The notes beneath the pieces were generated by a model that did no database searches, was not told the origin of the DNA, and saw only the letters and a program-made list of their open reading frames with translations. From assembly GCA_965220935.1 (NCBI GenBank), contig OZ244857.1:2440929-2504928 (forward strand): a stretch of DNA of 64,000 nucleotides. The letters are read 5' to 3'. A program made the translations under genes and the position numbers. Origin of the DNA: Rhodothermales bacterium (GTDB lineage: Bacteria; Bacteroidota; Rhodothermia; Rhodothermales; Bin80). Below are positions 1 to 64,000 of the stretch, piece by piece (within the stretch, counting starts at the first letter, position 1; each line of letters opens with the position of its first letter).

Positions 1-987
1 CAGGCGCTTGGTTAATGTTTTGGCATCCAAGTTTGTGTCAATAGATAGGAAGAAATAGAATGCGCCTTCCGATGGCGAAATGCTGATTGGAGCCTTAATT
101 CCCCGAAGAGTCTGCAATACTATTTCGCGAACCTCCGCCATTTGCTTCATGTACTGTATACAGTAATCGCTCCCTTGATTCATTGCTGCAAGTCCAAGTG
201 CCTGACTTGGCAGGGCAGGACAAATCTGATTCGTATCCTGAATTTTTCTGATATCTGGCACGAGAAGCGGAGGAACCGCCATATAACCTAATCTCCATCC
301 CGCCATCCCATAGGCTTTACTCATTGAATAAAGCGAAACCGTATGAGCGGACGCCCCCGAAGCGCTTCCAGGTGAATAATGTGTAGATCCGTTAAATGTA
401 AAGTATTCATAGGCTTCATCCGATATATGGTAAATGCCGTGTTCTCCACACAATTGATTGATCGCCCTAAGCGTGTCGACGGAATAAACAATGCCCGTTG
501 GATTATTCGGTGAAATTGTTACAATTGCCCTCGTCTTTGGGGTCATTGCCGCTTTGATCGCATCCAAATCTGGAATCAGTGACGCTCCGAGTGAAACTAA
601 TACTGGAGTACACCCTGCAATGCGGGTCGCCATTTCGTGATTGAAGTAATACGGCACCAAAAGAATCACCTCATCTCCTGGACTGGTAACGGACAGCAAT
701 GAGGCGAAAAATGCCATATTACTCCCTGCCGTAACAATGACTTCAAAGCCTGAATCTAACTTATTCTCGTCGGATAATTTCTGAGAATAAACATCTCGCA
801 GGTCTCGTCTACCCAGCACAAATCCGTAACGATGAGTCTCTGGATTGATGAACGCTTCCTTAACCGCTACAAGTGCAGAGCCTGGTGGTGGATAATGGAC
901 GACTCCCTGTCCAAGAGAGAGTGTCCCAGGGTTTTCCAACATTAAGTCTGAGACAAATCCCATCACTGGCATCTGCACAGACAACAT
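1..987 (-). CDS. PLP-dependent aminotransferase, class I/II fold (C-terminal end runs off the window)
   Basis: Missing from the ORF track because no stop lies inside the window. My reverse-strand translation from the ATG at 987-985 (an upstream GTG at 1014 is also possible) reads MLSVQMPVMGFVSDLMLENPGTLSLGQGVVHYPPPGSA...TISPNNPTG...SLYSMSKAYGMAGWRLGYMAVPP and stays open to base 1. NPTG and SxSK...GxRxGY are the classic PLP-lysine region of this fold. The track ORF 95..298 is a wrong-frame artefact inside it. Confidence 0.8.
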   Translation of the reverse strand, partial: MLSVQMPVMGFVSDLMLENPGTLSLGQGVVHYPPPGSALVAVKEAFINPETHRYGFVLGRRDLRDVYSQKLSDENKLDSGFEVIVTAGSNMAFFASLLSVTSPGDEVILLVPYYFNHEMATRIAGCTPVLVSLGASLIPDLDAIKAAMTPKTRAIVTISPNNPTGIVYSVDTLRAINQLCGEHGIYHISDEAYEYFTFNGSTHYSPGSASGASAHTVSLYSMSKAYGMAGWRLGYMAVPPLLVPDIRKIQDTNQICPALPSQALGLAAMNQGSDYCIQYMKQMAEVREIVLQTLRGIKAPISISPSEGAFYFFLSIDTNLDAKTLTKRL

Positions 988-1128
988 CCGACTCGATCGT
1001 GTAGGTATCTTCACAACAATATGATAATATGAGAGATTAATTTACCAGAAATTTCTTTAAAAACCTTATTCATAAATGTATCGTCTGAAGATCTAAATCG
1101 TAGAATACGCAAAATTACCGAATCTGCT

Positions 1129-1788
1129 GTGCTCCATCTTACTTGCGACGCAATCCTATTTGACTTGGACGGAGTCCTTATAGATTCTAACCATGTTTAT
1201 GAGGCACATTGGGAGATATGGGCACAACAGCGGGGAATATCGTATTCTCACATTTTGGAAGTTCATCATGGTCGGCCAGTCACTGAGACGATTCAGATTG
1301 TAGCACCACACTTGAATCCAATTGCAGAAGCTGAGGCATACCGTGATCAATTATTGAGCAGTAACCACCTAAAACATGTCCATCCATTTCCAGGTGTTGC
1401 TTCACTATTACACAACTTGCCAAGTAGTCGGTGGGCCATTGCAACGAGCGCACCTCGCGATTCCGCTATGCAGATGCTTTTTCATGCAGATCTACCCTTG
1501 CCAAAGGTATTTGTCAGCGGTGATGATGTCGGCATAGGAAAGCCTGCTCCATACCCATATCTACGGGCTGCTTGGGGATTAAATCATGAGATTGATCGTT
1601 GTGTCGTGATTGAGGATGCGCCCGCTGGAATTCGATCTGGACGAGTAGCAGGGGCACATGTCATCGCCGTTCAAACGACGAATCATTCAGATACACTTTT
1701 TGAAGCCCATACGATTATCAATGCGATTTCAGATCTGCAGATTGAGCATCTCGGTTCCCACCTAACAGTTTCATGCTATTCAGTCTAG
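1129..1788 (+). CDS. HAD-superfamily hydrolase (phosphatase / beta-phosphoglucomutase-like)
   Basis: 219-aa ORF with a GTG start. DAILFDLDGVLIDS is HAD motif I (DxDG), IATSAPR is motif II, GKPAPYPY carries the motif III Lys, and VIEDAPAGIRSG is motif IV. Confidence 0.85.
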   Translation: MLHLTCDAILFDLDGVLIDSNHVYEAHWEIWAQQRGISYSHILEVHHGRPVTETIQIVAPHLNPIAEAEAYRDQLLSSNHLKHVHPFPGVASLLHNLPSSRWAIATSAPRDSAMQMLFHADLPLPKVFVSGDDVGIGKPAPYPYLRAAWGLNHEIDRCVVIEDAPAGIRSGRVAGAHVIAVQTTNHSDTLFEAHTIINAISDLQIEHLGSHLTVSCYSV

Positions 1789-2171
1789 TTTGAAGACCAT
1801 GATCTATAACGGCGAGGCACCTCGCTAGTGAGACCGCAAAAGGTTGTATGCATTCTGTCCATCAATCAGTCGCGTCTATGAACTAACTATAGCCAGTTGC
1901 ACGACCGAAATTTTGAATAGGCATGACCGTGGAACCAATAGATTGCTCCATAACAAGATAAGTCCCAAATGCATTAGCAACATTTGTTGTGTGCATTCTT
2001 CAAGCACTATGGTCGTGCCGACAATACAAGTGTGGACTAAGTATCTGCAGACATGCCGCCTACAAATTGATAGTCATCAAGCCCTATCAGGGCCTTGACT
2101 AAACCCATCAGTAACTACCCCATTTTCTCATGGGTGCCGCGAGTTCAATAATCTCCGATAATCAATCTACT

Positions 2172-2615
2172 TCAACGCTCAGATTCTAAGCTAACAGAAA
2201 TGCTCGTGGGATTCTTCAAGTTATCCGATACCGGGCATCTCTCTTCAACCAGATTTAACCATTTGTTTAATAGGGCAGAGTCTGCATCTGAATCAACTTC
2301 CAGTTTCACGGATATATCCTTAAATCCTGCTCTATCTGGTGAATCTCCAGTCAGAAATTTATCTGGATTAATGGTCCCTTCAACATGGATTTTGAGAGAT
2401 TTAATCTCAATCTCTAGTTCTTTGGCTATCACAAATGCCACCACATTTAAACATCCAGCCAAGGATGCCAAAGTATATTCAACTGGCATCGCACCGTGAT
2501 CCGTGCCTCCCAACGTAGGTGGTTCGTCAATCGTGATACTAAAGTTTCGAGATGATCCGACAAATTTGGTGGGACTGTAGCTTTCACCAGAATAATTGAT
2601 TTGTAAATTGCTCAT
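2172..2615 (-). CDS. OsmC/Ohr-family peroxiredoxin-like protein
   Basis: 147-aa ORF. The segments SLAGCLNV and ERCPVSDNL match the two conserved Cys-containing regions of the OsmC family, and the size is typical. Confidence 0.75.
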   Translation of the reverse strand: MSNLQINYSGESYSPTKFVGSSRNFSITIDEPPTLGGTDHGAMPVEYTLASLAGCLNVVAFVIAKELEIEIKSLKIHVEGTINPDKFLTGDSPDRAGFKDISVKLEVDSDADSALLNKWLNLVEERCPVSDNLKNPTSISVSLESER

Positions 2616-3150
2616 AAGTTATTGTATGGATTTAAGATTAAACATCATCATTCTTGGAACGAATCTCCAAAAACTCCATGCTCTACGATTTTTTTGAATT
2701 GTAGTTACATTAATATATTTTTTGAAAGTTAAACTACGTATATTCAATCACCATAGAGCTTTGACATCTTTGAATTGACGGATTCAGGCGAACAGATTTT
2801 GCTTGTAATAATACGAATTATCGGATTCTGCAACTGAATTACGATGTATGATGAAAGTTATTTTTCAAGCCTTCATGTATCCGATGGAAAATCACTGATA
2901 TCAAGTCACATTGATCATTAAATCGTGTTAAAGATACTTTTCATTACCTATTGATAACTACCTATATCCAACACTAGATGTATTGATGGTATTTAATTTG
3001 AAGAAATATATTATTTTGATTATACACTTTGATGTAACAGAGCCATCAATCTGAATTGGAAAGTACTTTGTTTGAAAATTGATAGACTAGTATCTATCAA
3101 GTCATGATATATGATCATTTGTAGATAAAACTTATCTCAGATTCCACACT

Positions 3151-6100
3151 ATGAATGTATTTGCTTTTCGGGAAAAGATAATTGCAGAATATGCCCGATT
3201 TTCTCGTAGTTTTACTAAGATTCTGTCCAAAGATATCCTTGATAAGGTCAATGAAATTTATGCTAAAGAGCATTTCTGGCCTCCTCCATTAGTTCAATTA
3301 AACCCTAACTTTGAATCAGGCGGATACATCAAACAACTGGTGAGCGATGGCCTCTTACATCCAGAATGTGATAATATTTTCCGAATCAGGAGTGAGGACG
3401 ATCTATTTGGTCAGCCGATTCGTTTGTATCACCATCAGAAAGAAGCCATCAGGATTGCAGCAAAACAGGAAAGCTATGTGCTAACAACTGGAACGGGGTC
3501 TGGCAAATCACTGGCTTACTTCATCCCGATTGTTAATGATGTGTTGCAACGAAAAGATGCAGGGAAAACTACCCACCAAATCACAGCAATTGTCGTCTAT
3601 CCGATGAATGCGCTATGCAACAGTCAACTTGAAGAACTTGAAAAATATCTTACCCTCGGCTATGGAAAAGGGCTTGAACCTGTGACATTCGCTCGCTATA
3701 CTGGTCAGGAATCTCAAGAGCAGCGGGCATCAATTGCTAAAAATCCGCCAGACATTTTATTGACAAATTATGTTATGTTGGAATTGATCATGACCCGATT
3801 TATGGAAACGGACAAGGCGATCCGTAATCATGCAGCAGGGTTACGATTTTTAGTACTTGATGAATTGCATACATACCGAGGGAGACAAGGAGGAGATGTT
3901 GCGATGTTGGTTCGCCGCGTCCGCGAGAGATTCAACGAAAATCTTATGTGCATTGGTACTTCTGCCACTATGATCTCAGAAGGTCTACATGCTGAGCGTA
4001 ATGAAGTGGTTGCAAGCATTGCCGGCCAAATTTTCGGAGTTTCTGTTAAACCTGATAATGTCATAACCGAAACATTAAAACTGGTCACACCCTCTTACCA
4101 ATCCACGTCAAATGCTGATCTCAGGGTATCTATTGAAAGAGGGATTCCTAACAATCTTAACTACGAGGAATTATCCAAGCATCCAGTGGCAAATTGGGTT
4201 GAGCACAATATGGGCATAGAAAAAATTGAGAATAAATATGCTCGAATCTTTCGTCCACTAAGTATTCATGAAGGATCCAAACGCCTCGCTAATGAAACTA
4301 ATTTGGATGTGAGCGTCTGCGAGAGATATCTAACAGATTTTCTTCTCATGTCTCATAAATGTCAGAATGAAAAAGGTCTTAGTCTCTTTGCTTTTCGGTT
4401 GCATCAATTCATTAGTAGAGCATGGAGTGTTTATACCACACTTGAACCTCCTGACACACGATATATAACCCTTGAAGGGCAGCAGTTCAAGCCTGGAAAT
4501 CGTAACCTTCCATTATATTCGCTCTGTTTCTGCAGGCAATGTGGACAAGAATATATTCCTGTATGGGCTGAGTTGGAAGGAAATGATCCTGTGTCGTTTA
4601 CCTCCAGAGACTTGAATGATCGTTTGAGTGAGGAGGAGGATCGGAAATGCGGATATCTAATGCCCGACACCTCATCATTGTTTGATTCCGTTAACATTGA
4701 AGATCAGTATCCTGAGAGCTGGGTTGAGGCACGGACAGGGCGAATTCAGCTCAAACCATCCTACAGGCGTTATGCTCCCACCAGTGTTCAAGTCAGCACA
4801 GACGGGAATGTGGTGCGACAGGGACTGCCTTCATGGTTTATCTCAGGATCATTTAGATTCTGTCTTAATCCAGAATGTGATGTTCATTATGTTGGAAATA
4901 TTCGTGAGCTTACTAAACTATCTGGACTTTCAAGTGAAGGAAGAAGTTCTGCGACGACTATACTGACGCTTTCTTCACTTAAGTATCTTATCGGGACGGA
5001 CTTGGATGACGAAACCAAGAAGATTCTTGCCTTTACTGATAACCGTCAGGATGCGAGTCTCCAGGCGGGACATTTCAATGACTTTATACAGATTCTAATG
5101 CTTAGAGGAGCATTACTCGCAGCGATCCAGAATGAGTCAGATGGAAGACTTACCGATAATTCTCTAACCCACAGGGTTCTTGATCACCTCCATTTGGATA
5201 CATTTGACTACGCTTCAAACCCCCAAGCAAAAGGGCCGCGTGCGGAAGAAACACTTGAGACACTCCGGTATATTTTAGGGTACCGGCTTTATTTTGATCT
5301 ACAGCGAGGATGGCGCATTACAAACCCAAATCTTGAACAACTGGGTTTATTAGAAATCAGATATCGAGATCTCATGGAATGTTGCCAAGATGAAGACGAA
5401 TGGCAGGCGCTCCATCCACTGATTGGCAATATGAAACCTGAATCGCGTCATGAGATTGCTCGAGAAATTCTTGATCTCATGCGAAAATCCCTCTGTATAA
5501 AAACGATTTTTTTAGACTCGGAACGACTAGAGAGAGTTGGTAACGCTAGTTATAATTTGCTCAAAGAACCTTGGGGACTATCTGAAGATGAGAAACTTCA
5601 GCCCATATCGTTTATGATCCCACGACCAAAAAGAAGGCAAGATATTAGATCTAAGAATCTGCATATCTCGCACCGCTCTGTGTTTGGAAAAAAAGTGAAA
5701 TCTAGAAATTTCTGGGGAACAGATAACCCTCACTACCCAGAAAAATTTGGAGAAGACCTCTACAACCGCATCATTGATGATGTGTTATCTGTTTTAACAA
5801 TTTATGGTTATGTAGATTCCTCAGATCTTGCTGGAAATGTCACAGGATATACTCTAAACAGTTCAGTTCTTGAATGGCATTATGTCAAAGAATTAAATGA
5901 ACCTCCATCCAACGAATTCTTCTATCAATTATATAAAAACGTGGCGAATTCTTTCAAAAATCATGACCGATTGTTTCATCAACTTGAAGCAGGTGAACAC
6001 ACTGCCCAGGTGGATTCTGAAACACGTAAGGAACGCGAATTTCGATTTCGAAAAGGGCTTGCAAGCGAGAAAGTCATTGATGGGAAATCAGAATCATCTG

Positions 6101-8391
6101 GGCTACCTGTTCTTTTCTGTTCTCCGACCATGGAGCTCGGAGTAGATATTGCCTCGCTGAATGCAGTGTACATGCGGAACGTTCCTCCTACGCCAGCCAA
6201 TTACGCACAGCGCAGTGGACGCGCTGGAAGGAGTGGTCAGCCCGCACTAGTAATTACCTACTGCGCAGCACGGTCTCCGCATGATCAATATTTTTTCTCC
6301 AATCCAACACGCATGGTCAGTGGCACTGTTACCCCTCCGAATATAGATTTAGCAAACGAAGATCTCATTCGTAGCCATTTGCAAGCAGTCTGGCTCACTG
6401 AGACAGGTATGAAACTGCCAAAGTCAGTATCCGAAATTCTTGATAGATCGGATAGTCCTGATCATCCTCTACGCGAAGAGATTGAGAAACAAATTCATTC
6501 ATCAAAGATTATATTTCGAGCGCAAACTCGTGCACATCGCATCCTTCAGACGCTGATATCTGCTCTCTCTCCTGAAGATGCTCCTTGGTATACAGATACT
6601 TGGTTGGAAAGTACTATACGAGCCGCAGAGTTACGGTTTAACGAAGCTTTTGATCGATGGCGTTCTCTCTATCGCGCAACAGTTATCCAAATGAGTTCTG
6701 CAGAAAACATCTTGAAAAATGCTGCTGCAACTGAGCAAGACCGGAGTGAGGCAAAGAAGCGACATGATCAGGCGTATACTCAACAAAATCTTCTTCTCGG
6801 AAAGAGAAACGTTACAGTTAACTCTGACTTTTATACCTACCGTTATCTGGCGTCGGAAGGTTTCTTGCCAGGCTATAATTTTCCTCGCCTACCCCTATTA
6901 GCATTTATTCCAGGCCGACGCAAAAAAGTTGGGCGAGATTCATTTTTAAGTAGACCTAGATTTCTAGGACTTTCTGAATTCGGCCCTCGATCAATCATAT
7001 ATCATGAGGGAAGCATATATCGGGTGCAACGTGCTATTTTATCACCACATGATGAGTCCGAGGTAACCATATCCTCCAAACTTCCAGTACAAACTACCAT
7101 GATCTGCAATACCTGCGGTTACGGCCATTTTGGAGATCTGAGTGACTCTGAGCGTTGCGTCAATTGCAATGAATTGCTTGGGGGAGGGCGCATGATCCGC
7201 AACCTTTATCATATTGAGCAGGTCTCTACTCAGAGAATTACACGCATTACTTCTGATGAAGAGGAGCGTAGGCGCCAAGGATACGAAATGATTACAACCC
7301 TTCAATTCAATCAGGACAATGGTCAAGCACGAAGAGAAATAATTACTATTGAGGATAATGATTCTCCTTTATTGGAACTCTGCTATGCTCCTTCTTCAAC
7401 ATTATGGCGTATTAATCTTGGATGGCACCGACGTAAAGAGAAATCTATAAACGGATTTAGTATAGATGCTAATTCTGGCGCATGGACTAAGGATTCTCAG
7501 GCTTTGACAGATGTTCAGGATGACTTAATCCAAGAGGGCAAAACGATTCAACGTATTAGTCCATTTGTGAAAGACACTCGAAATATACTGATTCTTCAAC
7601 CTCTGATTGAATTAGATGAAGTAGTTTTGGTCTCCATGCAATACGCCATCAAGCGGAGTATTGAGCATGAATTCCAACTTGAAGAGTCTGAACTTACTGC
7701 TGAACCTCTGCCCGATCGTCATCAACGTAACAATATTCTATTTTACGAATCTGCTGAGGGAGGGGCAGGGGTACTCGCCCACCTAACAGGTGATCTGGAC
7801 ACTTTTGCAAGAATAGCGAAAAGAGCGCTCAAAATCTGCCACTACAAATCTAAAACTGAAACATGGTCAGGCCTAGATGATCTTGAAAACATGGAGACAG
7901 ACTGCGAAGCTGGTTGCTATAAATGTCTGTTGAGTTACTACAATCAAATTGATCACGCACTGATTGATCGCAGAAATCAAAATCTACTTGACTTGCTTTG
8001 TAGACTGAGTGTCGCTTCCTCAAAAGCACAAACCAATATCACTAGTGCTGACAGCTATGAGGAACTTCTAAATGGTTCATCCTCCTCACTGGAAAAAGAG
8101 TGGTTGAATTTCATCCAATCAAATGGCTATCATCTTCCCGATAAATGCCAACCTTATCTGGAAGCCTATGAGACTCGTCCTGACTTCGCTTACACTAAAT
8201 ACCAAATATTGATCTATATTGATGGTCCGCATCATCAGGAAAAAACTCGTGTGGATGCAGATAAAATCATTGATCGGCGTCTTACAAATGGAGGTTATAC
8301 GGTGATCCGCTTTACTAGTAATCAAAGAGAATGGTTCAAAATTGTACATCAATATTCCTGGGTATTTGGATCAAAGCCATCTACGACATAG
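3151..8391 (+). CDS. Large DExH-box helicase fused to a DUF1998-type zinc module and a C-terminal DUF559/Vsr-like nuclease-fold domain (DrmA+DrmB-like fusion)
   Basis: 1746-aa ORF. Helicase motif I is LTTGTGSGKSLAY (~3490-3510), motif II is LVLDELHTYRG (DELH, 3859-3870), motif III is GTSAT (~aa 269), and the C-lobe carries TMELGVDI and QRSGRAGR (6208-6231, ~aa 1020), so the lobes carry long insertions. DUF1998-like features are a Cys4 ribbon MICNTCGYGHF...CVNC (from 7099), ILFYESAEGGAGVL, and CEAGCYKCLLSYYNQIDH (7903-7950). The tail (8092-8388) reads RPDFAY...ILIYIDGPHH...DADKIIDRRLTNGGYTVIRF, which resembles DUF559. Confidence 0.85.
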   Translation: MNVFAFREKIIAEYARFSRSFTKILSKDILDKVNEIYAKEHFWPPPLVQLNPNFESGGYIKQLVSDGLLHPECDNIFRIRSEDDLFGQPIRLYHHQKEAIRIAAKQESYVLTTGTGSGKSLAYFIPIVNDVLQRKDAGKTTHQITAIVVYPMNALCNSQLEELEKYLTLGYGKGLEPVTFARYTGQESQEQRASIAKNPPDILLTNYVMLELIMTRFMETDKAIRNHAAGLRFLVLDELHTYRGRQGGDVAMLVRRVRERFNENLMCIGTSATMISEGLHAERNEVVASIAGQIFGVSVKPDNVITETLKLVTPSYQSTSNADLRVSIERGIPNNLNYEELSKHPVANWVEHNMGIEKIENKYARIFRPLSIHEGSKRLANETNLDVSVCERYLTDFLLMSHKCQNEKGLSLFAFRLHQFISRAWSVYTTLEPPDTRYITLEGQQFKPGNRNLPLYSLCFCRQCGQEYIPVWAELEGNDPVSFTSRDLNDRLSEEEDRKCGYLMPDTSSLFDSVNIEDQYPESWVEARTGRIQLKPSYRRYAPTSVQVSTDGNVVRQGLPSWFISGSFRFCLNPECDVHYVGNIRELTKLSGLSSEGRSSATTILTLSSLKYLIGTDLDDETKKILAFTDNRQDASLQAGHFNDFIQILMLRGALLAAIQNESDGRLTDNSLTHRVLDHLHLDTFDYASNPQAKGPRAEETLETLRYILGYRLYFDLQRGWRITNPNLEQLGLLEIRYRDLMECCQDEDEWQALHPLIGNMKPESRHEIAREILDLMRKSLCIKTIFLDSERLERVGNASYNLLKEPWGLSEDEKLQPISFMIPRPKRRQDIRSKNLHISHRSVFGKKVKSRNFWGTDNPHYPEKFGEDLYNRIIDDVLSVLTIYGYVDSSDLAGNVTGYTLNSSVLEWHYVKELNEPPSNEFFYQLYKNVANSFKNHDRLFHQLEAGEHTAQVDSETRKEREFRFRKGLASEKVIDGKSESSGLPVLFCSPTMELGVDIASLNAVYMRNVPPTPANYAQRSGRAGRSGQPALVITYCAARSPHDQYFFSNPTRMVSGTVTPPNIDLANEDLIRSHLQAVWLTETGMKLPKSVSEILDRSDSPDHPLREEIEKQIHSSKIIFRAQTRAHRILQTLISALSPEDAPWYTDTWLESTIRAAELRFNEAFDRWRSLYRATVIQMSSAENILKNAAATEQDRSEAKKRHDQAYTQQNLLLGKRNVTVNSDFYTYRYLASEGFLPGYNFPRLPLLAFIPGRRKKVGRDSFLSRPRFLGLSEFGPRSIIYHEGSIYRVQRAILSPHDESEVTISSKLPVQTTMICNTCGYGHFGDLSDSERCVNCNELLGGGRMIRNLYHIEQVSTQRITRITSDEEERRRQGYEMITTLQFNQDNGQARREIITIEDNDSPLLELCYAPSSTLWRINLGWHRRKEKSINGFSIDANSGAWTKDSQALTDVQDDLIQEGKTIQRISPFVKDTRNILILQPLIELDEVVLVSMQYAIKRSIEHEFQLEESELTAEPLPDRHQRNNILFYESAEGGAGVLAHLTGDLDTFARIAKRALKICHYKSKTETWSGLDDLENMETDCEAGCYKCLLSYYNQIDHALIDRRNQNLLDLLCRLSVASSKAQTNITSADSYEELLNGSSSSLEKEWLNFIQSNGYHLPDKCQPYLEAYETRPDFAYTKYQILIYIDGPHHQEKTRVDADKIIDRRLTNGGYTVIRFTSNQREWFKIVHQYSWVFGSKPSTT

Positions 8392-8392
8392 C

Positions 8393-11236
8393 ATGGAGGT
8401 CGTGAACTTCAAGCCTGGAGATTTGGTGCGACTTCGCGGGCGAGAATGGGTTGTTCTTCCAGATCTTCGGGCTGATCTACTCAAAATCCGACCACTTGGT
8501 GGATCCGAGCGTGATGCAACTCTGATCTACCTGCCACTTGAGCCTGAAAAACCCGTTCATTCAACTTTTGACCTTCCCGATCCTGAACAAGTAGGTTCCA
8601 GAGATTCGGCTATGTTATTACGTGACGCTCTTCGTCTAAAACTGCGCTCTGGTGCGGGACCCTTTAGGAGTTTTGGCAATCTCAATTTTGAGCCCAGAAC
8701 CTATCAATTGGTCCCTCTATTGATGTCTCTTAAACAATCTCCCATTCGACTTCTCATCGCTGATGATGTTGGCATTGGAAAAACTATTGAAGCAGGCCTG
8801 ATCGTCAGGGAGATGTTTGACCGTGGTGAGATTGAACGATTTACGGTGATTTGCCCCCCACATTTGTGTGACCAATGGCAACGAGAGTTGGGAGAAAAAT
8901 TTCATTTTGATGCTGAGATCATCCGTACTGGAACAGCTGCTCGCCTGGAGCGAGGTTTACAACAAGATGAGTCTGTTTTTGAGGTCCATCCATTTACGGT
9001 CGTCTCTCTTGATTATATCAAATCAGATCGCAGAAGGACTGATTTCCTCCGTAGTTGCCCGAATTTCGTTATTGTTGATGAAGCTCATACCTGCGTTTCT
9101 GGAAATCCAAATACGCGTCATCAGCGCTACCAGCTCCTCAAAGGACTTTCTAGTGACACTCTGCGAAGCATCGTTCTCCTTACTGCAACCCCACATTCAG
9201 GCAATGATGTTGCATTTCATAATTTACTCTCTTTACTGAAGCCAGAGTTTGCGAAACTTGCTGAATTACCTCCGGGAGATCAACGACAATCCCTTCGTGA
9301 TAAGTTGTCCCAGCATTTTGTACAACGCCGCCGAGGTGATATTGAGGAATGGGAGGATCAGAATCAATTTCCAATCAGGGAAACCCGCGAGAGAACCTAT
9401 CAACTGACGGGAGATTGGGGAGTGTTATTTAGCGAGGTTCTCGTGTATGCTAGAACTATGGTTAAGCGTACAGAAGGAGGTACATCCCTTCAGCAGAGAA
9501 TGTCTTGGTGGGCTGCCCTTGCACTGTTGCGGTGTATTTCCTCTAGCCCTGCAGCCGCCCATATGTCACTGCGAACTCGCCTAAAAGCTACGATCGGAGA
9601 TACAGAAGATGAGCAAATAAATAATTTAGACAAGAACGTCCGTGACACAGTGATTGACGAGGCTGATAACGCTCTAACATCAACTGAAAGCATACCCGCT
9701 GGAACGGTTGAAGCACGAGAGGATTCCCGCATATTAAGCGAGCTAATTGAACGAGCGAAAGAACTACGTGGACCGACAATGGACCCTAAACTCTGTTCTC
9801 TCATCACTGAAATCAAAGCACTGATACGCGATCAATATAGGCCAGTTATTTTCTGCCGCTATATTGCGACAGCACATTATGTTGGGGAACAGTTGAAACA
9901 CGCTCTTCCCTCGCGAAGCACTCATGTCATCACTGTGACAGGAGAACTTGACCCTAATCAACGTGAAGCAGATATTGAATCGTTTCAGCATCTCTCCAGT
10001 GATATTCATCCTGTGCTAGTGGCTACGGATTGTCTTTCTGAAGGAATTAATCTTCAGAATTATTTTAACGCCATCGTTCACTATGATCTTGCGTGGAATC
10101 CAACGCGCCATGAACAGCGAGAGGGCCGTGCAGATCGGTTCGGGCAGACCTCCAAAGTAGTGCGTACGCTCCTGCTCTATGGAGAAAACAATCCCATTGA
10201 CGGTGCAATTATTCGTGTAATACTTAATAAGGCCGAACAGATCCGAAAAGAACTTGGCGTTCATGTTCCTTCACCCGTTGAAAATGACAAGCTTCTGGAG
10301 ACTATAATGATGGCTGCCCTTCTTCAAAGCGATGCATCTACTGCTCTGCCAGATCTTGACTTTGGAAATACTGAGGATGAGGTGGACATTGCCTGGGAAA
10401 GGGTTAAGCAAAAAATTTCCCGAACTGTATTTGCTCAACGTACCTTGAGACCTGATGATGTTATACCAGAATGGGAAAAGACCGTCTCCGTGTTAGGAGG
10501 ATCTCATGATGCAGAACGCTTCGTTCGTTCCGCTACAAATCGTCTCGGAGCCCCGCTCAATGCAGAAAAAGACTACTTTCAATTTCCCGTGAAGCATTTA
10601 CCAAAACAGCTCCAGGATCAATTAGGAGATATAGGATTCAAGGAAACGACGAAAATTACATTCTCCCAGCCACCACCGATGGGTGTAAACTATGTGCACA
10701 GAACTCATCCGATCATTTCAACGCTTGCGGATTATGTAGCAGAGCTCTCATTAGATAATAAGTGTGATATAGGTGCGAGATGTAGCGCTATGTTTACCAG
10801 AGATGTGACAGAGCGGACTGTTCTTTATCTACTCAGACTCCGTTTTCAACTTCATGTTGAGCAACGAAACAGCGACGGGAAATTCATCCCACTTAAATCC
10901 TTGCTTGCTGAAGAGTGTACAGGGGTTGCAATCCGCGGAATTGACTCGCCCGAAATCCTGACAGATCATGATGCTTTTGATCTTCTTTCTGCTGAACCAT
11001 CAAGCAACATGGATACAGGTCAGAAAACATTCATGATCAGACAAGTTTTGGGAGAACTTGATACCGTTGAGAGTATTTTTATCCGCATCGCTAACCAACA
11101 ATCTGAACAGCTTCTTAAAGATCACCGCAGGATTCGTGATGCCAGCGATATGAGAGGGTTAAGATATAATGTAGAACCCTGCCTACCGGTTGATAAGATT
11201 GGGATATATGTTTTTATGCCCTCTGTAAAGTTGTGA
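8393..11236 (+). CDS. SNF2-family helicase (DrmD-like)
   Basis: I place the start at ATG 8393 (MEVVNFKPGD...), 1 nt after the upstream stop (8389-8391). The track's 8342 start would overlap the helicase gene. Motifs seen are LLIADDVGIGKTIEAG (8762-8785), VIVDEAHTC (DEAH, 9076-9087), LLTATPHSG, VLVATDCLSEGINLQ and HYDLAWNPTRHEQREGRADRFGQ. Confidence 0.85.
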   Translation: MEVVNFKPGDLVRLRGREWVVLPDLRADLLKIRPLGGSERDATLIYLPLEPEKPVHSTFDLPDPEQVGSRDSAMLLRDALRLKLRSGAGPFRSFGNLNFEPRTYQLVPLLMSLKQSPIRLLIADDVGIGKTIEAGLIVREMFDRGEIERFTVICPPHLCDQWQRELGEKFHFDAEIIRTGTAARLERGLQQDESVFEVHPFTVVSLDYIKSDRRRTDFLRSCPNFVIVDEAHTCVSGNPNTRHQRYQLLKGLSSDTLRSIVLLTATPHSGNDVAFHNLLSLLKPEFAKLAELPPGDQRQSLRDKLSQHFVQRRRGDIEEWEDQNQFPIRETRERTYQLTGDWGVLFSEVLVYARTMVKRTEGGTSLQQRMSWWAALALLRCISSSPAAAHMSLRTRLKATIGDTEDEQINNLDKNVRDTVIDEADNALTSTESIPAGTVEAREDSRILSELIERAKELRGPTMDPKLCSLITEIKALIRDQYRPVIFCRYIATAHYVGEQLKHALPSRSTHVITVTGELDPNQREADIESFQHLSSDIHPVLVATDCLSEGINLQNYFNAIVHYDLAWNPTRHEQREGRADRFGQTSKVVRTLLLYGENNPIDGAIIRVILNKAEQIRKELGVHVPSPVENDKLLETIMMAALLQSDASTALPDLDFGNTEDEVDIAWERVKQKISRTVFAQRTLRPDDVIPEWEKTVSVLGGSHDAERFVRSATNRLGAPLNAEKDYFQFPVKHLPKQLQDQLGDIGFKETTKITFSQPPPMGVNYVHRTHPIISTLADYVAELSLDNKCDIGARCSAMFTRDVTERTVLYLLRLRFQLHVEQRNSDGKFIPLKSLLAEECTGVAIRGIDSPEILTDHDAFDLLSAEPSSNMDTGQKTFMIRQVLGELDTVESIFIRIANQQSEQLLKDHRRIRDASDMRGLRYNVEPCLPVDKIGIYVFMPSVKL

Positions 11237-11237
11237 T

Positions 11238-14200
11238 ATGGAAAAAATCAGAACTAACGATGTATTCACAGCCTTGAGGATTGAGGGTGGTATTTTACCT
11301 CCAGAATATCTCCAAAGGATCGCACAGCTTAATGCGTCTAATCAATCAGATCAAGATTATGATCTTTCTGAATCACTCATTCTTAAAGAAGAGATTGGTC
11401 GTTATTGGAAAATTGCTACTGACCTTTACGAGCGCTATAATCGATTGCGAGTGCGCCGAAGTACCAGACAGGAATCATCCGTAGTAGAAGATTGGTGTGT
11501 TCCTTTTATTCGGAATATTCTAGGATACGAAAATCTGATTTCAACGAGTGATGTTGAAATTAATGATCGTTTTTTCAAGTTAACTCATGTTACGCATAAT
11601 GGTGCTGTGCCTATTCTTTTGGTATCCCAGGACTCTCTGGACAAATCGTTTCCCGAACTTGGCTATGATGGCCGTAGGCAGGCAGCTCATGGCATTATGC
11701 AGGAATATTTGAATACTGAAGATGCTGCACTTTGGGGAATTATTTCTAATGGATCAAAGCTCCGAATCCTGCGCGATAATGTGAGCCTTACACGTCCTGC
11801 ATTCATAGAGGCCGACCTTGATCTCATTCTCTCAGAAGGACTTTACTCAGAATTTTCTGCCCTCTGGCTTGTAACTCATTCCACACGCCTCCGCCCAATT
11901 GATGATAAACCATCCCTCTGTATAATTGAAACTTGGCGCACAGAAGCTCAAGAAACAGGTCAACGTATCCGAGAAAACTTACGTGTAGGTGTCAGCGAAT
12001 CTCTTCGAAAACTTGGAAGTGGTTTTCTGCGTCATCACAAAAACGATCATCTCAGACAGGCACTTCGGAACGGTGAATTAACTCCAGAGGAGTATTTCCA
12101 GCAACTCCTTCAACTCATTTATCGGCTTCTTTTTCTTTTCACAGCTGAAGATCGTAACCTGCTACACACACCAGAGTCCACGAAAGAACAACGTGGAATC
12201 TACATAGATGGTTACTCTCTAGATCAGATACGCAACCGTACTCTTCGTGGCCGTCATTATGATCAATATGAGGACCTATGGAGGGGACTTCAAGTCACCT
12301 TCCATGCACTTGCACGAGGTTGCTCGGGCCTCGGACTTCCTGCTCTAGGAGGACTTTTTCAAAAGGCCAATGCATTTGATATTGAGCGCTCGGAAATTTC
12401 GAACGCTGATCTGCTTAAGGCCATTAAAAACATCTCTTTCTTTCAATCTAAGCGAAGTCTAACGCGAATCAATTACAGAGATATGGGCACAGAAGAGTTA
12501 GGATCTGTCTATGAAAGTCTATTGGAGCTTCAACCGTTTATTGACGTTGAAAACTGGGTTTTTGGCCTTGTTGGTGATGGGCCTGAAAAAGTCAAAGGAT
12601 CAAAACGAAAGCTCACTGGATCTTATTATACTCCCCCGTCACTTGTGAGCGAATTGATCAAGTCAGCATTGGAACCCGTTATTAAGCAGACTGTGGAAGA
12701 TAATCCAGAGGACCCTCGTGGTGCGATTCTTAAACTGAATATCCTTGATCCTTCGTGCGGTTCCGGGCATTTTCTTTTGGCGGCCGCCCATCGACTTACA
12801 TCCGAGATCGCTTATATAGATCATGGAACAATCTCACCTGATGAAACCACTAGACAGCACATTTTGCGGGAAGTTGTGCAGCATTGCATTTATGGGGTAG
12901 ACATCAATCCTCTTGCTGTTGAACTCTGCAAGACTGCTTTATGGATTGAGACCGTGGAGCCTGGAAAGCCCCTCACCTTTCTTGACTCCCACATTATTCA
13001 GGGAGACAGTCTGGTTGGGATTTTTGATCCATCAATTATGGAAAATGGAATTCCTAATAAGGCATATAATGCTCTAACCGATGACATTAAAGATGTTTGT
13101 CAAAACCTCAAAAAGCGAAATAATGAACCACATTTACCTAGTTTATTTGATGAGGATGCGGCCCTAGAAGTTGCCGTGACGACTATTGACTTAGATTCAA
13201 TGCCAGAGGATACTTTGGGAGATATTGAGCGTAAGTCTGCAGCATGGCAGGATATGCAGCTTGGAGACAGGTGGACGAATGAAAAGTTACGAGCCAATCT
13301 ATTTGTGGGAGCTTTTTTTGCTCCGAAAACATCTGAAACGATTAATCTTGTTCCTCTTTCAAATGATCTCGCTTCACTAGATGGTGACAGTAGTTCTCGG
13401 CGTCCGGGTGTTGATGAATTTATAAATAATTTGGCATTAAAACATTCGTTCCTTCACTGGCATCTTGCCTTTGCAGAGATCATGCAAGATGGTGGATTTA
13501 ACTGTGTCCTTGGAAATCCACCTTGGGAGCGAATTAAGCTACAGGAAAAAGAGTTCTTTTCTACACGATCAGAAGAAATTGCGAATGCTCCAAACAAGGC
13601 AAGTAGAGCTCAACTTATTAAAAAACTAAACAGTGAAGATGCCTCAGTTGCTGAAAAAGCCTTGTTTACTGAATTTCGGAGTGCAAAGCATAGATCTGAT
13701 GCCGTGAGTTTGTTTGCCCGAACAGGAGGACGTTTCCCATTGAGTGGAATTGGAGATCTGAATACTTATCCTCTATTTTCTGAGCTCTTTCTACAACTCG
13801 TCCATCCGCAGGGGCGAGCGGGTTTGATTGTTCCTACAGGTATTGCCACAGATGATACTACAAAAAAATTCTTTAACCATTTGGTTATCAATCACAGGCT
13901 CGTGAGTTTGTTTGACTTTCAAAACAGAGCTGGCATTTTCCCCGACGTTACAGGTTTAATGAGATTTTCTCTCTTAACCTTTAATGGAAATACAAATTCT
14001 GATTCTAAACCAGAATTTGCATTTTTTCTTCATCAAACGGAAAATTTAAAAGAAAAAGAACGACGAATTCAGCTATCAATAGATGATTTTCAGTTATTCA
14101 ATCCGAACACGCTGAACTGCCCCATCTTTCGCACTAATCATGACGTTAACATTGCGCGCAAGATGTTTAAGCGGGGTATCCTGTGGAAGGAAGCAATAGG

Positions 14201-15491
14201 AACTGAACCAGAGAAGAATCCCTGGGGGATCAGATTTATGAGTATGTTTCACATGTCCAATGATTCACATCTATTTAGAACCAGTGATGACTTGCTGGAT
14301 GAGGGGTGGGTGCTACACGGAAACATCTTCATGCGTGATAATGAACGATATTTGCCATTATATGAAGCGAAAATGCTTCACCAGTATGATCATCGTTTTG
14401 CCATGTTTGAAAAAACGGGAGGGGGCAAACCCAAAACTCGAGATCTCACCGTGGAAGAAAAAACAAACCATCATGCGGTTGCCCTACCAAGATACTGGAT
14501 TCCTGCTGCGGAAGTGGAACAAAAGCTTCTGGCGCAATTAAAAGGTCAGTCAGTCAGTCAGTCAGTCAGTCAGTCAGTCAGTCAGTCAGTCAGTCAGTCA
14601 GTCAGTCAGTCAGTCAGTCAGTCATGGACAAACTCAAACGGCTGGCGCGCTACTCGCTCTCAGGGATATCGGAAGTGCAACCAATCAACGAACGACAATA
14701 CTCTCCATGATTGCACCCGTAGGTCTAGGAGATACAGTGTCGGTGATCACCATTGGCTCATGGTTTTCAGAGATATTGCTGGAGCAACCGGTCGGAGAAC
14801 TTGCATCCATACAATTATGCCCTCCATGGGAATGAATCATCATGTTCCGTCTATGAGTATTGATTCCACAAACTGGCTTCAAGCGTTCCGAGATATTGGG
14901 AGGACGGGAGACAACCGTACCCTTATATCAAGTAATTTACCACAAAGTGGGATTGGGAATTCTGCTCCTATCATCAATTATGACCATGCACGAGCCGTGG
15001 CCTCTGCACTTATTCTGGCAAATATGAATAGCATTCCCCTAGACTGGGCAGCTCGCCTTTCAGTTGGCGGAACACATATGAGCTTTTTCATTGTGAAACA
15101 ACTCCCAGTCTTACCCCCTGATGTATTTCTGGAGATGAGTAGATGCAATTGCACATGGGTGCAATTAATTATTCCCCGCGTCTTAGAACTGACCTACACA
15201 TCACATGAAATGACTCCTTTCGCCAGAGATCTAGGATTTGAAGGTCCCCCCTTCACATGGGACGATGAGAAACGTCATTGCCTCAAATCTGAACTTGACG
15301 CAATTATTGCTCATATGTATGAACTTGACCGATCTGACCTTGAATGGATTATTGATCCGCCCCCACCAAGCTCATCTTTCCCAGTTCTTAAATCTCATGA
15401 AATTAAAGAATTCGGAGAGTATCGTACCAAACGCTATGTTCTAAAAGCTTACGATCAAATTCAACGCGGAGAGATACCTAATCTTCCCTAA
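11238..15491 (+). CDS. Large gamma-class N6-adenine DNA methyltransferase (Eco57I-like / DrmMI-like) containing an internal tetranucleotide repeat
   Basis: 1417-aa ORF starting 1 nt after the SNF2 stop. It carries GSYYTPPSLV, motif I ILDPSCGSGHFLLAA (~12741-12785) and motif IV GNPPWERIK (13512-13538). The order I then IV indicates gamma class. C-terminal blocks are LHQYDHRF, RDI..RT modules, GGTHMSFFIVKQLPVLPP, RVLELTYTSHEM and GEYRTKRYVL. The frame is maintained through the (GTCA)20 tract at 14545-14624. Confidence 0.85.
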   Translation: MEKIRTNDVFTALRIEGGILPPEYLQRIAQLNASNQSDQDYDLSESLILKEEIGRYWKIATDLYERYNRLRVRRSTRQESSVVEDWCVPFIRNILGYENLISTSDVEINDRFFKLTHVTHNGAVPILLVSQDSLDKSFPELGYDGRRQAAHGIMQEYLNTEDAALWGIISNGSKLRILRDNVSLTRPAFIEADLDLILSEGLYSEFSALWLVTHSTRLRPIDDKPSLCIIETWRTEAQETGQRIRENLRVGVSESLRKLGSGFLRHHKNDHLRQALRNGELTPEEYFQQLLQLIYRLLFLFTAEDRNLLHTPESTKEQRGIYIDGYSLDQIRNRTLRGRHYDQYEDLWRGLQVTFHALARGCSGLGLPALGGLFQKANAFDIERSEISNADLLKAIKNISFFQSKRSLTRINYRDMGTEELGSVYESLLELQPFIDVENWVFGLVGDGPEKVKGSKRKLTGSYYTPPSLVSELIKSALEPVIKQTVEDNPEDPRGAILKLNILDPSCGSGHFLLAAAHRLTSEIAYIDHGTISPDETTRQHILREVVQHCIYGVDINPLAVELCKTALWIETVEPGKPLTFLDSHIIQGDSLVGIFDPSIMENGIPNKAYNALTDDIKDVCQNLKKRNNEPHLPSLFDEDAALEVAVTTIDLDSMPEDTLGDIERKSAAWQDMQLGDRWTNEKLRANLFVGAFFAPKTSETINLVPLSNDLASLDGDSSSRRPGVDEFINNLALKHSFLHWHLAFAEIMQDGGFNCVLGNPPWERIKLQEKEFFSTRSEEIANAPNKASRAQLIKKLNSEDASVAEKALFTEFRSAKHRSDAVSLFARTGGRFPLSGIGDLNTYPLFSELFLQLVHPQGRAGLIVPTGIATDDTTKKFFNHLVINHRLVSLFDFQNRAGIFPDVTGLMRFSLLTFNGNTNSDSKPEFAFFLHQTENLKEKERRIQLSIDDFQLFNPNTLNCPIFRTNHDVNIARKMFKRGILWKEAIGTEPEKNPWGIRFMSMFHMSNDSHLFRTSDDLLDEGWVLHGNIFMRDNERYLPLYEAKMLHQYDHRFAMFEKTGGGKPKTRDLTVEEKTNHHAVALPRYWIPAAEVEQKLLAQLKGQSVSQSVSQSVSQSVSQSVSQSVSQSWTNSNGWRATRSQGYRKCNQSTNDNTLHDCTRRSRRYSVGDHHWLMVFRDIAGATGRRTCIHTIMPSMGMNHHVPSMSIDSTNWLQAFRDIGRTGDNRTLISSNLPQSGIGNSAPIINYDHARAVASALILANMNSIPLDWAARLSVGGTHMSFFIVKQLPVLPPDVFLEMSRCNCTWVQLIIPRVLELTYTSHEMTPFARDLGFEGPPFTWDDEKRHCLKSELDAIIAHMYELDRSDLEWIIDPPPPSSSFPVLKSHEIKEFGEYRTKRYVLKAYDQIQRGEIPNLP
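14545..14624 (+). repeat. Perfect tetranucleotide simple-sequence repeat (GTCA)x20 (equivalently an AGTC tract) inside the methyltransferase ORF
   Basis: Counted base by base: g14545 through a14624 is 80 nt, or 20 units with no interruption. It translates as G(QSVS)x6QS. The tract has no stop codon in any forward frame. Confidence 0.97.
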
Positions 15492-15794
15492 CCGAATTGT
15501 CATATTTATTGACAGTGTAAAGACTCCCAAACACCAATAAATGATTTACACTTTCAATTGAAGACTTTGACACCATAAGTGAGGAGATGATTCTGCTTAA
15601 TCACTAATTGAAGAGTTAAAGAATCCATCCATTCACACCCTGATTTTGCTATTCTTGTGAGGCTAGTTTCATTATCACAACCCTACCTATTGGCCAAAAA
15701 AATATTCGCACAATGTGCTCCTTAAGATTCATGAACACCTAACTGCCCATTACATTTATGATTACGACGTACTCATTTATCCGTAAATCAGTTC

Positions 15795-18539
15795 ATGCAC
15801 CATTTCGAAATGCCCATGAATCTAGGTAAGAAAAACACCGTTGTGGTTCTTGACCGCCACAGCTACATCACTCAACGTCTTAATTTTGCCCGTGAACATG
15901 CTCATGGAACCCAGATCATGATGATGAGTGACCTGGCCATCAGACTTGCGGGTGGATTCATTAAAACCGTTGACATTTCGTTTCTTCGGGCCACCATTCA
16001 TGAAACGATTCTTGATACAGATCTTGGAAGCTTAAATGTTATCAAAGATCTTCCAGGATTTGTGGCAGCAGCTACAAATACGCTTAACAAGGCCTGGCTC
16101 AGCGGCTATGATCTGAACCAATCACACCCTCGTGTGAAAGAGATTGCTCGTCTAAATGCTGCTGTGACCAAACGATTGCCACCTTCAATGCTACCACCTG
16201 CATCTCTCATTGCTGAAGCCTATAAGAACATTGCCCATGCACCTACAATTTTAGGTAGCATCAGATTCATGGGAATGACAGAACTCCACCCGTGCTGGTG
16301 GCCCCTGATTGAGCAATTGTGCGATCATGTACCTGTCACTTGGGTTGCAGGACCTCGACATATTCCTATGCACCTACCTAAGGGATGTGAACTGAAAACC
16401 GAATCTAAACAATGTCCACAAATCAAAACAATAAGCTGCTCAACCCCCTATCATGAAGCTATTGAAGCGATGCGATGGGCACGCCAACTAGTGACCCAAC
16501 AGGGAGTTCTTCCTCAAGATATCGCCATTGCTACAACGGATACAAAAATATACGATGACTTCTTTTTGGCATTACGGGAGGAATCTGACCTCCCCCTCTA
16601 TTTTGCGCATGGAATCAATGTCACCCAACCCGCCCATGGCCAATCAATTCTGGCACTAGCAGATCTTCTACTTCGTGGACTCTCCTCTGACCGGATTCAT
16701 CGACTGAGCTCTCATAAACAATTCTTAACCGATAAGATCAAAAACCTGAGAGATGCATGGTGGACGTTCACTATTAAAAATCATGACATCAATCTTCTCT
16801 CCCCAGATGAGTTAAAGATCAGGGCTCAAAAGTTAATTGCCGAAGAGAGGAAATCTGATTACTTACCGCTGGCAAACCTCCTCACAGAGATCAACAAGAA
16901 TACCAAATTCAGATTGGATCAAAACCCCGTCATGAGCTTGGAAGATCATATTGCAATGAAGCAGTCATGGCTTAAAACTGGAGAAAAACTCCTTTCAGGC
17001 GCAGCGCTTAAACTATGGAAAAATCTCCTCAAAGTTGCACCTGCTGCTTCACTTGAACAAGAAGCCCCTAGAATGTCAGTCCCTGAGCCTCCAGAATTCT
17101 GTGAACGCGTCGCATGGATGCCCGCTCAATCCCTTGCCGCTTCCCCACGCAAACACGCCCGACTTCTTGGGCTTAATTCATACCATTGGCCCCGAGAAAA
17201 CATCAAGGATTTACTATTGACCGGGCCTGGATTAGAAAATGCAAGTGAATCCTTAGATCCGCTGCCAGTAGCGGATGCCGATCAACGCGATTTTTCTACA
17301 ATCTGTAACACAACCTCTGAATCGGTCATTTGCTCTTTTTCTAGATACGATGCCGATGGAAAAGTGCTCGGACGTAGCCACCTGCTTACACCTGACATCT
17401 ACCATCCCACTTTAAAGTTATTTCGCAACTCTAGTCCTCCACATGCAATGAGCGAATCTGACTATCTGCTCGCTTCGCCCGATAAATTCAAACAGAATGA
17501 TCATGCGATCAGAGCGCTCCAATGTTGGACAAATTGGAACACATGTCACATTACCGAACACGACGGGTTGATCAAAGAAAATCACCCCCTGATTCGCCAT
17601 GTCCTCAAAAAACCCGCATCGGCCACTTCACTGACGCGCATGTTACGAGCCCCACTCGGATATATTTGGTATTATGGCTTGCATTGGCGAGGAGTGACTA
17701 CTCAGTCGGACCGCCTAACTTTAAGCCCTCTTAACTTCGGAATCTTGGTTCACCGTGCATTACAATCCATCCTTCAAACTCTTGAGTTCATCCGAAAAAA
17801 TTCTGAAGCAACCCCTATAAGTGATTCCATTATATCCTCGCTTGAATCTACATTTGAGATATGGGAATCTCTATATGGAACGCCACCAAAATTGCTGTGG
17901 GAAGAGACAAAAAAACAGATACAATCTATCACAACAACGGTGTTCAATGACTATCCATCAACAGAGAGTACATTATCGTTTTCTGAGGTTCCATTTGGGG
18001 GTAATAAATCAGAGATGAACCAAGATTCTCCGTGGGATTCAGACCGCCCCGTCACTCTTCCAGGAACAGACTTAAAAATTACTGGCTTCATAGACCGTAT
18101 TGACATTGATTACAATGACCTTCAAGCGCGTCTTACTGATTACAAAACAGGAAAACCAACGAAGAAGTCTGGGTTAAGAGGTGGACTTGAACTCCAAAGA
18201 TGCATTTACTATGTCGCTGCAAATTCACTATTACAGTCAGAGTTGGACATTTCTACCAGCCTCCTATATCTCCAGAATGGAGATCAGCTTACACTGCCCG
18301 AACCCCAACAAGAATTCATCAATGATCTATCAAAAAATGTAAATGAAGCCATTAAGAATTTCAACCAAGGTCATGTTTTCTTTGGGGCAAGCCCCAAACA
18401 AAAACATGATTTGGGTATCTATCGTGATCTGAAACTTGCTCTACCAGCCGATCTCCTTAGAGATTATGTTTCCAGAAAAGAGAAAGCACAAAACCAGAGA
18501 TTGGGACCTACGCTCCAAGAATTTTGGGAATCAGACTAA
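15795..18539 (+). CDS. AddB/RexB-like PD-(D/E)XK nuclease subunit (no Walker A, no Fe-S cysteine cluster)
   Basis: 914-aa ORF. The C-terminal RecB-family nuclease motifs are ITGFIDRIDIDYNDLQARLTDYKTGK and LELQRCIYYVAA (QxxxY). There is no GxxxxGK[ST] at the N-terminus, and only one Cys lies in the last 150 aa. It overlaps the next gene through a TAATG junction. Confidence 0.7.
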   Translation: MHHFEMPMNLGKKNTVVVLDRHSYITQRLNFAREHAHGTQIMMMSDLAIRLAGGFIKTVDISFLRATIHETILDTDLGSLNVIKDLPGFVAAATNTLNKAWLSGYDLNQSHPRVKEIARLNAAVTKRLPPSMLPPASLIAEAYKNIAHAPTILGSIRFMGMTELHPCWWPLIEQLCDHVPVTWVAGPRHIPMHLPKGCELKTESKQCPQIKTISCSTPYHEAIEAMRWARQLVTQQGVLPQDIAIATTDTKIYDDFFLALREESDLPLYFAHGINVTQPAHGQSILALADLLLRGLSSDRIHRLSSHKQFLTDKIKNLRDAWWTFTIKNHDINLLSPDELKIRAQKLIAEERKSDYLPLANLLTEINKNTKFRLDQNPVMSLEDHIAMKQSWLKTGEKLLSGAALKLWKNLLKVAPAASLEQEAPRMSVPEPPEFCERVAWMPAQSLAASPRKHARLLGLNSYHWPRENIKDLLLTGPGLENASESLDPLPVADADQRDFSTICNTTSESVICSFSRYDADGKVLGRSHLLTPDIYHPTLKLFRNSSPPHAMSESDYLLASPDKFKQNDHAIRALQCWTNWNTCHITEHDGLIKENHPLIRHVLKKPASATSLTRMLRAPLGYIWYYGLHWRGVTTQSDRLTLSPLNFGILVHRALQSILQTLEFIRKNSEATPISDSIISSLESTFEIWESLYGTPPKLLWEETKKQIQSITTTVFNDYPSTESTLSFSEVPFGGNKSEMNQDSPWDSDRPVTLPGTDLKITGFIDRIDIDYNDLQARLTDYKTGKPTKKSGLRGGLELQRCIYYVAANSLLQSELDISTSLLYLQNGDQLTLPEPQQEFINDLSKNVNEAIKNFNQGHVFFGASPKQKHDLGIYRDLKLALPADLLRDYVSRKEKAQNQRLGPTLQEFWESD

Positions 18540-21500
18540 TGCCCAAACAAAACACTTCCCTGGCTGATTCGCAGTCCAGAAATCGAGCCCTAACAGCGAT
18601 TGATGAATCCCTAGTTGTTGAGGCTGGCGCTGGAACCGGAAAGACAACGATTCTGGCAGGACGGATTGCGGTGATGCTAACTCTGGGAAAACCTCCTCAA
18701 CACATTGTTGCTGTAACATTCACAGAAGCCGCTGCCAGTGAGCTCCTTCTGCGGGTTCGAGAGTATGTACACCTTCTTCAAACAGGACAATTTCCGCCCG
18801 GGCTAAAAGCTGCCCTTGACGGAGAGCTGACTCCTAAGCAAAAGAAGAACCTTGAAAAAGCGGAAGACAACCTTGATGCATTAACATGCTCTACAATCCA
18901 CGGCTTCTGTCAGCGCGTGCTCAAAACGTTTCCTGTGGAAGCGAATATTGATCCTGGAGCAACCGTGATGGATGAAATGCAATCTAAAGGTGTCTTTCAT
19001 GAAGTCATGCACGGGTGGCTTAGACAAATTCTGTCTGATGATGATGGATACTTAGTTGCACAAATCTTGACGCGTAACAATCTTGATCATCTTCAAAAAA
19101 TCACGAACTGTGTGCGCATACATCGACAGGCTATCGCTAAACCGATGCATCAACTTGATGAGCGTCTCATAGAGTTCAGAGATTCACTCCAACAGTATGT
19201 GGATAACATCAGCAATATGGAGGAAAGCGTCCCCTCCGCGAAGGCAATTGCTAAAATTTTCATCCAATGGATTGAGATGTCTAAGATTACCCCAGAATCC
19301 AGCGTCAGCGAAATCATTGCATGCATTGATTTCGCCGCAAAAAATGAGCTCGTTACTCAAGAGAATTCCCGAACCACAGTGACGACCTACTATAATAGGT
19401 CAACTGCATCTGACTGGAATAAGGCATTGTCAGGAACAAAAAAATCCATCAACGAGGCCCGGAAGCGTGCAACCGATCTCTACAATCATGTCCGCGACCT
19501 ATGGAACAAGAGTATTCGTCATGAACTCTCTTCTGTGCTTCTTGGCCAACTCCTCGTTGACCTTAAGGGCTTATTAAAGCGCTACCAACAGTATAAACGA
19601 TCCGCAGGCCTCCTAGATTTTGATGACCTCATTATTGGAGTTTTAGAGCTACTTAGGCATCCTGATCATGGGCATGATGTTCGGCAAGCCCTCGCGAAGC
19701 AGTATCGTTATATCTTGGTTGACGAGTTTCAGGATACCGATGCTCAGCAAGCGGAAATTTTCTGGAGTCTTAGTAGCAGTGATCATCATGATGACTGGAC
19801 TAAACTTAAACCTCGTGCGGGCTCGCTATTTATCGTTGGTGATCCAAATCAATCAATATACAGGTTTCGAGGAGCGAACGTTGACATTTATTCAAAAGCA
19901 CGAAAAACATTCCCATCCAACAATGTGCTGAGCATTGTCACAAACTTCCGATCAACTGCCCCAGTCCTTGAGTTTATCAATGACAGATTCACACAACCGC
20001 TATCTGATGGTTACACCCATTTAATCCCCTTTAACCAGGAAACAAATGATTCACCATCAGTGGCGTCTATAGGATTTAATCCAAATGATGCAACAAATTC
20101 CAAGTTCCATGAAACCGAAGCGGTCGCTGTTGCCCAAGTATGCCATGAATTAATAACGTCACACTATCAAGCCAGCGATATTGCGTTGTTGACTCCGACT
20201 GGAACTGAGATACACTATTACGAACAGGCGCTACAAAATTTGGGAATTCAATTTGAAGCGCAGGCAGGCAAAAACTTCTTTCTTCTTCAAGAAATTCAAG
20301 ACTTAGTTGCATTAACGCTCATACTAGCGGATGGGAATAACAGTTTAGCCTTGGGGGCCTTCCTTAGAGGCCCACTGGTTGGAATCACCGACCAAGAACT
20401 CCTTGATTTAGCCTGGAAATTGCCACGAAATCCAGACCGACCTGATGAAACGGCTTCTCTGAATGCATGGATTGATGTGAATGTGATCAAACATGAAATT
20501 ATTTCAGATGTGATTATTAAACTCCAATCACTATTAAAGATTGCACATCGGTGCACCCCCTATCTGTTGTTAGCTTCTGCAGTAGACTGCTTCCACATCC
20601 GGGCACATCTAAGGCTTCGCTATGGCGATCAAGCGCCCCGAGCACTCTCAAATGTGGATCTCTTCCTTGAAAAAGCAAGGGCATACAATATCAGAGGTCT
20701 CAGGGATTTTGCCTCATCAATCTATCAAAAGTGGGGAGATGAAACCCCTACTCCCGAAGCGAAACCAGATATTTCACAGGACGCTGTTACGATCAGTACG
20801 ATACACAATGCAAAGGGGCTTGAGTGGCCAGTAGTGATCCCTATTAATACATGGAAGAGCCCAAGACCTGCAGATAACATCATCGTTGACCGATTGACCA
20901 GTGAGATATATGCATCCATATTCTCAATTCAGACCAGTGGCTTTGATGAAATCAAAGCACACGAGAATGAGCAGCTGCGAGATGAAAGGATCCGCCTGTG
21001 GTATGTCGCGGCAACCCGTGCTCGGAATCTGCTTCTGCTGACAGCACCAACAAACTTAGATCCTACTGCCACAGACAAGAGTTGGAGAGCAATCGTTGAT
21101 CTACGCACAGATGATCTACCATATTTCACTTCCAAGCGAATTCCAAAAAAAGATAATGAGGTGCTCCCTGAAAAGGTGAAGGTGCAAACATACGAGGATT
21201 TTATTGCCGAAGGTGATCAAATCAAACAGGTATCAAACCGCCTGAGATGGATCAGTCCAAGTAAAGATGAAGTTCCGCCTATTGATCTGGAGACCACAAT
21301 TATTGATGACGAGGATCACAGTATTGAAACGGCTGATATTCAAGGCAAAGGGTTCATTAGGGGATTAGTGATTCACCGATTAATTGAAGAAATAATCACT
21401 GGCGAGACCCATCGCGAAGATCTGTCATGCAGAGCACAGCAACTCAGTGACCAGATCCACACATCATTTGAAATTCATCCCCCTGTTGTAATGGATACTG

Positions 21501-21820
21501 AAGAGATAAGTTTTCGCATCCAGAGAACGTTGGATCTACCACCGATTAGCCATCTCTTGGGTTCCTTAGTCCCTGAATGTCCAGTATATAATGTTGTCTC
21601 AGATACAGAAAAAGAATCTGTTATCACTGGCATTGCTGATGCAATCAGCTTTTCATCAGATGGTTCTCCACAATTGATTATTGACTGGAAAAGTGGGAGG
21701 GCGACATCCCACCATCAGCAGCAAATCGGAGCTTACATGAATGCAGCCGGCATTTCCAAAGGCCTCTTAGTTTACATTGACAGCGGTCAAATCAAAGAAG
21801 TCAATGTATCCATACGATAA
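18539..21820 (+). CDS. AddA/UvrD-family helicase with C-terminal PD-(D/E)XK nuclease domain
   Basis: I place the start at ATG 18539, overlapping the upstream TAA (18537-18539); the track starts at TTG 18524. UvrD motifs seen are VEAGAGTGKTT, VAVTFTEAAASEL, TIHGFC, LVDEFQDTD, GDPNQSIYRFRGA, TIHNAKGLEWPVV and LWYVAATRAR. The C-terminal nuclease signature is GIADAISF...QLIIDWKSG...QQIGAY. Confidence 0.8.
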   Translation: MPKQNTSLADSQSRNRALTAIDESLVVEAGAGTGKTTILAGRIAVMLTLGKPPQHIVAVTFTEAAASELLLRVREYVHLLQTGQFPPGLKAALDGELTPKQKKNLEKAEDNLDALTCSTIHGFCQRVLKTFPVEANIDPGATVMDEMQSKGVFHEVMHGWLRQILSDDDGYLVAQILTRNNLDHLQKITNCVRIHRQAIAKPMHQLDERLIEFRDSLQQYVDNISNMEESVPSAKAIAKIFIQWIEMSKITPESSVSEIIACIDFAAKNELVTQENSRTTVTTYYNRSTASDWNKALSGTKKSINEARKRATDLYNHVRDLWNKSIRHELSSVLLGQLLVDLKGLLKRYQQYKRSAGLLDFDDLIIGVLELLRHPDHGHDVRQALAKQYRYILVDEFQDTDAQQAEIFWSLSSSDHHDDWTKLKPRAGSLFIVGDPNQSIYRFRGANVDIYSKARKTFPSNNVLSIVTNFRSTAPVLEFINDRFTQPLSDGYTHLIPFNQETNDSPSVASIGFNPNDATNSKFHETEAVAVAQVCHELITSHYQASDIALLTPTGTEIHYYEQALQNLGIQFEAQAGKNFFLLQEIQDLVALTLILADGNNSLALGAFLRGPLVGITDQELLDLAWKLPRNPDRPDETASLNAWIDVNVIKHEIISDVIIKLQSLLKIAHRCTPYLLLASAVDCFHIRAHLRLRYGDQAPRALSNVDLFLEKARAYNIRGLRDFASSIYQKWGDETPTPEAKPDISQDAVTISTIHNAKGLEWPVVIPINTWKSPRPADNIIVDRLTSEIYASIFSIQTSGFDEIKAHENEQLRDERIRLWYVAATRARNLLLLTAPTNLDPTATDKSWRAIVDLRTDDLPYFTSKRIPKKDNEVLPEKVKVQTYEDFIAEGDQIKQVSNRLRWISPSKDEVPPIDLETTIIDDEDHSIETADIQGKGFIRGLVIHRLIEEIITGETHREDLSCRAQQLSDQIHTSFEIHPPVVMDTEEISFRIQRTLDLPPISHLLGSLVPECPVYNVVSDTEKESVITGIADAISFSSDGSPQLIIDWKSGRATSHHQQQIGAYMNAAGISKGLLVYIDSGQIKEVNVSIR

Positions 21821-22198
21821 TAATCAATCTCTCATATTCTAACCAAATTGTTTATCCAAAATGACTAATTGTAGGTGAATAAGACAATCTTATTCGACAA
21901 ATGCGCGAATAGTTTGAATTAGAATCTTGATCTTACTTGACATGTTTTGGGTTCAGATGTGACATTTGATTATTGGTTGCATTAATAATTGATTTCAACC
22001 ACCGCGAGACCTATCTTCAGGGCTACCGAGTCTATGGCTATCAGGAAGTTGCAATGAGTTCAGGGAGTCAAGTTTGGATTCCAAGCGGGCGTTGCTCGTT
22101 TTCAAGTCCGATCAAAAATGAGCAATCAGATAGAAGATGCTATGTTGCTAATGCGTTCTGTGAGTTCATTTGCCTCTCTGTGGATCATGCCGTAGCAT

Positions 22199-22445
22199 TT
22201 ACCGCTCACGGCTCCACTTTGATGAATCTTTTCCTTGTTTAGGCGACTCATCCTCTATCTTCGACATGTCAATCTGCTTTCTGCCATACGCATCAATCAG
22301 CCACGTATGCATGGAGGGAATGGGAATACCATAGTCCCCGTCGTCTCGCTCATCAATGATTCCTTGCTCAAGTGCTTTGTCAAACAGATTGTCTGCTTCT
22401 TCTTTGGAATACGCTTGCTTGAGTGAAGATTTGATGTCATCAATC
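22199..22445 (-). pseudogene. C-terminal fragment of ATPase paralogue A, separated from the rest of the gene by the IS256-family insertion
   Basis: My reverse translation gives ...IDDIKSSLKQAYSKEEADNLFDKALEQGIIDERDDGDYGIPIPSMHTWLIDAYGRKQIDMSKIEDESPKQGKDSSKWSRER, ending at the stop at 22201-22199. It is collinear with the C-terminus of the intact paralogue at 28580..29920. It joins 25042..25987 in frame once the IS and one copy of the 8-bp duplication are removed. Confidence 0.85.
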
Positions 22446-22532
22446 GGGGTTGTCCGAAAATTAGTTGATGTTCAATATTCTGGGAACCATCTACTGGTAT
22501 CCTTATCCATTCCATATTATCAACATTAACTC

Positions 22533-23558
22533 ATGCTATTACCTGAAGATTTTGGACAGTTACAGCAGACCTTGGAAGAAGCTGGGGTCTCTGGGCAACA
22601 GTTACGCGTGTCTCTGTTACGCCACTGTAGTGACTTGATCCAGCACCTCACGCACGATCTTGGCATGCCCAGTGCTCTTGACACTACGTCTGATTCTGCT
22701 CAAGAACCCATTCATGCAGATCCAGAAGAAGAGACATCGACAGCGCCTTTGTCGTCGCCCAGTTTCCCCGAATATGGGGATGAGTCCGATCTCCATCAGA
22801 TTCGCATGGAGGCGCTGGAAGTCTTTGATCACCGCCGTCTTGACGAAGAGACCTATGCCGTGTTGTGGATGGATGTGCTACGCGTCTGGGGTGCACCCTT
22901 CTTGCTGTGTATGGGCTCTACTTTGGAAGGCGATCGGCGTATGTTAGGATTTGAGCAGGCCTCCGCACAGAATATCGCCCGTGTGACGCATTTGTTTGCG
23001 TCGCTTCTCCATCGTGGACTGTCGCTTGACGATGGACTGCTTTGTATCACCCCCGTCACCGTCACGCTGGATCAGGTGTTAATGGACCTGGGTGGTGAGC
23101 GCATTCGCCTGCAGCATTGCCATCTGCACAAGCGTGAACGGATCGTAAGTGTTCTCACCGAGGAGCAACAAACCCAGATGCGGGGGCAGATCAACCGTGC
23201 CTTCTCCATTCCTGATGCCAAACAGGCACGGGAGGCGCTCTTGCGGATTCATGACCGCCTCCTGCGATGGAATCGTTCGGCTGCCCAGCGTCTGTTCAAG
23301 GATCTGGATCTATGTCTGACCTTGCATCAAACCGGACGGTATGAGCACTTGAGTCGCAGTCTGCGCACAACCTCTTGCGTTACCCATACCGTGCAGTATG
23401 TGAATCAGCGACTGCGAGGCATCCGTCACTGGCTGTCTCCCCAGTCGCGTCGTGCACAACTCGCACTGTTGCTGCTGGAACGCGAATCAAAGATGCATCG
23501 ACTCGCTCATGCTTCGTATCTTTCTTCCATGCAAACGTCTCTGTTTCCTTCCACATGA
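22533..23558 (+). CDS. IS-internal ORF: degenerate IS256/Mutator-type transposase paralogue lacking catalytic acidic residues
   Basis: 341 aa. It aligns by eye with the downstream transposase: RMLGFEQASAQN vs RVLGFVEATTEN, LQHCHLHKRERIVSVL vs VQRCTWHKRENVLGKV, and SLRTTSCVTHTVQYVNQRL vs SFQTTNIIESINSEL. The second-Asp block (LLVCIDGAKGL) is LLCITPVTVTL here, and the catalytic Glu position is Thr/His. Confidence 0.55.
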   Translation: MLLPEDFGQLQQTLEEAGVSGQQLRVSLLRHCSDLIQHLTHDLGMPSALDTTSDSAQEPIHADPEEETSTAPLSSPSFPEYGDESDLHQIRMEALEVFDHRRLDEETYAVLWMDVLRVWGAPFLLCMGSTLEGDRRMLGFEQASAQNIARVTHLFASLLHRGLSLDDGLLCITPVTVTLDQVLMDLGGERIRLQHCHLHKRERIVSVLTEEQQTQMRGQINRAFSIPDAKQAREALLRIHDRLLRWNRSAAQRLFKDLDLCLTLHQTGRYEHLSRSLRTTSCVTHTVQYVNQRLRGIRHWLSPQSRRAQLALLLLERESKMHRLAHASYLSSMQTSLFPST

Positions 23559-23652
23559 ATGGATCTCTCCAGACGTTGCCAGCAAGAACGACAAAAACCC
23601 ATAGGTTCTGTCGTTTCTGTTTCTCTTTTTACTCTTTAATCTACCCAATTTA

Positions 23653-25026
23653 ATGAAAACAACCTATCGACAAGGTCTCCCCGAACGAGACAATGGCTTT
23701 ATGGAGCTCTTTGAAGAAGAGCTTCAAGATGATGTCAGCGCAGGGAAGTTAGTGGATGATTATGTCACAATGGCGCAGGAGATCCTTGCCCTGCTGTTAA
23801 TTGACAATGAAGTGGAGCATTTATGTGGAGCGTACGCGAAGCATGACGATGTCCATGAGGGGCGCTATCAACGGTGGGGATCCAATCCAGGCTCCATCAA
23901 GATTCAAGGGGAGCGACTGCCGATCCGAGTCCCCCGTGTCCGCGATAGGGTGACCAAGAAAGAGGTTCCTCTCCAACGCTATCAGAAGTTGCGTAAACTG
24001 CCACCGAAGCAACAAGAGCATTTGACCAATCAGGTCTTCTATGGACTCACGCAGCGTAATTATCGCAAAGTGGTCCGTGCCTTCATCAATGGCATTGCTC
24101 CCTTCAAATCCTCGGTCAGTGAGGCATTCATTGAGCAAAGTACGCGAGAGTTGGAAGCGTTTGAACGGCGCCAGATCGGATCCGAAACGTATGTGGTCCT
24201 CATGATTGACGGCAAATATATGCGTGAACGCCAAATCTTGCACTGTGTGGGTATTACCGAAGAGGGACAGAAGCGCGTTCTGGGATTCGTAGAGGCGACG
24301 ACGGAGAATGCTGAGGCCGTTGAGGGGTTATTGTTGAATCTGATTGAACGCGGCTTGCGTTATGAGAAGGGACTGCTGGTCTGCATTGATGGAGCCAAAG
24401 GACTTCGTAAAGCGGTCGAGGATGTCTTTGGGGAGTATGCTCAGGTGCAACGTTGCACCTGGCACAAACGGGAGAATGTGCTCGGGAAAGTGAGGCAAGC
24501 GTCAAAACAACGTATCAAATCGAAACTCAATGATGCGTATAAGACCACAGAGTATGACGAAGCCAAGCAGAAGTTGGACACCCTCTGTGATACGCTGGAC
24601 AAAGAAGGAGAAGGCATGGCCGCCAAGAGCTTGCGGGAAGGCTTAGAAGAAACCCTGACACTCCAAAAACTCGGAGTGGTGGACGAATTGGGAAGGAGTT
24701 TCCAGACGACCAATATCATTGAGAGCATCAATAGCGAGCTTGAAGCGAACCTCAAGCGGATCAAACGCTGGGTGAACTCAAGTCAGTATCACCGATGGAT
24801 TGCCATGTCCATCATCAAGAGCGAGCAGAACTTCAACCCCATTGCTGGATCCAGTCATCTGCCAACGCTGCAGAAAGCACTTCTGGAGCGGGTGCCATCC
24901 ATGGAGAAAGCACCCAACCCGAGGCAAAATGAACACAAGATACCCCCTATGGATTCAACAGAATCTGTACATAAAGAGGAAATGAAGTCTATCTCTAATC
25001 GGATAAGAATTCCGAACATCAACTAA
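23653..25026 (+). CDS. IS256-family (Mutator-type) DDE transposase
   Basis: 457 aa. Family blocks are VVLMIDGKYM (D1), LLVCIDGAKGLRKAV (D2), QRCTWHKRENVL and TTNIIESINSEL (E). It sits between the 28-bp TIRs. Confidence 0.9.
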   Translation: MKTTYRQGLPERDNGFMELFEEELQDDVSAGKLVDDYVTMAQEILALLLIDNEVEHLCGAYAKHDDVHEGRYQRWGSNPGSIKIQGERLPIRVPRVRDRVTKKEVPLQRYQKLRKLPPKQQEHLTNQVFYGLTQRNYRKVVRAFINGIAPFKSSVSEAFIEQSTRELEAFERRQIGSETYVVLMIDGKYMRERQILHCVGITEEGQKRVLGFVEATTENAEAVEGLLLNLIERGLRYEKGLLVCIDGAKGLRKAVEDVFGEYAQVQRCTWHKRENVLGKVRQASKQRIKSKLNDAYKTTEYDEAKQKLDTLCDTLDKEGEGMAAKSLREGLEETLTLQKLGVVDELGRSFQTTNIIESINSELEANLKRIKRWVNSSQYHRWIAMSIIKSEQNFNPIAGSSHLPTLQKALLERVPSMEKAPNPRQNEHKIPPMDSTESVHKEEMKSISNRIRIPNIN

Positions 25027-25041
25027 TTTTCGGACAACCCC

Positions 25042-25987
25042 CATCAATCATCATGGTGTCCCCTAATGGAACATCATTGAATGTTTTTGCGAGAACCTGT
25101 CGTTTCCTCTTATCAATACCGTGGGCGCGCTGTCTATAATACTGAAGTCGAAACTCCGCCCCCTTTTCAAGGACAATCCGCAGGCCCGCATCCGTCATTT
25201 GATGATTGTTAGATTTAAGATAATTAGCAGCAGGCTTAACATAGGAAATGATATGCTGTGGCCATCCATGCGTTTGCTCAGAGATGGACTCAATCCATGG
25301 AGTTGGATCATCTATCGCTCCACCTGCTTCCGTGAGCCAATCTCGGATCACTTTATATTCTGAATCTTTATCCAATCGCCCCAGATTTATTAAAGATTCT
25401 CCTTCAAATCGTGATATGCCCAGTGAGTTAAAAGCAGACTCGGTCGTGCCAAGTCCAGCGGACAGAAGAATGACTGGACGGTCTAACCGCCCATTATGAA
25501 TCGCTTTGAGTACGTTGGCGGCAACCGTGTGCTGTTGACCAACTGGCTTGTTTGAACCTCCAAGCATCTGCGCCTCGTCCAAGATGAGAAGTAAAGGTTT
25601 CCTCCCCGACTTGAGGACTTTTTTGATGGTTGCGGCAGAATCCTTCACACTTAGTTCAATGCTCCCAACCTCTGGTAGCCCTGCGTTCACCTTTCCACTA
25701 AGCTTTTTTAGTATATTCCGATCTGGAATGGATTCGCGGAGGGTCTTAACATCCCAAAGAGCGGGCGCATCAATTTCAGCAGTTTTCCATTTTCGGTCCT
25801 CAGCAACCAGCCTCAGTTGATCAAGTAATGCCGTCTTTCCCGCGCCCGGTGCTCCTTGTATCAGGAAAGTGGATCCCCTTTTTTTGGAGAGATAGCGTTT
25901 AAGGGCGCTGGTAAACATGTCAATAACTTCTTGCCTCCCGTGAAAATATTCAGCAGGTCCTCGATCCTCAATGAAATCAGAACTCAT
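25042..25987 (-). pseudogene. N-terminal ~315 codons of ATPase paralogue A (disrupted by IS insertion)
   Basis: The track ORF 25019..25987 reads normal paralogue sequence up to ...PLGDTMMID, then runs into the IS right end (GGCPKIS, then stop). Walker A FLIQGAPGAGKTALL and Walker B LLLILDEAQ are intact. Confidence 0.9.
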
Positions 25988-26056
25988 GGTATTTCAGGAT
26001 TGATTAAATGCACGCAAACGCTGGAAATTTGATCTCGGTTGATCATGTCGTAGCAT

Positions 26057-27262
26057 TTACTGCTCACGACTCCACTTGGATGAATCTTTTTCTTGTTTTG
26101 GCAGCTCGCGCCTCACCTTGGATAACTCATCCTCTATCTTCGGCATGTCAACTTGCTTTCTGCCATACGCCTCAATCAGCCATGTTTGCATGGAGGGAAT
26201 CGGCACACCGTAGTATCCGTCTTCGTTCTTATCAATGATTCCTTGCTCAAGCGCTTGCTTGAAGAGATTGTCTGCTACTTCAGGAGGATACTCCTCTTCA
26301 AGAATAGATATAATTGACGTGCGCGTCGTAGTTCCACCAATTGGGAGATGGGCGAGAGATCTGGCGAGAGATTGACGTTGCTCCCCGTCAATATCATGTG
26401 CACGCTGCCTGTAATACCGAAGTCGTGACTCCGCCCCCTTTTCAAGGACAATCCGCAGGCCCGCATCCGTCATTTGATGATTGTTAGATTTAAGATAATT
26501 AGCAGCAGGCTTAACATAGGAAATGATATGCTGTGGCCATCCATGCGTTTGCTCAGAGATGGACTCAATCCATGGAGTTGGATCATCTATCGCTCCACCT
26601 GCTTCCGTGAGCCAATCTCGGATCACTTTATATTCTGAATCTTTATCCAATCGCCCCAGATTTATTAAAGATTCTCCTTCAAATCGTGATATGCCCAGTG
26701 AGTTAAAAGCAGACTCGGTCGTGCCAAGTCCAGCGGCCAGAAGAATGACTGGACGATCTAACCGCCCATTATGAACCGCCTTGAGTACGTTGGCGGCAAC
26801 CGTGTGCTGTTGACCAACTGGCTTGTTTGAACCTCCAAGCATCTGCGCCTCGTCCAAGATGAGAAGTAAAGGTTTCCTCCCAGACTTGAGGACTTTTTTG
26901 ATGGTTTCGGCAGAATCCTTTACACTTATTTCAATGCTCCCAACCTCTGGTAGCCCTGCGTTCACCTTTCCACTAAGCTTTTTTAGTATATTCCGATCTG
27001 GAATGGATTCGCGGAGGGTCTTAACATCCCAAAGAGCGGGCGCATCAATTTCAGCAGTTTTCCATTTTCGGTCCTCAGCAACCAGCCTCAGTTGATCAAG
27101 TAATGCCGTCTTTCCCGCGCCTGGTGCTCCTTGTATCAGGAAAGTGGATCCCCTTTTTTTGGAGAGATAGCGTTTAAGGGCGCTGGTAAACATGTCAATA
27201 ACTTCTTGCCTCCCGTGAAAATATTCAGCAGGTCCTCGATCCTCAATGAAATCAGAACTCAT
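26057..27262 (-). CDS. P-loop NTPase paralogue B (ORC/Cdc6-like or AAA_16/AAA_22-like ATPase with a probable winged-helix C-terminus)
   Basis: 401 aa. It carries FHGRQEVIDMF...FLIQGAPGAGKTALL (Walker A), LLLILDEAQ (Walker B) and THGWPQHI. It differs from copy A at only 4 residues over the first ~280 aa. Confidence 0.75.
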   Translation of the reverse strand: MSSDFIEDRGPAEYFHGRQEVIDMFTSALKRYLSKKRGSTFLIQGAPGAGKTALLDQLRLVAEDRKWKTAEIDAPALWDVKTLRESIPDRNILKKLSGKVNAGLPEVGSIEISVKDSAETIKKVLKSGRKPLLLILDEAQMLGGSNKPVGQQHTVAANVLKAVHNGRLDRPVILLAAGLGTTESAFNSLGISRFEGESLINLGRLDKDSEYKVIRDWLTEAGGAIDDPTPWIESISEQTHGWPQHIISYVKPAANYLKSNNHQMTDAGLRIVLEKGAESRLRYYRQRAHDIDGEQRQSLARSLAHLPIGGTTTRTSIISILEEEYPPEVADNLFKQALEQGIIDKNEDGYYGVPIPSMQTWLIEAYGRKQVDMPKIEDELSKVRRELPKQEKDSSKWSREQ

Positions 27263-27340
27263 AATATTTTTGGGTTGATTTAATGATTAGATACACGCAA
27301 AACGCTGGAAATTTCATCTCGGTTGATCATGTCGTAGCAT

Positions 27341-28555
27341 TTACTGCTCACGACTCCACTTGGATGAATCTTTTTCTTGTTTTGGCAGCTCGCGCCTCAC
27401 CTTGTACGACTCATACTCTATTTTCGGCATGTCAATCTGCTTTCGGCCATACGCCTCAATCAGCCATGTTTGCATGGAGGGAATCGGCACACCGTAGTAT
27501 CCGTCTTCGTTCTTATCAATGATTCCTTGCTCAAGCGCTTGCTTGAAGAGATTGTCTGCTACTTCAGGAGGATACTCCTCTTCAAGAATAGATATAATTG
27601 ACGTGCGCGTCGTAGTTCCACCAATTGGGAGATGGGCGAGAGATCTGGCGAGAGATTGACGTTGCTCCCCGTCAATATCATGTGCACGCTGTCTGTAATA
27701 CCGAAGCCGAGACTCCGCACCCTTTTCAAGGACAATCCGCAAGCCCGCATCCGTCATTTGATGGTTGTTGGACTTAAGATAACCAACAGCAGGCTTAACA
27801 TAGGAAATGATATGCTGTGGCCATCCATGCGTTTCCTTGGCAATGACATCAATCCATGGATCGGGATTCCCCTCGGCAGCACCTACTTCCGTGAGCCAAT
27901 CCCGGATCACTTCATGTTCTGAATCTTTATCCAATCGCCCCAGATTTATTAAAGATTCTCCTTCAAATCGTGATATATTAAATGATTTAAAAGCAGACAC
28001 GGTCGTTCCAAGTCCAGCGGTAAGAAGCATGACAGGCCTTCCCAAGTCACCATTGTGTATTTTGCCAAGTACACTAGTAACTACACCCCTCACCCCATCA
28101 GGAACCACTCTATCTGACCCCAGAGACTGGGCTTCATCCAAGATGAGCAGGAGCGGATTCTTGTCATCTTGGAGGATTTTCATTATCGTGAGTGCAACAG
28201 GACTGGCTTCAACAGAAAATCCAGCGCTAGCTTTGATAATTTTCTCAACGCCAACTTCCGCAGATGCCCCAGTAATACGCATTCCAGATTTCTTTCCAAG
28301 ACAGTGCGAGAGATCCTCTGGGCTCCATAAAGCGTTTGGGTAAATATCCGCGATTTGCCATTTCTTCTTTACTATCTTTTTGCACTCATGAAGAAGTGCG
28401 GTCTTGCCCGCGCCTGGTGCCCCTTGTATAAGGAATGTGGTTCCTCTTTTTTTGGAGAGATAGCGTTTAAGTGCGCTGGTAAAAGTGTCAATAATTTCTT
28501 GTCTCCCGTGAAAATATTCAGCTGGACCTCGATCCTCAATGAAATCAGAACTCAT
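27341..28555 (-). CDS. P-loop NTPase paralogue C
   Basis: 404 aa. The N-terminal ~50 aa and C-terminal ~140 aa are nearly identical to copy B. The segment between Walker A and Walker B (LHECKKIVKKKWQIADIY...ILQDDKNP) is divergent. Confidence 0.75.
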   Translation of the reverse strand: MSSDFIEDRGPAEYFHGRQEIIDTFTSALKRYLSKKRGTTFLIQGAPGAGKTALLHECKKIVKKKWQIADIYPNALWSPEDLSHCLGKKSGMRITGASAEVGVEKIIKASAGFSVEASPVALTIMKILQDDKNPLLLILDEAQSLGSDRVVPDGVRGVVTSVLGKIHNGDLGRPVMLLTAGLGTTVSAFKSFNISRFEGESLINLGRLDKDSEHEVIRDWLTEVGAAEGNPDPWIDVIAKETHGWPQHIISYVKPAVGYLKSNNHQMTDAGLRIVLEKGAESRLRYYRQRAHDIDGEQRQSLARSLAHLPIGGTTTRTSIISILEEEYPPEVADNLFKQALEQGIIDKNEDGYYGVPIPSMQTWLIEAYGRKQIDMPKIEYESYKVRRELPKQEKDSSKWSREQ

Positions 28556-28579
28556 AATATTTTTGGGTTGATTTAATGG

Positions 28580-29920
28580 TTAGATACACGCAAAACGCTG
28601 GAAATTCATCTCTGTTGATTGAAAAGTAGCGTTACCCCTCACGACTCCACTTTGATGGTCTTTTTCTGGTTTAGGCGACTCATCCTCTATCTTCGGCATG
28701 TCAATCTGCTTTCGGCCATACGCCTCAATCAGCCATGTTTGCATGGACGGAATCGGCACACCGTAGTATCCGTCTTCGTTCTTATCAATGATTCCTTGCT
28801 CAAGCGCTTGCTTGAAGAGATTGTCTGCTGCTTCTTTGGAATACGCTTGCTTGAGTGAAGATTTGATGTCATCAATCATCATGGTGTCCCCTAATGGAAT
28901 ATCATTGAATGTTTTTGCGAGAACCTGTCGTTTCCTCTTATCAATGCCGTGAGCGCGCTGTCTATAACACATCGCCCGACGCTCCGCCCCCTTTTCAAGT
29001 ACTATCCGCAAGCCCGCATCCGTCATTTGATGATTGTTAGATTTAACATAACTAGTAGCAGGCTTAATATAGGAAATGATATGCTGTGGCCATCCATGCG
29101 TTTGCTCAGAGATGGTCTCAATCCATGGAGTTGGATCATCTATCGCTCCACCTGCTTCCGTGAGCCAATCTCGGATCACTTCATATTCTGAATCTTTATC
29201 CAATCGCCCCAGATTTATTAAAGATTCTCCTTCAAATCGTGATATGCCCAGTGAGTTAAAAGCAGACTTGGTCGTTCCGAGCCCAGCGGCGAGAAGAATG
29301 ACTGGACGATCTAACCGCCCATTATGAATCGCCTTGAGTACGTTGGCGGCAACCGTGTGCTGTTGACCAACTGGCTTGTTTGAACCTCCAAGCATCTGCG
29401 CCTCGTCCAAGATGAGAAGTAAAGGTTTTCTCCCCGACTTGAGCACTTTTTTGATGGTTTCGGCAGAATCCTTCACACTTATTTCAATGCTCCCAACCTC
29501 TGGTAGCCCTGCGTTCACCTTTCCACTAAGCTTTTTTAGTATATTCCGATCTGGAATGGATTCGCGGAGGGTCTTAACATCCCAAAGAGCGGGCGCATCA
29601 ATTTCAGCAGTTTTCCATTTTCGGTCCTCAGCAACCAGCCTCAGTTGATCAAGTAATGCCGTCTTTCCCGCGCCTGGTGCTCCTTGTATCAGGAAAGTGG
29701 CTCCCGCTTTAAGTGTGGTGGATTCAGAGAGGACTGTCTCAAATCTGGATATAATGTCTTCCCTTCCGTGAAAAAATGCCGCAGGTCCACGATCACGCCC
29801 AGTTGCGGGAGTCGGCGACTTCCCGTCATCGGGAGTTTGTGTAGACGGCTTTGAATGTGGATAGCGGAACATGGTTAGATGATGTGGACGAATTTGTCTA
29901 CTCATCTCTGTACGCCCCAC
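28580..29920 (-). CDS. P-loop NTPase paralogue D (unique N-terminal extension)
   Basis: 446 aa in the track (GTG start); ATG alternatives at 29905 or 29872 are possible. The first ~70 aa are unique and Pro/Thr-rich. The core is near-identical to A/B, and the C-terminal type is shared with the disrupted copy A. Confidence 0.7.
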   Translation of the reverse strand: MGRTEMSRQIRPHHLTMFRYPHSKPSTQTPDDGKSPTPATGRDRGPAAFFHGREDIISRFETVLSESTTLKAGATFLIQGAPGAGKTALLDQLRLVAEDRKWKTAEIDAPALWDVKTLRESIPDRNILKKLSGKVNAGLPEVGSIEISVKDSAETIKKVLKSGRKPLLLILDEAQMLGGSNKPVGQQHTVAANVLKAIHNGRLDRPVILLAAGLGTTKSAFNSLGISRFEGESLINLGRLDKDSEYEVIRDWLTEAGGAIDDPTPWIETISEQTHGWPQHIISYIKPATSYVKSNNHQMTDAGLRIVLEKGAERRAMCYRQRAHGIDKRKRQVLAKTFNDIPLGDTMMIDDIKSSLKQAYSKEAADNLFKQALEQGIIDKNEDGYYGVPIPSMQTWLIEAYGRKQIDMPKIEDESPKPEKDHQSGVVRGNATFQSTEMNFQRFACI

Positions 29921-31081
29921 CGCGCGATTCGTTCAGTGGTCAATAAGTAAAGTATTTCGTGATGTGGCAGATCCCCTATCTGGTTATTAGAGAATCATCC
30001 TTTGCCATAGACCCTATCTATTTGGGCTTCCATATGGGTGTATGGGATCTCTGGCTGTGCTTAAGTCGTATTACGATTAGAGCAAAACTTTTGCATCTCC
30101 GTTGATCATACAGTAGCATTTATCGATCCGTAGAATGCTTTTATACACTTTTTATTGTTTTTTAGTGGATGGCTATTTTATGGAGTTACTGTCTCACCAA
30201 CAATTGAACTGCTTTTGGACAATACACGACAAATATAGTATATCCACTAAATCAGCACTGCACAATACCTGACTTTCCTAACCAGTAGTGCGCTGAATGT
30301 AGATTCCCACACCTCTGCGATAGAATATCTTCTATATCATAAGGTTCCTATTAGCAAACGCAATGGTATTAGATGTGATTCTCTCGCATTCAGAATCCTC
30401 CCTTGTCCTAATCCGTGCAACGCCTGTGGTTTGAAATAACCTGCCCAACCGACACGCCCATTATTTTGTTGCGCTCTTGGGTTGACGTGACCCAAGCTAG
30501 TACCTGATAGACGATGTAGCTGACTCTCAGATCGTACATGTCTACCTTGAGTAGAAAGCAGTACACCATACAACGCTTCTTCGCGAAGCATCAATCTGTC
30601 GCAGAGAGTCCGTCAACCATCCTGCTACACAAGTAGTGGACTAACTGATACCGCAGATTTACCCCCATTTATGAATTTTGGAGTATTTCGGGTAGGATTT
30701 TTACCCTTTAAATCTCATGCATGTATCTTCAATAGATTTTTCCAGTGTCCACCACCTGAATAGACTGTACATGTTATCACTTCTTTGCTCCACGAAGAGA
30801 CTGTTTGCGTTAACAAATGCCTTCCCATGTACCTCCACAGACGGATTGCGTCTTTCCAGAAAAAACCGATTTTGACTGAATTGATCACGAAATAATCTCA
30901 GTGTGGTGGCATAATTAGTTTTCAGTATTAAAATCTGAAAAGATGAGGTTTAATTTAGGGAATTATATACGTGAGTACCCAAAGAATGGAACCATTCTAT
31001 TTGAGAGGGTGCAACAGACACAATAGGATAGAGGAGATTCTACCCTATTGCTTACCATAACATCAACTTGTACTTGACATT

Positions 31082-31374
31082 ATGCCTGTTCAAAAGGCTT
31101 ATAACCCTTCGGGTTCAAACTGTTCCTATCGTGGAATAGAGTATCGCCTATTATCTGGCACGCAGTGGAAAGCCCATCTCTTGTCAGGGCTTTGCGGAGC
31201 ATGCAGGTTTGTATGGAATACGTTTCTTGACCAAATCAACAGGGACTATAAAGACGAACATAAGGATAATCCAGAATTGACCTGGCCGTCATTAAGTAGG
31301 AGATACACTTCTTTTCGCCAACCATTTCTTGGTTGAATCGGTACTCGTCCAATATTGTACGAAACACCTTAAAG
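31082..31374 (+). pseudogene. tnpB: tnpB (RuvC-like RNA-guided nuclease family) 5' portion, with a frameshift near 31320
   Basis: The track ORF 31082..31336 (MPVQKAYN...GIEYRLLSGTQWKAHLLSGLCGACRFVWNTFL...) is a typical TnpB N-terminus. After a -1 shift, the frame reading ISWLNRYSSNIVRNTLK runs to 31374, where the insertion begins. Confidence 0.75.
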
Positions 31375-31800
31375 GTATCGTTACGAAAATCTCGTGTGAC
31401 ATGATCTATTGGTTGAGATCTGTCTGGACAAAATAGTTGAATTAAAGTTCGTCATCCATGATGTCCCTCAGTGACTACCTGTTTTACGGTAGTGCTGGTA
31501 GCTTAACGTACAACCGACAGAACCACATTTAACTCATTCATAGTGATGTTCTGGCAATATATCATCTGCTCTTCATCGCCAACAAAATCTCAAAATGAAC
31601 CTTTGCAATCTTTTGACTGTAAGAAGTGATTGATTGGTACGAGAATTTTTTCTTAACAATTGGCATCGTTCATAAACTCGTTTATTTGTTATGTTAGTCT
31701 TCAATATCCTACTCTACGTTTCTCTTGTTGGTCACGGATCTGTTGTGAGTCCTGACGCTCCATACGCAGCAGGTGTGAATAACCCTGTTCTGAAGTCTAC

Positions 31801-31811
31801 CCCCCCCCCCC
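31801..31811 (+). repeat. Homopolymeric C11 tract followed by T6, 28 nt upstream of the FN3 ORF
   Basis: Read directly from the sequence: a31800, then c x11 (31801-31811), then attttttc. Confidence 0.9.
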
Positions 31812-31838
31812 ATTTTTTCTTCACCCAGCGAGACGGGT

Positions 31839-34800
31839 GTGCAGTTGAGCGCATGTTATAGATCAGATGTCGCGTGTGAGATAGGGACTGGAAGTGATGA
31901 TGTTGTTCATTCAAGCGCGCATTTGTTTTCTGGCATAACTTCTGATCGGGTGCGCCCTGACAAGGAGGTGAATTCTTTGCCCTTGAAGGCACGTAAACGC
32001 CCGCCCGGAAAACCCACGGGCGTAACCGTTGCACCCTATGAAACCGGGCGCAATGCACGCGAGACCCTTTCCATTTCCTGGACGGCCAACCCCAATGGGA
32101 ATAAAGCCATCACAGGGCATGAGATTGAGTGGTCGTCGGATGGAACCTCAGACTGGAAGGATCTTCGCACGGTTGCAGGCGGACTAACGGAAACGCTTTT
32201 CACTGGCCTCTCGCCAGGCACCACACGCCATATCCGGATCCGAAGTAGGGATGACGACGGCGATGGCCCCTGGTCCGATGTCGTCTCTGGGACGACCAAT
32301 CCGGTGGGCAGACCAGGTCCACCTGCGACGAGTTCAGCCACGGTTAGTTCATCCACTATTAATCTTTCGTGGACCGCACCATTGGATGATGGAGGCTCGC
32401 CGATTACGGCATACGCGATTTCGGGTTATGTAGATGATGGTAAGTTTGCGCCTGAGACTAGCTTTTCAGCCACCACCAAACCTGATGTCAGAAGTTACAC
32501 TGTCACTGGGCTTATGGCATCCACAAAATATATCATTAGTATAAATGCAAGAAATTCTGTTGGTATCAGTCAAACTGCTCAAGTTATCCAAGCCACCACT
32601 AATGCAGTGGGCAGACCAGGTCCACCTGCGACGAGTTCAGCCACGGTTAGTTCATCCACTATTAATCTTTCGTGGACCGCACCATTGGATGATGGAGGCT
32701 CGCCGATTACGGCATACGCGATTTCGGGTTATGTAGATGATGGTAAGTTTGCGCCTGAGACTAGCTTTGCAGCCACCACCAAACCTGATGTCAGAAGTTA
32801 CACTGTCACTGGGCTTATGGCATCCACAAAATATATCATTAGTATAAATGCAAGAAATTCTGTTGGTATCAGTCAAACTGCTCAAGTTATCCAAGCCACC
32901 ACCGCGGCCATCACCGCCCCGGCCGCTCCGACGGGATTAACGGCCACGGCCGATGGTCCGACGAAGATCAAGTTAACATGGACGGCCCCTTCGGACAACG
33001 GCGGCGCGGCCATCACGGGCTACAAGATTGAGTCAAGGCTGCGATCCGAAACCAGCTTCAGCACTCTCGTCACTGACACCAAAACCACCAAAACGGACAC
33101 GACGCATACGGGGCTCGCGCCATCGACCCAGCGGTTTTACCGGGTCCGCGCGATCAATTCCGAAGGAGCAGGGGCGGCATCCAGTTCCGCCACGGCCATC
33201 ACGGCCGCGGCCACGCGCCCCAGTGCCCCCAGGAACTTGACCGCCACGGCTTCGGGCCGCACCACGATCATCCTAAACTGGACGGCCCCTGCAGATGACG
33301 GCGGCTCAGCCATTACCTATTATCGCGTTGGCGTGTCAACGAATCAAGGAACTAGTTGGACCGGTTTGGCCGACGTCCGGGGAGCCACCACCTATTCGCA
33401 TACGGGGCTTTCGGCGGGGACGCGGCGCGATTACCGGGTGGTTGCGGCCAATAGTTCGGGGCGGGGCTTTAGTGATCGCTCGAATGTGGCCAATGCCACG
33501 ACCGCCGCAGCCACAGCCCCGGGTGCTCCCAGCAGTGTCACGGCCACGGCCGACGGGCAAACGGTGATCAATTTGACATGGACGCTCCCGGCCGATGATG
33601 GGGGCAAGGCCATTTTGGGCTACCGGGTGCAGTGGTCGTCCAACGGAAATCCGCCCTGGACGAATGTTACGCCTGCACACACCGGAACAGGTCGCACCTA
33701 CCGCCATACGGGGCTCAGCGCAGGCACGACGCGACATTACCGGGTCTTTGCCCGCAACTCGGTGGGTGAGGGCACCAGTTCTGGTACCGTCAATGCGACC
33801 ACGGCGGCCGCACCGACCCTCACCACGCCCGCGGCCCCCACGGGGTTAAGGGCCGAGGCCGAAGGCCCGGAAACGATCAGCCTATCCTGGAACGCGCCCA
33901 CCAATACCGGGGGCGCAGCCATTACGGGCTACCAGATTGAAGTCTCGCCCAATGGCACCTCTAACTGGGATGATTTGGTGGCCAATACTGGGTCCACCAC
34001 GACCGGCTATGTCCATGGGGGCTTGGATGCCGGCACCAGGCGGTACTACCGGGTCAGCGCGATCAATTCGCAGGGAGCGGGGGCCGTCTCCAATGTGGCC
34101 AATACCACGACCCTCCCTGCCACGGTCCCTGCGGCCCCTACGGAGTTGACCGCTGCGGCCGACGGGCAAACGATCATCAACCTGTCTTGGAAAGCCCCGA
34201 CCAATAGAGGCGGGGTACCGCTTACCGGCTACCAGATTGAAGTCTCGCCCAATGGCACGGACACGTGGACCAATATTACGCCTGCACACACGGGAACGGG
34301 GCGCACCTACAGCCATACGGGGCTCACGGCCGGCACGACGCGGTATTACCGGGTCTATGCCAGAAATTCAAAGGGGACCAGTGCAGCAGCGTCCAATGTG
34401 GCCAGTGCCACGACCACCGCCGCCGCCACAGCCCCGGGTGCCCCGCCCAATTTACAGGTTTTTCCTACAGGTTTTCATGATGTGAGACTTACCTGGGGAC
34501 GTCCGCCCAGTGATTCGCCGATCACAGGATACAAGGTGGAATGGTCTACCGATGGTGGCACCAACTGGGAGACGTTGATTGGATACGACGATCTGACTCG
34601 GACGAGGTACGAGTTTCTCAGTAGTCGCTTGACGCCGGGGAGCGTGTTTCATTTTCGGGTTCTGGCACGCAGTGCATTGGGAGATAGTGACCCTTCGGAT
34701 GCAGTGTCGGTCACAGCCGCCTCGGCCCCTAGGTCAGGCATTGCCACCAATGTAGGGGTGAGTCAGACGTCGGCCAACGCGGCGCAAATTTCCTGGGATG

Positions 34801-37373
34801 CCCCGACCGATCTTCCTTCCGGCCATCAGACGTTTGGATATAATGTTTACAAATCTGATGATGATGGGGATTTTTGGTCACTGTTCGCACGGGATGTCAC
34901 CACGACAACCTATACCGATGCTCAGGTATCGGCGGCTAAGACCTATGGGTATCGGGTTACCACCTGGATTGGTCCGAGCGAGAACGAAGCCCTTCAGAGT
35001 CAGTTCTCCGCCGCCGCTTTTCTAACGATAACGATTGCTACGGCCACCGCCCCTGATGCGCCAACGGGATTGACGGCCACGGCCTCTGGCCCGACGATCA
35101 TCAATCTTTCATGGACGGCGCCATCCAATACGGGGGGCGCAGATATTACTGGCTATCGGATTGAGGTTTCGCCCAATGGCACGTCAAACTGGACCAATCA
35201 GCAGGCCAATACGAGATCCACTGCGACCACCTACGCCCATACAGGACTCAGTGCAAATACCACGCGGCATTACCGGGTCAGGGCCATCAATTCGGTTAAC
35301 TCTGGGGCGCCTTCTAATGTGGCCAATGCCACCACCGCAGCCGCGACAGCACCGGGCGCGCCGACTGGACTGACCGCAACGGCAGACGGGCAAACCATCA
35401 TCAACCTGTCGTGGACCGCACCTACCAATACCGGCGGCGCGGCCATCACGGGTTATCAGATTGAGGTCTCGCCCAGTGGCACCAGTAACTGGTCGGACTT
35501 GGTGGCGAATACGACTGCGACCACATATGCGCACACAGGGCTTTCGGCAGGCGTGACGCGTCACTATCGGGTCCGTGCGATCAATTCGGTTGGACCGGGG
35601 GCTGTATCGGCAACAACCAGTGCAACCACCGACACGCCCAATGCCACCGTGCCCGCTGCGCCCACGCAGCTCACCGCGACAGCTGCAGGGCGAACCAGCA
35701 TCAACCTGTCGTGGACCGCACCTACCAATACCGGCGGCGCGGCGATTACGGGCTACCAGATTGAAGTGTCTAATACGGGAACAGCGAACACATGGACCAA
35801 TTTGGTGGCCAATACCCAGTCCACCACGACCACCTATGCGCACACAGGGCTTTCGGCAGGCGAGACGCGTCACTATCGGGTGCGTGCGATCAATTCGGTT
35901 GGACCGGGGGCTGTATCGTCGACAAGTAGCGCCACTACCGACACGCCCAATGCCACAGTGCCCGATGCTCCCTCGCAGCTCACCGCGACAGCTGCAGGGC
36001 GAACCAGCATCAACCTGTCATGGACGGCACCCTCTGATAATGGGGGTGCGACGATCACCGGCTATCAGATTGAAGTCTCTAATGCGGGGGCTTGGTCGGA
36101 GCTGGCGACGACCAGGGCAACCACCTATACGCACACCAATCTCGCTGCGGGTACGACGCAGGTTTATCGAGTCCGTGCGATCAATAGCGTTGGCAATAGC
36201 GATGCATCCAATACCGTCAGTGCCACCACCGATGCCCTGGCAACGCCCGATGCGCCCACAGAGTTAACGATCACAGCGTCGGGGCCATCGACCCTGGTTC
36301 TCTCGTGGACCGCGCCCTTAGATGACGGAGGATCTGCGATCACGGGCTACCGCATTGACACATCGTCTGACGGACAATCGGATTGGACGGTCTTGGTGGC
36401 CAGTACACCGTCGACCACGTATACCGTTACCAATCTGCCCCCTCCTGTCTATTTTCGGGTGATTGCGCTTAATGCCATTGGTCAGGGCACACCATCGGAG
36501 GTGGTCAATGTCACGCCCAAGGCCTTATCGCTAAGCAGCACGATCAGCGATCAAATCTATCCGATTGGGCAGCCCATCGCTCAGGTGATGCTTCCAGAGG
36601 CGCGCGATGGCACCGCGCCCTATACCTACACCTTGACACCCGACTTACCCGCGGGGCTGACGCGCTCGGAGCGCACACTCCGTGGCACCCCTTCAGAACT
36701 CACGGCGATGACATCATTTACTTGGGCCGTGCAGGACGCAACTGGGAGCGTGGCCCGTCAAGACTTCGGCCTTGAGGTCTATCGCATGTCCTTTACAACG
36801 CGTGTGGACGATCAGGTGGTTCCAATGGGGCAACCCATTGGAACGCTCGTCCTGCCAGAGGTGAGCGGTGGAAAAGACCCGGTCACCTATTCATTCACGG
36901 TGTTGTCCCTGCCGAGTGGTCTTTTGTTTGACCTCCCCACCCGAACTGTCAGTGGAACACCACTAGCCGTCACGCCGCCAACGCCGATGACATTTAAAGC
37001 CGTGGATGTGCATGGCGCGGAAGATAGTCTGAACTTTAGCATTGAGGTGGTGTCTCGAGTCCATGCAGAAGCGCAGACCGCACTTCCTCACACGTTGACC
37101 GTGCATGCCAATTATCCGAATCCGTTTACCCGTTCCACACGCATCGTGTTTGATCTGCCGTGGCCGGCGCAAGTTGAGATAGATGTGCTGGATGTTACGG
37201 GACGGCGCGTTTATGCCCATCCTCTGGTGAGTCTGACCGCGGGGTGGGAGCATGAACTCACGCTGGATCAGTTAGACCTGCCTGCGGGGGCCTATCTCTA
37301 TCGGGTCATGGCCAGCTCGCTGGAAAGCAGCACATCAGCGGTGCAGGTCGGGCACTTGATGCGGGTGCAGTGA
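31839..37373 (+). CDS. Giant cell-surface-type protein: 15 fibronectin type III domains, 2 Ig-like (He_PIG/cadherin-like) domains and a T9SS C-terminal sorting domain; the 5' end is uncertain or truncated
   Basis: The ~95-100-aa unit P.AP..L.A.A.G...I.LSWTAP...GG..ITGY.IE.S..G..W......TTY.HTGL.AGT.R.YRVRA.N..G is repeated 15 times. Two units of the type DQ..P.GQPI....LPE..GG..P.TY....LP.GL......R...GTP follow. The C-terminus NYPNPFTRSTRIVFDLPWPAQVEIDVLDVTGRRVY...LPAGAYLYRV matches the T9SS CTD pattern. There is a GTG start, no ATG, and no hydrophobic signal peptide in the first 80 aa. Confidence 0.8.
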   Translation: MQLSACYRSDVACEIGTGSDDVVHSSAHLFSGITSDRVRPDKEVNSLPLKARKRPPGKPTGVTVAPYETGRNARETLSISWTANPNGNKAITGHEIEWSSDGTSDWKDLRTVAGGLTETLFTGLSPGTTRHIRIRSRDDDGDGPWSDVVSGTTNPVGRPGPPATSSATVSSSTINLSWTAPLDDGGSPITAYAISGYVDDGKFAPETSFSATTKPDVRSYTVTGLMASTKYIISINARNSVGISQTAQVIQATTNAVGRPGPPATSSATVSSSTINLSWTAPLDDGGSPITAYAISGYVDDGKFAPETSFAATTKPDVRSYTVTGLMASTKYIISINARNSVGISQTAQVIQATTAAITAPAAPTGLTATADGPTKIKLTWTAPSDNGGAAITGYKIESRLRSETSFSTLVTDTKTTKTDTTHTGLAPSTQRFYRVRAINSEGAGAASSSATAITAAATRPSAPRNLTATASGRTTIILNWTAPADDGGSAITYYRVGVSTNQGTSWTGLADVRGATTYSHTGLSAGTRRDYRVVAANSSGRGFSDRSNVANATTAAATAPGAPSSVTATADGQTVINLTWTLPADDGGKAILGYRVQWSSNGNPPWTNVTPAHTGTGRTYRHTGLSAGTTRHYRVFARNSVGEGTSSGTVNATTAAAPTLTTPAAPTGLRAEAEGPETISLSWNAPTNTGGAAITGYQIEVSPNGTSNWDDLVANTGSTTTGYVHGGLDAGTRRYYRVSAINSQGAGAVSNVANTTTLPATVPAAPTELTAAADGQTIINLSWKAPTNRGGVPLTGYQIEVSPNGTDTWTNITPAHTGTGRTYSHTGLTAGTTRYYRVYARNSKGTSAAASNVASATTTAAATAPGAPPNLQVFPTGFHDVRLTWGRPPSDSPITGYKVEWSTDGGTNWETLIGYDDLTRTRYEFLSSRLTPGSVFHFRVLARSALGDSDPSDAVSVTAASAPRSGIATNVGVSQTSANAAQISWDAPTDLPSGHQTFGYNVYKSDDDGDFWSLFARDVTTTTYTDAQVSAAKTYGYRVTTWIGPSENEALQSQFSAAAFLTITIATATAPDAPTGLTATASGPTIINLSWTAPSNTGGADITGYRIEVSPNGTSNWTNQQANTRSTATTYAHTGLSANTTRHYRVRAINSVNSGAPSNVANATTAAATAPGAPTGLTATADGQTIINLSWTAPTNTGGAAITGYQIEVSPSGTSNWSDLVANTTATTYAHTGLSAGVTRHYRVRAINSVGPGAVSATTSATTDTPNATVPAAPTQLTATAAGRTSINLSWTAPTNTGGAAITGYQIEVSNTGTANTWTNLVANTQSTTTTYAHTGLSAGETRHYRVRAINSVGPGAVSSTSSATTDTPNATVPDAPSQLTATAAGRTSINLSWTAPSDNGGATITGYQIEVSNAGAWSELATTRATTYTHTNLAAGTTQVYRVRAINSVGNSDASNTVSATTDALATPDAPTELTITASGPSTLVLSWTAPLDDGGSAITGYRIDTSSDGQSDWTVLVASTPSTTYTVTNLPPPVYFRVIALNAIGQGTPSEVVNVTPKALSLSSTISDQIYPIGQPIAQVMLPEARDGTAPYTYTLTPDLPAGLTRSERTLRGTPSELTAMTSFTWAVQDATGSVARQDFGLEVYRMSFTTRVDDQVVPMGQPIGTLVLPEVSGGKDPVTYSFTVLSLPSGLLFDLPTRTVSGTPLAVTPPTPMTFKAVDVHGAEDSLNFSIEVVSRVHAEAQTALPHTLTVHANYPNPFTRSTRIVFDLPWPAQVEIDVLDVTGRRVYAHPLVSLTAGWEHELTLDQLDLPAGAYLYRVMASSLESSTSAVQVGHLMRVQ
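32298..32903 (+). repeat. Near-perfect 303-bp tandem duplication (one FN3 domain, two copies) inside the FN3 gene
   Basis: Unit 1 is 32298-32600 and unit 2 is 32601-32903. The protein units NPVGRPGPPATSS...AQVIQATT and NAVGRPGPPATSS...AQVIQATT differ at 2 of 101 residues (P/A near the start, then S/A). The DNA is identical except near the unit starts and at one t/g change. Confidence 0.93.
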
Positions 37374-37622
37374 ATGGATGTGCAACACGGCATTCCCTGG
37401 AGGCGCACCACCAGATCAAGAATTCTCCTGAGTCTCAATTAATTTCTCCTACTGAAAAAAAAGTCTTATTGATAGACACTTGGCGTACGATATAAGCGTT
37501 TGTACAAAATGTCATACATGTTCATTATTTACTCAAAACCTCCCATATTCACTGTGTCATCAACAATAGAGTGATTGATGACAGGTTAGGTGCCGGGTAT
37601 ATGTGATTTTCGTAGGGTTACG

Positions 37623-38547
37623 TTTAAAGCATCAGGCAGAGGCGTGGCAGGCTTTCTTCAAGGGATTACGTGATCATCCTACTTCCATAATCGGTTTCAA
37701 CACAATTCGTTTACGGCGACCAAAGGATTGTTTAAGATCCGAGGGAATGATGTCTATATCCAGAAGATTGGCTGGGTGAAGTTTCGTAGGAAAGGAGGTA
37801 ATCCTTATCCAGACGGTGAGCCGATTGAAGTCACCGTGAAGAAAGACGGACGGTACTGGAAGATGAGCGTAATTTACAAAGTCACTAATCTACCAGAGAA
37901 GGTGGACGATGGCAAAGAGATTGGCATTGACGTGAATACCTATAACATTTCTTATTCCTCAACGGATGGTGAACAGGGCATGTTACCGGTCCCTGAATTA
38001 ACGGATAAGGAGATTAAGATTCGTCGGTGGCAAAGAAAGTTAGCCCGACAGCAGAAAGGATCTGGTCGATCCAAGCGAAAGATCAACAAGTGGAAGCGAA
38101 AACAGAAGAACTGCAGAACGAATGCGGCACATCAACATAGCCGTAGATTGTCCAATAAGGCGAAGACTTGAAGATCAAGACTATGTCCAAGGACACGGTT
38201 GAGAACCCTGGAACCAATGTGAAGGCAAAAGCAGGGTTAAACAGAGCCATCCTTAACGCTGGATGGAGACGGTTTAATTCCTATTGCGATTACAAGTTTG
38301 GCAACGTGATTCTTGTAGATCCGAAGTATACCAGTCAACGCTGTAATCAGTGTGGTCATACAGATAAAGTCAATCGCAAAGTAAGTTTAAGTGTATGGCT
38401 TGTGGCCATGCGGATCACGCAGACATCAACGCGTCTGTGAATATATTACAGGCCTCCGGGATTGGGGCATCTGCACGTGGAGGAGCGTTCTCGTTAGAGA
38501 CTCCTATGAGCCGTGAAATGGATACGCAAAAGGTAGCCGTCAAATAG
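37623..38547 (+). pseudogene. tnpB: tnpB 3' portion (two further frameshifts near 38155 and 38380)
   Basis: The reading is continuous from LKHQAEAWQAFFKGLRDHPNFHNRFQHNSFTATKGLFKIRGNDVYIQKIGWVKF... to the stop at 38171. The next frame gives GEDLKIKTMSK...GLNRAILNAGW...YTSQRCNQCGHTDK, which holds the RuvC Glu and a zinc-finger CxxC. A third frame gives SKFKCMACGHADHADINASVNIL (second CxxC and the RuvC Asp) to the stop at 38545-38547. With the 5' part, the reconstructed protein is ~400 aa. Confidence 0.8.
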
Positions 38548-38695
38548 ATGGGTACTCACGTATATAATTCCCTTAAATTAGGCGCATACATTGGCAGTAT
38601 TTCATCCTCACTAACCTGTAAGAATATGCATCAAACATACACACTCAGATTGGATATAGTTTATCCAGATGTGCATGTAATATTGTGTGGGTCCG

Positions 38696-39997
38696 TCAAT
38701 TTTGAGAGTTAGATGCTCTCTTTAACGCACTGTCAAACGCCTCCATTGTTTGGTTAAATGACTTGGTGTCGTGAGCAGTTGACACAAACCAAGCTTCATA
38801 CTGAGAGGGAGCGATGTGAACGTTATGATCCAATAATCCCTGAAACACATCAGCAAAAAAGTCTACGTTTGACATAGAAGCACTTTCCCAGTCCATAACA
38901 GGCGTATCGGTAAAAAAACAACTGAACATTGTACCAACGCCCTGAACTTGCATTGGAACGGAGTGTTTTACGGCAGTGTCTGACAGCCCCCGCATCAACG
39001 CGCGAGTTTGAGATGCCGCGCAATCCCATTTTTTGAGCCCTTCATCTAAGGTCGCTAAACCAGAGGCAACTGAAATTGGATTTCCCGAAAGCGTTCCTGC
39101 TTGGTAGACAGGCCCCTCAGGGGCGACCATCGTCATGATGTCAGCTCGACCACCATAGGCTCCAATCGGGAGCCCTCCACCGATCACCTTACCCAATGTG
39201 GTTAGATCAGCGGATACCCCATAAAGTGCCTGCGCACCTCCAGGATGCACTCTGAAACCTGTCATGACCTCGTCAAATATCAAGAGCGCCCCGTGATCTT
39301 TAGTAAGACGGCGTAAACCCTCTAAATAACCCTGTTTGGGGGGAACCACACCCATATTACCAGCAACAGGTTCTACAATCATCGCAGCAATTTCCCCCGT
39401 AAAGTGATCAAAAGCTTTCTCGGCCGCAATCAGATCATTAAATGGGATGACCACGGTATCTTCTGTTGAGCTTATAGGAACACCGGGGCTATTGGGTAAA
39501 CCCAAAGTAGCCACACCACTTCCGGCCTCCACCAACAAACAATCGGCGTGGCCATGGTAATTGCCAGCACACTTGATGATCTTATCCCTCTTGGTAAATG
39601 CTCTGGCCAAGCGTAATGCACTCATGACGGCTTCCGTCCCTGAATTGACCAAGCGCAACCGCTCAATCTGAGGCATCACTGACTGGATTTTATGAACTAA
39701 CTGAGCTTCACCCTCAGTGCAAGCACCAAAGCTAGTCCCATTGGAAACAGCATGAACGATGGCATTTTCTACCTCTTGATGCGCATGCCCTACCAGTAAG
39801 GGCCCATAAGACAGGACATAATCAACATACCAGTTTTGGTCCACATCCCGCAACCATGCCCCTTGGCCTTGATCAATAAATATGGGGGAGCCACCAACCG
39901 CTTTGTATGCTCTGACAGGTGAACTCACACCTCCTGGCATGCAGGACCTAGCCTCGTCAAAGAGCTTATGTGAAAGGGCGCGAGAGATCATATTCAA
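38696..39997 (-). CDS. hemL: Glutamate-1-semialdehyde 2,1-aminomutase
   Basis: 433 aa. It carries GGVSSPVRAYKAVGG, YVLSYGPLLVGHAH, LIFDEVMTGFRV and TTLGKVIGGGLPIGAYGG (PLP-Lys), which are the hallmark HemL blocks. Confidence 0.93.
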   Translation of the reverse strand: MNMISRALSHKLFDEARSCMPGGVSSPVRAYKAVGGSPIFIDQGQGAWLRDVDQNWYVDYVLSYGPLLVGHAHQEVENAIVHAVSNGTSFGACTEGEAQLVHKIQSVMPQIERLRLVNSGTEAVMSALRLARAFTKRDKIIKCAGNYHGHADCLLVEAGSGVATLGLPNSPGVPISSTEDTVVIPFNDLIAAEKAFDHFTGEIAAMIVEPVAGNMGVVPPKQGYLEGLRRLTKDHGALLIFDEVMTGFRVHPGGAQALYGVSADLTTLGKVIGGGLPIGAYGGRADIMTMVAPEGPVYQAGTLSGNPISVASGLATLDEGLKKWDCAASQTRALMRGLSDTAVKHSVPMQVQGVGTMFSCFFTDTPVMDWESASMSNVDFFADVFQGLLDHNVHIAPSQYEAWFVSTAHDTKSFNQTMEAFDSALKRASNSQN

Positions 39998-40080
39998 TTG
40001 ATTAGATATCTGTTATACTCATTCATGATCTTTTTGACTTTGATATTGAGGTATCTCTATGCTTTACTCTACCAACATGG

Positions 40081-40415
40081 CCAAGACCGCTAAATTTCAA
40101 AAACCGCGGTTGAGAAAAATCCTCGGACTTGCGCTTTCTTGATGGTCTCAGCAGAATTCCTCATGCTATTCAATGCTCCCAACCTCTGACAACCCTGCGT
40201 TCATCTTCCCCTGAATCTTGCTAAATCTATTGCTGTGTGCAATGGATTCACGGAGGGTCTGAACATCCCAAAGAGCGGTGTAGCATCAATTCCAGAGTTT
40301 TCCATTTTTGGTCCTCAGCGATCAATCTCAGTTTATCAAGAAGTGCGGTTTTTCCCGCTCCATGTGCGCCTTGAATTAGGAAAGCGGTTCTCCCTTTTTT
40401 TACTCCGATAGTGAT
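40081..40415 (-). pseudogene. Decayed fragment of a fifth ATPase paralogue (Walker A to Walker B region)
   Basis: Nucleotide similarity to the array copies is readable by eye. For example, gcggtttttcccgctccatgtgcgccttgaattaggaaagcggttctcccttttttt matches gccgtctttcccgcgcctggtgctccttgtatcaggaaagtggatcccctttttttgg (27108-27164). The fragment carries indels and has no intact ORF. Confidence 0.75.
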
Positions 40416-40976
40416 TTATGTATCATGAGAATGTGTTAATAATTTCCTTGCGTCCATGAAAACAAGGCTTGGCACCACTGTCGGGAACGACAAAGAACTC
40501 ATGATAATTCTGGGATATAGTACGGGCAAGGTATGGCAAAACAATACTGAATCGGTTGGTGTGATGTAGAAATTGTCAGATGGCGTCTCAGAGAAAGGCA
40601 TTCTTGCATTTTTAGTTGACATTTCAATTCTCTGCAGGGAGATTTCTAACCCCACCTTTTCCCAACATACCACCACGACACCTCTTAAATACCGCAGCTG
40701 CGGGTGGTCCAAAACCCCCGCCTGTACAGGGTTATGGAGGGCCTACTCCATCCCTGACATAGTTCAATATCTACAGCGTAAGCCATTTCTTACCTCCACA
40801 TATATTTTGCTTGCACACAGTGATTTTCGTAAAGATACCACATAATCTTGGCCATAGAAAAGGAAGTCTGCATCAGAGTAAAGCTAATTTTACTGAACCG
40901 TTAACCCTCAATAATGTTTATTGAGACTCAAAGCGTCTGGTATTGTGTGATGGTGCTTAACTGGAGTAATCTTTTG

Positions 40977-42899
40977 ATGCGTAATACTGTTGCTAAATTC
41001 TTATCCTTATTACTGATCTTGGGGCTCGGTAATGATCATTCAGCTCAGCCATTAACAGTAAACAGACTTTTTAGTTCTGGCGCTATCCTGCAACGTGATA
41101 CCGTCATTCCAATTTGGGGAACATCTCCCTCTGATAATGCCGTGACCGTTATTCTGGGTGAAAAAGAATACTCTACCTTAACATCACATGATGGCACTTG
41201 GGCTCTATCTCTGGATCCCTATCCCGCCGGCGGCCCCTATACGTTGATGATCACCTCGGGGCCCGATACATTGATTGCAGAGAATATTGTATTTGGGGAT
41301 GTATGGATTGCATCTGGTCAATCCAATATGGAATGGTCAGTGGCAGCATCTGCTGATGCGGAATCAGAAATCGCCTCTGCAAATGATTCCCTGCTACGCC
41401 ACTACAAGGTCCCTCGTAGCTGGTCCTACTTGCCCATTGATACCCTCTCTGGGGGGGAATGGCACTCGGCCCATCCCGATTATGTCGGCGCATTCACTGC
41501 TGTCGGGTACTCGTTTGCCAGAGAACTTCGTGCTCATTCCAATATTCCGATTGGAATTCTTAACACATCTTGGGGTGGAAGTCGTATTGAGGCATGGATG
41601 GACCCTGATGCACTTGGACTTGATGACGCTCAGGTTGCACAGATGATTGAATCCTCCCTAACACGTGAAGATAGCTTAATTAAATTTCTGGTAGAAACTC
41701 ATGGCGCACCGTCAGACACTGACACTGGCTTTGATTCTGGTATTCCCATCTGGGCTTCTCCAGAGTTGAATGACTCCGATTGGTTGCAAATCCCCGTTCC
41801 AGGATCGTGGGAATCTGGTGGACTTGAACAGGTAAACGGCACGGCATGGTATCGCATCAGTTTTGAGCTGGACCATGTCCCTTCAGATGCGGTCCTTCAA
41901 TTAGGTTATGTAGATGATCAGGACATGACATGGCTCAATGGTCATCTGATAGGGGAAACCAACGAATTTAATGTACACCGACAATATCCTGTTGAGGAAG
42001 GAATTCTGCGTTCAGGCCCGAACCAATTAACCATCCGTGTTCGTGACCTGTGGGGGGATGGCGGCTTAGTCGTCGGCAATTCAAAACTTGCACTGCTGTG
42101 GCCAGATGGTGAACTGAATCTTGAAGGGAACTGGAAGATACGCGTTGGTCAATTTGAACTTCAACCAGAATCGAATCCAAATCAACTTCCCACACTGCTT
42201 TACAACGCGATGGTTCATCCAATCCTTAACTTTCCAGTTACAGGATTTATTTGGTATCAGGGAGAATCCAATGCAAATAACCCATCAGATGCCTCTGCAT
42301 ATGCGGATCAGTTTCAATCTTTGATCACGCAATGGCGACAGCAATTCAATCATCAAAACGCTCCTTTTTTATTCGTTTCATTGGCGAGTTTTGGGGCAGC
42401 TAACCAGTATCCAGAGGAAAGTGATTGGGCCATTCTACGTGAATCCCAGGCATCAGCTCTTCATCTTCCTAATACTGGTCTGGCCGTTACGCTGGATATT
42501 GGTGATGCAGATGATATACATCCGAGGAATAAGCAAGATGTAGGATATCGACTCTCTCTGTGGGCCAGAAAACTCGCTTATGCCGAAGATATCATCTCTT
42601 CTGGCCCGATCTATCGTGACCATGTCATTGACAATCAAACCTTTAGGATTCAGTTTGATCACATTGGTACAGGTCTGGCTACGCGCGGGCATGGTCTACT
42701 TGGAGGGTTTTCCATAGCCGGACCCGACAGTCACTTTGTTTGGGCCAATGCTATCATTGAGCAAGAATCTGTGATCGTCTCCCACCCCGACATTTCAAAT
42801 CCTATAGCCGTTCGATATGCATGGGCTGATAACCCTATAACTGCAAACCTAATTAATTCTGAAGGGCTCCCTGCCGCTTCTTTCCGGACAGATCAATAA
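40977..42899 (+). CDS. Sialate O-acetylesterase-like (SASA/DUF303 family) carbohydrate esterase, secreted
   Basis: I move the start to ATG 40977, so that MRNTVAKFLSLLLILGLGNDHSAQ forms a signal peptide. GDVWIASGQSNMEW, TSWGGSRIEAW and GFIWYQGESN are SASA-family blocks. Confidence 0.8.
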   Translation: MRNTVAKFLSLLLILGLGNDHSAQPLTVNRLFSSGAILQRDTVIPIWGTSPSDNAVTVILGEKEYSTLTSHDGTWALSLDPYPAGGPYTLMITSGPDTLIAENIVFGDVWIASGQSNMEWSVAASADAESEIASANDSLLRHYKVPRSWSYLPIDTLSGGEWHSAHPDYVGAFTAVGYSFARELRAHSNIPIGILNTSWGGSRIEAWMDPDALGLDDAQVAQMIESSLTREDSLIKFLVETHGAPSDTDTGFDSGIPIWASPELNDSDWLQIPVPGSWESGGLEQVNGTAWYRISFELDHVPSDAVLQLGYVDDQDMTWLNGHLIGETNEFNVHRQYPVEEGILRSGPNQLTIRVRDLWGDGGLVVGNSKLALLWPDGELNLEGNWKIRVGQFELQPESNPNQLPTLLYNAMVHPILNFPVTGFIWYQGESNANNPSDASAYADQFQSLITQWRQQFNHQNAPFLFVSLASFGAANQYPEESDWAILRESQASALHLPNTGLAVTLDIGDADDIHPRNKQDVGYRLSLWARKLAYAEDIISSGPIYRDHVIDNQTFRIQFDHIGTGLATRGHGLLGGFSIAGPDSHFVWANAIIEQESVIVSHPDISNPIAVRYAWADNPITANLINSEGLPAASFRTDQ

Positions 42900-43114
42900 T
42901 CTTGTTATCATAATCCATCTCTCATGCGATAATTAGACTGCCATAAATCAAAACTGTGACCATCCAGATCATCATCGGTTGGTTGCTTGATGTATCTCAC
43001 ATGATGCCAGCATTCACTATAATTTAAATGCTACTATCTCGTTTACAACCCACATAAGGCTTGTGATTTATCCTGTGAAGCAATGGATTTACTGCATATC
43101 TGATACCTGATACG

Positions 43115-46100
43115 TTGAACTCAGACTCTTTGACTCCCCCCGATTCTAACTCTCGATCACGATGGATGCTATCATTACGGATTGGCATTGTCTTCGTGTT
43201 CGTTTTAGGAAGCCTGTTTCTGACATATATTGGACTTACTCATACAGAGGTTGGTCGTGACTACTTGCGGCAAGAAATTGAGGCCAGATTTGCAGAAAGA
43301 TTTATGGGTCATATTGAGATTGCTACCATCTCTTCTAATCCTCTTCGTAGAATTATTCTTGAGGATATTTCATTCTACGACGAAAATGATCATCTCTGGC
43401 TTCACATCAATCAAATCAATGCTCAACCCAGCTGGGAGGCCATGTTTGGTGGGAAAATTAAACTGGGCTTACTCAATATCATCGGTCCCTCACTCTCTGT
43501 TGAATATCGTGCAGACAGTACATGGAATCTATCATCTGTTCTCTCTCGGAGGCAATTGGCTGCTTCACAAGATTGGGAATTTGAGTCTACCTACATCTCG
43601 GTCTCTGAGGGCGAAATCTCAATATCCTATGAGGATCGCGCGCCACCACCTATCCAATCTGGATGGGTCTTTGATGTGTCACAGTCAACGATTAATGACA
43701 TTTCTGTAAAGGGTCATTTAAATCTACAATCCAATCGTAGACTCTTTACGCTTGAATCATTCAAGGCATCCATTGATACATTAGATTTTTTGGCGAATGG
43801 TGAACTATTGCATGAAGGGAATCTATTTCATATTAATGCTCTACATCTCTCAAGTTCTCTGAATCACGCAACGATCATTGGTGTCCTGTCTGTCACAGAC
43901 AAAACTGCTGACCTATCTCTGATTGATAGTTACTTATCAAAAGAGTTTATGCAGAGAATCTCTCCCAAGGTAGATCCTCCAAATTCTCTCTCATTTAACG
44001 GGAATATCCATCGTAAGTTAAATCAATGGTCTATCAACGATTACACCATCTCCACTGATCAATCGCGTCTCAACATCGCAACTGCCGAGTTCGAAATTAC
44101 TGAAGACCTCATCTCCTTTGAAGCCTCTGTTGAACCAAGTATTCTCAGCCCTGACGACCTCCCGTCAATGGTCAATACATCTCAATGGCACGGTGGAGAC
44201 CTCCAGATTGAAGGGCAGATTCAAGGAAACACAACGATCAGCCAATTAGATCTATCTGGCCGACTGAGCATCCTGACACAAACGGGGAGCATCACCCGTC
44301 TTAAAGCATCCGCTACACGTAACACTACATGGAGATATGCTGCAACTCTAGTCACCTCTAATTTGAACCTGTATGATATTACGGGGGAGGAGGCACTTGC
44401 AGGAAAAGTAAATGGCACATTGCATATCTCTGGGCAAGGATTACGTTCTCCATCGCTGACTGCAGCACTTGTTCTTTCACCGTCAGATATCGGCGGCCGT
44501 ATGGTTGATAGCCTTTCATTAGAGGCCAGGCTGAATCACCAACAGATGAGTCTCACCTCATTTGCAATTGAGCAAGACTCTCATGTCATGACCGAGTTTT
44601 CTGCAGATTGGGCGGACAGTAAACCATCATATCAAGCAACTGGTATTTTTTCATCAGTCGATTTAGGATCTCTGCTCAACATGCCTAAATTAGAGACGAG
44701 GATTCATGCAAGTCTGGCGATGAGCGGCTCAGGAAGTAATTTAGATGATCTGGCTCTTGACCTTGAAATTAAAACGGATTCATCCATGATCACATGGAAT
44801 GAAACGCAGCGCAGTGCTCCCCCAACTAGTTGGACAATCACTGTACTTGATACGACGGCAGCTGAACACCGCCTCACTATTGACAGTGATGTTCTGGACC
44901 TCCAAGTATCCGGGAATATTGCAGAAAGTTCTGTCAATCAGATGGTACCTGCCTTATCAAATGCATTTGATCAAATGTTTGATCGCTTTGCCAGTCGGTT
45001 TAATTCAGATGAGTCTACCTCCACAGTCGAGCGTCATCGTCAAGTAGGCACAGTAACTGTGAATGAAAAAAAGGATGAACCAATATCAATTAACGCCCCG
45101 CCCGTTGACTTAAATGTCGCTTGGCAACTACATGGACATTCAGCCGTTGGTGCCCTGGCCCCGTTTTTGCCCGTATTTGATCGTCATAGTGATGGAGCGA
45201 TGCGAGTGAAGATGGACGGTGAGTCATTTCAACTACAATCTGAATTTCAGAGTGAAAAGATTGAAATTAATAATCTGTCTCTTCATCAAGTTAAGGGTTC
45301 GTTATCTTTGAATGCCGATCTGAGCGAAAATATTGAGTCTAACTGGGATGTAGACCTAACGGTCACTGCCGATTCTCTTAAACGTCAATTGATCACGACT
45401 CGGGCACCAAGCATCTCGTTGACTCAGAAAGGAGATAGTGGAACCATTGACATACGTACTGGAATCGGCAATGCATCCTCACAGGGGACTTTATCATCTG
45501 GCCTCTACCTGTTAGCCGATCGAATCAGACTTCAAATTCAGGATTTGCGTATTCCTATAGGAGATGATATCTGGACAATCTCTCAAAAAACTGATATTGA
45601 ATTTCTCGCTGATGGAACCATCATCAAACCATTGAGGCTTGTGGCTTTGAATCCGCTTCTTGAAGAAATACAAACAATGACGATTCAAGGTAAACTCTCA
45701 TCCGAAGATACATTAAAGGTGAATCTAAACGGCGTTGACCTCAATCACATATCCAATACTCTTCAACTAAGACGCCCCTTAGGCGGTCAAGTTGATGCGG
45801 ACCTATTATGGACTGGTCTATGGCAACCTGAAATTACTGGGACACTTGATGTAGATACCCTTGTTTTTGATAACAGAATCATCGGAAACCTTAGAGCTTC
45901 AAGCACACTGCTCCCAGACAGTCCTGATTTGAAACTTTCCATGGTGATTGACTCCATCGCGGCATCATCAACAAATCATATTCCTTTAACCAATCAGGTT
46001 GAAATGATTGGCAACATCATAGTTAACGCTCAAAACAGACAAGGAGAATTAGACCTGTACTGGGATGTAGAACGTATTGATGCTGCGTTATTAAACATTG

Positions 46101-47695
46101 CTTTTCGTGATCGTGTAGAGTTTGAGGGGGGACTTACAGGAAGTTTTACGCTTCGGGGCTTTAGAAACAACCTTAAATTTGATGGATATCTCGCCTTGGA
46201 TGATGCTAGATTCACTGCTCCAAGATTTAATTCATTTTACAATGCTACAGGAGAATTTTATTTATCGGGAGATCAGATTATGATTGATCAGATCCTGATA
46301 AACGATAGTGAGGGAGGAAGTGCTACGCTTCGTGGAGCATTGAATTTTAATGATTTTCAATATATCTCATTTGATGCGACCACCGAATTTGAATCGCTCC
46401 AAGTCATGAATGTTCTTACTCATAGAAGTGGCTTGCCCTTTTATGGAGATATTAGAATCTCTGGAAATGCATCATTGACAGGCCCAATCTACTCATCCTT
46501 CCTGCGCTCAGACAACCTGATTGTAACCCCACAAAGCGATCTCTATATCCCAGTTCGAGAATCAAACACTACCTTTGATCCTGGATTTATCATTTTCGCT
46601 GACTCAACGCAATCCATTGAGCGCCAATTTGCGACCCTCACTAGAACTCGAGAAACTATTCTTGAGCGACGCCCCGAAGGAGAGCGTGCATTTCTTGATG
46701 GTTTGGACATGGATCTCAACCTCGTTGGCCCCCAGGGATCAAATATTCGATTAGTCATTGACCCACTCTTGGGAGATATCATCAATGGGATTGGGACTGC
46801 CCGAGTACAGATTCAAAGAGCAGGTGGAGAAATGTCCACTTATGGATCGTTTGTCATCAGTTCTGGAGATTATCTCTTTACAGCTGGAGAAATCTTTGCA
46901 CGTCGTTTTTTGATTGACTCTGGTACAATTATCTGGAATGGCGACCCTCTCAATCCAACGCTTGCTATTCGTGGAGCTTATCGAACACGTGCCTCTCGAA
47001 GTGGACTGCCAGAAGATGTAGGTGGTGGCATCCAAACGAGCCTCCCCCTGATTGTTAATCTTGGTGTATCTGGTACCCTGAATGCTGTTCTGATAGATCT
47101 TAACTTAGAGGTGGACCAGCGGCAAGAAGCCATTAGTGATACTCCATTATTAGACTCGTACCTTAATCGACCTGACTTAGCTACAGAGCATGCCACCAGC
47201 GTACTCCTCACAAATTCATTTTTGCTTTCTGCGAATGCTACGCGTTCTGGAGTATTCGCCAGTTCGGCAGTCAATAGTGTGTCCAGTCTAGTCGCAAGCC
47301 AACTTAATCGCTATTTGAGTCAAATGATTCCTCAGGCGGATTTTAGAATTGGAGTTCAGAGTGATGAAACAGTTCAAGAATTAGATGTATCAGCGGGAAT
47401 TGCTTTACGATTACTCAATGAGCGTCTAGTCATTCGTGGTCAGGGAGTCTACCGCGGACTAAATACTGAGGATGTGGCCGCACAGGGGCTGGAAGGTGAA
47501 TTTATCGTAGAAATTCAGTTGAGTCCTTCGGTGTCAATAGAATTCTTTTACCGCCGAGAGGGAGATGTACTCAGTGAGTCACTCATTACCAACGAAGCGG
47601 GGGTTGGACTCAATTATCGAACTGAATTTACATCTTGGAGAAATCTATTTAGACGGGATGTATCCGACTTAATAGATTCCCCTAGTGGCCAGTAG
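43115..47695 (+). CDS. tamB: Translocation-and-assembly-module TamB-like protein (DUF490 C-terminus)
   Basis: 1526 aa. It has a single N-terminal TM helix (IGIVFVFVLGSLFLTYIGL), a long beta-rich repetitive body, and a C-terminal block IIWNGDPLNPTLAIRGAYR...GVGLNYRTEF typical of TamB/DUF490. The start (TTG 43115 vs ATG 43166) is uncertain. Confidence 0.75.
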   Translation: MNSDSLTPPDSNSRSRWMLSLRIGIVFVFVLGSLFLTYIGLTHTEVGRDYLRQEIEARFAERFMGHIEIATISSNPLRRIILEDISFYDENDHLWLHINQINAQPSWEAMFGGKIKLGLLNIIGPSLSVEYRADSTWNLSSVLSRRQLAASQDWEFESTYISVSEGEISISYEDRAPPPIQSGWVFDVSQSTINDISVKGHLNLQSNRRLFTLESFKASIDTLDFLANGELLHEGNLFHINALHLSSSLNHATIIGVLSVTDKTADLSLIDSYLSKEFMQRISPKVDPPNSLSFNGNIHRKLNQWSINDYTISTDQSRLNIATAEFEITEDLISFEASVEPSILSPDDLPSMVNTSQWHGGDLQIEGQIQGNTTISQLDLSGRLSILTQTGSITRLKASATRNTTWRYAATLVTSNLNLYDITGEEALAGKVNGTLHISGQGLRSPSLTAALVLSPSDIGGRMVDSLSLEARLNHQQMSLTSFAIEQDSHVMTEFSADWADSKPSYQATGIFSSVDLGSLLNMPKLETRIHASLAMSGSGSNLDDLALDLEIKTDSSMITWNETQRSAPPTSWTITVLDTTAAEHRLTIDSDVLDLQVSGNIAESSVNQMVPALSNAFDQMFDRFASRFNSDESTSTVERHRQVGTVTVNEKKDEPISINAPPVDLNVAWQLHGHSAVGALAPFLPVFDRHSDGAMRVKMDGESFQLQSEFQSEKIEINNLSLHQVKGSLSLNADLSENIESNWDVDLTVTADSLKRQLITTRAPSISLTQKGDSGTIDIRTGIGNASSQGTLSSGLYLLADRIRLQIQDLRIPIGDDIWTISQKTDIEFLADGTIIKPLRLVALNPLLEEIQTMTIQGKLSSEDTLKVNLNGVDLNHISNTLQLRRPLGGQVDADLLWTGLWQPEITGTLDVDTLVFDNRIIGNLRASSTLLPDSPDLKLSMVIDSIAASSTNHIPLTNQVEMIGNIIVNAQNRQGELDLYWDVERIDAALLNIAFRDRVEFEGGLTGSFTLRGFRNNLKFDGYLALDDARFTAPRFNSFYNATGEFYLSGDQIMIDQILINDSEGGSATLRGALNFNDFQYISFDATTEFESLQVMNVLTHRSGLPFYGDIRISGNASLTGPIYSSFLRSDNLIVTPQSDLYIPVRESNTTFDPGFIIFADSTQSIERQFATLTRTRETILERRPEGERAFLDGLDMDLNLVGPQGSNIRLVIDPLLGDIINGIGTARVQIQRAGGEMSTYGSFVISSGDYLFTAGEIFARRFLIDSGTIIWNGDPLNPTLAIRGAYRTRASRSGLPEDVGGGIQTSLPLIVNLGVSGTLNAVLIDLNLEVDQRQEAISDTPLLDSYLNRPDLATEHATSVLLTNSFLLSANATRSGVFASSAVNSVSSLVASQLNRYLSQMIPQADFRIGVQSDETVQELDVSAGIALRLLNERLVIRGQGVYRGLNTEDVAAQGLEGEFIVEIQLSPSVSIEFFYRREGDVLSESLITNEAGVGLNYRTEFTSWRNLFRRDVSDLIDSPSGQ

Positions 47696-47841
47696 TTTTC
47701 AATGTCTTATCCTGAATCCTATTCCCAGATATGAAGCATGCTCTTACGCCTGGTGACAATTAGAATTTTCGTTATCCTTGGTCAGGGAAGGAAGATACCT
47801 TGCATATTAATTCGGGGAGTTGCTATTTCTGTGTGATTTGC

Positions 47842-47879
47842 AAAAAAAAAGAGGGGATGATTAATTCACCCCCTCTTTT
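47842..47879. terminator. Bidirectional rho-independent terminator between convergent genes
   Basis: An A9 run is followed by the stem gagggg (47851-47856), a 13-nt loop, the stem cccctc (47870-47875) and then tttt. It lies between the tamB stop (47695) and the stop of the minus-strand gene at 47904. Confidence 0.7.
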
Positions 47880-47903
47880 AGAACAATTCGGATTCAATTT
47901 CTG

Positions 47904-48335
47904 CTATCCTACACGCTTATGATAATTGGTATAATAATCATTAAGAACAGAGGCCAGCGTAATGCGTACTTCATCGGACTCTGCATTGGTAGAATTTTGA
48001 CTCAGGAATTCTTTCACGTTTTCTCCGCCTATGGTATGAAGAAGCGCGAGTGCAAGTTTACGATTATCTACAGACTTAGACTCAGCGTAAATTTTACGCA
48101 AAATGGATCCTTCATCAGTCAGGTCAATCTTGTCACGATACAGCGTCACAAGTACGATGGCATTTTTAAGGGTCTGCTCACGCACTGACTGATACTCGGA
48201 ATCAAGAGATGTTTTAATTTGTTCCTTTGCAAGATCCCATCGGATCTCATCATAGTGAGCTAAGGATATAGCATCCTGAGCAAATACTGGCAGCGCTATA
48301 AGAGCAGTAAAACAAAAAGATAGAAGAGTTTTCAT
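47904..48335 (-). CDS. Hypothetical secreted protein (helical-repeat-like)
   Basis: 143 aa with a signal peptide, MKTLLSFCFTALIALPVFAQ. I recognise no diagnostic motif. Confidence 0.5.
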   Translation of the reverse strand: MKTLLSFCFTALIALPVFAQDAISLAHYDEIRWDLAKEQIKTSLDSEYQSVREQTLKNAIVLVTLYRDKIDLTDEGSILRKIYAESKSVDNRKLALALLHTIGGENVKEFLSQNSTNAESDEVRITLASVLNDYYTNYHKRVG

Positions 48336-48433
48336 GGTAAAAATAAAGGTTGGTGGAAAAATCGAAATGTGATTCTTTTAATACTTACGGAAGCGCTTCC
48401 TATTTAGTTACACATATAAAAAATTTTTATTCT

Positions 48434-49042
48434 ATGCCATCTTATGATATTGATCAAGCTGTGCGTCTAATCCGAGCATCAGATCCATTCATGGCTAATC
48501 TGATCCGCCAAGTAGGCCCTTATGAATTAGTCGTTACCAGTGAATGGAGCCCCTTTCAAGCCTTAGTTCGTTCGGTCATCTTTCAACAAATATCAACGCG
48601 GGCAGGCCAAGCAATTCAATCTCGCCTCTTTGACTTATTTGATGGCGCTCCTGAACCTGATGCCTTACTTCGGACTCCTCTTGGATCTCTCAGAAAAATC
48701 GGTCTTTCCAACACAAAAGAAATGACTGTCCGAAGTCTTGCAACCAGTGCAATGAGTGGACTTCTCCCGAACAGAAATGTGATGCTAACCCTCTCTGATC
48801 AAGAGGTGATTGACACTCTTTCACAACATAAGGGAATTGGAATTTGGACTGCTCAGATGTTTCTGATTTTCAATCTTGGAAGGCCAGATGTGTGGCCAAC
48901 CACAGATCTTGGAATTCGCCGTGGATACAAAATTACCTACCATTTAGATGAATTGCCATCCTCATCTGAACTGCAACGATTAGGAGATTGCTGGAAGCCA
49001 TTTCGAAGTGTTGCGAGTTGGTACTTGTGGCGGGCAAATTAA
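48434..49042 (+). CDS. HhH-GPD superfamily DNA glycosylase (AlkA / 3-methyladenine glycosylase II-like)
   Basis: I place the start at ATG 48434 (MPSYDIDQAV...). The helix-hairpin-helix block is LSQHKGIGIWTAQMFLIFNLGRPDVWPTTDLGIRRGY, which includes the catalytic Asp. Confidence 0.8.
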   Translation: MPSYDIDQAVRLIRASDPFMANLIRQVGPYELVVTSEWSPFQALVRSVIFQQISTRAGQAIQSRLFDLFDGAPEPDALLRTPLGSLRKIGLSNTKEMTVRSLATSAMSGLLPNRNVMLTLSDQEVIDTLSQHKGIGIWTAQMFLIFNLGRPDVWPTTDLGIRRGYKITYHLDELPSSSELQRLGDCWKPFRSVASWYLWRAN

Positions 49043-49455
49043 TCTTATTCTGCATACACCTCATTTGGCGTCTTGGTGCAGTCAATCGCATTTCAGTTCA
49101 GGTAGGAGGGTTGTGAGATAATAACTCCGTTCCTTTTGAGTAATAGGAAAAGGTGAGAATTGGAAGAATCCACTTCCCCGCCTTTTTATGGCAAAAGATT
49201 AGCCGTGCCATGGTAATCTCAGTTCTTTGCGGACCATAATACCAGACAGATCATCATCGCATGCATTCAGTTAACAAATCCTGTAAAATATCAAATCTAC
49301 GGGTATGCAAACTGCAAACCACCGAATGATATAATGCAAATTTACGGATTGCAAACTGCAAATCTACCGAAGCGTATAATGCAGATCTACCGAAAACACA
49401 ATATCATGATTGAGACTCTGGAGATAAGACTACACCTATCATTTTTCAAAAACTA

Positions 49456-50721
49456 ATGAAAATTTCGGGTTCTAATATGATTCCACGTGCATCTGAGTTC
49501 TTGCTTGTTGAGGCGCTTGAGGACACACCCATTGTTGTCATCCACGGGGCGCGGCAATGTGGAAAAACGACGCTCGCCAAAAAGGTTGGACAACTACATG
49601 GTTATTCTTACTTCACATTTGATGACGAAGATACCCGACAGTATGCAAGTGATGATCCAAGAGGATTTGTAGACGATCTACCCAGTCATGCCATTGTTGA
49701 TGAGGTACAATATGTGCCAAAATTGTACAGAGCAATCAAAGTATCAGTGGATGAAAACAGGCTCCCCGGAAGATTCATCTTGACGGGATCTACCAATCTG
49801 CTGTATGTTCAGGGATTTGCTGACGCATTTGTTGGCCGGATGCAGACCGTGCACCTGTATCCATTGTCCCAACAGGAGATTGCACAAAATGGCTTCCCCA
49901 ATTTCCTAGACAATCTATTTAATGGAACATTAAAGACAGGCAGGTATGAGCGTTTAAAAGATAACCTTTCAGAGAGAATTGTGTCTGGAGGCTATCCAGA
50001 GGTAGTTACCCGTTTGTCTCACCGTACCCATCTTCGTTGGTACCAAAGTTATGTTGAATCTCTTATCCAGAAAGACATCGTCAATCTGTCCAACATTCGC
50101 TCATCAGAGGTATTTCCCCAAATACTAGCTGCAGCTGCCAGCCTTTCAAGTCAACTTATGAATGTTTCTTTCATCGCAAATAAACTGAAGATGAATCACC
50201 ACACAGTGAGAAATTACTTGACTCTACTGGAACGTCAATTTCTGATTGAACGGCTACCTGCTTGGCACAACAATCAATTTAAACGCCTTATAAAAACACC
50301 TAAGATTCACATTGGAGATACCGGCATTGCAAGTAGTTTACTTAGAACCAATGCACAATCTCTACGGAAAAATCGTTCATTGTATGGGCAGCTCGTTGAA
50401 TCTTTTGTCTTGCAGGAATTAAAACGGCAGGCAAGTTGTTCGTATGAACCATATGAATTCTATCATCTTCGGGATCAAGATGGCCTTGAAGTAGATATCA
50501 TCATAGAACTTGGTGCATTTGAACTAGTGGGTATTGAAGTGAAGTCAGGTGCATCTATCAATAGATCTGATTTTAGGGGATTGAGAAAATTGAAGGATTC
50601 TCATGAAGATCGATTTAAATGTGGTGTGTTGTTCTATGATGGAGAATTCTGCAGAAAGTATGATGACAGAATATACTCTGCACCTATTCGCATGCTCTGG
50701 GAAAGTGAATCAACCAGATAG
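49456..50721 (+). CDS. AAA-type ATPase with DUF4143-like C-terminal domain
   Basis: 421 aa. It carries the Walker A motif IHGARQCGKTTLAK and the Walker B-like motif AIVDEVQYVP. The C-terminal half (FVLQELKRQ...EVDIIIE...GIEVKSG) resembles the restriction-endonuclease-like DUF4143 module. Confidence 0.75.
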   Translation: MKISGSNMIPRASEFLLVEALEDTPIVVIHGARQCGKTTLAKKVGQLHGYSYFTFDDEDTRQYASDDPRGFVDDLPSHAIVDEVQYVPKLYRAIKVSVDENRLPGRFILTGSTNLLYVQGFADAFVGRMQTVHLYPLSQQEIAQNGFPNFLDNLFNGTLKTGRYERLKDNLSERIVSGGYPEVVTRLSHRTHLRWYQSYVESLIQKDIVNLSNIRSSEVFPQILAAAASLSSQLMNVSFIANKLKMNHHTVRNYLTLLERQFLIERLPAWHNNQFKRLIKTPKIHIGDTGIASSLLRTNAQSLRKNRSLYGQLVESFVLQELKRQASCSYEPYEFYHLRDQDGLEVDIIIELGAFELVGIEVKSGASINRSDFRGLRKLKDSHEDRFKCGVLFYDGEFCRKYDDRIYSAPIRMLWESESTR

Positions 50722-51447
50722 TATTTTCTGAAATCAATGACTGATTAACTGATTCGTTATCTCCTAATTGATTATTGTCATAAATTGCATCTGGGGGCTT
50801 GCAAAAACTGAGATTACATTTTTCAGGATGATTAGTGAAAAAACGAAATGATCTGCGAGAACTATCATATAGAATAGGAGATTCAAAGATATCTTCCTAT
50901 TGTGGACAGGCGCAATGTACCATTTACGCACACAAATATGATGGAAAGTCTAAATTCCATCGTTAAAGAACGGTATCATAAGATCCGATGATGGTCCAGT
51001 CCGAACAATATCACCGATGGGCTGTTATGGGCATTCTAGAAGCAGAAAAAGGTGTAAAATACCCGTGTACATAGGACATATCAAACTAAAGAAGCCCTCA
51101 TAGAGCACGTAACCCACGTCAGAATATACACCATACTTGCCAGTCGCGAAATGGTGTTTCAACAAAGATTGAAACAACCCAGGTAGGAAGATGTTATGTT
51201 GAGAAATCTACACGGATGGGGCTATGATAAGAACTGATTATTGTTAAGCAGAGTTGCACTTAAAATCTACGATAGAATGAAGCCCATTTGAAATTTTCAA
51301 TGAATACGTGAAGCGATATTCACAGAATCAATCATATGTAAATTGAGTTCCCAATGAGCCAACACTTTGATTGACAAATGATTCAATTTGAAACCTTTTA
51401 AGGATTGGGTTTCCGCTATACGGAGTCTACTATATATAGACCAGTGA

Positions 51448-51840
51448 TCACTTATTGATACTCTCTACGATGATCTCATCCTTTAGCCATTCTGCTAATT
51501 CTTCCCGCGTCATTTCTCCACGAGCAACGGCAGTAATGACCGATACCATAGCTTCATCGCTAGCCGATAAAATGTACCCACTATTACAAATGAGTAGTTC
51601 TGCCAAATAGAATGACGTTCGCTTATTACCATCCACAAAGCCATGGTTGAAAACAACCCCATGAATGAGAGCAGAGACCTTATCATGAATCGTATCAAAA
51701 TAGCCGCAATATGGACGGGCGATAGCCGAACGGATCGCATGTTCGTTGAGTATTCCAGATGCTCCCCCATCTACGAGTGCTTCGTCATGGGCACGAATCG
51801 CATCGTCCCACGTAATTTGATAATGTATCTTACAGATCAG
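51448..51840 (-). CDS. doc: Doc (death-on-curing) / Fic-family toxin; start codon unresolved
   Basis: My reverse translation reads (L)ICKIHYQITWDDAIRAHDEALVDGGASGILNEHAIRSAIARPYCGYFDTIHDKVSALIHGVVFNHGFVDGNKRTSFYLAELLI... The Fic/Doc motif HxFxDGNKRT is present as HGFVDGNKRT. No ATG, GTG or TTG lies between the in-frame stop at 51888-51886 and the conserved N-terminus, so CTG 51840 is used provisionally. Confidence 0.7.
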   Translation of the reverse strand: MICKIHYQITWDDAIRAHDEALVDGGASGILNEHAIRSAIARPYCGYFDTIHDKVSALIHGVVFNHGFVDGNKRTSFYLAELLICNSGYILSASDEAMVSVITAVARGEMTREELAEWLKDEIIVESINK

Positions 51841-52024
51841 CCAACATCTCCATAGCCTTCCGCCGCCTGACCGAAGTTTCCTTAATTATCTTTTCAGAAA
51901 TCGGGCATACATTGATTTCCTTCCCCAGAGTTGGGGAATAATGCGGAATGGTAGCTCCATTCTTAGATTGGGGCTTAGCCTTGTTTATAAGCACATCAGC
52001 TGGTTTCTGGGTTTTAACCGCCAT
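51830..52024 (-). CDS. Putative antitoxin partner of Doc
   Basis: This is a 64-aa ORF immediately upstream of, and overlapping, the Doc reading frame, which is classic TA organisation. I recognise no motif. Confidence 0.5.
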   Translation of the reverse strand: MAVKTQKPADVLINKAKPQSKNGATIPHYSPTLGKEINVCPISEKIIKETSVRRRKAMEMLADL

Positions 52025-52366
52025 GATTATGTTTAAGTAAATAAATGAGATCCATTATACAAAAACAACGTCTGATAGGTTTCCTTAATACACTTAAACA
52101 TACACCAATCTCTAACAGTATCTCATGACCATTTTCAGATTTGGTTCAACGAACAAAGCTTGATGTATAATTTTGGTTCTTTACAGGTGGAGAATGAGAT
52201 GTAGATGACATAGCAAAATGAAGATATGGTTACCTCGAAAGGTAACACCTCTGAGGAAGCTTTCCGTTCTATTATATCTTTATCATGAATGTTCTAATTA
52301 AAATTGATGATGTCATACAAAGATACATTCAGAGCATAGATTAACTGCCTGCAAAAATAGGATCTT

Positions 52367-53434
52367 CTAAGGCCGTATTTTCACACCCCCCGATCCAGAG
52401 TAAATAATAGTGCTCGTATTGACTTGAAAGCGGTTTTCAAATACTGGAGTGGGACGAACTATCACATCTTGATTGGAGTCAACCGTTAAGAAACATGCTG
52501 CAATTTGATGCTCAACTGCCCAGTCAAACCCTGCTTGATGCCCCATCACATATAACGCTGTTGAAATAATATCGGCATCAAGAGCACTCTCACTCCACAC
52601 CGTTACCGATCCATCCCAATGTACTGGCATTCCAGATCTTGGATCAAGAATATGGCCAATCACTGAGCTATCTCCAAGGATCAGATTTCTCTCACTTCCT
52701 CCACTAGTGGCAAGAGATCCGCTGTCAAAATCTAATTCAATCACTGGCTCATGGCGTAACAATGGATGCGCAATCAATATTGAACGATACGAGTTACGGC
52801 CAGCGACTTGCCCACCAAAATCAATCATCCAAGACTTTAACTCTTTATGCGAAAGATCATAGAGCGCATCTATGGCAGCGCCTTTCCCGAAAGCCCCGGC
52901 ATCTATCAATACATCACTCAAACGGATAATAAGACACTGTTGCGCATCAAAACTGATGGCATTGAGTCCGCCATGTTTTAATATGTTGTCCATTTCATCC
53001 ATAGAGGGGCGACGCCCTATTCCTCGTAGCCCCCATGCCTTAATTAGTGATCCAATTGCTGGATCAAATGCCCCATTAGATTCATGCCACCAATGCATCA
53101 CACGCTCAAGCCAAATGCAAGATCGCGTGGGGAGCGTCATGGGAACTCCAACAGGTTGTTGATTTAACTGTCCAAATGCGCTACTATCAATCCATGTACT
53201 GATTTCTAGCTCAATACCTTCAATGGTACTCACCATCTGCTCAAGGATTTGTAATGCATCCTCACGCTGTCGTGCCTCCACAGTCAATTGCGCCATGGTT
53301 CCCATAAGTAAGACCGAACGTTCAATTTTCACTAGATCGTTGGTCGTCGTGCAATTCGCAGAGGCCACCACAATGAAAACCATTAATGATGTCTTAAAAC
53401 CCAAGTCAATAGAATTGCTATATGGAGGACTCAT
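52367..53434 (-). CDS. apbE: FAD:protein FMN transferase (ApbE family)
   Basis: 355 aa. Typical ApbE blocks are LLMGTMAQLTV, NGAFDPAIG, LIDAGAFGKGAAIDAL, MIDFGGQV and SLATSGGSER. Confidence 0.8.
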   Translation of the reverse strand: MSPPYSNSIDLGFKTSLMVFIVVASANCTTTNDLVKIERSVLLMGTMAQLTVEARQREDALQILEQMVSTIEGIELEISTWIDSSAFGQLNQQPVGVPMTLPTRSCIWLERVMHWWHESNGAFDPAIGSLIKAWGLRGIGRRPSMDEMDNILKHGGLNAISFDAQQCLIIRLSDVLIDAGAFGKGAAIDALYDLSHKELKSWMIDFGGQVAGRNSYRSILIAHPLLRHEPVIELDFDSGSLATSGGSERNLILGDSSVIGHILDPRSGMPVHWDGSVTVWSESALDADIISTALYVMGHQAGFDWAVEHQIAACFLTVDSNQDVIVRPTPVFENRFQVNTSTIIYSGSGGVKIRP

Positions 53435-53883
53435 TCAATTGATGGCAGCTGTTGACGCATCTTGATCATACGTCTGCTTAGTACAATATGAAGCGTGTAG
53501 GTCACTGAAAAAAGAGAACCCGTGATAATGTGTGTCCAAGACCAGATCTGAATCATCCATAGCGTAGATGCAACTTGTAAAAAATAGCCTGACAAAGCCA
53601 TGATGATGAATGTGGCTAACGAAATCAATCCCGTAAGACGATTTTCTGGACGAAGTCTACGGAGTTTCGGAATGATATGGGATCGTAACATGATACCAAA
53701 AAAAACCATAAAAACAGCGGCCGCAACTATATGAACGGCTATGGTCGGTGACTGCCATGGATGTTGAATGACTGCAAAAGAAGCGTCTGAGAGTGTAAAG
53801 TATTTCAGATAGAGATAACCAAAACCTGTCACTGCAACAATGAGATGTAGCATGAAAAACAATCGACGCTCCCAGGGCCTCAT
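53431..53883 (-). CDS. Small integral membrane protein (4 predicted TM helices)
   Basis: 150 aa with four hydrophobic stretches containing conserved His residues. It overlaps both neighbouring genes by 4 nt, consistent with an operon. Confidence 0.5.
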   Translation of the reverse strand: MRPWERRLFFMLHLIVAVTGFGYLYLKYFTLSDASFAVIQHPWQSPTIAVHIVAAAVFMVFFGIMLRSHIIPKLRRLRPENRLTGLISLATFIIMALSGYFLQVASTLWMIQIWSWTHIITGSLFSVTYTLHIVLSRRMIKMRQQLPSIE

Positions 53884-54428
53884 GGTACGATACTTGCTCT
53901 CTGGAGCACGATATCCATGGCATGAATCCGCCTTACAGCAGAATTAACGGCTCTGCTGGTCAAAGTAGCACCAAGAATTGGTTGAATTCCTCTGTTAAGC
54001 TTCGTCTCTGCACCGACCATTTTACCTTCATACTGCCGGAGCCATCGCCGACTTGGAATGTACTCAGGAGGTTCCAAAAATGCCGTTACATCTACGCGTA
54101 ATACACGACCATCGCCCGTAAGTGAAATAAGTAGAGACTCTCTTTTACTTCTGACTGTATGCGTATCAACATATGATCGCCCAATCACTTGACCATCTCG
54201 GGTAATGATGAATCGAAGATACAATCTGGCTTTGACCTTTTCTCGGGATATTTTCTCAATTTGCTCCACTTGCTCCAGTGTCAAAAAGATCTGTTCTGAT
54301 GAAATGTTTCCATTTGGAAAAAGTGATCCAAGCGCCTCTTTCCTTGAAATCAACGAGGGCTGAGAATGTCCAATCTGCGCAAATAAAACAAGAATGCAGA
54401 TCACAGATATAGCCCGCACTGATCTCAT
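53880..54428 (-). CDS. FMN-binding domain protein (secreted/periplasmic)
   Basis: 182 aa with a signal peptide. The C-terminal GATLTSRAVNSAVRR matches the flavinylation site pattern (S/T)GA(T/S)xTS of FMN_bind domains, which are ApbE substrates. Confidence 0.65.
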   Translation of the reverse strand: MRSVRAISVICILVLFAQIGHSQPSLISRKEALGSLFPNGNISSEQIFLTLEQVEQIEKISREKVKARLYLRFIITRDGQVIGRSYVDTHTVRSKRESLLISLTGDGRVLRVDVTAFLEPPEYIPSRRWLRQYEGKMVGAETKLNRGIQPILGATLTSRAVNSAVRRIHAMDIVLQRASIVP

Positions 54429-54471
54429 GAATGAGACAACAAAAACAATGTGTACACTATGGGTCTAGTCA

Positions 54472-55731
54472 TCAGAATGCATAGCCAACATTGATATTAA
54501 ACTGATTGACGCCCGTGTCATTGTCATTGGTGACCGAAGTATAATCAACTTTCACAACGACCTGTGGAAGTGGCTTCAATTCAATACCTGCTGTGAGATA
54601 GGTGTTTTGATGTGACATATTTCGTTGAAATCCTGCAGGCACACTTGCTTGAGTGTCTACAATTTCATAACGAATATAGGGAGTGAGCGCTGTCTCAGAT
54701 TGTGTTTGCGAAAGAATATTATAGCCCGCTTGCACATACCCTCCCACCAACCGTTCACCGACCCCATCTTGGCCTTCCAGTCCTAACGCATTGTTCAAAC
54801 GGCCCGCTTCTCCAACAGTTGCAACGGCATACAATCCACGAAAATCAATTCCCTTGTACTGTACCTGTCCATGCGCCTCTACAATTGTCACTGTCACATC
54901 TACATCACGACTGCCCTCTTTGATTTCATTTTGGTCAGCCCCTCCTCGATAGACGCTCGTGCCTATAAACATTCCAGGTCTAGGACTGTAGTCAATACGT
55001 CCAGTAATGGCAAGGCTACTTGCTTTTGCTTTGACTCCTTTTTGCCGGCCACCTCTAAGACCTGACGAAGAAAATTTTGCCCCCTTAAATCCATTGACTA
55101 GGTATAGTCTGTATGAGAAATCGCCAGAAAAACCATAGATTCCGACGCCGTTTTCCCTCCATGTGGAAGGGATAATCACACGCTCTGTAACAGGCCGCTC
55201 CGACCCAATAAATACGGTTGGTTCATGGAGTTCATTGACTAATCCCACTGGCAGTAAGAGCATTCCTGCCCGCACACCAAGATGATTGGTCGCAAGCCAG
55301 TCAATGTAGGCAAACTCAACAAAAATTTCATTCGCATGCTCTACTTCAATTTCTGAGTTGAACAGAAACCTGTCATTGAAGCGATAACCAGCATAAAAAA
55401 TCGCTCTTAAATAGTCCAACTGAGTCGTTTTGTCTCCACTATAATTCTCATAGAGCATTTCTCCATAACCAGCAAAGGAAGCCCCTGATGTGATTCCATA
55501 GGTCGCAGCTGCTGATGGCGCGAGACCAAGAGCTCTGGACTCATCGGTGGTCAAATCATGTGATGCTTCCCCGCTTCGTAACAATTCTAACTCCTCTGCG
55601 AGGATTTCAATGCGACGCTCAAGCTCTCTGACCGAAGTGGTATCAACCTGAGCATGAATCGCCATATTACCGCTCACGAAAATATGCGTAATGATTACAA
55701 TAATGAATAAATTTATTCGTGTTAATGTCAT
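54472..55731 (-). CDS. Outer-membrane beta-barrel porin-like protein
   Basis: 419 aa with a signal peptide and an N-terminal coiled segment (RELERRIEILAEELELLRSGE). It shows an alternating beta-strand pattern and ends in ...NINVGYAF, a C-terminal aromatic residue. Confidence 0.6.
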   Translation of the reverse strand: MTLTRINLFIIVIITHIFVSGNMAIHAQVDTTSVRELERRIEILAEELELLRSGEASHDLTTDESRALGLAPSAAATYGITSGASFAGYGEMLYENYSGDKTTQLDYLRAIFYAGYRFNDRFLFNSEIEVEHANEIFVEFAYIDWLATNHLGVRAGMLLLPVGLVNELHEPTVFIGSERPVTERVIIPSTWRENGVGIYGFSGDFSYRLYLVNGFKGAKFSSSGLRGGRQKGVKAKASSLAITGRIDYSPRPGMFIGTSVYRGGADQNEIKEGSRDVDVTVTIVEAHGQVQYKGIDFRGLYAVATVGEAGRLNNALGLEGQDGVGERLVGGYVQAGYNILSQTQSETALTPYIRYEIVDTQASVPAGFQRNMSHQNTYLTAGIELKPLPQVVVKVDYTSVTNDNDTGVNQFNINVGYAF

Positions 55732-55959
55732 GATACAAAATGATGTTGATCGTCAAATTCCGGGGAAATGATATTCCAAAAGCCTTTATATAGATTTAGT
55801 CTAAATAAAGTTTCCTCACACCATGACAATTAAAACTCCCATCGGGATCAGGTGAATATCCGATTCTAATTGACAGACACTTTTGGTGGTCCCGAATCTC
55901 TGCTTTTGATTTCCAACCGCACCGAGAAGCGTTTTGATAAATCTTTGAGAATCAAACCC

Positions 55960-56604
55960 TTATTCAAAGAACTGCTTCCAGAACTCAGGCCTAACTGCAT
56001 GAATTTCAATCGTTCGGTTTTGGACTGGATGCTGAAAAGTTAAACGCGCGCAATGAAGTGCAATACAATCATGTTGAACTATTGAATGACTAGCACCATA
56101 ACGAACATCTCCTATCACAGGATATCCTCTATGGCTGAACTGGCAGCGGATTTGATGAGCTCGCCCAGTAATCAACTCTATCTTAACCACCGTAACCCTC
56201 TCGGAGTACTTCACGGATTCCCATTTCAATCTTGCAAACTTCCCCGCCTGACGTACATATGCGCGATCCGCTTCCTTGATCAGATAATCTTCCATTACTC
56301 CATTTCCAATCAGTTGGCCTTCCACGACGGCAATATACCTCTTTGTTATTTTTCTATGACGAAATGCAAGTGATAATCGTCGTGCGGCCTTTGATGTGCG
56401 CGCAAGAATCATGGCGCCTGACGTAGGACGGTCTAAACGATGAACCAATCCAATGTACACATTCCCAGATTTATTGTATTTCTCTTTGATATACTGTTTA
56501 GCCACGGTGACGACATCAAGATTACCTGTACTATCCTGCTGTGACAACAACCCTGCGGGTTTATTTAACGCTAATAAATGATTGTCCTCATACAACCACA
56601 TCAA
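55960..56604 (-). CDS. RluA-family pseudouridine synthase
   Basis: 214 aa. The catalytic block is GLVHRLDRPTSGAMILA (HRLD..TSG). ALNKPAGLLSQ and TGRAHQIRCQ are also present. Confidence 0.85.
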   Translation of the reverse strand: MMWLYEDNHLLALNKPAGLLSQQDSTGNLDVVTVAKQYIKEKYNKSGNVYIGLVHRLDRPTSGAMILARTSKAARRLSLAFRHRKITKRYIAVVEGQLIGNGVMEDYLIKEADRAYVRQAGKFARLKWESVKYSERVTVVKIELITGRAHQIRCQFSHRGYPVIGDVRYGASHSIVQHDCIALHCARLTFQHPVQNRTIEIHAVRPEFWKQFFE

Positions 56605-56639
56605 TCCAAATTATTCTGATCACCAATATCGACGTTGCC

Positions 56640-58921
56640 CAATATAACCTACACCAATGAATACTCCCGATTGATTGAGCCGCCGAGTAATGTTGATTCG
56701 CACTTGTATCCGCGCAATGCTAACGGTCGCTTCTTGAATCCAATGCCCGTCAACATATATATGGCAGTACCTGGGCGAAGACTCACATTCTGTCCCACCA
56801 GAAACTCCAACCGTAACGCTTCAAGAAAAGATTCCTAAAATCATGCTCCCAATGAAGCCCTATGATTTGACACCCAATCAGTCGCTGATTTCGTACAGAG
56901 CGAAGCGCCCCCAACTCTGCAGTAGTCCCAATGCTTCCCTCAGCGAACGGCCATCGATCGCGCGGCGCACTGTTGGTGATCCAACCAGCGTAAAAACGTA
57001 AGGAAAGCTTCGCTGGCGCTGGACGACGGCGCATTAATGTACTAAAATGATAATCCCCAATGAATGTCGCCTTCAGATCTCTACGACTGGCAGGAGAATT
57101 TGCAAATTCAATCATGAGATCGACTCTTTTGGATGGATTGATGTAATAGGGTTGCCACGGATCACCTGTTGCAAACCTAACTCCAAGAGACTGCCTCTGG
57201 CCTGACATGATTGGCAGATTATCTGAGAATTTCTTCCTGAGGGGCCATGGGCTTTGATCCGAGATGCTAATGAATCAATCCACGCGTAACTTGCCTCAAC
57301 CGTCATCCTGATCCTTCGTGATTGGTAATGTGCACCACCGCGAATATTGACTGACCAGTACCAATCAAAATAATCTTGTGCAGAAAATCTGGCAAACAAT
57401 GAATTGATGACTTCGCTAAGAATCAATGTTCCGTTCTGTGGCTGGGAATTTCGGTCAATAACTAAAAAGGTGCTCCAAGTGCTACTTCGCTTGTTGTAAA
57501 CTGCCGCCGCCCTAAGTTCAAAGATTGACCAATACGTGCAGAAAGGATCATATTTTCCCCATAGGGAAATGACCTGAGTCCGCCAAAAAGTACCCCATCC
57601 ACTCGGTTATACCTTACCCAAGGAATCAACCCTAAAATGCTTGGCCATGTAAATTGCGATGGATCGCCAAGATGAAGGCCATACACATAATCTCCAGAAG
57701 TGGGCACCAATTGATCTGGTGAAAATGCATGGCGGAGCGTCAGTAGTTTCTTCCATCTTAATTCATCTAAAGCTTCTGATTCTAACGGTGTCAGAGCAAC
57801 GATATCTATCCCCATCAATAACAAATCATCTCACAGGACAGAAACTGTATCTACCTGTAACTTATCCTCATGAGTGAAAGGTGTCTCTGGGATGGGGTTG
57901 TTGACTTGACAATCAATCTAACATTTTGCTTTACTACAGCAGGCCTGGTACGCTGACCATTTGGCGCTACATGAATCCAGCCTTGCAACTGAAGATCAAT
58001 CGGAAGCCAGAACGAATCAACTTGAGCAAAATTCTGGCGGTGCGAAGTACTCCAGTCACGAGTATTAGGGTCATAGATCACATGTGATGCTGGTTCCAAG
58101 TCTGTCTCAACCATGGCATACAGGCTGTCAATGATTGAGATCCGACCAATGACTGTGGCCTCTTGATTGATCTTCGGAGCAACGTATATATCGTATAATT
58201 GATAGTTATTCCAGTTGCGCCGCCCTGCAAATATAAATGTATAATGCTTCAATGCATCTGGGTGAGTCGGTCCGAAAAAAGTGACTCCGTTGATTTCCAC
58301 TAGATCCGAAGAAAAATCCTGTGGGGCAACGCTCAACCCCAATTGCTCATGAAAATCTGACGTTGATCGCTCTGGCCGAATCACACCTCTGATGCCCTTA
58401 TCTTTTTATAATATCTGTCAAAAACAATCTCATTGATTAAAACATTCCTGCCTTTGTTTGGCAAGTGATTCTTGAGTAGACTCTCGCTTGATGTGATTGT
58501 AGATAAGCCCTACGCATGGCTTTCCTGCGAATGACTTCTTCCATGATCGCAGTGGCCAGATAATCTCCAGTGATGAGTAATTCTGGAAGTTGTATTGGTA
58601 CTGATTGAAGCGTAACTGCGATTGATTTCGGGCCATTAGGGATGAGCTCTGTCCGTACAGAGTGATAACCAATATGCTGAAAAATAAGCGTCGCTGGAAG
58701 TTTAGGAATCGTGATTTCAAAATGCCCCTCTCGATTTGTAATCGTGCCCTGATCACTATCTTCCAATACATTATGTGCAGAAGCTAGGGGCAAAAGCGTC
58801 ACTGAATCCTGACACTACCCGTAATCAGAATTTGGCCAGTCGCCTGCCCTGAGCAGAACTGAAAGGCTACATATCCTACTAAAATGACTACTTGGGTCGC
58901 TCTCCCTCGTTGAGATTGCAT
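56640..58921 (-). pseudogene. Frameshifted paralogue of the adjacent DUF5686/CarboxypepD_reg-like gene
   Basis: Five consecutive minus-strand ORF pieces (58437..58802, 57851..58384, 57462..57824, 57112..57426, 56783..57208) are collinear with the 780-aa protein at 59011..61353. Examples are QGTITNREGHFEI vs QGTITNSYGLYAIE, HPDALKHYTF vs HPDALDHYNF, and GLHWEHDFRNL vs GHWEHNFRTL. My translation upstream of 58802 finds a signal-peptide-like start at ATG 58921, followed by another frame break. The 3' limit is approximate. Confidence 0.75.
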
Positions 58922-59010
58922 GGTCAGCGATCGTACAACTTTGCTGAAAAATCAATGAGGCATTTCAACATGCAGAAGCATCAACTAACCACCAATAATT
59001 TCCTGAACAA

Positions 59011-61353
59011 TCAGAAAATTCGCGCAACACTGAAGGATGGATTCACTATATTTTCTCCGAGGCGATACGCCAAGTTAACACGTATGATCCCTAAGATTCC
59101 ACTCACCGAAACGCCTAATTCATTATGGCGAATCCAGTCATTGTTGGCTCGTTGGGCTCCCCGAATAAATGCATGCCCTCCAAAAGCAATAATGCTAAGC
59201 CCATTGTTGACAAAAGATCGCATGCCAAGCACTTCAAATGGTAAGGTACGAAAGTTATGCTCCCAATGCCCAAAGACTATACCGTTGCCACGGTAGGGTA
59301 ATCCCCTTAATGTGTAAAGTGCACCACCCCAATGATAGGCGGCAATGCCGCCTTCAACAATAAATGAACGTTGCGGGGGCAGTTCGCGGCCACCATCAGA
59401 TGCCAGTCCTACAGAAAACCCGAAGTCAAGTGTAGCAGGTATAAGTCTCCTCTTTAACAATGTATTTATCCGCCAACCTGCATTCAAATAGTATCGCGTA
59501 AAGGTGAACTCTGATCCAGGGGTTGTGATTTCTACACTCGATTTTAAATATCGTTGAGGCCCAAATTGTAGGTGATTCGACTTCTGGCCGAAAGAAAATT
59601 CAACCTTCACACTTTGTAAATCGCCCTCAGGAATCAGCGGATTGAGGCGCTGCGGCTCACTGTTACCAAACAAGTCATAACTTACATTCCCAGTCAGAGA
59701 CCTGTGTGATTCATGCAAAAATGTCCCTGAGATCGTTGCAGAACGCCAACCGAGTTGATACCCTGCAGTTCCAGTTATGCCCTCTCGGCGGTAATAATCA
59801 AAATAATCCATCTGACCCAATAGCATCAATGCGGAGTTTAGCAGTGGGCGTCTTGCATCTGATATGTAAGTAGGCGCATTTTCGGCGTGGTATTCCACAT
59901 CAACAAACCAGCCCTTCTGATATCGTGCCGATCCTTTATATGTGATTCTTGATGCGCCTCGCTGACCAGTGCTGAGTCCTCCTTGAAGCCTTAGGTCAAG
60001 AGCATCTCCGATTTCTGTTCCCACTTCCAAGCCTCCATGAAAAGCATCGACCCGATTATACCATATATATGGCGCGATAGTTGGGAATGAAATGGCTGAT
60101 AACGCTCTAAGAATGGCTGGGCGATTACCATCAGATGGAATCAATTGACTCATCGCCCCCGTTGGAGCATAGGCTTTTTCAAGAGTGTCAGTGCTGTCAA
60201 TTGATGCATAGGCAATTGATTCTTCTGGGGTAAGTGGGACAATGGTGCCTTCACGCTCAAATGTATCACCAGAGGCAATCGCTAGCGAATCCACTACAAA
60301 GTATTGCTCATTTTCAAAAACGCTATCAGGCAGAGTCACATTCAATTGGTAGTCTGTTAGTCTGGTGACCATCCTCATATCAATAGTCGGGATCGTTAAT
60401 AATGGACCTATAGAAATATCTAACGCTACTTGTGTGCGTAAATCAGTGGGTAGCCAAACTTCTCCGCTGTAATTCGAAAATTGCTGCTGATAGGCGACCT
60501 CGGACACCTGTATGGGATACGGAAAAAGGAACGCTGGACCAGGCCTCAACTGAGCTTCTATGAGAGCAAATTCACCATCCAAGACCGACACACGACCCAA
60601 AAACCCGCTTGTGTATACATTCTTCGTCCCAACCTCTATATCATAAACAATCACATCATCTACTCTTCGTGTGCCCTTCAATGTAAAATTGTAGTGATCT
60701 AACGCATCTGGGTGGGTTATGCCGATCAGTGTATGGCCCGCTGTTCTGATATTATCATTGTAGAGATTGGTAAACAATCCTCCCACGGGGATTGCATCCG
60801 CAGAAGGAAGATTTCCAGTTTTTTTATTCATCGTTATCTTCCCGCGATGCCCTCGCTCATGATCCCACCAGACCGTAGCGCCAGACTCTTTAATTGCAAC
60901 AATTCCTGTATCATTGGAATAGGTGATTCGGCCATATGCCTCAACTTCAAGTGTTTTAAGTTTTTGCTGCCATTGCTGTTTTTTCTCAATGACCTGACGC
61001 ATGATCCATACAGCAGGATCCTCATCGGTAATCACCATCTGATCCATTTCAAACCCAACAGGTTCTAGCTTAAATTCTATGGAATCTAAGCCATCAACAG
61101 TGAGCGTATCGGTTCTATAACCGATATAACGCACAACAAGATCTACTGGAAGATGATTAACTTCAATGGCGTACAACCCATAACTATTGGTAATTGTACC
61201 CTGGAAAGTCCCAGCAATCTGGACTGTGGCTGCGGGCAGGGGCTCATTAGATGTGACATCACTCACACGCCCTCGAAGAACTTGACCATTGGCCTCTGCA
61301 GACCCAATGGCCATGATAAGCAACAATATTACACAGTTTAGATAATTATTCAT
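59011..61353 (-). CDS. CarboxypepD_reg-like domain + DUF5686-type outer-membrane-associated protein
   Basis: 780 aa. It has a signal peptide (MNNYLNCVILLLIMAIGSAEANG), an N-terminal GRVSDVTSNEPLPAATVQIAG...ITNSYGLYAIE block (carboxypeptidase-regulatory-like fold), and a long beta-rich C-terminal region. The DUF5686 label is from memory, not from a search. Confidence 0.6.
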   Translation of the reverse strand: MNNYLNCVILLLIMAIGSAEANGQVLRGRVSDVTSNEPLPAATVQIAGTFQGTITNSYGLYAIEVNHLPVDLVVRYIGYRTDTLTVDGLDSIEFKLEPVGFEMDQMVITDEDPAVWIMRQVIEKKQQWQQKLKTLEVEAYGRITYSNDTGIVAIKESGATVWWDHERGHRGKITMNKKTGNLPSADAIPVGGLFTNLYNDNIRTAGHTLIGITHPDALDHYNFTLKGTRRVDDVIVYDIEVGTKNVYTSGFLGRVSVLDGEFALIEAQLRPGPAFLFPYPIQVSEVAYQQQFSNYSGEVWLPTDLRTQVALDISIGPLLTIPTIDMRMVTRLTDYQLNVTLPDSVFENEQYFVVDSLAIASGDTFEREGTIVPLTPEESIAYASIDSTDTLEKAYAPTGAMSQLIPSDGNRPAILRALSAISFPTIAPYIWYNRVDAFHGGLEVGTEIGDALDLRLQGGLSTGQRGASRITYKGSARYQKGWFVDVEYHAENAPTYISDARRPLLNSALMLLGQMDYFDYYRREGITGTAGYQLGWRSATISGTFLHESHRSLTGNVSYDLFGNSEPQRLNPLIPEGDLQSVKVEFSFGQKSNHLQFGPQRYLKSSVEITTPGSEFTFTRYYLNAGWRINTLLKRRLIPATLDFGFSVGLASDGGRELPPQRSFIVEGGIAAYHWGGALYTLRGLPYRGNGIVFGHWEHNFRTLPFEVLGMRSFVNNGLSIIAFGGHAFIRGAQRANNDWIRHNELGVSVSGILGIIRVNLAYRLGENIVNPSFSVARIF

Positions 61354-62509
61354 GTCTGGTCATATCTATAAACCTCTTGATGGCATCAGCATGCCGTCGG
61401 CCATCTTCATAACCCAGTTCAATGACCTGCTGAATAAAATGTGGATTAAATAGAATCACACTGAGCCAATCGGGGCTGAGCGTTTCTTCACTACCCAAAC
61501 CTCGTGTCAACATGCGTAACACACCCTTAGTATTCATATCAAATCCATGCGCGAGTTTACCAATATCCCTTGAAGGCTGGATAAGTAAGACGTTTACTGG
61601 TCGGATTCCGTTTCGCTCAAATTCTGGAGTATGCAAAGCTAATTTTGTGATTCGATTTGCCATTCGTACATCATGATCAAATGCATCCAAAAATGTAGCG
61701 TTCAACATAATTCCCATGACCTGAGCTGCTGGTGGATACCCATGAATTAATGGTAATGAGGCCTCTATCTGAGTACGCACATGCTTGGGGGAAATACAAA
61801 TAATGTCTGTTGCCCCAAGGTGGAGGGTTGGGGATAGTGGAGCGATCAGACGAATTCCACCATCTCCATACCATGCACTTCCAAGCTTTACGGCTGGAAA
61901 CAACAGGGGCAGTGAACTAGATGCCATCACATGGTCCAGTGTGATCTCGCCCTGATGAGCCACACGATTCGGGCGTTCCCATTGCGAAATTCGACGCCCT
62001 TGTATCCAACTCACAGACTCCCCAGTAGTGAAACTGGTGGTCGTAATGCACAGTGCTGCCAATTCTTTATTATCTATATTTCTACCAATCTGTGGCAACG
62101 AACCATCTGGTTTAGCAGGTAACTGCTGCGAAAGATACTGGCGAAGAGGTTCGGTATCCAAAATTGCTTCGCCCTCATTGACACGAATGCCTGGGTTGTT
62201 GAATAAATTTGCGGGCAAAATTCTCCGAATGAGACTCATGGATGACTCCGCCTTGAACACCTTATCTTGATCAATGTGGCTCCAGCAGCGCATTAAGGCC
62301 TCCGCTCCGTGGAGGCCAGAGTTTCCAGCCAAAAATGCAGCATTGATCGCCCCCGCAGAAACACCTGTGATGATGGGAAACGAAATATCAGAGGACAGGT
62401 CATGCATGTAATGAATGACACCCGCCTGATAAGCAGCACGAGCACCTCCCCCGCCAAGCACAAGCGCTAATTGTCTTTTTTCATGAATCTCAATCATTGG
62501 TTCACCCAT
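61346..62509 (-). CDS. Patatin-like phospholipase
   Basis: 387 aa. It carries the oxyanion loop LGGGGARAAYQAGV, the nucleophile elbow GVSAGAINA (GxSxG), and the catalytic Asp in YGDGGIR (DGG). Confidence 0.85.
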   Translation of the reverse strand: MGEPMIEIHEKRQLALVLGGGGARAAYQAGVIHYMHDLSSDISFPIITGVSAGAINAAFLAGNSGLHGAEALMRCWSHIDQDKVFKAESSMSLIRRILPANLFNNPGIRVNEGEAILDTEPLRQYLSQQLPAKPDGSLPQIGRNIDNKELAALCITTTSFTTGESVSWIQGRRISQWERPNRVAHQGEITLDHVMASSSLPLLFPAVKLGSAWYGDGGIRLIAPLSPTLHLGATDIICISPKHVRTQIEASLPLIHGYPPAAQVMGIMLNATFLDAFDHDVRMANRITKLALHTPEFERNGIRPVNVLLIQPSRDIGKLAHGFDMNTKGVLRMLTRGLGSEETLSPDWLSVILFNPHFIQQVIELGYEDGRRHADAIKRFIDMTRHE

Positions 62510-62628
62510 AAGTCATACGACTCAATCTCAAAATCTCTCTCATGGTATTGTCTTACCATTGATAATTTAATCAATCAGAGTGCTGAACTACTCTGAGTAG
62601 ACCAAGAGAGATCTACTGTCGTGTCGTG

Positions 62629-64000
62629 TTATTTTTCTGATGCGTCAATGATTTCATCAACAAGAGGTTTGGCCTGATATATGTTTTCAAGTGAAGCGAG
62701 AATTGCACGAACATCTACCGAAACTGCACGCGCTGCTTGATCAGAAAACACATACACATTTGGGAGAGATTCAATATTACCGTCAAAGATTAATCCTACA
62801 ATCTCAAGGTTATGATTCAGTAATGGTGACCCTGAATTTCCACCCGTAATATCGTTGGTGCTCACTAAATTCAGTGGGGTAGAAAGATCAAAGCTGTCGG
62901 GTGGAGTCTGCCACTTCTCTGGTAAATCCCAGGATTCACTCAAACCTTGATAGGCATAGTAATGGTCATACAGGCCATAAAATGTTGTAAACGCAGGAGC
63001 ACGGGTTCCATTATACGAATACCCAGCGACTGTCCCATCCGAAATTCTAAGCGAAAACGAAGCATCTGGGGGGACATCAGTTCCATAAAGCGCAAAACGG
63101 AGAGATGCTAACTCTGCAACGAGTAAATCTTCTCTATTATTAAAGCTTTCTGCCTGTTGTTGTGCAGTAAAATACAATGGTGCCAAAGCGCTGATCACAG
63201 GTACGGTTGGATCATCACTATTTAGAAATCCATTATCTAAAAGTTTAGCAAATCCTGCAGAATCCGTGAGTGCTGTTGAAGTCGTTATTGTTGAAGCCAG
63301 ACTATCAATTGTCAGTCCACCTAAAAGGCTTCGCATGGTAGGGTCCTGTGCACCGAGAGCATCCTGAACTTCTTGAAAACGGATAATCATCATTGTTTTG
63401 TCCACCTCAACTGGAATATCTTTGAGTGCAAGAGCATCTTTACGGATGTCATCCAATGCCTGCTGATCTGCAAATCCTCGGCGTTGCATATTTGCATGAT
63501 AGTATCCATACAATGCACGCGTAAGAATACGAGATCCCACAGAAGTACCAAAGAAGTTGAACGCTCTCATACGAGAGGCCTCTGCGCGTTTAGATAGTTG
63601 AAATTCATTCAATTCGTCAAACACAGAACCATAGCGCGCTGTCAGTGAATCTGACTTGAACAGATCCTCCTTCACTTGAATTTCACCAGCGCTCCGGCGG
63701 GCGATCAACGTATCGTTGCGAAGTCCATCTAATTGTCCAGAGAGCGATTTCAAAGAATTACTGAGACTGAACCACATATTATCAAGTGCATCCGCGTCTG
63801 GATCATCAATTCCTCTGTACGACCTCAGCAGGACTTCACGCTTTTTGAGCGCCTCTACTTGCTGAGCTAACACATGATCTCTTTCATGAATGAGCTGAGA
63901 CACCGTACCGAATCGGCTCGTTGATCCTGGATTCCCTACAACAAAAACTGGTTCTCCGATCTGTGGGCCCTGGCGACTCCACCGATAATAATTTGGCGTT
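62629..64000 (-). CDS. S46-family serine peptidase (DPP7/DPP11-like), N-terminus outside the window
   Basis: The C-terminal block TNDITGGNSGSPLLNHNLEIVGLIFDGNIESL holds the catalytic Ser. My translation upstream of the track's GTG (63903) stays open to the window edge, reading ...TPNYYRWSRQGPQIGEPVFVVGNPGSTSRFGTV. Confidence 0.8.
   Translation of the reverse strand, partial: TPNYYRWSRQGPQIGEPVFVVGNPGSTSRFGTVSQLIHERDHVLAQQVEALKKREVLLRSYRGIDDPDADALDNMWFSLSNSLKSLSGQLDGLRNDTLIARRSAGEIQVKEDLFKSDSLTARYGSVFDELNEFQLSKRAEASRMRAFNFFGTSVGSRILTRALYGYYHANMQRRGFADQQALDDIRKDALALKDIPVEVDKTMMIIRFQEVQDALGAQDPTMRSLLGGLTIDSLASTITTSTALTDSAGFAKLLDNGFLNSDDPTVPVISALAPLYFTAQQQAESFNNREDLLVAELASLRFALYGTDVPPDASFSLRISDGTVAGYSYNGTRAPAFTTFYGLYDHYYAYQGLSESWDLPEKWQTPPDSFDLSTPLNLVSTNDITGGNSGSPLLNHNLEIVGLIFDGNIESLPNVYVFSDQAARAVSVDVRAILASLENIYQAKPLVDEIIDASEK

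Follow-up and report, generated by a model that had tools for sequence, protein, structure and literature searches.

The stretch from 3151 to 15491 on the plus strand of the 64,000-nt window (the whole stretch of DNA analysed) is very probably an anti-phage system of the ARMADA Type I class (disARM-related Antiviral Defense Array; Bell et al., bioRxiv 2025, PMC12458937), in which the 3' end of the methylase gene is controlled by a hypermutable repeat. The operon itself is an ordinary member of this already known class. The conserved three-state contingency switch appears to be unreported, and the text of PMC12458937 makes no mention of a tandem repeat, frameshift, phase variation or a separate gene for the C-terminal module. 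From between-genome comparison we infer phase switching at the tract, by which the methylase end would change among fused, split and truncated forms in the window as well as in dozens of environmental relatives.

Three ORFs of 1746, 947 (counted from the ATG) and 1417 aa, the last spanning 11238-15491, follow each other with gaps of 1 nt (junctions TAG-C-ATG and TGA-T-ATG), as described in an earlier note on this DNA. The AT-rich leader, given there as ~530 bp, has a GC content of 29%; the operon has 43% and the whole window 45%. A scan of the leader (2616-3150) with the sigma-70 consensus yielded no match above chance; promoters in this host may be of a different type. Features are listed in Table 1.

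Table 1. Features of the operon and its leader, in window coordinates.
Feature	Position	Strand	Basis or remark
AT-rich leader, putative promoter region	2616..3150	.	535 bp, 29% GC
Gene 1: YprA/DruE-like DExH helicase, fused OB-CON-DUF1998 and C-terminal Vsr-type nuclease, ArmC-like, 1746 aa	3151..8391	+	Pfam, PADLOC, PDB
MZB/DUF1998 zinc-binding domain, gene 1 residues 1497-1593	7639..7929	+	Pfam PF09369, 40.5 bits, cut-off 24.2
Vsr/DUF559-type PD-(D/E)XK nuclease domain, gene 1 residues ~1645-1739	8083..8367	+	Pfam DUF559, conserved residues
Gene 2: BrxHII/RapA-like SNF2 helicase, ArmA-like, 947 aa	8393..11236	+	Pfam SNF2-rel_dom, Helicase_C
Gene 3 body: PglX-like gamma-class N6-adenine DNA methylase, ArmB-like, residues 1-1102 up to the repeat	11238..14544	+	Pfam, PADLOC
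Perfect (GTCA)20 tract, proposed contingency site setting the downstream frame	14545..14624	+	TRF: period 4, 20.0 copies, 100% match
Spacer segment 1: conserved methylase tail motif (…ALRDIGSATNQRTTILSMIAPVGLG…), frame A (+1)	14643..14744	+	Frame translations, wobble phase
TGA stop of frame C (truncated state)	14708..14710	+	27 codons after tract; homologous early stops in L005, L012, L013
Spacer segment 2: second motif copy (WLMVFRDIAGATGRRTCIHTI…), frame B = fusion frame	14751..14831	+	Wobble phase
C-terminal module, 219 aa: third motif copy and helical domain	14832..15491	+	Homology to stand-alone genes
ATGA overlap: module-gene ATG over TGA stop of frame-A short methylase	14832..14835	+	Putative translational-coupling junction, split state

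Repeat tract and reading-frame states

The (GTCA)20 tract sits in a variable linker, ~25 codons past a conserved PRYW motif. According to frame translations, its copy number n fixes which of the three frames is read downstream. For n mod 3 = 1 (state A, split), a ~1200-aa methylase with the conserved tail is followed by a separate ~220-aa module gene, the start of which overlaps the methylase stop; this ATGA-type +1 overlap is kept in the related loci L003, L007 and L011. For n mod 3 = 2 (state B, fused), the state of the window, segment 1 is translated out of frame as part of a 43-codon linker, and the second motif copy, likewise translated, leads into the module to yield the 1417-aa fusion. 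For n mod 3 = 0 (state C, truncated), translation runs into the early stop. ORF sizes simulated for the three states (A, 1197-1205; B, 1413-1425; C, 1154-1166 aa) match the three size classes into which 120 methylases from the database fall.

Most close relatives encode the module as a gene of its own (~220 aa), and the stand-alone genes of L003, L004 and L005 are 97%, 76% and 61% identical to the module fused in the window. It has 1320 homologues, of which the best 120 are nearly all 218-231 aa long, with a few longer called products (244-362 aa), and its mean column identity is 73%; neither a Pfam family nor a PDB fold match was found for it. In distant ARMADA loci the module forms the C-terminus of a single long methylase ORF, and unsplit relatives, which lack the tract, have a variable-length linker followed by a single motif copy. 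Judged from these homologous sequences, the 1417-aa ORF is a frame-dependent fusion involving a module that is normally a separate gene in the window's sub-clade, and the fusion recreates the ancestral single-chain architecture. The three-gene architecture of the earlier note thus stands as a count of the ORFs present here, but since the last 219 codons (14832-15488) constitute a separate gene in most relatives, it describes the state of the window's copy and not a fixed architecture. That note contains neither the tract nor the composite nature of the third ORF.

Recurrence of the repeat and selection on the spacer

Perfect repeats, detected as peptide repeats, occupy the tract site in 73 of 114 homologous methylase clusters, with 29 distinct units of 2, 4, 5, 7, 8 or 14 nt, none a multiple of 3. 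All but one of 72 peptide repeats (71/72) can be encoded exactly by a p-nt unit read three times, as opposed to 17 of 20000 random pentapeptides. Perfect non-triplet tracts were found at the same site in 12 loci at the DNA level (GTCA, CAAC, GACC, GAAC, GCCGA, CCGAC, GGACA, a 7-mer, a 10-mer and a 14-mer). The occurrence of 73 tracts at one site, with this variety of units and without a triplet period, points to repeated renewal and to selection for frame-shifting units.

A functionless tract would be a neutral insertion prone to slippage, or an artefact of assembly, in a dispensable or decaying methylase 3' end, with frames set at random; this explanation is unlikely, although the best of the alternatives. 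It would account for the state frequencies among the 114 clusters, which come to about one third each with the truncated state commonest (split 35, fused 31, truncated 40). Methylases with fewer than three repeat copies show the three states equally often as well (A/B/C = 16/13/17), so the pattern is also to be expected if the state is nearly neutral. The tract has been lost in some lineages, some close relatives having only (GACC)3.8 or no tract, and repeats are difficult to assemble. An artefact is contradicted by L003, an independent assembly with 98.4% flanking identity, which carries an equally perfect but longer tract, (GTCA)25, and is in another frame than the window. This difference of 20 versus 25 copies between near-identical strains speaks for hypermutability of the tract, as do the breaks of contigs and scaffolds there. 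Neutrality is at odds with the recurrence of non-triplet tracts at one site, with the strong conservation of the downstream module and with that of the ATGA coupling junction.

It is also at odds with the spacer between tract and module (207 nt, ~70 codons), for which selection was assessed via the codon-position entropy phase in 7 related loci. The phase of wobble-position variability corresponded to frame A in segment 1 (permutation p=5e-5) and to frame B in segment 2 (p=1.5e-4), with the frame-A phase of segment 2 not significant (p=0.40); the significance is inflated, as the 7 loci are phylogenetically non-independent. In terms of sequence variation, this shows that the split-specific and the fusion-specific segment are each under purifying selection. 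Moreover, the fusion frame is open through the spacer in 8 of 8 non-fused loci, where chance would close it: in the -1 frame of the methylase body, only 0-5% of equal-length windows are open in four AT-richer lineages.

Segment 2 might instead be kept by an upstream start of the small gene or by a ribosomal frameshift from A to B, with only the split form functional and the fusion accidental. The dominance of ~220-aa stand-alone products in the module search would fit this, as would the few longer called products. However, 9 loci share no conserved in-frame ATG, GTG or TTG ahead of segment 2, and the module-gene start at W+26/27 is universal. Aligned loci show, by inspection only, no conserved slippery heptamer at the A-to-B transition, and 31 of the 114 clusters are fused methylases. 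This explanation is very unlikely, and a three-state switch is the preferred reading.

Affiliation of the three genes

All Pfam matches for genes 1-3 exceed the curated cut-offs, in agreement with the domain set of the earlier note (helicase, DUF1998, DUF559, SNF2, N6-MTase). Gene 1 matches DEAD (94-275), Helicase_C (950-1029), MZB/DUF1998 (1497-1593) and DUF559 (1678-1725), and contains a DELH motif at residue 237 and four CxxC motifs. Its homologues number >120 clusters with full-length identity of at least 62%, and its nearest solved structures are PDB 9tu7 (2.5e-42), 9wae and YprA/MrfA 6znp, the first two being ~2000-aa helicases of a size compatible with DruE. BrxA-like, zinc-module and MarR-like inserts, which define the helicase lineage, were not detected in gene 1 by Pfam. 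DUF559 scores 24 bits with the whole protein and 28 bits (E=2e-6) with the tail alone, at a cut-off of 20.6. Among 119 homologues, C1585, C1589 and C1592 of the zinc-binding MZB/DUF1998 domain are conserved to at least 95%, and so are T1675-R-P-D1678-F, D1691-G-P-x-H1695, D1704, R1710 and R1720-F of the Vsr-type domain. The AF2 pLDDT over this domain is 76-94; its sole meaningful fold match, to the I-Bth0305I catalytic domain (3r3p; probability 0.92, TM 0.61), is weak with E=0.35.

Gene 2 is matched end to end by the PADLOC model 'DpdE' (PDLC02853, 1.9e-196), followed by DrmD (1.4e-82) and BrxHII (1.8e-48), and by RapA (1e-34) in NCBIfam. Gene 3 matches Eco57I, N6_Mtase and MmeI_Mtase at ~455-775, with DPSCGSG at 504 and NPPW at 760; in PADLOC it matches DrmMI (1.5e-66) and also Type IIG enzyme models. 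Its homologues fall into 120 clusters at 56-80% identity.

The earlier note proposed a streamlined class 1 DISARM with DrmA and DrmB fused in gene 1 and a PD-(D/E)XK tail replacing the PLD nuclease DrmC. The note is right in seeing a defence operon here that has its SNF2 helicase and N6-adenine methylase in common with class 1 DISARM: genes 2 and 3 match DrmD and DrmMI, and DUF1998 is present. PLD is absent as claimed, with no PLDc match in Pfam among the 22 large ORFs of the window and 0 occurrences of HxKxxxxD in stop-to-stop ORFs of at least 100 aa in its six frames; the Vsr-type tail may indeed take the nuclease role in its place. The DISARM assignment itself, however, does not hold. Gene 1 matches DruE1/DruE3 with 316 bits (1.6e-94) versus 49 bits (6e-14) for DrmA, the latter confined to the helicase C-domain, and reaches only 18 bits with NCBIfam DISARM_DrmA (cut-off 950), while gene 2 scores 322 bits with DISARM_DrmD (cut-off 610). 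DISARM is defined by its drmABC core, and neither a separate DrmB nor a PLD DrmC is present. The fused helicase-OB-CON-DUF1998 form is the norm in the YprA family, DISARM being the lineage that split it (PMC12458937), and the published phylogeny places the ARMADA architecture in a separate clade beside Druantia, with the fused form ancestral (PMC12458937). A DISARM variant with a DrmA+DrmB fusion is very improbable, a shade more so than the upstream start. The earlier note had allowed that the exact layout might already be catalogued as a DISARM subtype; it is catalogued, but as ARMADA Type I, a class of its own with a predicted active C-terminal Vsr nuclease (PMC12458937).

Two adjacent systems, a type III-like Druantia helicase beside an unrelated Type IIG/BREX-like methylase-helicase pair, would be in line with the DruE and Type IIG matches but are extremely improbable, because DruH and the other Druantia partners are absent, Pfam detects no nuclease domain in gene 3, the genes are joined by 1-nt gaps, and the three co-occur in essentially all related loci with enough flank. 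The triad recurs in about 60 related loci. In tblastn searches, gene 1, gene 2 and the methylase adjoin the module in nearly all loci with sufficient flank (~40 of 80 metagenome loci plus L001 and L003-L005), at 36-98% identity. Relatives show two conserved gene orders, both those given in PMC12458937.

Proposed mechanism and comparison with known systems

Within ARMADA, experiments were done on Type II: in E. coli ArmA-D, defence needs every gene as well as the NPPW motif of the methylase, and the protection is of a direct, non-abortive kind (PMC12458937, PMC13463889). By analogy with these genetics, with BREX/Pgl and with DISARM, the methylase would mark host DNA and be needed for defence; invader DNA lacking the modification would be engaged by the helicases and degraded by the Vsr nuclease of gene 1. 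As the methylase would serve both in marking and in defence, slippage at the tract could alter or shut down the entire system in a reversible way, with no self-restriction, and might generate mixed populations (bet-hedging).

The operon shares with ARMADA Type I the order of YprA-like helicase, BrxHII-like SNF2 helicase and PglX-like methylase, a helicase nearest to Druantia DruE with fused OB-CON-DUF1998 and a C-terminal Vsr-type nuclease, and the lack of both a PLD gene and a GajB-RelE gene; it differs in that its sub-clade has the methylase split or fused by a non-triplet repeat. ARMADA Type II, the source of the mechanistic analogy, has three protein families in common with the window but another gene order; the sole UvrD-family gene near the operon is an AddA-like repair helicase without RelE and is not conserved alongside the system.

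Class 1 DISARM (drmD, drmMI, drmA, drmB, drmC) likewise combines an SNF2 helicase, an Eco57I-like N6-adenine methylase and a DUF1998-containing helicase module, presumably with methylation-based self/non-self discrimination. Its separate DrmA and DrmB and its PLD nuclease DrmC were not found in the window, nor were the N-terminal EVE-like and trigger-loop elements of DrmA, and the DrmA-model scores are marginal. Druantia, especially type III (DruH-DruE), contains the closest PADLOC relative of gene 1; in contrast, the window has an SNF2 helicase and a methylase but neither DruA-D, DruH nor other partners, and a Vsr-type tail where type III DruE has PLD-like domains.

A close likeness to the switch is the G-tract of pglX in Streptomyces Pgl/BREX (Sumby and Smith 2003, cited in PMC4365076). 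It too is prone to slippage and lies within a defence-system gene for a PglX-family methylase, and it switches Pgl at a rate of 1e-2 to 1e-4. As the methylase is needed for defence, turning it off is a safe way of turning off the system. The G-tract is a homopolymer with simple on/off switching, whereas in the window's family the units measure 2 to 14 nt and sit at one fixed place, a linker near the 3' end that is conserved across phyla; there are three structured outcomes, and the spacer is dual-coding. Phasevarions (Type III mod, Type I hsdM/hsdS, Type IIG; PMC5909438, PMC7383803, PMC4889913) share tetra- and pentanucleotide repeats in methylase ORFs, including an AGTC-type unit the same as in the window, and frame changes by slipped-strand mispairing. 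They are known mainly from host-adapted pathogens, with the methylase either expressed or truncated; in the window's family, from environmental bacteria, the tract lies between the enzyme body and its C-terminal module, and alternative complete architectures are encoded by two of the three frames.

Operon anatomy and the repeat tract

Three large plus-strand ORFs make up the operon, and their positions, the 1-nt gaps between them (junctions TAG-C-ATG and TGA-T-ATG) and the AT-rich leader (535 bp, 29% GC versus 43% for the operon), all read from the sequence alone in the earlier note, were borne out; every domain named there was found by Pfam with scores above the curated cut-offs. The absence of a PLD gene was likewise confirmed, with no PLDc domain among 22 large ORFs of the window and zero occurrences of the literal HxKxxxxD motif in its stop-to-stop ORFs of at least 100 aa. 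On the sequence grounds of architecture and gene order, we assign the operon to ARMADA Type I, a catalogued class described by Bell et al. (bioRxiv 2025; PMC12458937). The designation 'streamlined DISARM variant' was thus partly right in substance but wrong in filing. Overlooked altogether were a perfect (GTCA)20 tract and the composite nature of the third ORF, whose coordinates themselves are correct. Promoter and terminator consensus scans of positions 2500-16000 stayed at or below the shuffle expectation and were uninformative, and the operon had no match in the E. coli genome collection.

Features of the operon and its 3' flank, in window coordinates
Feature	Position	Strand	Content
Gene 1, YprA/DruE-like helicase (1746 aa)	3151-8391	+	Pfam DEAD, Helicase_C, MZB (DUF1998), DUF559
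Gene 2, SNF2 helicase (947 aa)	8393-11236	+	Pfam SNF2-rel_dom, Helicase_C
Gene 3, PglX-like N6-adenine methylase (1417 aa)	11238-15491	+	Pfam Eco57I, N6_Mtase, MmeI_Mtase; motifs DPSCGSG, NPPW
Perfect (GTCA)20 tract	14545-14624	+	Inside gene 3 ORF; unit not a multiple of 3
ATGA overlap	14832-14835	+	TGA stop of frame A, ATG of small gene
AddB-like (PDDEXK_1) and AddA-like (UvrD helicase, C-terminal nuclease) pair	15795-21820		Directly 3' of operon

In three related genome neighbourhoods, a methylase of about 1180-1214 aa precedes a separate gene of about 220 aa, to which the last 219 codons of gene 3 correspond (97, 76 and 61% identity); the fusion in the window is due to the (GTCA)20 tract. 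The same-species relative L003 has (GTCA)25 at this position, with a flanking identity of 98.4% and no other indel nearby, so that the downstream frame differs between the two. After the tract, a conserved tail (…ALRDIGSATNQRTTILSMIAPVGLG…) is read in frame A, which ends at a TGA overlapping the small-gene ATG (split state), frame B, that of the window, encodes 43 non-conserved codons, a second copy of the motif (WLMVFRDIAGATGRRT) and then the small gene (fused state), and frame C meets a stop after 27 codons (truncated state). In a simulation of 17-27 copies, the states cycled B, C, A, with ORFs of about 1417, 1158 and 1201 aa. A change in copy number shifts the frame, and in this sense the tract is a contingency locus. 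An artefactual origin was rejected, as independent assemblies have perfect tracts of different lengths and units at the same site.

The C-terminal module of about 220 aa that is fused or split off in this way has about 1300 homologues. Pfam offered no family for it, not even with the threshold relaxed to E<1; its AF2 model was confident for residues 100-219 only, and a Foldseek search of this model against the PDB returned nothing below E=4. Against PDB sequences, the methylase matched only the CamA-like catalytic core.

The leader of L003 upstream of gene 1 contains two insertions absent from the window, of about 1.3 and 2.1 kb (5670-7012 and 7852-9953 in L003, corresponding to window positions 2267 and 3112), the larger of which includes a minus-strand gene of 432 aa. 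Elsewhere in the window, a (C)12 homopolymer (31800-31811) precedes by 28 nt the GTG start codon (31839) of a gene whose 1844-aa product contains about 14 fibronectin type III repeats; this may be a second slippage-controlled gene of this genome. Two Mutator/IS256-family transposase ORFs adjoin a tandem array of four paralogous AAA_16 ATPase genes (322, 401, 404 and 446 aa), the region spanning 25019-29920 on the minus strand and 22533-25026 on the plus strand, and the GC skew takes a sharp negative turn from about 15000.

Tract and spacer in related loci

The same site is occupied by (CAAC)37 in locus L004 and by nine copies of a 14-nt unit in L005, and the contig of L001 ends in (GAAC)n. All close metagenome relatives (module identity of about 55% or more) with upstream sequence carry, 210-230 nt ahead of the small gene, a perfect tract built from GACC, GAAC, GCCGA, CCGAC, GGACA, a 7-mer or a 10-mer; some lineages have only (GACC)3.8 or no tract. 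Distant relatives (module identity of at most 47%) all have one long methylase ORF and no tract. In unsplit relatives, the motif, of the form W-L-x-x-F-R-D-I…T-N-x-R-T, occurs once, behind a linker of about 20 to about 120 aa, which places the tract in a length-tolerant linker and the triplication of the motif in a derived sub-clade.

For a survey at the protein level, 120 methylase clusters of 56-80% identity, which fall into three length groups, were collected and the 114 with a PRYW anchor scored. A perfect peptide repeat was present in 73 of these, with a period of 5 (55 clusters), 7, 4, 8, 2 or 14 and in no case a multiple of three; 71 of 72 peptide repeats were exactly encodable by a p-nt unit read three times, versus 0.085% of random pentapeptides. 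Distinct repeat units numbered 29 across the 114 clusters, of which 35 were in state A, 31 in state B and 40 in state C. A frame-shifting tract is kept at one exact site of the methylase while the repeat unit turns over. Contingency loci are usually regarded as a trait of host-adapted pathogens; the lineages keeping this tract are Rhodothermales-like, Gammaproteobacteria, Gemmatimonadota and Caldilineaceae, number in the dozens and are free-living.

Assemblies often break at the tract. Contig ends, contig starts or N-gaps fall exactly there in L001 (21854-21873), L011 (1-54), L086 (about 2100-2230), L087 and L088, and the database methylases P0338, P0357 and P0359 terminate within the tract, which is thus a systematic breakpoint of assembly and annotation. 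The copy number of the repeat will decide whether software for gene calling and defence finding lists the system with three genes, with four genes or with a 'truncated methylase'. Two further departures concern the spacer: about 580 nt are inserted between methylase tail and small gene in L008 (631-1535), and in L009/L010 (9600-10001) the spacer is rearranged, the body frame reading a motif like that of the spacer's second segment and meeting a stop 89 nt short of the small gene.

Across seven aligned loci, the spacer (207 nt in the window) had a conserved length of 207-231 nt. Column variability peaked at the frame A wobble position in its first segment (p=5e-5), and about 75 nt before the small-gene start moved to the frame B wobble position (p=1.5e-4), with frame A not significant in this second segment. 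An upstream start or a conserved slippery site was considered as the reason for the second segment and rejected: no start codon is conserved upstream of it, the annotated small-gene start being universal, and no conserved slippery heptamer was seen at the spacer on inspection of the alignment. The second segment would thus be translatable only in the fused state. The fusion frame was stop-free across the spacer in all eight currently non-fused loci; in the -1 frame of the methylase body, only 0-5% of equal-length windows were open (four AT-richer lineages). Together, the wobble phases, the lack of an upstream start and the open fusion frame argue for selection maintaining the split as well as the fused product, with two caveats: the related sequences are few, and the state frequencies are about equal even among loci with short tracts.

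A proposed three-state switch

Following what is proposed for ARMADA, DISARM and BREX, we infer a defence mode of this operon in which the methylase would mark self DNA, DNA without the mark would be the target of the helicases, and the effector would be the Vsr nuclease carried by gene 1. Defence by ARMADA Type II needs all of its genes as well as the NPPW motif of the methylase, and protection is non-abortive (PMC12458937). Since the methylase is needed for defence, slippage at the tract could modify the system or shut it down, and no self-restriction would follow. The G-tract of Streptomyces pglX is reported to switch at 1e-2 to 1e-4 (PMC4365076), and the repeat tracts in Type III, I and IIG methylases act in the same manner (PMC5909438, PMC7383803, PMC4889913).

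Building on the observed anatomy, copy-number-to-frame rule, natural variation and selection signatures, we tentatively propose, judging the chances to be somewhat short of even, that evolution has given an ARMADA Type I sub-clade, present in several environmental phyla, a dedicated switch of three states with split and fused proteins as two functional forms. A constantly renewed non-triplet repeat in a length-tolerant linker would be followed by a dual-coding spacer, one frame of which would encode the split tail and another the fused connector, while the third would truncate the protein. Split and fused states might differ as methylation-only and defence-competent forms, or in the coupling of the module to the helicases. 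If true, control by the tract would go beyond simple on/off switching, and no contingency locus would have been described before in the DISARM/ARMADA/Druantia group. ARMADA Type I populations probably mix defence states, and the natural split, fused and truncated alleles offer a means to ask what the PglX-like C-terminal module does in defence.

The operon class is already known, and the three-state repeat switch is without mention in the literature searched. The ARMADA paper makes no mention of a tandem-repeat switch (PMC12458937), and no link of ARMADA, DISARM or YprA to phase variation was found in a search conducted largely outside subscription journals, so that an earlier report is possible.

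Place among known defence systems

The window has the ARMADA Type I order of YprA helicase, SNF2 helicase (BrxHII/RapA-like) and PglX-like methylase with 1-nt gaps, and its helicase has the fused OB-CON-DUF1998 and a predicted C-terminal Vsr-type nuclease. In the published class, a predicted active Vsr-type PD-(D/E)xK nuclease at the C-terminus of the helicase replaces the PLD gene, and WP_108720193.1 is an example reference sequence for the Type I clade of the YprA phylogeny (PMC12458937). The isolated tail of gene 1 matched DUF559 with 28 bits (E=2e-6, Pfam), and among 119 homologues the conservation of T-R-P-D1678-F, D1691-G-P-x-H1695, D1704 and R1720-F reaches 95% or more, making D1678, D1691, H1695 and D1704 candidate catalytic residues. 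This region was modelled confidently in the predicted structure, where its sole meaningful fold match was the nuclease domain of I-Bth0305I (probability 0.92, TM 0.61, weak E-value), which we take to be Vsr-like. An insert of about 650 residues with a CxxC at 461 separates DEAD from Helicase_C. The helicase lineage of ARMADA Type I is marked by a BrxA-like helical insert after RecA1, a beta-barrel zinc module and a MarR-like insert in RecA2 (PMC12458937); profile HMM searches of the insert regions of gene 1 gave no Pfam match to BrxA-like, zinc-module or MarR inserts, even at E<1.

The arrangement recurs. The same genes stand in the same order in three genome neighbourhoods at 98, 73 and 63% identity, and YprA, SNF2 and methylase occur together in nearly every sufficiently flanked locus of an 80-locus metagenome set, in two gene orders, both described in PMC12458937; more than 120 full-length cluster representatives of gene 1, from several phyla, have at least 62% identity. 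The helicases and methylase body of L012 (1-10654) share just about 40% identity with their counterparts in the window, the module 61%, and a (CCGAC)6 tract is present, which suggests that a repeat-plus-module cassette was exchanged between ARMADA lineages. The AddB/AddA-like pair, whose UvrD-family protein has its helicase domain from residue 18, a C-terminal PD-(D/E)XK domain and an AddB-like partner gene, was rejected as a component: it adjoins the operon elsewhere only in same-species L003, and is therefore host repair machinery outside the ARMADA system.

As regards class 1 DISARM, PADLOC DrmD and DrmMI models matched the gene 2/gene 3 pair strongly, gene 2 also matching BrxHII and RapA and gene 3 PglX models; an SNF2 helicase and a methylase are, by definition, common to DISARM and ARMADA (PMC12458937). 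The DISARM core, however, consists of drmA, a separate drmB (DUF1998) and drmC (PLD), whereas here DEAD, Helicase_C and MZB lie within a single ORF, PLDc and HxKxxxxD are absent, and gene 1 scored 18 bits against NCBIfam DISARM_DrmA (cut-off 950). Gene 2 scored 322 bits against DISARM_DrmD (cut-off 610). Fusion of helicase and DUF1998 is the usual state of YprA-family proteins, and DISARM is the lineage in which the two were separated (PMC12458937).

With PADLOC models, gene 1 reached 316 bits for DruE1/DruE3 and 49 bits for DrmA, the latter limited to the helicase C-domain, and its nearest solved structures are two helicases of about 2000 aa (9tu7, 9wae), followed by YprA/MrfA (6znp, 1.6e-19). 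By sequence it stands nearer to DruE of Druantia than to DrmA of DISARM, and it is not DrmA-like. Druantia partners (DruA-D, DruM/F/G, DruH) had no PADLOC match among the five proteins scanned, and the neighbours in related ARMADA loci are always SNF2 and methylase. ARMADA Type II differs in its gene order, the operon here starting with the YprA gene, and in its GajB-RelE gene, which is absent here. As for a Dpd system, gene 2 matched PADLOC PDLC02853 ('DpdE') end to end with 653 bits, far above any DrmD model, but NCBIfam DpdE and DpdJ gave 183 and 77 bits versus cut-offs of 500 and 800, and no deazaguanine genes (DpdA/DpdB transglycosylase, preQ0) were found among the window ORFs scanned. 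PDLC02853 probably models ARMADA SNF2 helicases and could lead to their mis-annotation as Dpd.

With this operon, the system published in 2025 gains a further example, one that lends support to the proposal in the literature of ARMADA as a link between DISARM and Druantia.

What the first reader, a model, noticed from the sequence alone, without database searches (positions are those of the whole stretch)
14625..14990. Three tandem copies of the RDI...RT...G module after the repeat, with the best-looking copy readable only in the +1 frame
The annotated frame contains two copies of the module. One is WLMVFRDIAGATGRRTCIHTIMPSMGMNHH (from 14754). The other is WLQAFRDIGRTGDNRTLISSNLPQSGIGNS (from 14874). 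Between the repeat and the first of these, the annotated frame reads a basic filler, RATRSQGYRKCNQSTNDNTLHDCTRRSRRYSVGDHH. The +1 frame over the same DNA (14647-14760) reads ALLALRDIGSATNQRTTILSMIAPVGLGDTVSVITIGS. From my memory of this methylase family, one W..(W/F)RDI..ATNERT..I....P..G.G module precedes the C-terminal domain, and this +1 copy is the closest to that pattern. The Trp that should precede it (NGW, 14641-14646) is in the annotated frame. Both frames are open for ~110 nt. I see three possible readings. The first is a pair of compensating indels, meaning decay of a redundant copy. The second is tract-length-dependent exposure of alternative modules: 19 or 22 units would read copy 1 in frame and then stop at 14833-14835. 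The third is sequencing or assembly error next to the repeat.
Basis: partly seen in the sequence, partly recalled or inferred. Interest (0 to 1): 0.6.

Follow-up and report, generated by a model that had tools for sequence, protein, structure and literature searches.

The report
Three-frame repeat switch in defence methylase
A hypermutable four-letter DNA repeat inside a phage-defence methylase gene is followed by three copies of one 40-residue protein piece written in different reading frames. This layout is conserved across many bacterial phyla, so changing the repeat length seems to choose between a long enzyme and "capped" short versions rather than simply switching the gene off.

Summary
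After (GTCA)20 at 14545-14624, the 1417-aa methylase gene (11238-15491) carries three tandem 40-aa modules. Copy 1 (14641-14754) is readable only in the +1 frame. Copies 2 and 3 are in the ORF frame.

It is not decay or assembly error. The same layout recurs in about 25 independent loci from at least 8 phyla, mostly symbiont MAGs. Each has a different short repeat (units of 1, 4, 5, 7, 8 or 10 nt) at the same site. Seventeen loci have module frames (+1,0,0), as here. Five have (+2,+1,0), one module per frame.

Each copy evolves as coding sequence in its own frame. For copy 1, pN/pS is 0.53 in +1 against 1.29 in the ORF frame. Frames that must read through a copy are stop-free, and the others stop within 28 codons or fewer.

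In silico, n mod 3 = 2 gives the 1417-aa long form. n mod 3 = 1 gives a 1197-aa form ending in copy 1. n mod 3 = 0 gives a 1158-aa form with no module. Public protein sets contain many such short ORFs.

The gene is ArmB of an ARMADA type I operon, and the module is the central strands of its DNA-recognition domain. What the short forms do is unknown.

The parts
11238..15491 (+). armB: PglX/DrmMI-like gamma-class N6-adenine DNA methyltransferase. The 1417-aa long isoform is what is assembled (n=20).
   Evidence: ORF. Pfam Eco57I, N6_Mtase and MmeI_Mtase. PADLOC DrmMI 1.5e-66. AF2 model with pLDDT 85 matches BrxX/PglX, CamA, M.BseCI, M.TaqI and MmeI.
14545..14624 (+). (GTCA)x20 simple sequence repeat. 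It is stop-free in all frames (reads SQSV/QSVS/VSQS) and sets the downstream reading frame by n mod 3.
   Evidence: TRF. It is the only SSR with a unit of 4 nt or more and at least 5 copies in the 4.08-Mb genome. The region has pLDDT below 50, consistent with a flexible linker. Homologous loci carry unrelated SSRs at the same site.
14641..14754 (+). Module copy 1, readable only in the +1 frame (codon starts at positions = 1 mod 3): AGALLALRDIGSATNQRTTILSMIAPVGLGDTVSVITI.
   Evidence: HMM hit of 35 bits, i-E 1e-12. Orthologous copies occur in 16 other loci. Own-frame identity is 0.42 with 0 stops, and pN/pS is 0.53.
14625..14744 (+). Frame-0 'filler' (WTNSNGWRATRSQGYRKCNQSTNDNTLHDCTRRSRRYSV). 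This is copy 1 DNA read out of frame, kept open so that the long isoform can reach copies 2 and 3.
   Evidence: 0 stops in 612 aligned codons of 17 loci, but only 22% identity, BLOSUM 0.46 and pN/pS 1.29. pLDDT is below 50.
14833..14835 (+). TGA stop of the +1 frame, which ends the 1197-aa short isoform 26 codons after copy 1. It overlaps the frame-0 ATG at 14832-34 (ATGA).
   Evidence: The stop lies at the same module position ((A/G)TGA over [MV][SN]) in 11 of 17 type A loci and 3 of 5 type B loci.
14708..14710 (+). TGA stop of the +2 frame, giving the 1158-aa product without any module when n mod 3 = 0.
   Evidence: The stop is at the same position of copy 1 in 11 of 17 type A loci.
14745..14861 (+). 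Module copy 2, in frame 0 (GDHHWLMVFRDIAGATGRRTCIHTIMPSMGMNHHVPSMSI).
   Evidence: HMM 52-60 bits. The codon-position pattern is coding-like. It is modelled as disordered in the long isoform, pLDDT 29-52.
14862..14981 (+). Module copy 3, in frame 0 (DSTNWLQAFRDIGRTGDNRTLISSNLPQSGIGNSAPIINY). This is the copy built into the fold.
   Evidence: HMM 58-65 bits. It forms four beta-strands with pLDDT 78-96, continuous with the C-terminal domain. pN/pS is 0.32.
14982..15488 (+). The rest of the target-recognition domain plus the helical C-terminal domain. It is reached only in frame 0.
   Evidence: 'dn' HMM. All-helical with pLDDT above 90.
3151..8391 (+). armC-like gene: YprA/DruE-like DExH helicase with an MZB (DUF1998) domain and a DUF559 (Vsr-like) tail.
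   Evidence: Pfam DEAD, Helicase_C, MZB and DUF559. PADLOC DruE 1.6e-94. Conserved upstream in nearly all homologous loci.
8342..11236 (+). armA-like gene: SNF2/BrxHII/DrmD-like helicase.
   Evidence: Pfam SNF2-rel_dom and Helicase_C. PADLOC DpdE 2e-196 and DrmD 8.5e-83. Conserved next to the methylase in homologous loci.

Best explanation
This is a conserved, built-in phase-variation cassette in the methylase (ArmB) of an ARMADA type I anti-phage operon.

Mechanism:
- Slipped-strand mispairing changes the number of GTCA units, and n mod 3 sets the frame in which the ribosome leaves the repeat.
- The 40-aa piece that forms the central beta-strands of the DNA-recognition domain lies downstream in three tandem, diverged copies that are offset in frame.
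- In frame 0 (n=20, 17, 23...) the ribosome reads copy 1 out of frame as an open, disordered 'filler'. It then reads copy 2, copy 3 and the C-terminal domain, giving the 1417-aa long enzyme.
- In frame +1 (n=19, 22...) it reads copy 1 properly and stops 26 codons later, giving a 1197-aa enzyme that ends in a module and lacks the last ~235 aa.
- In frame +2 (n=18, 21...) it stops inside copy 1, giving a 1158-aa product with no module.
- In a sister arrangement (+2,+1,0) each of the three frames has its own module.

The switch is therefore not plain ON/OFF. It selects among a long form and one or two module-capped short forms that have been kept by selection.

Shown here: the anatomy, its conservation, selection on each copy in its own frame, the open/closed frame pattern, and natural short ORFs.

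Inferred: that repeat length actually varies within this species; that the short forms are stable; and that the forms differ in methylation, defence or specificity. The long form is the likely fully active state, because ArmB is needed for defence in ARMADA II.
For: - **Anatomy in the window:**
- **Frame layouts:** 17 loci have module frames (+1,0,0) and 5 have (+2,+1,0), always directly after an SSR whose unit is not a multiple of 3. The units are GTCA, CAAC, CGAC, GACC, CAGA, AGAC, GCCGA, GAGCC, CAGGA, TCGGG, GAGCA, CCAGCGG, ACAGAGG, two 8-mers, two 10-mers, poly-C29 and G9-C11.
- **Clade:** these loci form one clade with SH-aLRT 100 that spans at least 8 phyla. About 45 relatives outside it have one module and no SSR.
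- **Codon-position divergence:** copy 1 in its own frame gives 0.47/0.30/0.57, like bona fide coding copies 2 and 3.
- **pN/pS:** copy 1 gives 0.53 in the +1 frame, 0.80 in the +2 frame and 1.29 in the ORF frame. The copy 3 control gives 0.32 in its own frame and 1.20/1.39 in the shifted frames.
- **Stop pattern in type A:** copy 1 is stop-free in +1 and in frame 0 (612 codons) but has 46 stops in +2.
- **Stop pattern in type B:** copy 1 is open in all three frames. Copy 2 is open in +1 and 0 only. Copy 3 is open in 0 only.
- **Tails:** alternative frames end 28 codons or fewer after their module.
- **No concerted evolution:** each copy has its own orthologous consensus.
- **Assembled phases:** 0, 1 and 2 are about equally common (6/5/6 among type A).
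- **Repeat-number variation:** the same unit GCCGA occurs with 13.6, 30.4, 31 and 38.8 copies in related loci.
- **Natural short ORFs:** a +1-frame profile finds 19 protein clusters at E<=1e-10 in 1.84 billion representatives, nearly all ending with copy 1 plus tail. Examples are a 1224-aa ORF reading (GQDRT)n into copy 1 and a 1013-aa type B ORF reading (SRAEP)n into copy 2.
- **Structure:** the SSR, filler and copy 2 are disordered. Copy 3 forms four strands inside a PglX/TaqI-like recognition domain.
- **System identity:** ArmC/ArmA/ArmB order and domains (bioRxiv 10.1101/2025.09.15.676423). ArmB is essential for ARMADA II defence (same preprint; PMC13463889).
Against: - There is no read-level or population evidence that n varies in this organism.
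- In the AF2 model of a natural short isoform (L002), copy 1 forms strands but with pLDDT of only 52-55, and confidence in the upstream beta part drops. A stably folded short form is therefore not supported structurally.
- Truncation cuts the recognition domain in the middle, which makes an active methylase unlikely.
- In type A the role of in-frame copy 2 is unexplained, because it is disordered in the model.
- The loci are phylogenetically related, so counts of loci overstate independence.
- Phases in homopolymer loci may contain assembly errors.
- Two loci (L013, and L084 from genome G024) have frames (0,+2,0), in which no phase reaches the C-terminal domain. Some copies of the cassette do decay.
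Confidence: 0.72

Rival explanations
1. Split-enzyme reading. In the +1 phase, termination at the conserved (A/G)TGA is coupled to re-initiation at the overlapping frame-0 ATG/GTG (window ATGA at 14832-35). The cell would then make an N-fragment capped by copy 1 plus a C-fragment (copy 3 plus the C-terminal domain), and these would reassemble into a two-piece enzyme.
For: The +1 stop overlaps an ATG or GTG at the same module position in 11 of 17 type A loci and 3 of 5 type B loci. In the window it is ATGA at 14832-35. In type A the C-fragment would carry a complete module and domain.
Against: [MV][SN] at that position is a normal feature of the module, so the overlap may be a by-product. No Shine-Dalgarno-like sequence precedes 14832. 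Six type A loci stop earlier. In type B the +2 frame stops inside 'ALRLIT' of copy 2, with no conserved start codon. In type B the +1 restart would yield a domain lacking strands 1-3.
Confidence: 0.1
2. Spare-parts reading. The out-of-frame copies are not used as protein. They would be leftovers of tandem duplications with units of 3k-1 nt, kept as substrates for rare deletions or indels that re-lock the gene in frame, for example alleles like P0042 that read copy 1 in frame and lack the repeat.
For: Copy-to-copy spacing is 107 nt (3k-1) between copies 1 and 2 and 120 nt between copies 2 and 3. P0042 has no SSR and reads copy 1, part of copy 2 and copy 3 in one frame. Types A and B look like register-shifted arrays.
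Against: DNA similarity between copies is too low for efficient recombination (one search finds only 12-13-nt matches). Copy 1 shows protein-level purifying selection in its own frame and a copy-specific consensus across phyla. The precise stop-free and stop-rich frame pattern is not expected for unused DNA.
Confidence: 0.08
3. Plain ON/OFF switch with decay, or an artefact. Only the long form would matter. Copy 1 would be a decaying duplicate displaced by compensating indels, or the frame offset would be a sequencing or assembly error next to the repeat.
For: The filler frame is open for about 40 codons, as expected after compensating indels. Repeats are error-prone in assemblies. Two related loci (L013, L084) look broken.
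Against: The same offset is found in 17 independent assemblies (many of them complete long-read chromosomes) and in dozens of metagenome proteins. pN/pS is 0.53 in +1 against 1.29 in frame 0. There are 0 stops in the frames that must be read and many in the frame that need not be.
Confidence: 0.04

Closest known systems
SSR-bearing Type I hsdS genes (NgoAV of Neisseria gonorrhoeae and the hsdS survey of Atack et al., PMC7383803)
   Same: A repeat tract inside the specificity-determining part of a methylase system shifts the frame. Cells then make either a full-length or a truncated specificity polypeptide, a switch between forms rather than simple ON/OFF.
   Different: In hsdS the truncated form is simply the first TRD and nothing is duplicated. 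Here the protein is a single-chain PglX-like methylase. The tract sits inside one recognition domain, and the next structural piece is supplied in two or three frame-staggered paralogous copies, so the out-of-frame products end with a proper module. Whether the short forms are active is unknown.
Phase-variable Type III mod genes (phasevarions; PMC5909438)
   Same: Tetra- or pentanucleotide repeats occur inside a DNA methyltransferase ORF. Repeat number is expected to change by slipped-strand mispairing.
   Different: In mod genes the two out-of-frame states are null alleles with arbitrary tails. No conserved coding information in the alternative frames has been described.
Multiple in-phase start codons upstream of (CAAT)n in Haemophilus influenzae lic1A/lic2A (recalled from memory; only the lic2A reference of High et al. 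1996 was seen)
   Same: Redundant translational signals are placed in different frames around an SSR, so that more than one of the three phases yields a product. This gives a graded or multi-state switch.
   Different: That case is at the N-terminal side (start codons) and the protein is the same. Here it is at the C-terminal side, with whole protein modules duplicated in different frames and different proteins as products.
ARMADA type I/II ArmB, DISARM class 1 DrmMI and BREX PglX/BrxX methyltransferases
   Same: The fold and motifs match (NPPW; Foldseek hits 9ewz, 8q56, 8c45). The operon carries a YprA/DUF1998 helicase and an SNF2 helicase, in ARMADA type I gene order (bioRxiv 10.1101/2025.09.15.676423).
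   Different: The ARMADA papers read here mention no repeats, phase variation or frameshifts in ArmB. Known variation of DrmMI-like and PglX genes is by programmed inversions (PMC9881135), not by an SSR with staggered modules.

Membership tests
ARMADA type I (ArmC-ArmA-ArmB) | Gene order: a YprA-like helicase with DUF1998 first, then a BrxHII/SNF2-like helicase, then a PglX-like methyltransferase | tested here: met
   3151-8391 has DEAD + Helicase_C + MZB(DUF1998) + DUF559 and matches DruE at 1.6e-94. 8342-11236 is SNF2. 11238-15491 is the methylase. The definition comes from bioRxiv 10.1101/2025.09.15.676423. The trio is conserved in homologous loci.
ARMADA type I (ArmC-ArmA-ArmB) | ArmB is a gamma-class N6-adenine methyltransferase with an NPPW motif and a PglX-like fold | tested here: met
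   GNPPWERIK appears in the ORF translation. Pfam Eco57I scores 2.8e-19. The AF2 model matches BrxX/PglX at E 1e-13.
ARMADA type I (ArmC-ArmA-ArmB) | Protects against phages | not testable with these tools
   Shown experimentally only for E. coli ARMADA II (preprint above; PMC13463889).
DISARM class 1 | Separate DrmA and DrmB proteins plus the DrmC PLD nuclease | tested here: not met
   The helicase and DUF1998 are fused in one 1746-aa protein whose best PADLOC hits are DruE (DrmA only 6e-14). No PLD gene lies in the operon.
SSR contingency locus (phase-variable gene) | A long, uninterrupted repeat with a unit that is not a multiple of 3, inside the ORF, exceptional for the genome | tested here: met
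   (GTCA)20 is 100% perfect. It is the only SSR with a unit of 4 nt or more and at least 5 copies in 4.08 Mb.
SSR contingency locus (phase-variable gene) | Repeat number varies among cells or strains of one species | not testable with these tools
Indirect evidence: related loci carry the same unit with 13.6-38.8 copies and sit in all three phases, and congeners carry other units.
SSR contingency locus (phase-variable gene) | A change of repeat number changes the product | tested here: met
   In-silico n=16..24 gives 1413-1421, 1193-1201 or 1154-1162 aa according to n mod 3.
hsdS-type long/truncated specificity switch | The repeat lies within the DNA-specificity part of the methylase system | tested here: met
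   The SSR lies in a loop of the TaqI/PglX-like recognition domain, between the PRYW strand and the module.
hsdS-type long/truncated specificity switch | The protein is a Type I HsdS subunit with two TRDs, and the truncated form is active with another specificity | tested here: not met
   It is a single-chain 1417-aa methylase, not an HsdS. Activity of the short form could not be tested, and its AF2 model is inconclusive.

The most novel reading that the evidence does not exclude
The cassette is a true three-state protein switch encoded in overlapping reading frames. Each repeat phase would yield a distinct, selected ArmB proteoform with a different activity. Examples: the long form gives methylation plus defence; the module-capped short form gives a stable scaffold that keeps the ArmA/ArmC complex assembled but silent, or changes its target or mode; the uncapped form is null. 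Duplicating a structural module into other frames would then be a general evolutionary trick for giving meaning to the 'OFF' phases of a contingency locus.
Probability: 0.35. Interest if true: 0.88.

Novelty: new variant of a known kind. Interest (0 to 1): 0.8.

Why it matters
SSR phase variation is normally taught as a binary ON/OFF frameshift whose out-of-frame products are junk. Here the alternative frames carry conserved, selected coding information. The same structural module is supplied once per frame behind the repeat, in a defence methylase spread across many phyla of (largely sponge- and coral-associated) bacteria.

If the short forms are functional, several things follow:
- It would be a compact way to encode two or three proteoforms in one gene by hypermutable frame choice.
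- It would give a handle on how ARMADA, DISARM and BREX-type systems are switched without autoimmunity.
- It would warn annotators, because these genes are split, truncated or given 42-aa ghost ORFs in databases.

It also makes a concrete question testable with lab strains: what does a recognition-domain-truncated but module-capped ArmB do?

Tried and rejected
- **Conspecific contigs with other repeat numbers:** two exact-pattern scans of metagenome contigs returned nothing.
- **Sequence search of solved structures** with the C-terminal profile gave only weak methylase-domain hits. The fold search was needed instead.
- **AF2 of a natural short isoform** neither supports nor excludes a stable fold.
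- **A tree of the C-terminal domain**, meant to test cassette transfer (L049/L065), kept too few rows after my length filter and was abandoned.
- **Concerted evolution (gene conversion)** as the cause of copy 1 conservation is rejected, because each copy has its own orthologous consensus.
- **Programmed ribosomal frameshifting or a second switch between copies 1 and 2:** no repeat or slippery tract is present there.
- **Literature:** five full-text searches and reading of the ARMADA papers found no description of this arrangement.
Full report
**1. What is in the window**

The ORF 11238-15491 (+) encodes a 1417-aa protein. It carries the Pfam domains Eco57I, N6_Mtase and MmeI_Mtase, and its best PADLOC hits are DrmMI and Type IIG methylases.

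- TRF finds a perfect (GTCA)x20 at 14545-14624.
- Frame 0 reads the SQSV repeat, then a basic 'filler'. It then reads two modules: WLMVFRDIAGATGRRTCIHTIMPSMGMNHH and WLQAFRDIGRTGDNRTLISSNLPQSGIGNS.
- The +1 frame reads AGALLALRDIGSATNQRTTILSMIAPVGLGDTVSVITIGS and stops at TGA 14833-35.
- The +2 frame stops at TGA 14708-10.
- A profile HMM of the 40-aa module, built only from copies 2 and 3 of homologues, hits the +1 frame at 14641-14754 with 35 bits, i-E 1e-12.
- Rebuilding the gene with 16-24 units gives three outcomes. n mod 3 = 2 gives 1413-1421 aa (long). n mod 3 = 1 gives 1193-1201 aa, ending in copy 1 plus 26 residues. n mod 3 = 0 gives 1154-1162 aa without a module.

**2. The arrangement is conserved, not accidental**

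*Protein homologues.* A protein search and an alignment covered about 45 homologues at ~50% identity. All of them have two in-frame modules 40 residues apart and a similar 'filler'. At the very same site they carry low-complexity peptides with a period of 4, 5 or 8 residues (SRAEQ, RPDQT, QAKPS, NRTEQ, RRTAEPPN, PPPP). These are the signature of DNA repeats whose unit is not a multiple of three.

*DNA loci.* I fetched DNA for 80 related loci and mapped the flanking domains and the module in all three frames.

| Group | Loci | Module frames relative to the C-terminal domain |
|---|---|---|
| Type A (includes the window) | 17 | (+1, 0, 0) |
| Type B | 5 | (+2, +1, 0), one module per frame |
| More distant relatives | ~45 | one module, no repeat, ~160-nt gap; a subgroup has a helical insert instead |

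- Every multi-module locus has an SSR directly upstream, but the repeats are unrelated to one another. The units found are GTCA, CAAC, CGAC, GACC, CAGA, AGAC, GCCGA, GAGCC, CAGGA, TCGGG, GAGCA, CCAGCGG, two 8-mers, a 10-mer, poly-C29 and G9-C11 runs.
- Congeners of the window's genome carry (CAAC)37.5, (ACAGAGG)21.9 and G9 at the same place. A genome of the same family carries a 10-mer x8.6.
- Related loci with the same unit GCCGA have 13.6, 30.4, 31 and 38.8 copies.
- The assembled phase of upstream versus downstream parts is 0, 1 or 2 about equally often (6/5/6 among type A).
- Six short-read contigs simply end at the tract.
- In a tree of the 655 residues upstream of the tract, the SSR plus multi-module loci form one clade (SH-aLRT 100). 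It spans Pseudomonadota, Rhodothermota, Acidobacteriota, Gemmatimonadota, Bacteroidota, Actinomycetota, Chloroflexota and Binatota, with types A and B intermixed.
- One further type B locus (L049) sits inside the single-module clade.

**3. Each copy is selected in its own frame**

*Codon-position divergence* (mean pairwise, positions 1/2/3):

| Copy | Frame | Divergence |
|---|---|---|
| Copy 1 | +1 (its own) | 0.47 / 0.30 / 0.57 |
| Copy 2 | 0 | 0.50 / 0.34 / 0.60 |
| Copy 3 | 0 | 0.41 / 0.30 / 0.67 |

The pattern for copy 1 is the same as for copies 2 and 3. Type B copies behave likewise.

*The same DNA read in three frames*:

- Type A copy 1 in +1 has 42% identity, BLOSUM 1.86 and 0 stops.
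- Type A copy 1 in the ORF frame has 22% identity, BLOSUM 0.46 and 0 stops in 612 codons.
- Type A copy 1 in +2 has 46 stops.
- Type B copy 1 is stop-free in all three frames.
- Type B copy 2 is stop-free in +1 and 0, but has 24 stops in +2.
- Type B copy 3 is open only in frame 0.

This is what is expected if every frame must stay open until it has read 'its' module and may close afterwards.

*pN/pS* (Nei-Gojobori counts on the less diverged pairs):

| Copy | Own frame | Shifted frames |
|---|---|---|
| Copy 1 | 0.53 (+1) | 0.80 (+2); 1.29 (the ORF frame) |
| Copy 3 (control) | 0.32 | 1.20; 1.39 |

*Other points:*

- Alternative frames end within 28 codons of their module.
- The +1 stop is an (A/G)TGA at the same module position in 11 of 17 type A loci and 3 of 5 type B loci.
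- Each copy has a private consensus, so gene conversion between copies does not explain the conservation:
  - a1: GSQLALRxITRATNERTGIxxMIPxxGLGxSG
  - a2: WLxxFRDIxRxTDQRT...TAMxN..P
  - a3: WLQAFRxITxxTNERTLI....PxxGxGNSAPxIDY
- Cross-comparison pairs a1 with b2 and a2 with b3. b1 looks like a duplicate of b2. Types A and B are therefore register-shifted versions of one staggered array.

**4. Short forms exist in nature**

A profile of copy 1 plus tail in the +1 frame (alignment A4) was searched against 1.84 billion representative proteins. It found 425 hits, 19 of them at E<=1e-10.

- Nearly all of the best hits match at their extreme C-terminus.
- Retrieved examples read straight through a repeat peptide into the module and stop. 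One is a 1224-aa protein that reads (GQDRT)n into copy 1. Another is a 1013-aa type B protein that reads (SRAEP)n through a filler into copy 2.
- The 42-aa ORF 14707-14835 also has many database twins. These are gene-calling ghosts.

**5. What the module is**

*Long isoform.* An AF2 model of residues 438-1417 was built on a 50-sequence alignment. It has pLDDT 85 and pTM 0.84.

- The repeat peptide, the filler and copy 2 (residues ~1106-1208) have pLDDT below 50.
- Copy 3 forms four beta-strands with pLDDT 78-96. These continue into an all-helical C-terminal domain.
- Foldseek matches BrxX/PglX (9ewz, 8q56, 8c45), CamA, M.BseCI, M.TaqI and MmeI. These are gamma-class adenine methylases with a C-terminal DNA-recognition domain.
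- The module is therefore the central strand set of the recognition domain, and the SSR sits in the loop before it.

*Short isoform.* A model of a naturally encoded short isoform (L002, phase +1) places strands in copy 1, but with pLDDT of only 52-55. Whether the short form folds stably is open.

**6. System context**

- The upstream genes encode a 1746-aa protein and an SNF2 helicase. The 1746-aa protein has DEAD, Helicase_C, MZB(DUF1998) and DUF559 domains, and its best PADLOC hits are DruE.
- This trio and its order match ARMADA type I as defined in bioRxiv 10.1101/2025.09.15.676423.
- In E. coli ARMADA II all genes, including armB and its NPPW motif, are needed for defence (same preprint; PMC13463889).
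- The trio is conserved in almost all homologous loci. The AddAB-like pair downstream is not.
- The locus fails the DISARM class 1 definition, because DrmA and DrmB are fused and there is no PLD.
- (GTCA)20 is the only SSR with a unit of 4 nt or more and at least 5 copies in the 4.08-Mb genome.

**7. Interpretation**

The best-supported reading is a contingency switch. The three phases give, in the window's type: a long enzyme; a short enzyme capped by a correctly read module; and a short enzyme without a module. In type B both short products are capped.

*Shown:* the anatomy, its conservation, selection in the alternative frames, the frame-openness pattern, and natural short ORFs.

*Inferred:* within-species switching, stability of the short forms, and their function. 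The function might be an inactive but stable scaffold, an altered mode, or a partner of a separately initiated C-fragment.

*Rivals* are scored in the Rival explanations section: termination-reinitiation at the conserved ATGA/GTGA; a 'spare parts' role at the DNA level; and decay or artefact. The comparative data argue strongly against decay or artefact.

**8. Comparison with known systems and novelty**

- The closest precedents are SSRs in Type I hsdS genes, which toggle full-length and truncated specificity subunits (NgoAV; PMC7383803).
- A second precedent is the ON/OFF phase variation of Type III mod genes.
- A third, recalled from memory, is the multiple start codons in different frames upstream of (CAAT)n in H. 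influenzae lic genes.
- Variation of DrmMI-like genes by programmed inversion is known (PMC9881135).
- I found no description of frame-staggered paralogous modules behind an SSR. This covers the ARMADA papers (no mention of phase, frameshift or repeats in ArmB) and five full-text searches.
- I therefore rate it a new variant of a known kind of system: SSR phase variation of a restriction/defence methylase.

**9. Limits**

- No conspecific contigs were found.
- Model coordinates could not be inspected.
- The loci are related by descent and transfer, so they are not fully independent.
- Homopolymer phases in MAGs may be wrong.
- Two loci (L013, and L084 from genome G024) have frames (0,+2,0), with the C-terminal domain unreachable.

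Noticed in passing
whole genome (G000); one example inside the window at about 31800-31811 (poly-C 12): The genome holds 134 homopolymer tracts of 9 nt or more, almost all G or C and up to 19 nt long. (GTCA)20 is its only longer-unit SSR. This suggests a wider poly-G/C 'phasome' in this symbiont.
   Followed up: no
L018:9340-9400; protein P0041: Two different repeats abut at the switch site: a GTCA-type tract coding SQSV, followed by CAGA coding DRQT. This looks like a snapshot of one SSR replacing another at a fixed position.
   Followed up: no
L013:9480-10220; L084 (G024:C1, minus strand) 2686-3009: Two loci have module frames (0,+2,0), so no repeat phase can reach the C-terminal domain. L013 also has a ~400-nt insertion between copies 2 and 3. 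These are probably decayed or 'locked short' alleles.
   Followed up: partly
protein P0042 (no DNA fetched): This homologue has no repeat and reads copy 1, a truncated copy 2 and copy 3 in one frame. It is an apparently locked, three-module long form.
   Followed up: no
L049 and L065 (Spongiisociaceae / Dehalococcoidia MAGs): These loci have the SSR plus staggered modules but the other gene order (armC downstream). L049 branches inside the single-module clade. This points either to a second origin or to transfer of the C-terminal cassette by recombination.
   Followed up: partly
window 14707-14835 (+): The 42-aa ORF MIAPVGLGDTVSV...PPWE is the internal-Met remnant of copy 1 in the +1 frame. 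Many 42-aa twins exist as 'proteins' in public sets (P0141, P0154, P0162 and others). These are annotation ghosts of this cassette.
   Followed up: yes
window 15795-21820: The AddB-like and AddA-like (PD-(D/E)XK + UvrD) pair downstream of armB is not found next to the operon in any of the 80 homologous loci. It is a neighbour, not part of the system.
   Followed up: yes
L007, L011, L016, L035, L051, L062: Short-read MAG contigs end exactly at the repeat site (matches stop at query residues ~1097-1112). This gene family is therefore systematically fragmented in metagenome assemblies.
   Followed up: no
genus of the window's genome (G001-G023): Only 6 of the 24 same-genus genomes (G000-G023) match the query region. 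Four of them (G000, G002, G004, G008) carry the SSR version. The other two (G013, G023) carry single-module, repeat-free relatives at 34-36% identity. A 25th genome, G024, is same family only and also carries an SSR version. The patchy distribution suggests a mobile island.
   Followed up: partly

Follow-up and report, generated by a model that had tools for sequence, protein, structure and literature searches.

A recombining tandem array of mosaic AAA+/STAND-like ATPase genes in a Rhodothermales bacterium

How four neighbouring ATPase genes of a Rhodothermales bacterium came to resemble one another in patches, and what such a patchwork might be for, is the question that this locus raises. In the window (the whole 64,000-nt stretch of DNA that was analysed) genes D, C, B and A form a tandem array on the minus strand, all co-directional and separated by 24 nt (28556-28579), 78 nt (27263-27340) and 69 nt (25988-26056), which confirms the short-spaced arrangement reported by the first-pass annotation. 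The 69-nt B-A spacer is homologous to the 78-nt C-B spacer, and the final 24 nt ahead of the start codon in both also match the D-C spacer. Genes C (27341-28555) and B (26057-27262) encode 404 and 401 aa, respectively; for gene D (28580-29872) the gene call favours a 430-aa product from the ATG at 29872 over the start at 29920 given originally, where the open reading frame reaches a GTG. Gene A lies in two parts on the same strand, 25050-25987 (codons 1-312) and 22199-22445. All of the motifs quoted in the annotation were found in the array (FHGR, GAPGAGKTALL, LLLILDEAQ, THGWPQHI and DGYYGVPIPSMQTWLIEAYG), with the invariant Walker A and Walker B residues retained in all four copies; in gene B these landmarks fall at 27107-27130 (Walker A), 26843-26866 (Walker B) and 26528-26542 (GWPQH). 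Each protein is a stand-alone P-loop NTPase of about 400 aa and of the AAA+ ORC/Cdc6-STAND type. A fifth family copy on the minus strand at 40120-40488, a frameshifted N-terminal fragment covering residues ~6-128 and 67-74% identical to A, B and D, is a pseudogene remnant of the family.

The split in gene A had been missed in the annotation, which took the gene as intact. It is caused by an IS256/Mutator-family insertion of 2,596 bp (22446-25041, plus strand), whose 28-nt terminal repeats (22446-22473 and 25014-25041) are perfect inverted copies and which is flanked by an 8-bp target-site duplication, CATCAATC, at 22438-22445 and 25042-25049. Within the element lie one full transposase gene (23653-25026, 457 aa) and a truncated paralogue (22533-23558, 341 aa, 29% identity); the interrupted gene A reads into the element and stops at 25019, leaving a 322-aa open reading frame. 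Removal of the element and one copy of the duplication yields an intact 394-aa frame, and this restored A is 98.8% identical in nucleotides to its intact orthologue in a sister strain (98% in cassette 2 and 100% at the 3' end). The insertion knocked gene A out recently.

Repeats of ~1.3 kb with 80-100% identity are difficult for assemblers, and an artefact of collapsed or chimeric repeats could in principle produce such an array. The chance of this is negligible given that two samples, assembled separately, show the same order and mosaic. A contig of a second assembly matches the window at 100% identity, and a sister genome, circular at 4.15 Mb and 1281x, carries the orthologous D-C-B-A array with A intact, flanked by the same UvrD and PD-(D/E)XK genes; array (98.6% identity) and flanks (99.1%) diverge colinearly. 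Because the array stands in the sister genome in the same order it is therefore not an assembly artefact, and the locus is a vertically conserved tandem array of four paralogues.

The patchwork described for A and B, for B and C, and for the private block in C holds throughout. A and B show four residue differences over ~276 aa and then switch type, whereas gene B and gene C share a 3' cassette (cassette 2; 26273-26434 in B, 27557-27718 in C) at 100% nucleotide identity. Cassette 1 of gene C (28052-28393; 26768-27100 in B), which starts directly behind Walker A and ends near residue 165, is private to that gene and only 33-60% identical in nucleotides to A, B and D. Gene D combines a long N-terminal type with an A/B-type core and an A-type cassette 2 (28826-28987), whereas its distal 3' patch is of the B/C type and its tail runs through spacer-homologous sequence. 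The A-type C-terminus first assigned to D therefore stands for cassette 2 and fails for the distal patch, and its N-terminal type, thought unique, recurs across the family. Gene B in turn is like A over its 5' 1.1 kb and like C over its 3' end and downstream spacer, and fits the expectation for an unequal-crossover hybrid. In sliding windows the identity of a single gene pair flips between 100% and 33-60%, and the 77 quartet-informative sites fall in 8 runs, where 20,000 shuffles averaged 19.9 and never gave fewer than 9 (p<5e-5). Moreover, dS between B and C drops from 3.0 in cassette 1 through 0.33 in the middle to 0.08 in cassette 2, a roughly 40-fold spread in synonymous divergence among segments of one gene pair. 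In the gene-pair segment comparison no segment gave a dN/dS above 1, with values between 0.1 and 0.9; all segments are under purifying selection, which argues that the copies are functional.

Additional support comes from the two strains, which differ by concerted sites (shared within a strain and different between strains) and by donor-matching conversion patches, so that gene conversion is ongoing. Together with the dS contrast and the reassortment found in arrays of other species (see below), these patches uphold the earlier proposal that recombination and gene conversion shuffle the cassettes, and it is strongly supported that the mosaic is genuine and arose by homologous recombination among the copies. 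The cassettes had been called hypervariable; they are instead old divergent alleles that are reassorted, not hypermutating segments. Tandem and dispersed copies recombine homologously through unequal crossing-over, which accounts for the A-type 5' and C-type 3' portions of gene B, and through short gene-conversion tracts, with breakpoints sitting in conserved stretches that code for the shared motifs. Such exchange reassorts three old polymorphic modules, namely the N-terminus (short or long), the Walker A-B insert (residues ~55-165) and the front half of the winged-helix domain (~277-330), and it continues at strain level. A site-specific recombinase acting in the manner of a shufflon or an hsdS switch is a very unlikely driver by comparison, although one genome does invite the thought: three arrays of OZ244061.1 begin with a tyrosine recombinase gene, of whose last 57 codons every spacer carries a remnant. 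However, most of these recombinase genes are truncated, the window has no recombinase homologue, its copies are all co-directional with no inverted repeats between them (the sole inverted repeat in the region being the IS ends), and breakpoints shift by tens of nucleotides between the two strains, which indicates homologous tracts rather than fixed sites. The array resembles hsdS of type I restriction in having two variable modules between conserved segments that are recombined among copies into combinatorial variants; it differs in its unrelated protein fold and in that all copies are complete and co-directional, whereas the hsdS switches rely on silent copies in inverted orientation and, in most cases, on a recombinase of their own.

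Module shuffling is a property of the whole family, which is uncharacterised and comprises 311 clusters with a single architecture, its nearest genomic relatives all being uncultured Rhodothermales. The host clade consists largely of sponge-associated bacteria. All 150 relatives listed are 500 aa or shorter, most of them 360-470 aa, with the match covering most of each protein. Up to ~34 copies occur per genome (in a genome of 3.7 Mb), often as arrays, and dispersed copies are only 45-55% identical. The genome of the window itself holds a second, four-copy array and a singleton, both mosaic with the window copies, and in an array of a different species the three modules, again dimorphic, occur in four or more combinations. 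Where a pair shares one module at 95% identity or more (n=155), another module is at most 70% identical in 129 of the 155, and only 3/155 are at least 95% identical throughout; family-wide entropy peaks coincide with the cassettes.

As to what is being shuffled, an AlphaFold model (pLDDT 79), its Foldseek matches and an AAA_16 (PF13191) score above the cut-off of 32.6 bits in all three intact copies (B 41.1, C 34.6 and D 35.3) bear out the ORC/Cdc6-like or small STAND-like layout suggested at first reading. The protein is a minimal AAA+/STAND-like NTPase with a nucleotide-binding domain, a helical lid with GWP and a winged helix. Both hallmarks of AAA+ proteins, a Walker A of the form GxxGxGK[ST] and a Walker B of the form hhhhDE, are conserved in the family (G45, G48, G50, K51, D137 and E138 are invariant in 51 sequences), as is an N-terminal motif, DRGPxxYFHGR. 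The invariant G241, W242 and P243 open a lid helix (243-259), and winged-helix elements occupy residues 293-367 of the model, with only a disordered tail past residue 370; this succession of a GxP helical domain and a winged helix is that of the STAND core, and the match to NB-ARC and CED-4 structures extends along the entire protein. Foldseek ranks PABY2304 (PDB 2qen) first, followed by Cdc6/Orc1/ORC4 and then by NB-ARC NLRs and CED-4.

PABY2304 (Pfam PF01637, COG1672; E 8.6e-12, TM ~0.5-0.56) shares with the array protein the nucleotide-binding domain, helical lid and winged helix, an N-terminal F-x-G-R and a T-x-G-x-P-type lid motif. Its family is also multi-paralogue and of unknown function. 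By sequence, however, the scores are 25.6, 20.7 and 22.3 bits against the ATPase_2/Arch_ATPase (PF01637) cut-off of 33.2. Many COG1672 proteins have a C-terminal DUF234, classed as PD-(D/E)XK (PMC3424549); the array family lacks DUF234 and is bacterial, its closest genomic relatives all belonging to Rhodothermales. Orc1/Cdc6 (1fnn, 2qby, 2v1u and 1w5s; full-length alignments at E 1e-8 to 1e-9) and the array protein alike place a winged helix C-terminal to an AAA+ module and have extra sequence inserted between the two Walker motifs. Archaeal Orc1/Cdc6 contacts DNA through its initiator-specific insert and winged helix, and the two internal variable modules of the array family sit at these places. 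Yet the lid carries a GxP motif as in STAND proteins and not one of the ORC sensor-2 type, the copies number tens per genome and stand in tandem arrays, and the Orc1/Cdc6 model TIGR02928 matches the N-terminal part only, at 26.9, 21.1 and 19.3 bits against a cut-off of 181.3. With STAND and NLR proteins (NB-ARC, NACHT, Avs, bNACHT) the family shares the core of nucleotide-binding domain, GxP helical domain and winged helix, and structures of NRC, Sr35, ZAR1 and CED-4 match at E ~1e-7. Plant NLR clusters, too, hold mosaic paralogues produced by tandem duplication, unequal crossing-over and gene conversion. Unlike these, the array family has no sensor repeats (LRR, TPR or WD40) or effector domain by Pfam, in the model or in the 150 listed relatives, it scores below the Pfam gathering cut-offs for NACHT (20.5 vs 26.7), nSTAND1 (19.8 vs 27.1), nSTAND3 (18.9 vs 27.2) and nSTAND5 (19.7 vs 34), and what varies is parts of the NTPase and winged-helix core itself instead of a repeat domain.

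Weak sequence matches also link the protein to AAA_22 and to the transposition helpers TniB, IstB and TnsC (E ~0.6-0.9 for the latter two), likewise AAA+ ATPases, and transposases are the commonest neighbours of the family (roughly 25/139), with many IS elements nearby. We nevertheless consider it highly improbable that these are helper ATPases made multi-copy by mobile elements: the TniB score (PF05621) is 18.3 bits against a cut-off of 22.4, the protein has a winged-helix domain, and it has no cognate transposase nor, in 75 loci, any consistent transposase partner; the neighbouring ones come from many unrelated IS families at variable orientation and distance. Furthermore, the divergence of dispersed copies is unlike that of IS copies, the genes have no flanking terminal repeats, and the array's single IS disrupts a copy and does not carry one.

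The reading that we find probable overall is that of a conserved recombining array encoding a nucleotide-driven ATPase with specificity modules. The proteins would act as nucleotide-driven switches or oligomerisers, and from the modelled fold DNA binding and oligomerisation may be expected; the two internal variable modules would determine which ligand (DNA or a foreign protein) or which oligomerisation partners are recognised, and a genome would then possess a repertoire in which most module combinations are unique. The recognition helix and wing of the winged helix are conserved and not variable, which fits better with a common target or an intramolecular contact than with diversified DNA reading. 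The likeliest role, which we put forward tentatively, is recognition in a conflict setting, such as defence or keeping mobile DNA in check. A DISARM-like cluster and an AddAB-like pair lie directly beside the window array, and ResIII, SNF2, type IIG or PLD genes neighbour some other loci, in a comparison that carries no background rate. An immune-sensor role, as the first-pass annotation had it, is plausible but unproven: PADLOC-DB 2.0 returned no significant component match (best E 6e-4 to 9e-3, in P-loop stretches only), no conserved partner or effector gene occurs in 75 loci, some copies stand among housekeeping genes, dN/dS is below 1, and an immune output is hard to picture because the protein has no killing or signalling domain.

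Several of these observations would also be expected if the mosaic were a neutral by-product of ordinary concerted evolution among non-immune paralogues, such as DNA-binding ATPase regulators or maintenance or replication factors left over from integrated elements. The other array and the singleton of the same genome lie amid BioY, UbiA, holB and a TRAP transporter, no segment escapes purifying selection, no defence model matches, an ORC/Cdc6-like fold is typical for initiators and regulators, and in OZ244061.1 and at one locus of OZ242302.1 a copy lies 240-390 nt downstream of a tyrosine recombinase gene. This explanation is possible, though we doubt it, considering that ~34 copies in 3.7 Mb are too many for a regulator or initiator, that the scarcity of near-identical whole genes suggests that new combinations are kept rather than plain copies, and that the family is absent from the phage collections searched. 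To return to specificity modules in a recombining array, it is possible, though less likely than not, that this clade of largely sponge-associated Rhodothermales uses a minimal STAND-like ATPase as the basis of a combinatorial repertoire for recognition. Tens of complete genes per genome would go on exchanging the three modules by homologous recombination, which would leave almost every copy with a combination of its own; array-mates may join into mixed oligomers in the manner of ORC, and the repertoire would sense diverse invaders or mobile DNA with no fused sensor or effector. Such a repertoire would be a bacterial counterpart of NLR gene clusters, with the variability placed within the NTPase and winged-helix core.

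Even if the family proves to be non-immune, these loci offer a clean natural setting in which to study how bacterial tandem arrays undergo gene conversion and unequal crossing-over, and recombination events can be dated between two ~99% identical strains. If the modules do set specificity, the array would show, in a form compact and tractable by experiment, how a bacterial NLR/ORC-like NTPase diversifies combinatorially and how recognition repertoires can arise from reassorted alleles, free of hypermutation or repeat-domain sensors, and this would account for a gene family that makes up ~1% of the genes in some genomes of largely sponge-associated Rhodothermales.

Taken together, our comparisons support the claim of the first-pass annotation that recombination has shuffled a few variable cassettes on a conserved ATPase scaffold, as identity switches, site runs and segment-wise synonymous divergence all point the same way. 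Four genes make up the array (22199-29920), all on the minus strand. The ORF of gene D spans 28580-29920, and the public gene call starts it at 29872, giving 430 aa; genes C and B occupy 27341-28555 (404 aa) and 26057-27262 (401 aa), and gene A, as interrupted, is a 322-aa ORF at 25019-25987. In sliding-window comparison the cores of A, B and D share 98-100% nucleotide identity, and C matches these at 33-60%. Within cassette 2 (the first half of the winged helix, residues ~277-330) A pairs with D and B with C at 98-100%, with only ~50% between the two types, while in the ~100 nt beyond it B, C and D are 100% identical and A stands at 80%; at the 5' end it is D that is unlike A, B and C. The 77 quartet-informative sites form 8 runs, where 20,000 shuffles averaged 19.9 and never gave fewer than 9. 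Moreover, synonymous divergence within one gene pair varies ~40-fold by segment (for B and C, 3.0 in cassette 1, the variable insert between Walker A and Walker B at ~55-165, 0.33 in the middle and 0.08 in cassette 2), which differences in selection cannot yield. With an A-type 5' end, a C-type 3' end and matching spacers, gene B looks like the product of a single unequal crossover, and the B/C-type patch in D has A-type sequence on both sides and therefore needs a conversion tract. The intergenic spacers (24, 78 and 69 nt) are mutually homologous, so that the tandem repeat unit is the whole gene plus spacer. The C-terminal tail of gene D (ending EMNFQRFACI; 28580-28640, minus) translates sequence homologous to the C-B spacer with one base different, and D has therefore lost its original stop and reads on until only 24 nt separate it from the start of C. 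A promoter and terminator scan of the array, using a sigma-70 model ill-suited to the phylum, gave counts at or below shuffled expectation and found no intergenic terminator.

Gene A is interrupted by a 2,596-bp insert carrying two Mutator/IS256-family transposase genes (Pfam) with a mutual identity of only 29%. A repeat search places 39-nt inverted repeats at 22443-22481 and 25006-25044, exact over 28 nt (22446-22473 and 25014-25041), and these are bordered by an 8-bp direct duplication, CATCAATC, at 22438 and 25042. Excising the insert with one copy of the duplication, thereby joining 25050-25987 to 22199-22445, yields an uninterrupted 394-aa gene A ORF. The IS256-like element (22446-25041) is unusual in holding two transposase paralogues within one pair of exact 28-nt ends; its 341-aa transposase gene is without the N-terminal third, and by eye its product has no Asp at the position where the other transposase reads IDGAKG. 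A fifth copy of the family, a frameshifted N-terminal fragment at 40120-40488 (minus), adjoins an Rfam group II intron D1-D4 match (40634-40749, 42.6 bits) and sits just upstream of a probable hemL gene.

That the array might be an artefact of assembly is excluded for practical purposes by a separate contig and a sister genome with the same array. A second assembly contig, of 478 kb, matches the window at 100% identity over 21 kb, and in the circular 4.15-Mb sister genome, which comes from another sample, the order D-C-B-A is kept beside the same UvrD-like and PD-(D/E)XK genes, with gene A intact (P0004, 394 aa). The earlier observation of a four-gene mosaic array is confirmed. Identity to the sister genome is 98.6% in the array and 99.1% in the flanks, with individual genes at 98.3-99.3% to their counterparts; array and mosaic are therefore older than the strain split, and the IS inserted recently. 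The two strains further show that recombination among the copies is still continuing: at two sites A and B (plus D at one of them) share one base in each strain that differs between the strains, D has in either strain short patches that match copies of another array, and the cassette 2 border of C is shifted by ~40 nt between them. The sister strain has other IS elements separating the array from sequence that it shares with the window.

The same modularity runs through the family, whose column entropy peaks at residues 61-130, 141-160 and 291-330, the positions of the window cassettes. Six full-length copies compared from an eight-copy array of another species (L005) have the same three modules (N-terminus short or long, cassette 1 and cassette 2) in two types each and in at least four combinations, with identities of 98-100% within and 40-67% between types. 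Pairwise comparison of 103 full-length copies gives 155 pairs in which one module or more is ≥95% identical in amino acids; 129 of these have another module at ≤70%, and only three are ≥95% identical throughout. Within the window's own genome the mosaicism reaches across more than 200 kb, linking the window copies with a second array and a singleton. Segment-wise dN/dS lies between 0.1 and 0.9 in every segment, with no sign of positive selection, and the copies are therefore kept by selection. The cassettes, saturated at synonymous sites, are old alleles undergoing reassortment and not hypermutation. Arrays of exactly four genes are a recurrent form of the family in the window's species, with two such loci in the genome of the window (the window array and L080, 5412-10466) and two in the sister genome (L077, 7056-12478, and L078), often with short and long N-terminal types together.

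As for what these proteins are, AAA_16 (Pfam) scores above threshold for all three intact copies, and matches of the window ATPases to ATPase_2, NACHT, nSTAND and TniB are sub-threshold. Scans of the ATPases returned only a far sub-threshold Orc1/Cdc6 match in NCBIfam, no significant match in PADLOC and nothing specific in PHROGs, and a PDB sequence search gave only marginal Cdc6 matches (~1e-3). The proteins thus belong only to the broad AAA_16/AAA+ class with STAND core features, and fall outside Orc1/Cdc6, Arch_ATPase, NACHT, nSTAND, TniB and every PADLOC system. A reading as transposition helpers was rejected on the sub-threshold TniB score in Pfam, the many unrelated IS families among neighbouring transposases, the identity of only 45-55% among dispersed copies (unlike IS copies), the absence of terminal repeats around the genes, and the IS in the array, which interrupts a copy instead of carrying it. 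An AlphaFold2 model built from 51 homologues (mean pLDDT 79) has a P-loop α/β domain (~19-202), a helical lid (207-287), a winged helix (293-367) and then a disordered tail; among PDB structures, Foldseek places the Pyrococcus Walker-type ATPase PABY2304 (2qen, 8.6e-12) first, then archaeal and eukaryotic Cdc6/Orc proteins, followed by NB-ARC NLRs and CED-4. Family-invariant residues include those of Walker A and Walker B, an N-terminal D-R-G...F-x-G-R and a G-W-P-x-H at the start of the lid, which we take to be the STAND GxP motif. These features make the family a minimal NBD-lid-WH NTPase at the border between ORC/Cdc6 and STAND, without effector or repeat sensor. Many COG1672 members extend into DUF234, classed as PD-(D/E)XK (PMC3424549), an extension that is absent from the window ATPase family.

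A word-indexed search returned 1,029 relatives, many of them distinct clusters from the same few ~4-Mb genomes, and when 1.84 billion representatives were searched exhaustively with a profile, no more than 311 clusters reached E ≤ 1e-30, the relatives listed being ≤500 aa with each match covering most of the protein. Among species-representative genomes 421 stretches encode a relative, and the best 75 of these loci all come from uncultured Rhodothermales or Rhodothermaceae MAGs, including bin80, a Rhodothermaceae bin of the sponge Aplysina aerophoba (PMC5649159). These 75 loci hold 132 copies, about one third of the loci with co-directional tandem arrays of up to at least eight, and one 3.7-Mb genome has ~34. 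No relatives were found in IMG/VR or PHROGs scans, and the literature searched contained nothing relevant on such an expansion of this family.

Clustering of 1,187 ORFs from the 75 loci revealed heterogeneous neighbours and no conserved partner gene. The commonest neighbours are IS transposases of many families, beyond which only a tyrosine recombinase, adjoining copies in two genomes, is recurrent. Some loci have defence-type neighbours (ResIII, SNF2, type IIG, PLD, AAA_15) and others plain housekeeping ones; L080 lies among BioY, DinB, UbiA and holB, and the singleton (L079) next to a TRAP transporter. In OZ244061.1 a tyrosine recombinase gene ~244 nt upstream heads each of three arrays (L003, L004, L005), and a family copy at L070 (OZ242302.1) likewise lies just downstream of such a gene. 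The heading copies in OZ244061.1 are mostly truncated, and a remnant of the gene's last 57 codons lies in every inter-gene spacer, so the ancestral repeat unit started inside the recombinase gene. In the window itself, a large co-directional cluster at 3151-21820 (+) encodes a 1,746-aa DEAD helicase with MZB/DUF1998 and a C-terminal DUF559, a DrmD-like SNF2 protein (964 aa; PADLOC DpdE model, 2e-196), a DrmMI-like Eco57I-type methyltransferase (1,417 aa), a PD-(D/E)XK protein (914 aa) and a UvrD/AddA-like helicase-nuclease (1,098 aa). The cluster resembles a DISARM-like system with an AddAB-like pair attached, every NCBIfam score falling below its equivalog cut-off; neither component recurs beside family copies elsewhere. 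Farther along, 31839-37373 (+) encodes a 1,844-aa protein of fibronectin type III repeats whose tail by eye resembles a T9SS sorting domain, and a similar Fn3 protein encoded at another place in this genome matches Por_Secre_tail weakly. The gene has ~60% G+C in a ~44% G+C genome, contains internal 308-bp repeats of 98% identity, and is bordered on both sides (31082-31336, 37728-38440) by apparent TnpB/IS605 remnants.

Tandem duplication, unequal crossing-over and gene conversion are thus shown to occur in this family, with breakpoints in conserved stretches around Walker A, in the sensor/lid region and in the distal winged helix. Since the window has no recombinase gene and no inverted repeats other than the IS ends, general homologous recombination is the economical explanation. 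In working, the closest likeness is to NLR-type gene clusters and hsdS-type module shuffling, here on a minimal STAND/ORC-like NTPase. The proteins would act as ATP-driven switches or oligomerisers, with cassette 1 probably placed like the initiator-specific insert and cassette 2 probably making up helices one and two of the winged helix. In structures of Orc1/Cdc6 bound to DNA, contact is made by two elements, the initiator-specific insert and the winged helix, and the insert of AAA+ initiators has a further part in shaping contacts between protomers. A conflict-related recognition role, in line with the immune-type role proposed at first, agrees with how far the family has expanded, with the scarcity of redundant copies, with the habitat and with the many loci set among defence genes or rich in IS elements; housekeeping contexts, no effector and no positive selection weaken it, and we regard it as a real but minority possibility. 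Since the cassettes would correspond in position to elements of DNA and protomer contact, the reassorted modules could tune the specificity of these proteins for a ligand or for a partner.
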